Both the position numbers and the translations under genes were made by a program. The notes under the pieces were generated by a model, which saw only the letters and a list, made by a program, of their open reading frames with translations, ran no database searches and was not told the DNA's origin. From positions 96,500 to 126,429 of the forward strand of contig NIVC01001299.1 in assembly GCA_002269645.1 (NCBI GenBank): a DNA stretch of 29,930 bases, given 5' to 3'. The DNA comes from Macrostomum lignano (taxonomy: Eukaryota). The number at the start of each line of letters is the position of its first letter. Positions within the stretch are counted from its first letter, which is position 1. Below are positions 1-29,930 of the stretch, in pieces.

Positions 1-196
1 TCAAGGATTTAAGTGACACGGCCTTTAATATCACGCATCACGCTCACATGATCACGTGACGCGTTGATCCCAGGGCTATAAAGAGATAGATTTTAAGCCC
101 TGAGCGGCAACGGTCGATCCGGCCCTGTCCGGGGCCGGCGTTCCACGCTCCGGTCGCTTTTGATCCCCTCCCGCGTTTACTCCTGAACTTACGAGT

Positions 197-261
197 CAAG
201 GACCACTAGAAGTTACTTCTAGTGGATAATGTGAACTAGAAGTTACTTCTAGTGGTCCTTG
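197..261. mobile_element. 65-bp micro-MITE: 27-bp TIRs (1 mismatch), 11-bp spacer, 8-bp TSD
   Basis: CAAGGACCACTAGAAGT at 197-213 is the reverse complement of ACTTCTAGTGGTCCTTG at 245-261, and pairing extends to 223/235 with one mismatch. TTACGAGT flanks it on both sides (189-196 and 262-269). Confidence 0.85.
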
Positions 262-867
262 TTACGAGTCCGTTCTGCATCCTCTTCCTCTACCGTTTCT
301 TTTCTCACCCATTGGAAAGCTAGCTGCATGTAACTTCCCAATTGACTTTAAACCTCCCGGTCGTGTCTCGTTTGGATTGTCGATCACCCGTGACTGCAGC
401 CGACGCCCTGACTTGCCGACGACCACCGCGCCACAATTGCAGCCCTGCCCGTTGGCCGTGTTCTGTAAGGTATTTCTCTCTCTGATGTGTATAATCCGTT
501 GGGTATAATCAACCCCGGTCTCCCTCCCCATATTGCTCATCATTTCCTAATTTTTCCAATCTTAACATATTTACATAATGCATAATTCTGTTTTAATAAT
601 TTCATGTAACTGAGCGGTCAAGGCCAAGTTTCAGGGCTAATTATTTAGGCCATTAGCTATTATTTTTATCTCGTTTGCTTCTGCCTGTTCAATCACTTAA
701 TTATTTACTTATGAATTGTAACTACGTAACGTGCAGATTCTGCAGGGTTTTCAGAATTCTGACGCAAAAAACGCAAATTATACTACTATCTGAAAATGAA
801 GTAAGTAGTATACAAAAACGCTATCCTAAGCGTGATTCAATATGTAGTTGTAATAATCCATGTGCTC

Positions 868-992
868 ATATTAATTCCATGTACATTAATCCCTATCTAT
901 CTCAAATTGTATATTAATTCCATGTACATTAATCCCTATCTATCTCAAATTGTACATTAATCCCATGTACATTAATCCCTATCCCAAATTGT
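868..992 (+). repeat. 43-bp subterminal tandem repeat, 3 copies (third is 39 bp); mirrored at ~10340-10464
   Basis: ATATTAATTCCATGTACATTAATCCCTATCTATCTCAAATTGT at 868-910 and 911-953, variant at 954-992. Confidence 0.9.
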
Positions 993-1599
993 CTATCCCC
1001 AATTCTATATGTACACTTGCATTAATCTACAGTGTCATCCCCAGCGCGCGCACACCAAAATTACAACTCGAAACCCTACTACATGTTCAATCTCATCCAA
1101 ATGAGTCAACTAATTGCGTAGCTCACATCGTAATGTATATTTCCAACGTACATTCTCAGACAGATTTGAATAATACTGGTCGGAGTCTATATGTACATTG
1201 ATAGCCTCTATACTCATATCTGCTACATACCCCAAAAATTAGGTATGTAAATTTTCACCCTCGGAGACTGTAGGTTTGAATATGTTGATATAATTTATTC
1301 AAAATCTTAAAATACACATACTTTCATATAGAGGCGGGCCTGTACAAACTCTCGCCAAGCGATGGGGTGGAGGTTGCGTCATCCAAGTCTCTCCCAAGTC
1401 TGCCCCCAAATACAAGACTGTTGAAGCAGTGCTTTATATTTCTATTGACAATGGGTATGATACAAGAAGCTTCGTCGCGCTTTAATTACAGTAAACCATC
1501 CCCTCGAAGCTCCTATACTGAATGCTGAATCACCCTTTAACTCGGACCATAGTCAAATTCAACCATGTTCGAAAACAGCCACCCCTCCGATGTTCACCA

Positions 1600-4500
1600 G
1601 ACTCGTCTTCACAGCGCAGACCCATAGCAAATCGAGCTAAATTTTAAAACTCGCCCCTGTTCTCTCTGTCCCCCTTCTAAATGCCAAGGAATTTCGACCC
1701 TCTCTTCATTTTCAGTGTACAGACAGATCTTTCCACAGCACAGACCGTATATTAAACTTCATTCAGCAAAACCCCTCTCTTCTCCGATTACGTCATCCAT
1801 GCCGCCCCAGATAGCAAGAAACCAACTTTTAATGCACACATCAACCCGCGAATCTGAACAAATCCGAGTCCGCCAACCTCTACCTGCATTGACAAACCCC
1901 AGCTGCATCTGTCAATGTACACAGCCTATGAATCAGTGTCTCCACCGCATGCAATTCTGATTTACTTGATTCTAAACTTTGTAAATAGTATAAGTCACCC
2001 TTGCGTTATACTAGAAGTAGTGAAGTCCACAAATTTAAATACGTGAGGCTTCTCCGTAATTCAATTCTGCCTCTCCGGCTCCCCTGCCTTCTCACTTCAA
2101 GCTTTCAGACTTGGTCTTTGAGACGGTTTAATCTGTTAGAAGCAGGAATGAATCATGCACTGACCTCTCCACACAAAGTAAAGTTGGAATTTCAAACAAT
2201 AAATTTGGTTATTTTGAAAGCTAAATGACTAGAAATGCGCAGTTTTTTTATAAGAAAATACAATTTTTCACAGTTTTTATGCATTTTTTACGTTAAAATG
2301 CAGACTTTATTGATCAAAATCAGTAGTTTCATCACTAGAAACCATACTTTCAACAGCTAATTTGTCCAAATGTCGCTTTCAACTTGACCTTAGACAGCTT
2401 TGAAGCAAGAATGAATCCCACACGAACATCCACAAGCCACCCAAATCAACCAAAGACATGGCTATTGAAGCCTAAATTGCTAGAAATGCGCATTTTTTCA
2501 TAAGAAAATACAAATTTTCACAGTTTTTACGCATTTTTCGTTAAAATGCAGACTTTATTGATCAAAATCAGTAGTTTCATCACTAGAAACCATACTTTCA
2601 ACAGCTAATTTGTCCAAATGCCGCTTTCAACTTGGCCTTAGACAGCTTTGAAGCAAGAATGAATCCCACACGAACATCCACAAGCCACCCAGAATCAACC
2701 AAAGACATGGCTATTGAAGCCTAAATTGCTAGAAATGAGCATTTTTTCATAAGAAAATACAAATTTTCACAGTTTTTACGCATTTTTACGTTAAAATGCA
2801 GACTTTATTGATTAAAAATCAGTAGTTTCATCACTAAAAACCACAATTTTAACACAAAATTATCACAAATGCTACTTCTGGAACTCTGAGACAGCTTTGA
2901 GCAGGAATTATAATCGCACACGGATTACCCGAGCCAGTCCAATTTCCACTAAAGCCATGGTTTTTTAAAGCTAATTCTTAGAATTTCTCATTATTTCGTT
3001 TAATAAAGGCCTATTTTCACAGTTTTATTATTTTCTAACGTTAAAATGCGAAATGCGAATCGATCAAACTTAGTAGTTTCATCCGAAAAGCCATAATTTC
3101 AACCGCTAATTTGTCCAAATTCTGATTTCAAAGTTGGCAAGAGACAGCTTTCGAGCAGGAATGAGTCACACACTGATCTCCATATGCACACCCCGGCCCA
3201 AGTTGGAATTCCACCCAAGACATTTTCATTGAAAGCTAAATTACTAGAAATTGCACATTTTCGTTTTAAAAAGGTCAATTTTCACAGTTTTTACTCTTTT
3301 TAACGTTAAAATGCTGACTTTATTGAACAAAATTAATCACTTCATCAGCAGAAACCATAATTTTTACAACTTAATCGTCAAAAATGCTGTTTCATCATTC
3401 AAATGTGTGTATTTGGTACGCGTAATACCCCTCAAGAAGTCGGGAAGGGATTATTCTTGAATATTGGGTTAAAACGTACAGTTTGCTATAAACCTAGCTA
3501 TAATAATTTTAACATATACAGTCGGCGAAGCGGCCCGTTGATTATTTCGATTGACATTTAAACTGTCCCTCCCAGACCTCTCTCTCTCCTTCTGCACCCA
3601 CCGAGAAAAGTGACTCATGCGGCAATCAGCTGGACAGGTTTGGTGTATTACTGAATTGGCAAAACAGCCAACACCCAATGGTCATATTAGACTCGTCTTC
3701 ACAGCACAGACCCATGTAGAACAGAACCACTCGTCCCTGTCTCTCTGACCTTACCATTTCTAACTGTCAAGGAATTCCGACCCTCCCTCTCCAATTTCAG
3801 TGTACAAACAGATATCTTCACAGCACGGACCCATATATTGAGCCTCCTCCAACCAAAACCCTATCTTGATTACGTCATCCACCTCCCCATAGGAGCAGTT
3901 AGCAAGAAACAAAATTTTTCGATGCACATATGAACACTGTGAACCATGCAAAATCGCACATCTACGGGTCGATTTTGATTGACAATTTAATACCTTTTGT
4001 TGATGCTGCTGTGTACAGTAGTCTTATTTCTGAAGCTCCTAGCAGTCATCTTTTAGATGTGGTGAATCAGTGTTGTTTTTGCCAACTTTACATCTTGATT
4101 CATCCTCCAAATTCTTCAACTCTGACGATATTCAATAATTTAACCCATGCAAGTAGATTTGCCAATTCGCCAAATTAGCCAATACGAATGGGGCCAGAGG
4201 ACCCACCCAAATCGAGCCCTTGTCTCTCTCAGGCCTCTCTCTCCTACACAAACCCCAGAAAAGTGACTCATGAGGCAATCAGTTTAACAGGTTCAGTATA
4301 CTGAATTGGCAAAACAGCAAACACCCAATGGTCAATGGACTCGTCTTCGCAGCGCAGGCCCATTTTGAATAAAGCCAAAACACACATACCCCCCTATTCT
4401 CTGACCAAACCTTTCCATTTCTAGTTGTCAACGAAATTCGACCGGCCTCTCTCTCAATCCCAATGTACATTTTGACGAAGCAAGCAGATCTTTTCACAGC

Positions 4501-4705
4501 ACGGACCCAGCCTCCCCCAACCAAAGCCCTATCTCTGATTACGTCATCTATACATCCCCATAGAAGCAGTTAGCAAGAAAAAAATTTCGATGCACATATA
4601 TGAACAATGCGAACCAAGCAAATCCGCGCGTCTACCAAAGCCAACCCTACCCTGCGTGCTGTAATTGCATTTGTCAATGTACACACCCTATGAATCAGTG
4701 TCTCC
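1600..4705 (+). repeat. Dispersed ~350-480-bp diverged module, three copies per arm (~1600-1945, ~3575-3965, ~4225-4705)
   Basis: Shared blocks GACTCGTCTTC(A/G)CAGC(G/A)CAG, CAGAT(C/A)T..TCACAGCAC, GATTACGTCATC and TAGCAAGAAA occur in the same order. Copies 2 and 3 also share GAAAAGTGACTCATG...CTGAATTGGCAAAACAGC. Confidence 0.85.
2140..3400 (+). repeat. ~250-bp AT-rich tandem array in left arm (~5 units)
   Basis: The anchor TAGAAATGCGC...TTTTCACAGTTTT...ACGTTAAAATGC recurs near 2230, 2480, 2730, 2980 and 3245; the last two units are more diverged. Confidence 0.9.
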
Positions 4706-5497
4706 TTCTTTGGAACACACGAAGGCATTAGTCAGAAAGTTTGGATGCAATTAAAAACTCTCTCGATGCTTTGCGTATAAACGAGTAATCGATTGAATCA
4801 ATTGTACACTTGACACATTTAATTACGTGCTGCCATGCAACGGAAAGACAGGATAATGGGGTGGGTGGTCACGCAGCCTCATTCTCTCTTTCCTTCTGAT
4901 CTTTCATTATCTATCAATCTCAGCTCTTTCCGGGGCAACTCGCGCATGTGTGCATAGTTCCTCATCAGATTTACCACATGTTCATTTACATGTGATGTAC
5001 ATATGCAAGTGGCAGCCGATTTAAACCTGAGAAATGGTTGAAGTACTCCCCGACTATGACTAAATGCACGTACGTTCAGTCAAATACAGGAAAATTTGAC
5101 ATCCGTAGTATGAAGATGTAATCTTCACGAAAGCTTCACATGTTTATCTTTCTCTGTGGAAATGACGATAGTTTCTCAATAAAAATCTGTCATAGGCCCA
5201 ATATAGCAGTTTAAATATTTTCACGAAAATGTCGCATTCTTCAAGAACTGATTTTTGCAAACTCTACTGTCAGTAGGAAGATGAGTTTTCATAGAGACAT
5301 TTTGTAAAACATAGACTAAACTTTCAAATCATTCGTTTACACAACCAACTGTCTATATTAATGGTGGGGTTATTATTACTTTACAGAAAAACGCATGTCC
5401 TGTGTTACGACACTGCCTAGCAACCGTATAATTTTTGCAGGTCAAGGAGCATTAATACATGAACTAACACTCCTATTTTACATTCATTGAGAGGCGG

Positions 5498-5575
5498 CGG
5501 CGCGGGCGGAGGCGGCAGTAGAGACAGGGACTGTGCTGCGCACAGTCACGGTCCGGCCCCCTCCGCCCGCTGCCT
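5498..5575. other. Asymmetric GC-rich centre of the palindrome (imperfect hairpin)
   Basis: 59 of 78 bases are G/C. Inner stem GACTGTGC (5529-5536) pairs with GCACAGTC (5540-5547) around a 3-nt TGC loop. The outer part pairs with mismatches and bulges (GGCGGcGGC-GCGGGCGGAG vs GGCGGaGGCaGCGGGCGGAG). Confidence 0.9.
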
Positions 5576-8500
5576 CCGCCTCTCAATGAATGTAAAATAG
5601 GAGTGTTAGTTCATGTATTAATGCTCCTTGACCTGCAAAAATTATACGGTTGCTAGGCAGTGTCGTAACACAGGACATGCGTTTTTCTGTAAAGTAATAA
5701 TAACCCCACCATTAATATAGACAGTTGGTTGTGTAAACGAATGATTTGAAAGTTTAGTCTATGTTTTACAAAATGTCTCTATGAAAACTCATCTTCCTAC
5801 TGACAGTAGAGTTTGCAAAAATCAGTTCTTGGAAGAATGCGACATTTTCGTGAAAATATTTAAACTGCTATATTGGGCCTATGACAGATTTTTATTGAGA
5901 AACTATCGTCATTTCCACAGAGAAAGATAAACATGTGAAGCTTTCGTGAAGATTACATCTTCATACTACGGATGTCAAATTTTCCTGTATTTGACTGAAC
6001 GTACGTGCATTTAGTCATAGTCGGGGGAGTACTTCAACCATTTCTCAGGTTTAAATCGGCTGCCACTTGCATATGTACATCACATGTAAATGAACATGTG
6101 GTAAATCTGATGAGGAACTATGCACACATGCGCGAGTTGCCCCGGAAAGAGCTGAGATTGATAGATAATGAAAGATCAGAAGGAAAGAGAGAATGAGGCT
6201 GCGTGACCACCCACCCCATTATCCTGTCTTTCCGTTGCATGGCAGCACGTAATTAAATGTGTCAAGTGTACAATTGATTCAATCGATTACTCGTTTATAC
6301 GCAAAGCATCGAGAGAGTTTTTAATTGCATCCAAACTTTCTGACTAATGCCTTCGTGTGTTCCAAAGAAGGAGACACTGATTCATAGGGTGTGTACATTG
6401 ACAAATGCAATTACAGCACGCAGGGTAGGGTTGGCTTTGGTAGACGCGCGGATTTGCTTGGTTCGCATTGTTCATATATGTGCATCGAAATTTTTTTCTT
6501 GCTAACTGCTTCTATGGGGATGTATAGATGACGTAATCAGAGATAGGGCTTTGGTTGGGGGAGGCTGGGTCCGTGCTGTGAAAAGATCTGCTTGCTTCGT
6601 CAAAATGTACATTGGGATTGAGAGAGAGGCCGGTCGAATTTCGTTGACAACTAGAAATGGAAAGGTTTGGTCAGAGAATAGGGGGTATGTGTGTTTTGGC
6701 TTTATTCAAAATGGCCTGCGCTGCGAAGACGAGTCCATTGACCATTGGGTGTTTGCTGTTTTGCCAATTCAGTATACTGAACCTGTTAAACTGATTGCCT
6801 CATGAGTCACTTTTCTGGGGTTTGTGTAGGAGAGAGAGGCCTGAGAGAGACAAGGGCTCGATTTGGGTGGGTCCTCTGGCCCCATTCGTATTGGCTAATT
6901 TGGCGAATTGGCAAATCTACTTGCATGGGTTAAATTATTGAATATCGTCAGAGTTGAAGAATTTGGAGGATGAATCAAGATGTAAAGTTGGCAAAAACAA
7001 CACTGATTCACCACATCTAAAAGATGACTGCTAGGAGCTTCAGAAATAAGACTACTGTACACAGCAGCATCAACAAAAGGTATTAAATTGTCAATCAAAA
7101 TCGACCCGTAGATGTGCGATTTTGCATGGTTCACAGTGTTCATATGTGCATCGAAAAATTTTGTTTCTTGCTAACTGCTCCTATGGGGAGGTGGATGACG
7201 TAATCAAGATAGGGTTTTGGTTGGAGGAGGCTCAATATATGGGTCCGTGCTGTGAAGATATCTGTTTGTACACTGAAATTGGAGAGGGAGGGGTCGGAAT
7301 TCCTTGACAGTTAGAAATGGTAAGGTCAGAGAGACAGGGACGAGTGGTTCTGTTCTACATGGGTCTGTGCTGTGAAGACGAGTCTAATATGACCATTGGG
7401 TGTTGGCTGTTTTGCCAATTCAGTAATACACCAAACCTGTCCAGCTGATTGCCGCATGAGTCACTTTTCTCGGTGGGTGCAGAAGGAGAGAGAGAGGTCT
7501 GGGAGGGACAGTTTAAATGTCAATCGAAATAATCAACGGGCCGCTTCGCCGACTGTATATGTTAAAATTATTATAGCTAGGTTTATAGCAAACTGTACGT
7601 TTTAACCCAATATTCAAGAATAATCCCTTCCCGACTTCTTGAGGGGTATTACGCGTACCAAATACACACATTTGAATGATGAAACAGCATTTTTGACGAT
7701 TAAGTTGTAAAAATTATGGTTTCTGCTGATGAAGTGATTAATTTTGTTCAATAAAGTCAGCATTTTAACGTTAAAAAGAGTAAAAACTGTGAAAAATTGA
7801 CCTTTTTAAAACGAAAATGTGCAATTTCTAGTAATTTAGCTTTCAATGAAAATGTCTTGGGTGGAATTCCAACTTGGGCCGGGGTGTGCATATGGAGATC
7901 AGTGTGTGACTCATTCCTGCTCGAAAGCTGTCTCTTGCCAACTTTGAAATCAGAATTTGGACAAATTAGCGGTTGAAATTATGGCTTTTCGGATGAAACT
8001 ACTAAGTTTGATCGATTCGCATTTCGCATTTTAACGTTAGAAAATAATAAAACTGTGAAAATAGGCCTTTATTAAACGAAATAATGAGAAATTCTAAGAA
8101 TTAGCTTTAAAAAACCATGGCTTTAGTGGAAATTGGACTGGCTCGGGTAATCCGTGTGCGATTATAATTCCTGCTCAAAGCTGTCTCAGAGTTCCAGAAG
8201 TAGCATTTGTGATAATTTTGTGTTAAAATTGTGGTTTTTAGTGATGAAACTACTGATTTTTAATCAATAAAGTCTGCATTTTAACGTAAAAATGCGTAAA
8301 AACTGTGAAAATTTATATTTTCTTATGAAAAAATGCTCATTTCTAGCAATTTAGGCTTCAATAGCCATGTCTTTGGTTGATTCTGGGGTGGCTTGTGGAT
8401 GTTCGTGTGGGATTCATTCTTGCTTCAAAGCTGTCTAAGGCCAAGTTGAAAGCGGCATTTGGACAAATTAGCTGTTGAAAGTATGGTTTCTAGTGATGAA

Positions 8501-10611
8501 ACTACTGATTTTTAATCAATAAAGTCTGCATTTTAACGAAAAAATGCGTAAAAACTGTGAAAATTTGTATTTTCTTATGAAAAAATGCGCATTTCTAGCA
8601 ATTTAGGCTTCAATAGCCATGTCTTTGGTTGATTCTGGGGTGGCTTGTGGATGTTCGTGTGGGATTCATTCTTGCTTCAAAGCTGTCTAAGGCCAAGTTG
8701 AAAGCGGCATTTGGACAAATTAGCTGTTGAAAGTATGGTTTCTAGTGATGAAACTACTGATTTTGATCAATAAAGTCTGCATTTTAACGAAAAAATGCGT
8801 AAAAACTGTGAAAATTTGTATTTTCTTATGAAAAAATGCGCATTTCTAGCAATTTAGGCTTCAATAGCCATGTCTTTGGATGATTTTGGGCTGGCTTGTG
8901 GATGTTTGTGTGGGGTTCATTCCTGCTTAAAAGCTGTCTAAGGTCAAGTTGAAAGCGACATTTGGACAAATTAGCTGTTGAAAGTATGGTTTCTAGTGAT
9001 GAAACTACTGATTTTGATCAATAAAGTCTGCATTTTAACGTAAAAAATGCATAAAAACTGTGAAAAATTGTATTTTCTTATAAAAAAACTGCGCATTTCT
9101 AGTCATTTAGCTTTCAAAATAACCAAATTTATTGTTTGAAATTCCAACTTTACTTTGTGTGGAGAGGTCAGTGCATGATTCATTCCTGCTTCTAACAGAT
9201 TAAACCGTCTCAAAGACCAAGTCTGAAAGCTTGAAGTGAGAAGGCAGGGGAGCCGGAGAGGCAGAATTGAATTACGGAGAAGCCTCACGTATTTAAATTT
9301 GTGGACTTCACTACTTCTAGTATAACGCAAGGGTGACTTATACTATTTACAAAGTTTAGAATCAAGTAAATCAGAATTGCATGCGGTGGAGACACTGATT
9401 CATAGGCTGTGTACATTGACAGATGCAGCTGGGGTTTGTCAATGCAGGTAGAGGTTGGCGGACTCGGATTTGTTCAGATTCGCGGGGTTGATGTGTGCAT
9501 TAAAAGTTGGTTTCTTGCTATCTGGGGCGGCATGGATGACGTAATCGGAGAAGAGAGGGGTTTTGCTGAATGAAGTTTAATATACGGTCTGTGCTGTGGA
9601 AAGATCTGTCTGTACACTGAAAATGAAGAGAGGGTCGAAATTCCTTGGCATTTAGAAGGGGGACAGAGAGAACAGGGGCGAGTTTTAAAATTTAGCTCGA
9701 TTTGCTATGGGTCTGCGCTGTGAAGACGAGTCTGGTGAACATCGGAGGGGTGGCTGTTTTCGAACATGGTTGAATTTGACTATGGTCCGAGTTAAAGGGT
9801 GATTCAGCATTCAGTATAGGAGCTTCGAGGGGATGGTTTACTGTAATTAAAGCGCGACGAAGCTTCTTGTATCATACCCATTGTCAATAGAAATATAAAG
9901 CACTGCTTCAACAGTCTTGTATTTGGGGGGCAGACTTGGGAGAGACTTGGATGACGCAACCTCCACCCCATCGCTTGGCGAGAGTTTGTACAGGCCCGCC
10001 TCTATATGAAAGTATGTGTATTTTAAGATTTTGAATAAATTATATCAACATATTCAAACCTACAGTCTCGAGGGTGAAAATTTACATACCTAATTTTTGG
10101 GGTATGTAGCAGATATGAGTATAGAGGCTATCAATGTACATATAGACTCCGACCAGTATTATTCAAATCTGTCTGAGAATGTACGTTGGAAATATACATT
10201 ACGATGTGAGCTACGCAATTAGTTGACTCATTTGGATGAGATTGAACATGTAGTAGGGTTTCGAGTTGTAATTTTGGTGTGCGCGCGCTGGGGATGACAC
10301 TGTAGATTAATGCAAGTGTACATATAGAATTGGGGATAGACAATTTGGGATAGGGATTAATGTACATGGGATTAATGTACAATTTGAGATAGATAGGGAT
10401 TAATGTACATGGAATTAATATACAATTTGAGATAGATAGGGATTAATGTACATGGAATTAATATGAGCACATGGATTATTACAACTACATATTGAATCAC
10501 GCTTAGGATAGCGTTTTTGTATACTACTTACTTCATTTTCAGATAGTAGTATAATTTGCGTTTTTTGCGTCAGAATTCTGAAAACCCTGCAGAATCTGCA
10601 CGTTACGTAGT
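5576..10611 (-). repeat. Right arm of giant inverted repeat (5036 bp)
   Basis: Mirror coordinate sums are ~11074 near the centre and ~11332 near the ends, i.e. ~258 extra bp inside the 250-bp array. Confidence 0.97.
7680..9190 (-). repeat. ~250-bp AT-rich tandem array in right arm (~6 units)
   Basis: The reverse-complement anchor recurs near 7825, 8090, 8340, 8590, 8840 and 9095. Confidence 0.9.
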
Positions 10612-10752
10612 ATTGTATCAACTGTGAATAATGAGTGCGCCTGTCGCGCATGAAATCGAAGTCGAGGATCAGAGTAGTGGAAGATCACCGAGTTTAACCA
10701 AATAATCATAGCAGTAACAATACCTTTAAATAATTGTCCCCGTAGGATGTAC

Positions 10753-10830
10753 GGAGGGTGAGGCGGATCCAATGGAGAGTCAGAGAGGAGGGTGAGGCGG
10801 AGCAACAGGAGAGTCAGAGAGGAGGGTGAG
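10753..10830 (+). repeat. 34-bp purine-rich tandem repeat, 2.3 copies
   Basis: GGAGGGTGAG... units start at 10753, 10787 and 10821. Confidence 0.85.
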
Positions 10831-11220
10831 CAGGATTCGGACGAAATTACAGCTGGCATAAACTTCTCGTACACCACAAGAGAGCTCTAGGGCCTTCACT
10901 TCCCCATCCCCTATTGCATCAAACCCATTCTAGGAGGAAAAAATTAAGATGGCGTTATCTATATCTTCCCTTGGAATCCTGGTGCTTAGGAGCTGGAATC
11001 GGTAGTAAGATCGCTCACCATCTAAAAGACCCCCCCCCTAAGCAAAATTCCTCAATTCCAGCATTGACTAGATTGTCCCTGTATGCCTCGCATAGAGCCA
11101 TTTCAATATACAAGTATTACTGGCATACAGTAAAAAACTTATTTCTAAAGGTGACAATTTCCGTGCTACACCATACATATTTACTACCTGAATTGCTAAG
11201 CAGCTTTCCTGCTCTTCTTT

Positions 11221-11260
11221 AAATTAAATAACTTGCTAAGACAGGCAAGTTATTTAATTT
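11221..11260. other. Perfect 16-bp inverted repeat with 8-bp asymmetric spacer
   Basis: AAATTAAATAACTTGC-TAAGACAG-GCAAGTTATTTAATTT. Confidence 0.9.
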
Positions 11261-11298
11261 TCTTCTCTTCGAGTCTTCTCTCTTCCGACCGTCTTTAC

Positions 11299-11382
11299 GC
11301 GTGGCGAGAGCATCCAAAAATAAATCGCGTGGCGAGAGCATCCAAAAATAAATCGCGTGGCGAGAGCATCCAAAAATAAATC
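11299..11382 (+). repeat. 28-bp perfect tandem repeat, 3 copies
   Basis: GCGTGGCGAGAGCATCCAAAAATAAATC at 11299, 11327 and 11355. Confidence 0.95.
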
Positions 11383-11954
11383 AACGAATAATCAGCCCAG
11401 TGTCAAAAACTCCAGCGATTCGCCGGCTAGACTACTTTTAAGCCCCCAAAATATTAAAAATACTGTGTACCTGTTGTACAAAAAATATTATATTAATACT
11501 ATATTACTTTTAGTATCTATTTTATAGCTGAATTTAGTTGAAATGTACAAATTGCCTACCTACAAAAAAGTAGTTAAAAGGGCGGAACCGCCAGCTAAAA
11601 GGCCAACTAATGTCCGGAGCGAAGAGGCGGAGACGAGCGAGCGGGCGATCGAGTACAGCGAGGCAGGCCCCAGAGCGATTAGGGCCCGCATTTTTCAAGT
11701 ATATTGTTGCGAAAATTAAAAATTTTGAGCGGCAGCAGCGCCCTCGATCGCGTTGAGCTGAGCAACGTATATATAAAACACACGCACACTGGGGATTAGG
11801 GGTGTTGAGTCAGAGCACGTACGTACAGCGCGTAAAAACAAGCACAAGTACAAGGTCGGGGCGATAAAAAGGGGGGCAGCGAGGCAGGTCGCTCAGCCAT
11901 TAAAAACGGCTAAAGCCCACTTGCTTTACCAGCCAATAACCGGCAATCGTCTGA

Positions 11955-12838
11955 CATGCGTGGTGCCTCATATATGGTGCAACAGCGAAGACTACGCCGC
12001 CTTTGGAGCCTCATGTCCTTGAGCCAGGCTCGGACAGATCCTCTGAAACAATTTCCTCGGCTAGCGGCTCTGCGACTTTGTTGGAAGGTGCTGGCCCAGC
12101 CAGCACCGAAGACCTCAATGCAGCCGCATCCGCATCAGCATCCGATGCCGATTCGACTGAGGAGGCACCTGCCAGCAATATTCAATATGATAACCCGATA
12201 AGCTATCCAATCAATGCGGACAAGTCCGGCGGCATCATCAAGCGCTTGGATGATGTCCAGCTTGAGTACTATCCTAATATGAGGCTTCCGAGCTCTATGA
12301 TAGACTACTCAAGGACCTCCTGCCAGTAGTGGTGCTGGCCAATAGACCAACAGAGCAGCGCAAGGTGGTCTGGTTTGGGCCAGACTACTCTTAATCCGGT
12401 GTGTCATTAGGTGCTAATCCGAACTGGCACCCAGCCGTTGAGGACATGCGCAACTTCCTCGAATTTAATGCCGAGTTGAATGCTCCTAAGTTTAACAGCT
12501 GCCTAATTAATTTCTATGAGACAGCTGACGACTACATCCCGTACCATGCCGACGACGAGGCCGAGCTGGGTCAAGATCCATGCATAGCAATGGTCTCGTT
12601 CGGTGTCGTCAGGCAATTTCTAGTACGCAATAATGCGGATCAACGCGAAGTCGCGAACTTTGACGCAAAACCCGGCTCTGTTATCATTATGGCTGGGGCC
12701 TGTCAAAGAAAGTGTAAGCACAGTGTCCCGGGTGTCGGTATCCAGGAGGGCATCCGTATTTCGCTCACCTTTAGGGTGACGCATCTCCCTTCAAGTCGTG
12801 AGTCCGACGCTCTTACCATTAAGCTACAGCCCCTCTAG
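11955..12838 (+). pseudogene. AlkB-family 2OG-Fe(II) dioxygenase (ALKBH2/3-like), intronless, disrupted
   Basis: An Ala/Ser/acidic N-terminal region is followed by LEYYPN, a frameshift near 12278, then EASELYDRLLKDL...RKVVWFGPDYS*SG (TAA at 12392-12394 where YxYSG is expected), FNSCLINFYE, YHADDE (HxD), IAMVSFG, KHSVP (His) and RISLTFR (RxxxxxR). Confidence 0.88.
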
Positions 12839-13303
12839 GCAAACAATTGATGCAGAGATTAATTATTTCCTATCAGCGTTTAAATGCTGAGATACCATCC
12901 TGCTCGAATGACTGTGTAGGTTGCGCGTTAAAGTGCGGCACTGGCCCGCTTCGCGTGGCATCTTTGGCACGTGCGATCGAACCGTGCCACTGCCACCCCC
13001 TGCAGCCAAAATCCACTCGCGCATCGGTCCGAGAGACTCCACCGATCTTTCCACTCCAGGCCCGAGCTCGGCCGTAGGCTTGAGGCTACGGGAAAATGTC
13101 CAGGCCCAGGCATTGAAACTGGTTTTCGTGTTCCATCATTTGCTGTTGTAAACAGAAGATAGTGGATAAATCAACAAATATCTGTAGTGACCTTCGCGAA
13201 CTTTCCCGATTATTGTGCTATTAAATATTCTACGCTATTAACTCTATTATGCTCTAAGCTCTAATTTCTATTAAGCTCATAATATTATTTCTACACCGTT
13301 TAG

Positions 13304-13702
13304 TAGAGGTCGGACGGGATCCCGATCCCGATCCCGAAATCTCGGGATCCCGAGGAAAATTGAATTCCCGCGGGACCAGAATCCCGACCCTAAAAAAGTC
13401 GAGATTCGGGAACAGGTCTTTCGATTAATAATTTATAGAATTAGTGATTACTTAAAGGTATTTTGCTTCAACTTGTACGCGTTACATTATTTACTTTGTT
13501 GGTTACAAAACTTCATATCACTTTCGTTGTGTTTTACTTCTTGATCTTGACAATCTTTTCTCAATTTTGTTTAACTTTACATGGACAATACACTAAAAGA
13601 CCTGATCCCGATTCCCGAATCCCGATCCCGATCCCGATCCCGAGAAAAAAATTATTCCCGATCCCGATCCCGCCCGAAGATTTCAATCCCGTCCGACCTC
13701 TA
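13304..13702. mobile_element. hAT-type non-autonomous element (MITE), 399 bp
   Basis: Perfect 17-bp TIR TAGAGGTCGGACGGGAT (13304-13320 / 13686-13702), 8-bp TSD CCGTTTAG (13296-13303, 13703-13710), and subterminal ATCCCG hexamer arrays at both ends. Confidence 0.92.
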
Positions 13703-14146
13703 CCGTTTAGGCATATTAAATTGTTAATTTACATGAATTCTTGTACTGTAACACTTAATCACTATTTAAGCAATACGTACATACAATTTAGTTTTGTTAT
13801 AGCGATGCACGTTTTTCCAGAACTTTCCGGAAAACCCAATTTCATTTATATATACACGAAACCAGATTTGCAATTATTTTAAGCCTTTTCAATCACTCGA
13901 TTGACTCAAACTAACAGAACATTCGACTGCTAAACCTTTACATATCCGCTTGACTTACTTGACTTAGCTGCAGGGTGGATACAGCGTGGAGGCGAGGGTC
14001 GCCCATTCCGCTAGCCCCTGAAGGCCCGCAGACAGGCAGAGGCGTGGGGCCGGTCAGGGTGAAGATTTGATCGAGTGGTGATCAGTCACTCGAAAACTCA
14101 CACTTCCAGACACTTGAGCCTGGGAACAAAATCACTGATTACTTAC

Positions 14147-15041
14147 TGTTGCGGGCTCCTCTTCTTTGTTGCGCGTGTCTGTAGAGCTCGTCTCCTTAGA
14201 GCTGTTGCTCCCGGGGTGGTCTTCTTGAAGTCTAAACTCAGCCGAAAGCGAGAGCGTAACAATAAAATCGACGTCGCAGTATTCCTCGAGTGCAGAAATC
14301 AATGCATTCCTCGAGTGCAGAAATCAATGTCAACGATGCGCCCTAATAACAAAATCAACTTCTATAACAATACGAGGTCCTCCAGAAAGGGCGTCTTCTT
14401 CTAGAACTAATGGAATCGGAGTCGTGTGCTCCTATCGGTTAATCTAGGATAACCAAAATCAATAACTCGATAATCCTCTAAGGGTATCGGAATCGGTCCG
14501 CAGATCCTCTCCAATCCCTTAGGAAAAGGGAGGCCTCAAACTTAATAGACTCGTAAAAATCATCTGAACAGTAACGGCCGGCAATAAAATTGCTCTCAAT
14601 AATCCAAATAACGAAGACCCAATCAAAGCTTACCAATTGGTATTTAATCTCTTCCTCAGAGATATAGCCTCGTTTGGCTGCTCTTGCAAAGCCCAAGATC
14701 TTTGGAGGCTGTTCCGAGTCTGAGATTTAAGCTCGAATTTCGCTTTTGTATTAATACACAATTTGACGGTCTTGAGTCGACCTTGAGCTCAGAACCGGTT
14801 TTTTGATGAGTTCACGAAGGGAATATTATTATTTGACAGGTGGGGTTTTTGAATAGAAAAGGGTGAGACTTGGGTCACATTCAGGTTAACATTTACCGTA
14901 TTTGGAAGTTCTAAAAATAGATGTCGAGAACCGGTTTTTCGGACAATAGCATAGTCACCCGCTGTTTGCATGATATTACTGGTGTTACTAAAAATAGAGT
15001 ATGACGCATAGCTATTTTTAAATTTGTGTTCATAATTTTAT
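14147..15041. mobile_element. Unclassified 895-bp insertion in the LINE 3' UTR
   Basis: Flanked by CTTAC (14142-14146, 15042-15046; extendable to CTTACT). It starts TGTTGCGGG, is AT-richer than the surrounding LINE, and contains a 23-bp internal duplication ATTCCTCGAGTGCAGAAATCAAT at ~14281-14328. Confidence 0.6.
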
Positions 15042-15078
15042 CTTACTACTTCTGGTAGGCTACCATGTTTGGAGATCC

Positions 15079-16549
15079 CTACAAGGGTGGTCCGCCGGTC
15101 CGTCTTGCAGCGTGATCTTCCGTGGGGAAGAAAGTGGCTCGTCTTGTCGTCCAAAGGAACTGGATGAGCCGTGGGATGCTGTCGGGCTGGCAGACATCGT
15201 CAATGGACGGGTTCGGCCCGAGGTAGCGTAGCCAGTCTCTGGTAAAGAAAGGGCAGTGACAAACAAAATGCTCAGCATCCTCATTGTCGTACTCACAAAA
15301 AGGGCAAAGTTCACTTTCGAGGTCGCCTCGGAGAGGAAGCAGTGCCTGGCGAGGTAGCCATGGCCGGTAAAGGTCATGACAAGGGCTCGAATATCCTTCT
15401 GATTTTGGTTCAGAAGGACGTTTCTGAGCCTACGAGAGAGACACGGAACCGCGGCACGAGATTGTCGGCAGTTTTGTGTGCCCGCCCATCTGTCCCTGTG
15501 GAGGGAGTCAGCCCAGTCATCGATCTGACGATGATGACTGTCAAGGGCATAGGGACCAAGGGGGCAGGGCCAAAGAAAGAGCCAGAGCCGCCCCTCTTGG
15601 CGAGGGTCCCCGGAAACCCTGCGTGTCCTACCCTTCAGCCTAACAGTATTGCTACTGGCCAGAAGGTTGAGCTGCCGGACGCAGTCGGCGACTGTCCGGG
15701 AGTTCGTTGTGGTGTGGCAAAGGGCCTGTAAGGCCGCTTGGCTTTCAGAGTGGATGACAATAGTCTCTCCTCTCGTACCCTTGGCGTTCAGCTCTGCAGC
15801 GCAGGAGCTGATGGCAAGGACTTCGTTCTGGAAGACTGTGGAGAGTCTGCCAGTGTGCTGGGCATACGTAAAAATGACGCGGCCGTTGATGATGATGCAG
15901 ACCCCAAAGCCGGTGTGGCGGTCTTTGATGGATCTGTCCGTGTAGCAATGGACCTCCTGGAAGTTCCAGTTGTCAGTGGCAGCATCCCTTGAGGGGATGG
16001 TGACCTTGTAGCGCTGAAAGAGGTTGAGAGTGCGGCGTTCGCCGTCAGATAAGACGTGGAGCCCGCTCGCTGTCTCTCAAGTCTTTGAGGCAGAGGTCGG
16101 CGAGAGGCAGCAGCTTGCGCTTAGCCATGGCCCTTTGGGGCTGGATTCGAATGCCAGCGTCAATTAGACGGCGGGTAGTCTTAGCCGCTTCCCTGCGGAC
16201 GAAGATGTCCAGCGGGGGAATGTTGAGGAAGGCGTTGTGGCCATCTTAGGGAGCAGACGGGGGGCGCTCATGATCATGCGGCATGCGCGCCCTTGCGCTC
16301 TCCTGAGAGCCTCTAGACAGGTCTTCATCTGCAGGGCGCTAGCCCAGATCAGGCCGCCATACTAGATAGCGGGCCTAACCATTGCAGTGTAGATCCACCA
16401 GAGGCGCTTGGGGGTGAGCCCCCAGGTGGTGCCGACAGCCCTGCGCGGTTTCGCGAGGACTGCGAGGGCCTTTTTGGCTTTTGTTTGAACGTGGGGTGAC
16501 CAGTTCAGCCTGTGCTCCAGGGTAATACCTAGACATTTAGTCTGCTTGC
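15079..16549 (-). pseudogene. LINE ORF2, 3' part: RT thumb, RNase H and CCHC zinc knuckle
   Basis: Minus-strand translation gives KQTKCLGITLEHRLNW, WGLTP...WIYTAMVRP, FLNIPPLD, the RNase H motifs YTDRS (for YTDGS), TVFQNEVLAI and IHSESQAAL, then CPFCEYDNEDAEHFVCHCP, with the stop at 15079-15081. Confidence 0.92.
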
Positions 16550-18383
16550 TTTAATGTGAGCATCTTATGTTAATTACCTTTAATTGTCATTAATTATTAA
16601 TTGATGTTTTCGTTCTATTTTTGGATTTGTTTTCAAAGTGCTTTTTGTTAGTTAGAGTTTATTATTGCGAAACAACTAGACGCGTTCCAAAACCAGTTAA
16701 CTCAGCGGAGGGTCGACAACTTGGTAGGAGCTTTTGGGTTTCCATTTTTCGGGTTCGGGGTAGAATCCGAACCCGAAGCTCTAACCCCGAACCCGGAACC
16801 CGACACGGACCCAAAACCCGACCCAACCCGACCCCAAAATTCTACCTGAAAAAAACATCAATACTCAATCAGAATCAAAATAGTTGCACTATTTTTCGTA
16901 TTTTTTATTTCGTATTCTTAACAATTAATACGAATAATTTTTGAGTCATGCTGACTGTCAGAAATTCAACTAAATTTTAGAAAATCACATTGATATAGTC
17001 CATTTTTCATTTTAACCAAGAGACATGGCTCAGAATTTGGAATCAGCAGATTCATAAATAAAGGCACTGCGAACTATTAAAGATTCTGTCAATAAATTAT
17101 TTAATAATATGATTACATAATAATAATATTAGTCAAGACATTCCTCAGCTCAGTTTAATGCAAGCAATGCAAATGCACCAATTTGGTCTTCTTTTGCTTG
17201 GAGAAGGATTATATAAATTCAATTTTTTTTCTAACGGATTCTTGACGAAGCCATAATATATCATTTTTTGTAATTTGTTGCGCATTATAAGGTAAGGTAG
17301 CTAGAATACTAGAATGATATTTATAACGATTTAAAAAATTAAATATATGCGAAAAAACCTAGAAACACTCAGTTTACGCTTAATTTCGTTTCAACTCGTA
17401 GAAAATATAAAAAACCCAAAAACCCCGAACCCGGTACCAAAACCCGAACAACCGAAATCCGAACCCGAATACACTACCCCGAACCCCGAACCCGACCCGA
17501 ACGCCTACCCCGAACCCCGAACCCGGTGTCAAAACCCGACTCTACCCGGCCTGAGAGCGCGCCGTGGGTTCAGTGCAATTTGGATTATCGAGCGGTCAGC
17601 CAGACAGACATCCCGGTTCTTCTCCTTTTCGTCTGGTTGATCGTTTTCGTCTCCCGGCCGTTTTGCCATCTGCCGTGCTTTGAGGCGCTTTTATCGAGTC
17701 GAGCCCCGGCCCATATCTTGTTCCGCTGCCCGACCGCAGTAGCCTTGCCGGCGTAACAATCGCGACAACCTTTTTCAGAGTTTGTCGTCGGCAAGCGCGG
17801 TATAGGTAGGAACTGTCGGTTTGACATAGTACGCCACCTCGATGCCGAGGGCCCCAGTGTTTCACTGAAAGGCATATCTGGTAGGATTTGGCGAGGGATT
17901 CGCTGAACCGTCAGACCGTCAGTGTCCTCTTCTGGGAATAGGACCTTGGGATTAGGCCAGGGGTGAGTAGGAAGATTCTCCGTTGGTCCTGTGTTCTGGT
18001 TTCGCCTTTTCACTTCTTCCAGCATTGAGATCCACTCGCCAGAGTGCGTTGTTTTCATTTGTCAAGAGTTAAATTGCGAATTGCGTTATCTAATCTGTGT
18101 TAAAATTTGGAGTCAACCAAATATTAAGAATTCAAGTCTCAGTCAGTCATTATGTCAGATTAGGATCATCAATCTAAATCCATCTGGAATTGCATTCAAC
18201 CGCGTTATTCATTTACTTGTACCGTATCTGCGACTATTGGAGAAAGCTTGGTAGGACTCACCTATCCGCGATAGGCAATAGGAATTAATATGTAGTTTTA
18301 AAATCTCCGATCGCTCCAGTAGGTTTGTCTAGGGCCTAAAAAACGGCTCGTATTTGCCGTATCGCAATATATCCAATATTACA
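16550..18383. mobile_element. Unclassified 1834-bp insertion splitting LINE ORF2
   Basis: Flanked by TTGC (16546-16549, 18384-18387). Removing it restores the frame ...GREILFC|KQTKCLG.... The right end reads TGTAATATTGG on the minus strand. Confidence 0.8.
16725..17544. mobile_element. Degenerate hAT-like element with (A)ACCCGA-rich subterminal repeats and AT-rich core, nested in the 16550-18383 insertion
   Basis: ACCCGA/CCCGAA clusters at ~16750-16835 and ~17415-17540. The right end ACCCGACTCTA (reverse complement TAGAGTCGGGT) resembles the TAGAGGTCGG end of the 13304 MITE. No matching left TIR or TSD was found. Confidence 0.5.
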
Positions 18384-20146
18384 TTGCAGAAGAGGATTTC
18401 CCTTCCGTAAAGTGTGAGCGACCGAATCTGCCACTTGGTCCTGCTGGTGAACATGATCGCTGCGGTCTTAGTCTCAGAGAGCTTTAGACCACAGCGATCC
18501 GCCCATTGCTCAGCGGCGTAGATGAAGTTCTGAAGAAGGTCCCTGATGGTGTCAGGGGACGGACCAGATGCCACCGCGGTGACATCGTCCGCATATCCTA
18601 CTTTCAGAATGGGGTCAGGCGAGCATCCCGAAGGAGCTCATCGATGATCATGATCCAGAGAACTGGAGACAGCACCCCACCTTGCGGGCTACCTTTGCAG
18701 ACGGGGACCGTCCTCTGGTAGCCCAGCAGACTTGCGGTGGCCGTGCGATGGCTGATCATGTACATGATCCATCTGGTGAGATGTGAGTGCGTTTGCCTCT
18801 CACAAAGAGCTCTTCGGAACGCCTCGAAGAGGATGTTATCGAAGGCGCCAATGATGTCCAGGAAGATCCCCAGAGCGAAGCCGCAACCAAGCACGGCCTT
18901 CTCAAGTTATCGAGCAGGACGTACAGCGCGATTTCAGTGGAGCGACCCACCCGAAAAACGTGCTGGTTCTCGCTGGTAGGCTTGTTCTTCAGCTCTACGG
19001 AGAGAAGGCGCCACAGCACCAGTCTCTCCATCAGCTTGACCGGGGAGGAGGTCAGGCTGATCGGTTTGAAGGATTTGATAGATTGGTATTCCGGGCGGCC
19101 TGGCTTAGGGATAAAAATCACCTTTGCCTCGGTCCATGCCTGCGGAACATAACCAAGCACGCCCGAAAAAGGCTGCAAAGTTTACGCAGGAAGCCTGGGC
19201 AATTAACCGCCTCTCTTAGAAGGGCAGGTACGATGCCGTCGGACCCTGGGGCTTTGAAAGGTTTGAAGGAGTTAGCCACTCTCACGATGCGGTCCTCCGT
19301 GATAATAGAGGCAGCCAGCGCGTGACCTCCCTCCGAGTGATCCGGAGTGGTCGGGCTAGCTGGCTCGTTGGGGAAAAACGCAGTGAGCATTTCATCAAGC
19401 GTTTCCCCTGGGTTGTCCGTGGACGTACCGTTGGTGCGTTTGACTGAGGAAAGCTTAGAAATTTTGTCCAGCGTAAGCGCTTTCGCAATTCTGGAGGTGG
19501 GGCGTGAGCCCTCTAGCTCCTCGCAGTATTGTCGCCATTTTTGAGCCTTTGCATTCCTAACCTGCCTTTTTAAACTCATGGATTGCTTCATGATAGGCGG
19601 TTTGGTCCGCTGGGCTCTTAGTTTTAGTTGCTCTGCGGTGGAGTCTCTTAGCTCTGCGACGGAGGCCAGATTAATGCCGGTGCTGCCCCAGTGAGTATGG
19701 TGGGCGTTGATGTCGCTGGCAACCATAAGCTCGTAGTTTTTGGCACAGCAGAGCTCCACCAGCGTAGCGAGGGCTCTGGGGACGACCGCAGCATCGCCTG
19801 GTAGGTAGACCGAGGCTATGAGGGTGGTCTTCCCAGGAAGGAGGTCCTCAGATTGGATGACGCAGATGTCCCTGTTAGACAGGTCCGATCTGAGCCACGC
19901 ACTGAACATGTTGACCGAAAAGATGCAAGCTCTGGGAGACTGGTTGGCCTCGTGAAGTTATGTATAAAAACAGTTGTAGCTGGCAGGGGCGTTTTGAGGC
20001 TTACCTCTAAGAGTCCAGGGTTCCTGGACGAAGATGAGCCCTGGCGTGTCGAGCTCGGCGTGACGCATAAGGTTGACCGAGGCTGCAACGCAGTGTTGCA
20101 GATTAATCTGCTAGCAATGGATTCCCTGGCTGCTGATCATTATCAT
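18384..20146 (-). pseudogene. LINE ORF2, 5' part: AP endonuclease and reverse transcriptase (stops, frameshifts, internal deletion)
   Basis: APE motifs QINLQH, FVQEPW, PRACI, SNRD, SVYLP and DINAHHTHWGS; the C-terminal half of APE appears deleted near 19670. RT motifs FKAPGSDGI, WTEAKVIFIPKPG, FKPISLTS, FLDIIGAFD, GSPQGGVLSP and YADD (18584-18595). Confidence 0.95.
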
Positions 20147-20344
20147 GCAGTTGGGTAATCTGTGAGCAGGTCATCCTCCTCCTTTTCAGGGGTGGTTGGC
20201 CCTCAGATCTCCATGGGAGTTTCAGCGTCCTCGGCAGTTAGGGTGGCTGCGGAGTCCTCCGCGGGTATGAGCCCAGCGTGGACGTTACCGTCGCCTCCCC
20301 TACGTGCTTCGGTGCTTCACTGCCCGTCCCCTCTGCCTCGTCGG

Positions 20345-21310
20345 TCAGGTCGATGCGGGTGGTGCCAGCCTCCTGGTGAGTCGCAGACTCGAACAGTCGG
20401 TCGGCGCCTTCCCGCCGACAGCCCGGCCTTCTGGCTGTTGGGGTGGAGCACGAGAAGCGCGGGCCTGGATCAGACCGGACCTCCGGGTGCTCCTGGCGGG
20501 TCTGCGATTGCGATATCCGGTTTTAGCAGCGCGAACTGCCTTACTGGGCTTGGGGTCGGCCGTTTGCCTCAGCTTCTTTGCCGGAAGAGCCTGGGCCCCA
20601 GTTCCGGTTTCGGAAACCTCGGCATGCTTGGCTTCATCAGCTTTCCGCTCCTTGCAACGGAGGATGGTCAGCTGAGTCAGACGAAGGTGGATTGTGGACT
20701 TAGGCGGCAGGCGCTTAGCCCAGTCGTCGGAGAGCCCAAGAATCACCGTGGCCCCCTTCTCCTTGCGGGAAGTGGCGTGGTGTATTATCCCATTGACCTC
20801 AAGGCCAGGATGCAGCTTTAGCAGGATTAGCCTAAGCTGATCCCCGGACTTAATGGCACTGCCGGCCGGGATCCGGACGCAAAAGCGCTGGGTCTTTTGT
20901 TGCTCGCCCTCGCTGGCGAAGACAAGCTTGCCGAGCTTCTTGGGCCTGTTCAACTTTGGCAGAAGCTCGCGTAGACTGCGGCTGCTCTCCTCCGAGTTGC
21001 ACCAGATGAAGATGCAGCCGTCGGTCTTGGTAGATTTGACCACGCTCACGGGCGTAGTTGGTGGCGGCGGTTCCCGAAGGCCCGGCCGCGCTGGTAGCAG
21101 GTTTACTGGGTGGCTCATCAGCGGGGGTTGTATCCTGGGGGCAGGGGTTGCTGTGGCTCCTTTCGGCCCAACGGCAGCCTCGCCCTCCCTAGGTTCCCCC
21201 TCCGCCGGTGGCCGGCCCGCAGTATCCCGCAGTCGCCGTCGCCGCTCGTTGCGGCGTTGGTTGCGGGCACGTCGGGCCTCTGCTGAGGGCCCGGGTGCGC
21301 GTGCGGGCAT
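20345..21310 (-). CDS. LINE ORF1 (321 aa; basic Arg-rich N-terminus, Pro-rich linker, central globular region)
   Basis: ORF track 20345..21310, directly upstream of ORF2 on the same strand. The composition is typical of LINE ORF1; no specific domain was confirmed. Confidence 0.7.
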   Translation of the reverse strand: MPARAPGPSAEARRARNQRRNERRRRLRDTAGRPPAEGEPREGEAAVGPKGATATPAPRIQPPLMSHPVNLLPARPGLREPPPPTTPVSVVKSTKTDGCIFIWCNSEESSRSLRELLPKLNRPKKLGKLVFASEGEQQKTQRFCVRIPAGSAIKSGDQLRLILLKLHPGLEVNGIIHHATSRKEKGATVILGLSDDWAKRLPPKSTIHLRLTQLTILRCKERKADEAKHAEVSETGTGAQALPAKKLRQTADPKPSKAVRAAKTGYRNRRPARSTRRSGLIQARASRAPPQQPEGRAVGGKAPTDCSSLRLTRRLAPPAST

Positions 21311-21960
21311 GTCACCGGCCGAGCCGGTGGCAAGCCCATCTGCCCCCGGTGGGGCGGCGCTGGTGCTAGAGTCACCGGCCGGAGTTGCCGGGGCCCCGGC
21401 TTCAGCGGGAGTTTTATGTTTTAGAGGCGGAGCTGAAAGCGGGAAGGAGTGAGCTGAGTCACAAAGGAAAGAGGAAAGAAGAAAAAGGAAAAGGAAGGAC
21501 CGCTAGCGACCGGACAACCCCCCGGCCTTCCAGCCCATCGGCACAGTCAAACACCTTAGGCACGTTAAGCAGTACCACGGCCTGCAGGCTGGCGAGCCAG
21601 ACCCGCATACCCAAGTTCGGCCGAAGCCACTAGATGCGTCGCCAGCGTCGGAGCCCAGTCAGTCCAGCAGCCCCAGGGTCTGCCTTGAACACACGCGGGG
21701 ACGAGTACCCCTGGGTCCTGGGTACCCCTACTACTTGCGAGACAGCGTGGGGGAGGGTCTGCGGCTGCCAGCGGCAAATAGAGGGTGCAGACCTCCCACC
21801 AGCCTTAACCTGCGGATAGATAGGGGATAGGGGCAGGCGTGAAGCATCGCAGACCATAGCCCATAGGCCTGGTCTGTCTCATATTTCACAGGCGTGCTGA
21901 ATACACCTTCGCATGCAATATATCCGCTACATTTACTTTAGTAATGGCGATACGCGAGAT

Positions 21961-22384
21961 CAGGGGTGTCGCCATGGATTTTTTGGTGGGGGGGCACCAG
22001 GCACTCATTTTTGCGCCGCAGGCAGTCATTTTGGCGCCGCAGGCAGTCATTTTGGCGCGCCGCAGGCACTCATTTAGCACCGCAGGCACTCATTTTAGCG
22101 CCGCAGGCACTCATTTTAGCGCCACAGGCACTCATTTAGCACCGCAGGCACTCATTTTAGCGCCACAGGCACTCATTTAGCGCCAGCACTCACGCGCCGC
22201 AACTCATTTTATTCATCTTAGCACCACAGGCACTATCTTAGCGGGCCACTCATTTTAGCGGCAGCCACATTGGCATGCCCCCGCAAAATTATTGATTTCC
22301 ATAACGGGTCACATGGGGGGGGGGGGAAAGCATTGGCATGCCCCCCACACATGTCCCCCCTGTCCCCCATTGGCGACGCCCCTG
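21961..22384. mobile_element. hAT-type MITE, 424 bp, with internal ~21-bp minisatellite
   Basis: TIR CAGGGGTGTCGCCA (21961) / TGGCGACGCCCCTG (22371-22384) with 1 mismatch, 8-bp TSD CGCGAGAT (21953-21960, 22385-22392), and internal GCAGGCACTCATTTTAGCGCC-like units at ~22000-22260. Confidence 0.92.
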
Positions 22385-22850
22385 CGCGAGATAGCAATTA
22401 AATTAAAAGCGTTCTAACAAATCTGCAACCAAGGAACGAATTATTCTGTATATAACAATTTCCGGATCCATGGCTATAATCAGAAGTTTCTACGAGTATT
22501 TTAAAAAAAATTTGGCTTCAATTAGTCCATCATTCGAGCGGTATTTTTGATAGAAAATGGATACTACACTACAGATGCTAGGCTATAACTAGCTCAGTAT
22601 ATAATGTGACTGAAATATTTCATGGACTTTTAATTTGCTTCCGCTGTCCCGATGTTATCTATGTAACAAAGCCGCAAGCTCAGGTATGGGCATGATTTAG
22701 TCTAGGGCACCGATAAGATGCAGTTTGCACGGCTGGAACAGGACCGCCTGGCTTAACCGAGTAAAGAATTCGGTAGTAACCAGTAAACAACTTGATAATT
22801 CTTGCCTTAGAAAATTGTTTAGCAGGCTGCATTAAAAACCGAAGTCGAAA

Positions 22851-23682
22851 ATGCGAGCCCGACTCCGCACGGTGACCGGTGCCGCTCAGGAGGTGGCTGG
22901 CATCACGAGAACTCACGGCTTGCTGCACATATTCCTGTCCAGAAGCACAGCTAGACGGCTCTTCTGGCTGCTTCTGTTCGTAGCTGCCCTGATCGGCTGC
23001 ACCGTCCACCTGGCCAAGTTGGTGCAGAAGTTCACCGAGCACTCCGTTGAGTCGCAGCTGAAGCTGAGGAGCGAACAAGCCCAGTTTCCCGAGGTCACAA
23101 TCTGCAACTTCAAGCCCCTTTCTGCAAGCGTAGGTCCTAATATTCTTGTAAGCAAATACTTTCCGACTTTCTGGGGCAATTTCGTCAACTGGTTCAAAGA
23201 GGACACCCCGAAGCGCCCGCAAGAATCGGATGAAAGCTATGAAAGCCGACTTGAGACGGTGTGCAAGAAGGTCCTAGACGTGATGTGGGTGTCGGACGAC
23301 ACCAGAGACATCTCCCACCTCGACGAGACCATGCTGCTGCGATGCCGCTACAACAACGAGCCATGCAGTTACAAAAACTTTTCGCTTGTCCAGACGAGCC
23401 GGTTCTGGAACTGCTACACGTTCCACCCGGACCCAAAGCAGTCGTCCAGCGGTTCTGGGGGCAGAGGAGCCAAGTTGGACATGGTTCTCTTCACCGATGG
23501 ATACATTGGCTCTTCTAGTTTTACCTACCGTCCCGAATTTTCTAATATTATTTCAAAACTAGTATGTCTTGGTCGATTGGCTTTCAATATGATAGCTATA
23601 AGCCGGCTGCTGAACAACAACCAACCTCAGTCGAATGGATTGCGAATTTTCTTTCACGAAGCAAAAAGCTACCCGTTGACTG
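22851..23682 (+). CDS. DEG/ENaC (amiloride-sensitive sodium channel family) exon 1
   Basis: TRTHG (pre-TM1 HG motif), TM1 RRLFWLLLFVAALIGC, FPEVTICN, RCRYNNEPC..NF.....RFWNCYTF and NGLRIFFHE; donor ACTG|GTACGT at 23683 (phase 1). Confidence 0.92.
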
Positions 23683-23892
23683 GTACGTATTATTTAAAAA
23701 ATAGATTTTTTGCCTAGTAAGGTTTTACTTTGCTTAGAGGGTTTATAATTGTCTTGATTTAGAACTGCAATACTTTCCAAATGCTCGAAAACTTCGAAGG
23801 TTCTATAAAAATGAACGATTCATCGAGCAAAAGATTCCAAATGCTCACTTTAGCTTTTATCGCTAAAACCTTTTACCCATGCTAAACTGCAG

Positions 23893-24749
23893 ACGCCGAG
23901 TTCGTAGACGTGGCCTCAGCCAGAAGCACCTCCATCAAACTCAGGCCGATCCACAACCGGCTCGTGTCGACGCCGAGTCGCAGGTGTTCCGAGCCTCCTT
24001 TAGAAACCATCAACTACGTCAGATACTTCTCCAACGCCTCGACGAACGTTGTTAGCAAGGAGTACTTCAAATCCATTTCAGATTTTGTATTCGAGGCACA
24101 GCAGAGCATCCTGCAAAGCAACTGCGGCTGCTACTCGCACCTGCTTCCGTTCTCGGTGAACACGAGCGACCTGTGTTACTTCGCTCCACCGCAGAATTGG
24201 ATAACCCCATCAGATGCTGTGCTCAAAAGAATCAGCTGCCATGACCTCTGGTTTGAACACGCACAGAGGCGAGGTCAGGAGCTGGTGAAAGAGTTTCAGC
24301 ACCGGATGCGGTGCGATTTTACGCAGCAACGGCCTTGGCAGCAGAGCCGCAGCTGGCCCCCGTTAAGCGCTATTCAAGAGATCTCAGAAGAACTGATAGC
24401 GCCGCTGGTCAGACATGGAATGAAGTTCAGGCGGAGCAGGGATGGAAAAAAGCAGCACATGATAAAAAAATTTCTACTTTTTTCCAGAAAGGAACATGTA
24501 TTAATGCATCTTCTTGAGCAGGACTACTGGAATTGCACGGCTTGGTTCAGTTATAATAGAACTATTGATAATACTAACACTTCCACACTCAACGAGCTTT
24601 TGGAAGAATACCTCGAGTCAGCACCGTACTGCCTTCAGCGTCGCTCATTGTCCAAAAACCTGGCAGCAGTCAGCATCAACTTGCAGAGTCCTGCGGCGGA
24701 CGCTTACGAAGAGAAGTACAAATACCACTGGACTGAGGCTCTGTCGGAG
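23893..24749 (+). CDS. DEG/ENaC exon 2 (Cys-rich extracellular region to pre-TM2)
   Basis: Acceptor CTGCAG|AC keeps the frame (G+AC = Asp, DAEFVDVAS...). The exon carries CGCYSH, several Cys and AVSINLQS...YEEKYKYHWTEALSE; donor GAG|GTGAGA at 24750 (phase 0). Confidence 0.88.
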
Positions 24750-25024
24750 GTGAGAGCTGCATTTCTGTTGCAATATTCTCGCAGGCTGCAGGTGACCAGA
24801 CCCGCCTAGACCCGCTAATTTTCATGCGCATTTTAAAAAACGGCCTTAGCCCCTCCGTCCCGCCCTGGTTCCCTTAGCGACACTGAGCTGCTCCGATCTG
24901 CCATTTTTTTTACCTCGTAAAATGCTAGCTAGCCCCACTACAAAGCTGCTTACATGTAGAAATTAGGTTGAGCAAACTGAGCTGCGCGAGCCTCAGAGCC
25001 GATTGGGTCGCGAGTCCTCCCAGT

Positions 25025-25384
25025 AAGCTACCGTCTTCCCATGGGTTCTCACCCGCTCCAATTGGCATGAGCTACCGTCTTCCCATGGGTTCTCACCCGC
25101 TCCAACTGGCATGAGCTACCGTCTTCCCATGGGTTCTCACCCGCTCCAACTGGCATGAGCTACCGTCTTCCCATGGGTTCTCACCCGCTCCAATTGGCAT
25201 GAGCTACCGTCTTCCCATGGGTTCTCACCCGCTCCAACTGGCATGAGCTACCGTCTTCCCATGGGTTCTCACCCGCTCCAATTGGCTTGAGCTACCGTCT
25301 TCCCATGGGTTCTCACCCGCTCCAACTGGCATGAGCTACCGTCTTCCCATGGGTTCTCACCCGCTCCAATTGGCATGAGCTACC
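25025..25384 (+). repeat. 44-bp minisatellite, 8 copies plus partial, in ENaC intron 2
   Basis: GAGCTACCGTCTTCCCATGGGTTCTCACCCGCTCCAA(C/T)TGGCAT with starts at 25025, 25069, 25113, 25157, 25201, 25245, 25289, 25333 and 25377. Confidence 0.97.
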
Positions 25385-25587
25385 ATCGGGTGGCCATCCG
25401 CTTGCAGCTTACTCCTGAATGACTACGGAGTGACCGAACGCTTTGCAAGGTGCCGCCTCTTTGTCTCGGTGCTCAGTGCCCAGCTAACCAGTGCCCGAGC
25501 CCCACAGCAACACGGCAGCAGGAAGCTGCAGAGACCCCAAACCAGACATCTGCTCAAATTCGAGCACTTCTCCTCGAAATCCCTCAG

Positions 25588-25719
25588 ATCGGTGGAGCTC
25601 TGGGACTTTGGCTCGGCATCAGCGTCGTGAGCACCTTCGAGCTGCTTGAGTTCATCTATATTCTGGTGCAGAGGTGCAGGAGAAACGATAGCGACTCGGA
25701 TAGCGAAGAAGAGTCCTGA
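25588..25719 (+). CDS. DEG/ENaC exon 3 (TM2 and short acidic tail)
   Basis: Acceptor CCCTCAG|ATC, then IGGALGLWLGISVVSTFELLEF (GxS filter) and stop TGA. Spliced CDS 832+857+132 = 1821 nt = 606 aa. Confidence 0.92.
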   Translation: MGGALGLWLGISVVSTFELLEFIYILVQRCRRNDSDSDSEEES

Positions 25720-25976
25720 GTTCGAATCAGCAGCTAGCTCTCTGCATTGCGATTCTGATCGTTCACTAGCTTTATTTTCACCGGCTGGTTTCTGACTTTA
25801 CAGCGGCATTGCAAATGTCGTGCTGAGTTCGATGCCTTCAGCTCATCCTCGATTTCATTTCAGAAGCGAAGATTGATAGAGAACTTCAGACGCATCGCTT
25901 CATCACTGCTCAATCTGTGAGAAATTCGTACCGCTCTGTTGACTGTTTCTAGCAATTCTTGATGCTTAACGCGATA

Positions 25977-26057
25977 AATCTCTGTATTTTACTGTCACAG
26001 CATGAAAAATCCCTGTAACTTACTGTCACAGCATGATAAATCTCTGTAACTTACTGT
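25977..26057 (+). repeat. 31-bp tandem repeat, 2.6 copies
   Basis: AATC(T/C)CTGTA..TTACTGTCACAGCATGA at 25977, 26008 and 26039. Confidence 0.85.
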
Positions 26058-26401
26058 AATTCACTGCACGGGGCTGCAAAGTGCCGAAGGCCATTTTGCG
26101 GTACGCAGAAGTGACACAGATTTAATTTTTGTTCGAGTCCCGTCTGCAGCCTCTCTCAGGTGGGCACTGATGCAGCGCTCAGCTCTTCTGTGTCTTTTCA
26201 ATATGGGGTCTAGTTTTTTTTAATATTAACAAGTGTGCAATAATTTTGACTTTTTTTGTACCTCAAACTGCGAACCGATGTGTTGCAATCGCCAAAATAC
26301 ACCAACTCACTGCTAAATACTTTCCTACATCCTTTGTTTTGAATATTAAAAAAATTATACACCATTTTATTTTACAATTTTTAAACAAACTGCAAAGACC
26401 T

Positions 26402-26673
26402 TCAATCCGCTGTGTCTGACCCTCAATCCGCTGTGTCTGACCCTCGATCCGCTGTGTCTGACTCCCAATCGGCTGTGTCTGACTCCCAATCGGCTGTGTC
26501 TGACCCTCAATCCGCTGTGTCTGACCAGCAATCCGCTGTGTCTGAACCACAATCCGCTGTGTCTGACCCTCAATCCGCTGTGTCTGACTCCCAATCGGCT
26601 GTGTCTGACTCCCAATCGGCTGTGTCTGACTCCCAATCGGCTGTGTCTGACCCTCAATCCGCTGTGTCTGACC
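26402..26673 (+). repeat. 21-bp minisatellite, ~13 copies
   Basis: CAATC(C/G)GCTGTGTCTGAC(CCT/TCC) units; this explains the heptad-repeat ORFs in the track. Confidence 0.96.
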
Positions 26674-27063
26674 TTCTATCCAGCAAAAACACTTCGTGCT
26701 CACCAATGCTAGACCTTATCAATCTTATCTGAGGTCTGACTGGGGAAACTATGTAGCTACCGGTAAGGCCATCAATTTCCACTTAGGCAAAATTGAATTC
26801 CCTATTGGAAAATCTGGATGTTACAAATTTTACATCTTGAAATTGGTGAGTTGTTGAGAAATGAAATTAAAAAATGGCGAGTTCAAGTGTATAGTTTTCA
26901 ATCAGTCAATCAATCACCCATCAAGCGCTTGAGAAAATTAGATCAAGAACACTCAATCAGAGGCTTCATGACGATTTCCAATTTGTCGCTAATGCTAAAA
27001 AACGTGAAATATAAGCGGTGGCAGGGGGCCGCTTTCCAAACTGCAAATCTTCGCCGCATCGCG

Positions 27064-28091
27064 ATGGCCGAACCGCATCAGCAGATGCTGCTGTTCCTGC
27101 TTCTCGGGAGCCTGCTGCTTGTTCACGCTGAATGCCGCTCCGCCATAGCCAAGTACGCTGTTGTCAGCGCTAGCCAGTGCCTGAACAAGTCAAAGTCGGT
27201 GTGGCAGATCAGCTCCGGGCGCTCCTCTTCAATGCTCGACTGCTTCATGTCGAGTCGGTCGTTCCGTCTCGGCAGCATCGGCGTGGTGCAGTGGAACAAG
27301 CGAGACGCCTCGTGCGCGCTGTTCCGCTTCGGTGAGGTGTGCCGCCTGCTCAACTTGACCAGCTCGTCTACTCCGACTGAGGGAGTGGCCGCTGAGAGCA
27401 CCTGCGAGACCGTGGTGGATTCGGAGTACGACGCGATCGCTGCGAACGAGCACTTCAGCGCTGTGTGGGTCGGAGACAGGGGACCGGCGCTGGAGAACCT
27501 GGTGTGCGGCTTCGAGGGACAGAGGAACCCCGTTAAGTCGCTCAATGTGACCTGGACGAGTGAGGGCGCTCGCATGGACGGAGTCTCGTCTCGGCTGTGG
27601 GTGGACGACCCCACAGGTCTGGACTTCACGGCGTCCTACACCTGGGTGCCGCACCTGAAGAGAACTCCCGAAGGCGGAGCTACATGTCATGGGGCACTTT
27701 TGACAGCGCCAGCAAAGAGGAAATTCAATTTTTTGAGAAGAAATCGCTAAATCTATGCTTAAAGTCAATTCCACTAACGAAAATTGTCTCCGGATCTGTC
27801 CTGCCCGCCAACCCTGACCGATTCTTCATTGTCGGTGTGGTCCGGGACACGGCCGCAGGCAGGATAAAATTCTTTGTCGATTCGGCTTTTCTGCGCGAGG
27901 AAACAAGTTTTGCTGCTTCAAATACGACTGCAAACAGTGGGAAGAGTTTCTGCTTGAAGATCGGCTGGCAGACTGTTTCTTCAGGCCGGAGCCTGTTGCT
28001 CAACGGAGTCATCCGGGCTGTCGCCGTGACAAGTCGGGTTCTGACTGAGGATCAGATCCGGATGCTTTTCCATGAGCAACTCGAATACTGA
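27064..28091 (+). CDS. Predicted secreted protein: signal peptide, Cys-containing (PAN/apple-like?) region and LamG/concanavalin-A-like domain; frameshift or unrecognised intron near 27680
   Basis: MAEPHQQMLLFLLLGSLLLVHAE is signal-like. Frame 1 runs to ...LDFTASYTWVPHLKR. The overlapping frame (track 27597..28091) continues FFIVGVVRDTAAGRIKFFVDS...LKIG...LNGVIRAVAVTSRVLTEDQIRMLF, matching the typical LamG-3/pentraxin C-terminal strand pattern. Confidence 0.65.
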
Positions 28092-28420
28092 GTAAGGCAC
28101 GGACGACTCAAAGTGCGCCTAGAAGGCACCTGTTGTCAATGTTTCAAATCATCTTGCTTGTCAATTGACCCGAGTTGATGCACATTGTCGTGTTTGTGGG
28201 ATCAGAAAAACTCTATATGCTCTACTCTGCATATTACCTTTCGTAAAAAATGCTAAAAAGTACACTTGAAACTTGACGCTTAAAAAAACTCCCTGCTTTA
28301 ATGCACTCGATGGGTTTGCTTCACGCGAAATGACCAAAACTCATTAAATTATTGCTAATATATATGCATAACGATAAGATCTTAAGATCGGCAATTCTCA
28401 TTTTCATTCTCAGTGTAAAT

Positions 28421-28909
28421 TGCTGAGGCCGATTCTCATGCACCCGATGGGCTGCTGAGGCCGATTCTCATGCACCCGATGGGCTGCTGAGGCCGATTCT
28501 CATGCACCCGATGGGCTGCTGAGGCCGATTCTCATGCACCCGATGGGCTGCTGAGGCCGATTCTCATGCACCCGATGGGCTGCTGAGGCCGATTCTCATG
28601 CACCCGATGGGCTGCTGAGGCCGATTCTCATGCACCCGATGGGTTGCTGAGGCCGATTCTCATGCACCCGATGGACTGCTGAGGCCGATTCTCATGCACC
28701 GATGGGTTGCTGAGGCCGATTCTCATGCACCAGATGAGTTGCTGAGGCCGATTCTTATGCACCAGATGAGTTGCTGAGGCCGATTCTTATGCACCAGATG
28801 AGTTGCTGAGGCCGATTCTCATGCACCAGATGAGTTGCTGAGGCCGATTCTCATGCACCCGATGGGTTGCTGAGGCCGATTCTCATGCACCAGATGAGTT
28901 GCTGAGGCC
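28421..28909 (+). repeat. 32-bp minisatellite, ~15 copies
   Basis: TGCTGAGGCCGATTCTCATGCACCCGATGGGC; later copies are 31-bp variants (CACCAGATGAGT). Confidence 0.97.
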
Positions 28910-29360
28910 AATTCAATCTGAAAATCTGAATCCGTATCAGCTCGACAGAAATGAGGGACATGTCCGTATAGCAGAGCATCCAGTGTCGAAGGATAGCCGT
29001 GAAACCGTCTCCGCCTGGCTTGGCGATGGTCTCGTGAGCCGTCCTCCCTGCAGATCAACAAGTGGCTCCCAGTCGAGGGCTTTCAGCATTTCAAGGAGCT
29101 GCTGCCCAGACTGGGTGTGGAGGGCCTGCTGGTCTTCAGGACTTAGGCCAACTTGGTCCAACCTAGGTCAGATTTGGTCAGCCGAAAGTGGCATCTCCTG
29201 GCTTTGGATGATCAGAGCCGGCTTTCTCTTGGCCTCAGAGTCGGCAGATGAGGTGGCTTTCGATCTCTTCTGTGAGGTGATGCTACGGGCCTTTTCAGAG
29301 CTGTGGGGCGCGCTACCCTGTTGTCCAGCCTATTCAGCGCTGTAAATGTCCGGTTCTTAG

Positions 29361-29430
29361 AAGGGGTCGGCAAACTCTGGACCGCGGGCCACATGCGGTC
29401 TGCGAAGCCTCTCCATCCGGTCCTGGGGTC
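29361..29430 (+). mobile_element. Truncated terminus of a hAT (Charlie/Buster-like) element
   Basis: AAGGGGTCGGCAAACTCTGGACCGCGGGCCACATGCGGTC matches the characteristic CAGGGGTC.GCAAAC...GGCCCGCGGGCC.CATGCGGCC end pattern of this group; no partner end was found in the window. Confidence 0.55.
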
Positions 29431-29474
29431 CTTTGAGACTTTACAATAGCCAACCGGCCTGCTCGAGGTGCTGT

Positions 29475-29663
29475 GTCTTTTTCAGCTCTCTTCTCTCCTT
29501 TAGTTTCTCTACCCTCTCTCCTCTCTCACTTCTCTCCCCTCTCCTCCCTCCCCTCTCCCCTCTTTTTCTCTCCTCTCTCTCCTCTCCTCTCTCCCCTCTT
29601 CCCTATCTTCCTGTCTCCCCTGTTCTCTCTCCCCTCTCCTTTCCCCCCTCTTTTCTCTTTTTT
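29475..29663 (+). repeat. CT-rich low-complexity (polypyrimidine) tract
   Basis: Almost exclusively C/T, with CTCTCC-like units. Confidence 0.9.
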
Positions 29664-29892
29664 ATTAGAGGCAGGGGGGTTGTGTGCACCCTGGCGCACT
29701 TTAAGCGACATAGGCACACAAGCGCGCGGATACGTACGCAGGCACACACTCACACAGGAGTGCACAGCGGCCCTAACTTTATTTTATCGTTAGGCATGTA
29801 CACTTCACTGCGCCTTGGGGGGTTGGCTCTCAAGGCCGTTAATTACACGAGCAGAGCCAAGCCGAGATTCCAATTTAGCCCCAAAATTAATG

Positions 29893-29930
29893 TGACTGCA
29901 CTTGGAATCGAGCCTGGGTCGCTGGCACAC
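29893..29930 (-). other. Possible tRNA-derived SINE fragment (B-box-like)
   Basis: The minus strand reads GCGACCCAGGCTCGATTCCAAGTGCAGTCAC, with GGCTCGATTCC close to the Pol III B box. Any A box would lie beyond the window end. Confidence 0.3.

What the first reader, a model, noticed from the sequence alone, without database searches (positions are those of the whole stretch)
715..10617. A 9.9-kb element that is entirely one palindrome, inserted with a 6-bp target-site duplication
Seen: the two ~5-kb arms are near-identical reverse complements, the boundaries are sharp, and the same hexamer ATTGTA sits directly outside both ends; removing the element leaves ...TTATGA-ATTGTA-TCAACTG.... No transposase, polymerase or integrase is visible inside. 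Known: 6-bp TSDs with long TIRs are typical of Polintons/Mavericks (retroviral-type integrase), but those normally have AG...CT termini and a coding interior, whereas this element is AC...GT and is all TIR. Long, internally repetitive arms are typical of foldback elements (Drosophila FB, Galileo), but their TSDs are longer. Inference: this could be a non-autonomous member of an undescribed class in which a ~5-kb unit with one hairpin end is copied into a duplex palindrome, whose two identical free ends are then integrated by an integrase supplied in trans.
Basis: partly seen in the sequence, partly recalled or inferred. Interest (0 to 1): 0.88.

Follow-up and report, generated by a model that had tools for sequence, protein, structure and literature searches.

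The report
Non-coding foldback transposon in a flatworm
The 9.9-kb palindrome is real and looks like one insertion of a gene-less "foldback" transposon (two long inverted arms and almost nothing between) in a Macrostomum flatworm genome, so it is a new family of a known kind of element rather than a new class.

Summary
Bases 721-10611 (9,891 bp) form one palindrome. The same hexamer, ATTGTA, lies directly outside both ends (715-720 and 10612-10617). The chance of such a flank match is about 3e-4.

Outside a tandem array and the centre, the arms show 0 substitutions in 3,587 aligned positions. The remaining differences are one extra ~250-bp repeat unit in the right arm, eight one-base gaps (mostly in homopolymer runs), and an imperfect GC-rich hairpin of about 70 bp at the centre.

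Nothing in the element codes for a protein. Each arm has a terminal domain, a ~250-bp tandem array and an inner domain. This is the published layout of foldback elements (Tetris, Galileo two-TIR copies), including unequal repeat numbers in the two arms.

The 6-bp duplication is shorter than the 7-10 bp reported for those families, so the transposase superfamily stays unassigned. The termini do not fit IS3EU/GingerRoot, and no Polinton hallmark gene is present.

The host is a close relative of Macrostomum lignano. The central imperfect hairpin does fit a fold-back origin of the palindrome.

Interest is modest.

The parts
715..720 (.). Left copy of the 6-bp target-site duplication, ATTGTA
   Evidence: Read directly. 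Chance of a flank 6-mer match is 3.4e-4.
721..10611 (.). The whole element: a 9,891-bp non-coding palindrome (foldback-type transposon)
   Evidence: Inverted-repeat map. Arm alignment. The terminal 16-mer occurs only at the two ends of the element. No part matches the rest of the window.
721..5501 (+). Left arm (perfectly paired part)
5572..10611 (-). Right arm (perfectly paired part); carries one extra ~250-bp unit
721..1263 (+). Terminal (flanking) domain of the left arm; mirrored at 10069-10611
   Evidence: nhmmer finds it only at the two ends.
868..983 (+). Subterminal 43-bp tandem repeat, 2.7 copies; mirrored at 10349-10464
   Evidence: Tandem Repeats Finder.
1572..2049 (+). Copy 1 of a diverged direct repeat ('B'); mirrored at 9282-9760
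   Evidence: blastn and nhmmer, 65-74% identity to the other B copies.
2214..3392 (+). ~250-bp tandem array, about 4.7 units, progressively diverged inwards
3564..4900 (+). B repeat copies 2 and 3 (3564-4220 and 4221-4900), tandem, ~74% alike; mirrored at 6176-7510
4901..5501 (+). Inner unique domain of the left arm; mirrored at 5572-6174
5502..5571 (.). GC-rich centre: an imperfect palindrome folding as one hairpin. Apical stem 5529-5536 / 5540-5547, loop 5537-5539.
   Evidence: Sequence. DNA fold of 5476-5597: -58.7 kcal/mol, z = -14.4. 5 mismatches and 8 gap columns in the half-hairpin.
7682..9117 (-). ~250-bp tandem array of the right arm, about 5.7 units
10612..10617 (.). Right copy of the 6-bp target-site duplication, ATTGTA
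   Evidence: Read directly.

Best explanation
Bases 721-10611 are one insertion of a non-autonomous foldback-type class II (terminal-inverted-repeat) transposon in the genome of a Macrostomum flatworm.

Shown:
- Sharp palindromic ends.
- An exact 6-bp target-site duplication.
- No coding capacity.
- Arms built as terminal domain / ~250-bp tandem array / inner domain.
- Practically identical arms.
- An imperfect hairpin at the centre.

Inferred:
- The element was cut out of, or copied from, another site and joined to target DNA cut with a 6-bp stagger. The enzyme was a transposase or integrase encoded elsewhere in the genome that recognises the two identical ends.
- The palindrome arose when one half-element folded back on a short imperfect inverted repeat (now the centre) and was copied. 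This gave two identical ends, and the only asymmetry left is at the fold-back point.
- It reached this site already as a palindrome.
- Slippage in the tandem array later changed the unit number in one arm. Alternatively, the assembly miscounted it.
For: TSD and boundaries: ATTGTA lies directly outside both ends, with 30/30 complementarity inside and 12/30 outside. The chance of the hexamer match is 3.4e-4.

Arms: 0 substitutions in 3,587 positions. The one-base gaps lie mostly in homopolymer runs.

Non-coding: the longest stop-free stretch is 110 aa. No Pfam hit reaches a cut-off in the 20 longest pieces. Two pieces have no protein relative in either large protein search.

Modular arms with a 43-bp subterminal repeat, a ~250-bp array (4.7 versus 5.7 units) and older direct repeats at 65-78% identity. 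Published parallels:
- Tetris has a flanking domain, ~220-bp tandem repeats, an inner domain, a non-coding middle and no ORFs (PMC4079207).
- Galileo has two-TIR copies, ~210-bp tandem repeats with different numbers in the two TIRs of one copy, and TIR growth by recruiting internal sequence (PMC3573991).

All substitutions between the halves, apart from the seven inside the tandem array, lie in the central hairpin. That is what copying through an imperfect fold-back would leave.
Against: Only one copy has been seen. No second copy, autonomous relative or empty site was found in any collection I could reach. Mobility therefore rests on one TSD.

The 6-bp TSD is shorter than in the described foldback families: 7 bp in Galileo, 8-10 bp in Tetris, 9 bp in Tm1.

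The arms of 4.8-5.0 kb are longer than those reported in those papers.

The perfect arm identity could partly be an effect of polishing an assembly with reads that map to both arms.

Nothing shows that the palindrome, rather than a shorter ancestor, was the unit that inserted.
Confidence: 0.58

Rival explanations
1. Growth in place. An ordinary, shorter element with modest inverted ends inserted here and made the ATTGTA duplication. Later one half was replaced by an inverted copy of the other. This would need a template switch at the short central inverted repeat and a switch back within the terminal repeat. On this reading the 9.9-kb palindrome never moved as such.
For: Recruitment of internal sequence into the TIRs, and independent change of the two TIRs, are documented for Galileo (PMC3573991). 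The asymmetric centre with a short imperfect inverted repeat fits a template switch as well as it fits a fold-back before insertion. The arm identity shows the palindrome is very young, and that does not require it to have transposed.
Against: It needs two separate recent events at one site, since both the TSD and the arms are unblemished. No remnant of a former middle or of a second, different half is left.
Confidence: 0.25
2. New class. A ~5-kb unit with one hairpin end is regularly copied into a duplex palindrome. Its two identical free ends are then joined to the chromosome by a retroviral-type integrase supplied in trans, possibly from a Polinton-like element.
For: [quoted passage not shown] The arms are identical and the differences are confined to the central hairpin. 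The element has no genes of its own.
Against: Every structural feature is already explained by the foldback class. No integrase, protein-primed polymerase, capsid, ATPase or protease gene lies in the element or anywhere in the 30-kb window. TSD length alone does not identify the enzyme: the MuDR/IS256 lineage is reported to make 4-10 bp duplications. No relatives were found.
Confidence: 0.06
3. Assembly artefact: a fold-back chimeric long read, or a mis-join, created the palindrome.
For: The arms are identical except for homopolymer-length differences typical of long-read consensus. Tandem-unit counts are error-prone in assemblies.
Against: A fold-back chimera gives a right flank that is the reverse complement of the left flank. 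Here the palindrome stops sharply (12/30 outside), the two flanks are unrelated, and they share a direct 6-bp repeat. The centre has a structured, asymmetric hairpin rather than an arbitrary breakpoint.
Confidence: 0.04
4. In-place inverted duplication of ordinary host DNA by a replication error. The two ATTGTA copies would be a chance match or a microhomology, and no mobile element would be involved.
For: Short inverted repeats such as the one at the centre can seed palindromes (inference from established knowledge of palindrome formation). No other copy of the sequence has been seen.
Against: The direct hexamer exactly at both boundaries has a chance of about 3e-4. A copy-back would continue into the reverse complement of the left flank, and it does not. 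The foldback-type modular arms are not expected of random host DNA.
Confidence: 0.04

Closest known systems
Tetris (foldback element of Drosophila virilis; PMC4079207)
   Same: Non-coding. The long inverted arms have an outer flanking domain, an array of ~220-bp tandem repeats (here ~250 bp) and an inner domain. There is a TSD, and no autonomous partner is known.
   Different: [quoted passage not shown] Here the arms are 4.8-5.0 kb, the middle is reduced to an imperfect hairpin of ~70 bp, and the TSD is 6 bp. No sequence similarity was tested, because no Tetris sequence was on hand.
Galileo two-TIR (2T/2RT) copies, P superfamily (PMC3573991)
   Same: Non-autonomous copies made of the two TIRs only. 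They have ~210-bp tandem repeats inside the TIRs whose number differs between the two TIRs of one copy. The TIRs lengthen by recruiting internal sequence.
   Different: Galileo has a 7-bp TSD and TIRs up to about 1.25 kb, and autonomous copies with a P-type transposase are known. None of these holds or is known here.
Drosophila FB and Mutator/Phantom-type foldback elements such as Tm1 (PMC3169594)
   Same: Composite inverted repeats of variable length made of internal repeats, and many non-coding copies.
   Different: Tm1 has a 9-bp TSD, and its internal repeats are short (13-15 bp). The two TIRs of one Tm1 element are on average 93% identical. Here the arms show no substitutions outside the array and centre.
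IS3EU / GingerRoot (PMC10045372)
   Same: 6-bp TSD.
   Different: Complete families are reported with TA..TA termini (GingerRoot occasionally TG..CA). This element begins AC and ends GT. Foldback derivatives are not described in the source I read.
Polinton / Maverick (PMC4046053, PMC10045372)
   Same: 6-bp TSD and terminal inverted repeats.
   Different: Polintons are 15-20 kb and are defined by a protein-primed B-family polymerase. They also carry a packaging ATPase, a protease and capsid genes. None is present here, and the element is 9.9 kb and non-coding.
Palindromes formed by fold-back at a short inverted repeat (gene-amplification palindromes, ciliate rDNA; from established knowledge, no source read here)
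   Same: Long perfect arms around a short asymmetric centre that contains a short inverted repeat.
   Different: Those are chromosomal or extrachromosomal amplification products, without transposon-type ends or a TSD.

Membership tests
Foldback-type (FB-like / two-TIR) class II elements | Long terminal inverted repeats that make up most or all of the element | tested here: met
   The arms 721-5501 and 5572-10611 pair along their whole length.
Foldback-type (FB-like / two-TIR) class II elements | Arms are modular and internally repetitive (flanking domain, tandem-repeat domain, inner domain) | tested here: met
   43-bp x 2.7 subterminal repeat, a ~250-bp array and ~657-bp diverged repeats. The scheme is as in PMC4079207.
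Foldback-type (FB-like / two-TIR) class II elements | Flanked by a target-site duplication | tested here: met
   ATTGTA on both sides.
Foldback-type (FB-like / two-TIR) class II elements | TSD length as in described families (7 bp Galileo; 8-10 bp Tetris, Tm1) | tested here: not met
   Exactly 6 bp, and it cannot be extended. This argues for a different transposase lineage, not against the structural class.
Foldback-type (FB-like / two-TIR) class II elements | A dispersed family of copies, each with its own TSD | not testable with these tools
   The source genome is not in any searchable collection. Terminal and internal probes found nothing. Four M. lignano loci carry nothing similar.
Polinton / Maverick | 6-bp TSD | tested here: met
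   The family feature is from PMC10045372.
Polinton / Maverick | Encodes a protein-primed B-family DNA polymerase (the defining gene), plus packaging ATPase, protease and capsid proteins; 15-20 kb | tested here: not met
   No ORF longer than 110 aa and no Pfam hit at a cut-off. The element is 9.9 kb. Features are from PMC4046053.
Polinton / Maverick | For a non-autonomous derivative: the ends match those of an autonomous Polinton in the same genome | not testable with these tools
   No genome of the host species is available. No integrase or polymerase gene lies in the window.
IS3EU / GingerRoot | 6-bp TSD | tested here: met
   The family feature is from PMC10045372.
IS3EU / GingerRoot | TA..TA termini (GingerRoot occasionally TG..CA) | tested here: not met
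   The element begins AC and ends GT. No shift of the boundary gives the reported termini together with a 6-bp direct repeat.
Dada (own knowledge: 6-7-bp TSD, inserts into small-RNA genes) | The insertion lies inside a tRNA or snRNA gene | tested here: not met
   No Rfam family at gathering score and no tRNA anywhere in the window.
Mutator / MuDR lineage (most described foldback elements) | TSD within the range reported for the lineage (4-10 bp for IS256/MuDR) | tested here: inconclusive
   6 bp lies inside the range quoted in PMC10045372, but outside the 8-10 bp of the foldback members read here. No transposase is available to compare.

The most novel reading that the evidence does not exclude
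The element belongs to an undescribed kind of mobile palindrome. A half-unit with a hairpin end would be copied into a duplex whose two identical ends are inserted, with a 6-bp stagger, by an integrase-type enzyme supplied by another element. The central imperfect hairpin would be the replicated hairpin tip. The perfect arm identity would be renewed at each cycle.
Probability: 0.06. Interest if true: 0.75.

Novelty: new member of a known kind. Interest (0 to 1): 0.3.

Why it matters
As it stands, this is a clean, very young example of a foldback-type element in free-living flatworms, whose DNA transposons I found undescribed in the Macrostomum papers I searched.

Three points give it some value:
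- Its 6-bp duplication implies a transposase lineage different from those tied so far to foldback elements in the sources read.
- The arms are unusually long and identical, with all substitutions concentrated at the central hairpin. This is a readable trace of how such palindromes form.
- A 10-kb near-perfect palindrome 1.3 kb upstream of a gene is a likely fragile site and a possible source of hairpin RNA. Both could be examined with existing read and small-RNA data.

If a genome census showed many copies with the same centre and an integrase-type partner, the finding would rise considerably.

Tried and rejected
**Searches for other copies**
- Terminal 22-25-mers in metagenome, viral and prokaryotic-genome collections found nothing.
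- A 26-mer from the tandem unit in metagenomes found nothing.
- Exact-protein look-ups for one element ORF and three window ORFs were not on record.

**Protein-level relatives of element pieces**
- The word-indexed search and the full HMMER scan of 1.84 billion representatives both found none.

**Coding remnants**
- Pfam on the 20 longest stop-free pieces gave only sub-threshold noise, with E of 0.06 or higher and far below the cut-offs.

**Empty-site test through M. lignano**
- Four paralogous loci, L001-L004, were fetched.
- They align to window 22.7-28.9 kb at 78-90% identity. None reaches or matches 1-11500.
- The AlkB-like neighbour gene gave no flatworm homologue to walk from.

**Shared transposase-binding motif between the terminus and the tandem units**
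- A gapped motif, TACGT-N4/5-TGCAGA, occurs at both ends and in several units. I chose it after seeing it.
- An unbiased local alignment of the terminal 60 nt against the unit is not better than shuffles or control windows: 473 of 2,000 shuffles do as well. I rejected it as evidence.

**Other checks**
- Nested TIR elements inside an arm: none.
- RNA families or tRNA genes at the target: none.
- A single arm with its own inverted ends: the terminal 16-mer occurs only at the two outer ends.
- Macrostomum papers for palindromic or foldback repeats: nothing described.

I also repeated the terminal letters that the finding quotes for Polintons. The report cites only letters read from the window or from the cited papers.
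Full report
**1. The observation**

The inverted-repeat scan tiles 700-10632 with arm pairs that are 98-100% complementary. Reading the ends shows the following:
- The element starts at 721 with ACTACGTAACGTGCAG.
- It ends at 10611 with the exact reverse complement of that sequence.
- ATTGTA lies directly outside on both sides, at 715-720 and 10612-10617, in the same orientation.

The next base on either side breaks the repeat, so the duplication is exactly 6 bp. The 16-nt terminus occurs nowhere else in the window, even with three mismatches allowed.

Complementarity is 30/30 just inside the ends and 12/30 just outside. The empirical chance that the 6-mer left of one point equals the 6-mer right of another in this window is 3.4e-4. 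Joining the flanks gives one uninterrupted AT-rich site with a single ATTGTA.

**2. How perfect the palindrome is**

I aligned the left half globally to the reverse complement of the right half.

| Region | Matches | Substitutions | Gap columns |
|---|---|---|---|
| Outer domain, 721-2213 | 1,492 | 0 | 3 |
| Inner domain, 3393-5489 | 2,095 | 0 | 5 |
| Tandem array, 2214-3392 | 1,172 | 7 | 257 (one 253-bp indel plus four small gap columns) |
| Centre half-hairpin, 5490-5536 | 38 | 5 | 8 |

- The eight one-base gaps in the outer and inner domains lie mostly in C or T runs. That is the usual signature of long-read consensus error.
- The seven mismatches in the array lie where the register is ambiguous.
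- The arrays have about 4.7 units on the left (2214-3392) and about 5.7 on the right (7682-9117).
- The centre (5502-5571) is GC-rich and only imperfectly self-complementary. As a single strand, 5476-5597 still folds into one hairpin with bulges, an 8-bp apical stem and a 3-nt loop: -58.7 kcal/mol against -22 for shuffles, z = -14.4.

So 'entirely one palindrome' is nearly right. The asymmetries are one repeat unit and the tip.

**3. What the arms contain**

There is no coding capacity:
- The longest stop-free stretch in any frame is 110 aa.
- The 20 longest pieces give no Pfam match anywhere near a cut-off.
- Two pieces have no relative in the word-indexed search or in the full scan of 1.84 billion representatives.

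Each arm is modular (left-arm coordinates):
- A terminal domain at 721-1263, containing a 43-bp x 2.7 tandem repeat.
- A stretch containing the first copy of a diverged repeat, 'B', at 1572-2049.
- The ~250-bp tandem array.
- Two further tandem B copies at 3564-4220 and 4221-4900, about 74% alike.
- A unique inner domain at 4901-5500.

No nested inverted-repeat element lies inside an arm. No part of the element resembles the remaining 19 kb of the window.

The internal repeats are old (65-78% identity), whereas the two arms are identical. The arm sequence therefore has a long history, but the palindrome itself is either very young or is kept homogeneous.

**4. Host and surroundings**

The window is from an animal genome:
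- An amiloride-sensitive sodium-channel (ASC) gene at 22.8-24.8 kb. Its best relatives are Macrostomum lignano proteins at 68-75% identity.
- A LINE fragment with endonuclease and reverse-transcriptase matches on the minus strand at about 18.7-21.5 kb.

Four M. lignano loci carrying the channel paralogues align to window 22.7-28.9 kb at 78-90% nucleotide identity, minisatellites included. All four are about equally distant, and no window ORF is on record. The window therefore most likely comes from a close relative of M. lignano, not from that assembly.

The element lies about 1.3 kb upstream of an AlkB-like 2OG-Fe(II) oxygenase gene. The window contains no transposase, integrase or polymerase gene. 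It has no RNA family or tRNA at the target.

**5. Relatives**

None could be found:
- Terminal and internal probes are absent from the metagenome, viral and prokaryotic collections.
- The M. lignano loci hold nothing similar to 1-11500.
- The Macrostomum papers I could search describe no palindromic or foldback repeat.

This is the main limit of the report.

**6. Mechanism**

The sharp inverted ends and the exact duplication are the standard footprint of joining two element ends to target DNA cut with a stagger, here of 6 bp. Since the element encodes nothing, the enzyme must come from elsewhere.

The distribution of differences is informative. There are no substitutions in about 3.6 kb of arm, against five substitutions and eight gap columns in the 47-nt half of the tip. 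Random divergence would not give this.

It is what remains if a half-element folded back on a short, imperfect inverted repeat and was copied. The arms are then born identical, and the mispaired tip is preserved as an asymmetric centre. Secondary repair at the tip of a palindrome, or errors in a GC-rich simple repeat, could add to it.

Whether this happened before the insertion (the palindrome moved) or at this site (TIR growth in place) cannot be decided from one copy. I favour the former slightly. An unblemished TSD together with unblemished arms is explained by one recent event rather than two.

**7. Comparison with known elements**

The layout matches published foldback elements:
- Tetris has a flanking domain, ~220-bp tandem repeats, an inner domain and a non-coding middle. 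It has no ORFs, no known partner and a TSD of 8-10 bp.
- Galileo has non-autonomous 'two-TIR' copies and ~210-bp tandem repeats whose number differs between the two TIRs of a copy. Its TIRs lengthen by recruiting internal sequence, and its TSD is 7 bp.
- Tm1 has composite TIRs and a 9-bp TSD.

[quoted passage not shown] The differences here are the 6-bp TSD, arms of 4.8-5.0 kb and an almost absent middle.

Among lineages reported with 6-bp duplications:
- IS3EU/GingerRoot has TA..TA termini, which this element lacks.
- Polintons are defined by genes that are absent here.
- The MuDR/IS256 lineage is quoted with 4-10 bp and cannot be excluded.

The superfamily is therefore unassigned.

**8. Verdict**

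This is a real, recent insertion of a gene-less foldback-type transposon: a new family of a known structural kind in a little-studied host. I give it about 6%.

An assembly artefact is unlikely. A fold-back chimera would mirror the flank, and this one does not.

Noticed in passing
window 11955-12835 (+): An AlkB-like 2OG-Fe(II) oxygenase gene lies about 1.3 kb downstream of the element. The exon at 12395-12835 matches Pfam PF13532 (E = 1.5e-20). Its best database matches are bacterial or metagenomic AlkB proteins at 34-49% identity, and no flatworm protein was returned. The length filter of the search may hide longer eukaryotic homologues. A 44-bp stretch of the exon end (12790-12833) matches M. 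lignano locus L002 18657-18700 at 86%; this is unexplained.
   Followed up: partly
window ~18700-21500 (-): A fragmentary LINE-type retrotransposon. It has endonuclease (PF14529) and weak reverse-transcriptase (PF00078) matches in separate stop-free pieces, and a 385-aa piece upstream with no Pfam match. It is GC-rich (55-63%).
   Followed up: partly
window 22700-28900; loci L001-L004: The sodium-channel (ASC/DEG-ENaC) gene and its downstream region are collinear with four paralogous M. lignano loci (assembly GCA_002269645.1) at 78-90% nucleotide identity. All four are about equally distant, so the window is probably from a sister Macrostomum species. Collinearity stops upstream of about 22.7 kb.
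   Followed up: yes
window 28420-28914; also 25026-25384, 26397-26681, 21998-22184: Several minisatellite arrays: 32 bp x 15.5, 44 bp x 8.2, 21 bp x 13.6 and 21 bp x 9. The 32-bp array is conserved at about 90% identity in the M. lignano loci. The 31-bp unit at 25976-26057 is expanded into long arrays in L001 and L002.
   Followed up: partly
window 721-5500 and mirror: There is a strong strand asymmetry of base composition along each arm, read from terminus to centre: C 23.8% against G 15.4%, GC skew about -0.2 to -0.3. It flips exactly at the centre. The cause is unknown; it may simply reflect the repeat content.
   Followed up: no
window 10753-10830 and 11298-11382: Two short tandem repeats (34 bp x 2.3 and 28 bp x 3.0, the latter 100% identical) lie in the right flank, between the element and the AlkB-like gene.
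   Followed up: no
window 15063-16076 (-): A 338-aa stop-free stretch in a GC-rich block (55-59% GC) has no Pfam match. It was not examined further.
   Followed up: no

Follow-up and report, generated by a model that had tools for sequence, protein, structure and literature searches.

A 9.9-kb noncoding palindrome with an imperfect GC-rich center in the Macrostomum lignano genome, a candidate foldback-type insertion

How does a palindrome of almost 10 kb come to have arms that match nearly base for base and a center that does not? The question is raised by a stretch of 29,930 nucleotides from contig NIVC01001299.1 of Macrostomum lignano (referred to here as the window), in which positions 721 to 10611 form a giant noncoding palindrome of 9,891 nt (9.9 kb). 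A sequence-only reading of this DNA had seen in the center the opened terminal hairpin of a virus-like replicon. Here, the geometry of the palindrome, the DNA that borders it, its coding capacity, and its relatives are described, and the processes that may have produced it are weighed against one another.

Near-identical arms around an imperfect GC-rich center

The left arm occupies positions 721 to 5497 on the plus strand (4,777 nt, 39% GC, noncoding), and its outer terminus begins ACTACGTAACG. The right arm, at positions 5576 to 10611 on the minus strand (5,036 nt), is the reverse complement of the left arm. The two arms account for most of the 9,891-nt element, and their lengths agree with the ∼4.8 to 5.0 kb given previously. 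Outside the core and a tandem array located in each arm, there was no substitution between the arms in ∼4.3 kb. Single-base differences in homopolymer length numbered 13 (10 outside the array and 3 inside), and homopolymer noise of this kind is a mark of long-read consensus. The arms also differ by one whole 251-bp tandem-repeat unit, and the two or three substitutions found between them all lie within the array. In the core, by contrast, 5 substitutions and 2 indels occur in ∼40 paired positions. Because the arms show no substitutions outside the core and the array, only differences in homopolymer length, the discrepancy between the arms, which are perfect, and the center, which is not, is real and far exceeds chance. 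The identity between the arms may have been inflated by ambiguous read placement during consensus building.

The center comprises a GC-rich module (positions 5490 to 5583, 77% GC) in which the outer 8 to 9 bp on each side are perfectly paired, and within it an imperfect core (positions 5498 to 5575). The 78-nt core has a GC content of 75.6% versus 39% for the arms, and no other segment of that length in the palindrome attains 75% GC. It has five mismatches, two bulges, and a 3-nt loop, in agreement with the several mismatches, bulges, and 3-nt loop of the sequence-only reading. Folded as single-stranded DNA, the core gave one hairpin, with a perfect inner stem of 8 bp (positions 5529 to 5536 paired with 5540 to 5547), a TGC loop (5537 to 5539), and bulges of 4 nt (5519 to 5522) and 1 nt (5571). 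The predicted fold had an energy of −32.5 kcal/mol and a z score of −5.3 on both strands, with 0 of 200 shuffled sequences as stable; the interval from 5489 to 5584 gave −44.1 kcal/mol and a z score of −7.8. The folding that had been proposed as a check on the center thus yielded a stable hairpin. Its shape is that of a simple bulged hairpin with no side arms, neither a T nor a Y.

The composition of the center is that of GGC-like simple sequence at 76% GC, which, compared by composition, we take to be unlike long-read adapters. The 28-nt GGC-rich left half of the center had one exact match, in a Byssovorax metagenome-assembled genome (MAG); this was set aside as a low-complexity coincidence, as the identity stops at the 28-mer and the flanks are unrelated. 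The 25-nt core of the center was absent from GTDB genomes and from JGI metagenomes, and bacterial or otherwise unrelated GC-rich DNA, an alternative that had been raised earlier, was therefore rejected as the source of the center. A search of Rfam returned no match at gathering scores: the best matches were generic pre-miRNA-like hairpins of 17 to 27 bits versus gathering scores of 60 to 115, far under threshold, and a known RNA family was likewise rejected.

Boundaries, repeats, and coding capacity of the palindrome

Immediately outside the left arm end, at positions 715 to 720, lies the hexamer ATTGTA, and the same hexamer lies immediately outside the right arm end, at positions 10612 to 10617. 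The two copies are in direct orientation, and they constitute a candidate 6-bp target-site duplication. The chance of a match at 6 of 6 positions was ∼3.2e-4 from base composition and 3.6e-4 when estimated empirically. Both arms terminate at the identical base, and the termini of the element are AC..GT. The flanks (positions 1 to 720 and 10612 to 29930) are unrelated to each other and are not mirror images; when joined, they had no other match within the window. The right flank runs on for 19 kb into Macrostomum-syntenic sequence. The surrounding DNA is ordinary repeat-rich Macrostomum sequence, and remnants of a non-LTR retrotransposon, encoding an endonuclease and a reverse transcriptase, were observed in the window.

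The arms are made up of tandem and dispersed repeats. Near the outer end of the left arm, 43-bp subterminal repeats are present in 2.7 copies at positions 868 to 983 on the plus strand, within which the motif TGTACATTAATCCC occurs four times; the mirror copy is at 10349 to 10464. Further inward is an array of ∼250-bp tandem units, which in the left arm spans positions 2181 to 3394 on the plus strand (conserved part, 2214 to 2854) and in the right arm spans 7680 to 9150 on the minus strand (conserved part, 8221 to 9117). The conserved part holds 3.6 copies in the right arm versus 2.6 in the left, so that the right-arm array is longer by one unit. The outer terminus (positions 721 to 870) formed no significant hairpin (z score of −1.9, with 8 of 200 shuffles as stable).

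The arm contains no open reading frame (ORF) of at least 100 amino acids. Stop codons number 72 to 106 per ∼1,605 codons across all six frames, approximately the density of random sequence. The 10 longest ORFs of the arm matched no Pfam family, and one frame of positions 890 to 1957, with stops written as X, had no homologue among 5.8 billion proteins. By ORF, stop-count, and Pfam scans, the arms hold no Rep/NS1 or capsid gene, in agreement with the sequence-only reading, which had seen no NS1/Rep. No recognizable retroelement sequence was found within the arms, exact look-ups of the ORFs of the window gave no match, and no transposase could be linked to the palindrome.

Relatives of the element were equally scarce. 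Neither the arms, the terminus, nor the center had a second copy elsewhere in the window or across ∼85 kb of other M. lignano sequence, and no copy of the element was found in metagenome, viral, or prokaryotic collections. Protein searches with ASC and AlkB returned no locus that covers the palindrome; four M. lignano loci have sequence in common with the window at positions 21998 to 29660 only. A plasmid or vector origin was rejected, since a megablast search of PLSDB with the arm and the center gave no match. An exact-match search of IMG/VR, a search mode that makes the result weak, returned neither the center core nor the terminus.

Viral, artifactual, and other nontransposon explanations

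In the sequence-only reading, the center was the terminal hairpin, imperfect and now unfolded, of a linear replicon like those of parvoviruses, poxviruses, or asfarviruses; the palindrome would then be the integrated junction of a dimer, complete with a functional origin of resolution. The geometry fits: as at the junctions of parvovirus and poxvirus dimers or concatemers, an imperfect GC-rich hairpin sits on the axis of a duplex between perfect arms of monomer length. Unlike in those viruses, however, there are no viral genes in the arms, which consist of tandem and dispersed repeats with a near-random density of stops in every frame; there is no second, outer hairpin at the termini; the central hairpin lacks side arms; and neither the center nor the terminus had an exact match in IMG/VR, a viral-database check that the earlier reading had suggested. 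With the genes, the outer hairpins, and the viral matches all missing, the viral telomere was rejected, and we regard it as extremely improbable. What does stand is that the center is a discrete structured module and not a decayed spacer, although nothing observed in it speaks for an origin of replication or resolution. A different role may also be considered: inverted repeats with arms longer than 400 nt are recognized as sources of hairpin RNA and small interfering RNA (siRNA) (PMC8728187). The locus could be a source of endogenous siRNA, transcribed into 4.8 kb of double-stranded RNA with the GC-rich center as the loop. Near-perfect arms and a short loop are consistent with this, and the locus resembles the hairpin-RNA loci of LIRBase in its highly complementary arms of more than 400 nt and its short loop (PMC8728187). 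Relative to typical loci of that kind, its arms are nevertheless far longer and closer to perfect, and Rfam gave only the subthreshold, generic matches described above. As an explanation of the locus, RNA production appears decidedly unlikely, and it is in any case compatible with a foldback element.

It is also conceivable that the genome holds only one arm and that a fold-back read, an unsplit template-complement read, or a missed hairpin adapter entered the contig. Homopolymer-length noise apart, the arms are identical, which is what the strands of a single molecule would show, and near-identical inverted arms in a long-read consensus are what fold-back reads and adapter-linked duplicates produce (PMC12870357, PMC8864876). 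Fold-back reads make up 0.55 to 0.6% of Oxford Nanopore (ONT) genomic reads (PMC12870357), adapter-linked inverted duplicates are known to enter contigs (PMC8864876), and after fold-back in vitro the mismatches of the priming repeat would stay uncorrected. The earlier argument that a fold-back artifact would leave no structured center does not hold, as fold-back priming characteristically begins at short natural inverted repeats, many of them imperfect, that end up at the center (PMC10622511). The argument against a read artifact comes from the flanks, not from the center. An artifact predicts mirror-image flanks, but here the flanks are unrelated, the right flank is Macrostomum syntenic for 19 kb, and the palindrome is not at a contig end. 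Both arms stop at the same base next to a directly oriented hexamer (P of ∼3.4e-4), and one arm has a full 251-bp unit more than the other; the GGC-like center with 76% GC is also, presumably, unlike an adapter in composition. Because the flanks are not mirrored, the arms stop at the same base, and ATTGTA is found at both ends, a simple fold-back read artifact is unlikely. A genuine palindrome could still have arisen as a one-off insertion rather than as a member of a transposon family. In one route, snap-back reverse transcription at a nicked target, first-strand DNA would fold back where the 5′ end of the template supplies an imperfect, GC-rich inverted repeat and would copy itself, placing an arm-hairpin-arm structure between staggered nicks; in another, a hairpin-derived palindromic fragment would be captured during break repair. 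Self-primed fold-back synthesis at DNA ends yields perfect arms around an imperfect inverted repeat (PMC10622511), and direct-cDNA libraries with 10 to 20% fold-back reads indicate that reverse-transcribed strands snap back readily (PMC12870357). Short duplications are also left by target-primed insertion, the retrotransposon remnants in the window encode an endonuclease and a reverse transcriptase, and a single copy was seen in the window and ∼85 kb of M. lignano sequence. Against a one-off event, neither a poly(A) nor a simple-repeat tail is present at the outer ends, the arms contain no ORF or recognizable retroelement sequence, and their subterminal motifs and tandem arrays are typical of the inverted repeats of DNA transposons. 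We consider such an event rather unlikely.

A candidate foldback-type insertion and its possible formation

The reading that we prefer, with a probability of roughly 55%, is that the palindrome is a genuine, young, noncoding insertion of the foldback-transposon type in the Macrostomum genome, bounded by a 6-bp target-site duplication. The foldback elements Tetris and Galileo are built of long terminal inverted repeats that comprise a flanking domain and a domain of ∼220-bp tandem repeats of variable copy number; their middle is short and noncoding, they lack ORFs, and they are bordered by a target-site duplication (PMC4079207, PMC3573991). In the same way as in foldback transposons (FB, Galileo, and Tetris of Drosophila and Tm1 of root-knot nematodes), nearly all of the element described here consists of two long inverted arms (PMC4079207, PMC3573991, PMC3169594). 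It shares with them subterminal motifs, a tandem array of ∼220- to 250-bp units whose copy number is unequal between the arms, a short noncoding middle without ORFs (78 to 94 nt here), and a short flanking direct duplication. Neither this architecture nor the candidate 6-bp duplication had been considered in the sequence-only reading.

The likeness has limits. The arms of Tetris measure up to 1,735 bp (PMC4079207), whereas those described here, at 4.8 kb, are several times longer; unlike in described foldback elements, they are essentially identical, and the middle, only 78 to 94 nt, constitutes an imperfect GC-rich hairpin in its own right. At 6 bp, the duplication is shorter than the 7 to 10 bp of described foldback families, most of which are Mutator-like with duplications of 8 to 10 bp (PMC4079207). 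With a 6-bp duplication and AC..GT termini, the element fits no superfamily cleanly. The duplication length matches that of IS3EU/GingerRoot, but the termini of that group are TA..TA (PMC10045372). It also matches that of Polinton/Maverick elements, which, however, are large coding elements (PMC10045372); no protein-primed polymerase, integrase, or capsid gene is present here. Because a single copy is visible in the window and ∼85 kb of M. lignano sequence, the mobile family remains a candidate.

The rDNA palindrome of Tetrahymena is an inverted duplication started by a short inverted repeat via fold-back priming. Fold-back-primed inverted duplications center on natural short inverted repeats that are sometimes imperfect (PMC10622511), and Tanaka et al. 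(2002), to the extent relayed in PMC12870357, place a short inverted repeat at the axis of large palindromes. As in the fold-back-primed palindromes of yeast and mammals, the locus has a short inverted repeat with a small spacer at the axis and a perfect copy outside it (PMC10622511). Among fold-back inversions of yeast, most mismatches of the initiating repeat were corrected (PMC10622511), and therefore retention of five mismatches and two bulges is not automatically predicted. Fold-back-primed events also continue until they reach the end of a chromosome or a further rearrangement. At the present locus, each arm ends after 4.8 kb, at the identical base and inside a 6-bp duplication, and the mismatches of the central repeat are retained.

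For a foldback-type insertion, we infer the following mode of formation from the structure. The 78-nt GC-rich core, as the middle domain, would be a preexisting short inverted repeat, imperfect but folding into a stable hairpin, at which the strand turns around. A single strand comprising one arm and this repeat would fold back at the repeat, and its 3′ end would then prime synthesis and copy the arm. Everything beyond the old inverted repeat would be perfectly complementary because it was copied from the arm by 3′-primed synthesis, while mismatches and bulges would persist in the old repeat. The outer ends, which are identical and carry the subterminal motifs, would act as a pair of inverted termini that a transposase supplied in trans could recognize. 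Copying of this kind, by hairpin or fold-back, is the most economical way to account for a short inverted repeat that is imperfect between arms that are perfect.

A bolder extension, which we judge very unlikely, is that the heritable unit is a 4.9-kb arm with the imperfect hairpin and that the second arm is regenerated by self-priming at each insertion, which would define a noncoding class of mobile element. The arms would then always be identical, the center might occur in two orientations, and the process would parallel rolling-hairpin replication in a cellular setting, with no viral genes involved. As it stands, the locus gives no indication of a virus or of a novel replication system.

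If the palindrome is a foldback-type insertion, it would be an unusually clean and large one in a regenerative flatworm model, and its center would record the way in which the palindrome formed, with an old, imperfect inverted repeat lying between newly copied, perfect arms. Long inverted repeats are common among invertebrates (297,317 in 77 genomes; PMC8728187), and the Macrostomum genomes are very repeat rich; such an element would be of use in repeat annotation and assembly curation there. It would also bear on how foldback elements lengthen their arms, and it may be a source of long double-stranded RNA.

Structure and ends of the palindrome

A giant palindrome spans positions 721-10611 of the window, with a left arm at 721-5497 and its reverse complement, the right arm, at 5576-10611. 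When the left arm was aligned globally with the reverse-complemented right arm, 0 substitutions were found except in a tandem array and in the centre. The palindrome is a genuine feature of the sequence, far exceeding what chance would produce. Single-base indels numbered 13 (10 outside the array and centre and 3 in the array). All 13 are differences of homopolymer length, the right arm being longer in 9, a pattern typical of long-read consensus noise. These sites suggest an incompletely polished long-read consensus, which is relevant to any fine-scale reading of the window. The array, with a unit of ~250 bp, has 2.6 copies in the left arm versus 3.6 in the right, a difference of one 251-bp unit plus 2-3 substitutions.

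The termini of both arms fall at exactly the same base, and the flanks, beyond 721 on the left and 10611 on the right, are mutually unrelated and not mirror images. The right flank runs on for 19 kb and bears genes, its final 8 kb being Macrostomum-syntenic. Directly outside both ends lies the hexamer ATTGTA in direct orientation (715-720 and 10612-10617; chance probability, ~3.4e-4), the mark left when the entire palindrome inserts in one event at a staggered cut. An assembly artefact is accordingly judged distinctly improbable: a fold-back read predicts mirrored flanks, unlike those observed, and this, with the ATTGTA pair, is the strongest counterargument. The remaining artefact scenario, a chimeric read linking two distinct copies of a repeat with one arm, requires the match at both ends to be a coincidence.

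Genomic neighbourhood

A compound small hairpin in the left flank (197-261; a 27-nt inverted repeat with 96% complementarity and a spacer of 11 nt), whose inverted repeat holds two copies of a ~22-nt self-complementary motif, may be a miniature hairpin element. To the right, 1.8 kb from the palindrome, an AlkB-like 2OG-Fe(II) oxygenase ORF (12401-12838; PF13532, 1.5e-20) lies within 12003-12838. Its nearest database relatives are metagenomic AlkB-type proteins (35-44% identity) and one further protein (74%), and no Macrostomum protein was among the relatives found by the protein search. Non-LTR retrotransposon remnants extend across several minus-strand ORFs at ~18300-19910, with an Exo_endo_phos_2 match and a weak RVT_1 match.

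The ORF at 22851-23717 encodes an amiloride-sensitive (DEG/ENaC, ASC) channel whose sole close relatives are Macrostomum lignano proteins (69-75% identity). Within the ASC gene region (22851-24809), this first ORF covers the Pfam profile in its N-terminal half only. Pfam gave no match for the next large ORF, yet the DNA of that ORF aligns to the M. lignano paralogues. Four M. lignano Mlig_3_7 loci are collinear with positions 21998-29660, with nucleotide identities of ~74-94%. The channel relatives and this collinearity place the window in a Macrostomum flatworm, as a paralogue within M. lignano or in a close relative of it. Satellite arrays near the channel gene have units of 21 bp (21998-22184 and 26397-26681), 44 bp (25026-25384), and 32 bp (28420-28914), and a further array has a 31-bp unit (25976-26057). 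Those at 21998-22184, 28420-28914, and 25976-26057 also occur at matching positions beside the ASC paralogues of the four loci. M. lignano, a hidden allotetraploid, has a redundant assembly (PMC12801592).

Arm content and likeness to foldback transposons

No ORF of at least 100 aa was found in window 1-10538. The six frames of one arm contain 72-106 stops each in ~1,605 codons, compared with ~104 expected at random at 39% GC. None of the ten longest arm ORFs matched a Pfam family, and one frame of 890-1957, with X for stops, had no relative among 5.8 billion proteins. Together, these results indicate that the arms carry no Rep/NS1, capsid, polymerase, integrase, or transposase. They are built from subterminal 43-bp repeats, which bear a 14-nt motif four times, together with the ~250-bp array and internal repeats that are old and dispersed. 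Old direct repeats within each arm are 76-78% identical (3564-3965 versus 4221-4635; 1649-1809 versus 3729-3889), and each arm is a mosaic of older repeated sequence.

Foldback transposons have long inverted arms with flanking, tandem-repeat, and inner domains (PMC4079207; Galileo, PMC3573991; Tm1, PMC3169594), a short non-coding middle domain, and a target-site duplication, and are usually without an ORF (PMC4079207; PMC3573991; PMC3169594); Tetris tandem repeats are ~220 bp and variable in number (PMC4079207). The palindrome agrees with foldbacks in every structural criterion but differs in its 4.8-kb arms, in their near identity, and in a duplication of 6 bp rather than the 7-10 bp described. 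A 6-bp duplication is characteristic of Polinton and IS3EU/GingerRoot, the latter with TA..TA termini (PMC10045372); the present element shares this length with both, but its termini are AC..GT. The favoured reading of the palindrome, with a probability of about 0.55, is a foldback-type insertion that is young and non-coding and in which the centre serves as the turn-around hairpin.

The GC-rich centre and its origin

The module at 5490-5583 is 77% GC, versus 39% in the arms, and is the only stretch this GC rich in the palindrome. Its imperfect core (5498-5575; 78 nt, 75.6% GC) has five mismatches and two bulges, one of 4 nt and one of 1 nt, around a perfect inner 8-bp stem (5529-5536/5540-5547) and a TGC loop (5537-5539). 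The core folds with z = -5.3 on both strands, and the interval 5489-5584 with z = -7.8. The arms, irregularities, and loop described in the sequence-only reading were thus confirmed.

That reading's further proposal of a viral-type hairpin telomere found no such support and is very unlikely: the arms lack Rep/NS1 and capsid, and the core and terminal 27 nt had no match in IMG/VR (exact match). The core and terminal 27 nt were also absent from JGI metagenomes and GTDB genomes. A GGC-rich 28-mer from the left half of the centre had one exact match, in a Byssovorax MAG; the match stops at the 28-mer, so its only implication is that the left half consists of simple GGC-type sequence. No plasmid match was found, and Rfam yielded no family, just generic hairpin-like matches far under threshold. 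Base composition argues against a library adapter at the axis.

Inverted duplications primed by fold-back have a natural short inverted repeat at their centre: after resection, the 3' strand anneals to itself and loses its flap, and fill-in synthesis then yields an end capped by a hairpin, which opens out into a palindrome (PMC10622511). The old inverted repeat and its spacer would then remain at the axis, and DNA outside the repeat would pair perfectly because it was newly copied. The perfect arms and imperfect axial repeat seen here most likely reflect this route, in which copying would have started at the switch in pairing at 5498/5575, within the GC-rich module. In yeast, mismatches of the starting repeat were usually corrected (PMC10622511), so the survival of seven central irregularities here does not follow as a matter of course. 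The same picture would result if the arms had undergone intramolecular conversion with each other or if a reverse transcriptase had carried out snap-back synthesis at the target site, and a one-off snap-back or captured palindrome is a somewhat unlikely alternative to a foldback-type insertion. Invertebrate genomes commonly contain long inverted repeats (PMC8728187). A putative hairpin-RNA function of this palindrome is possible.
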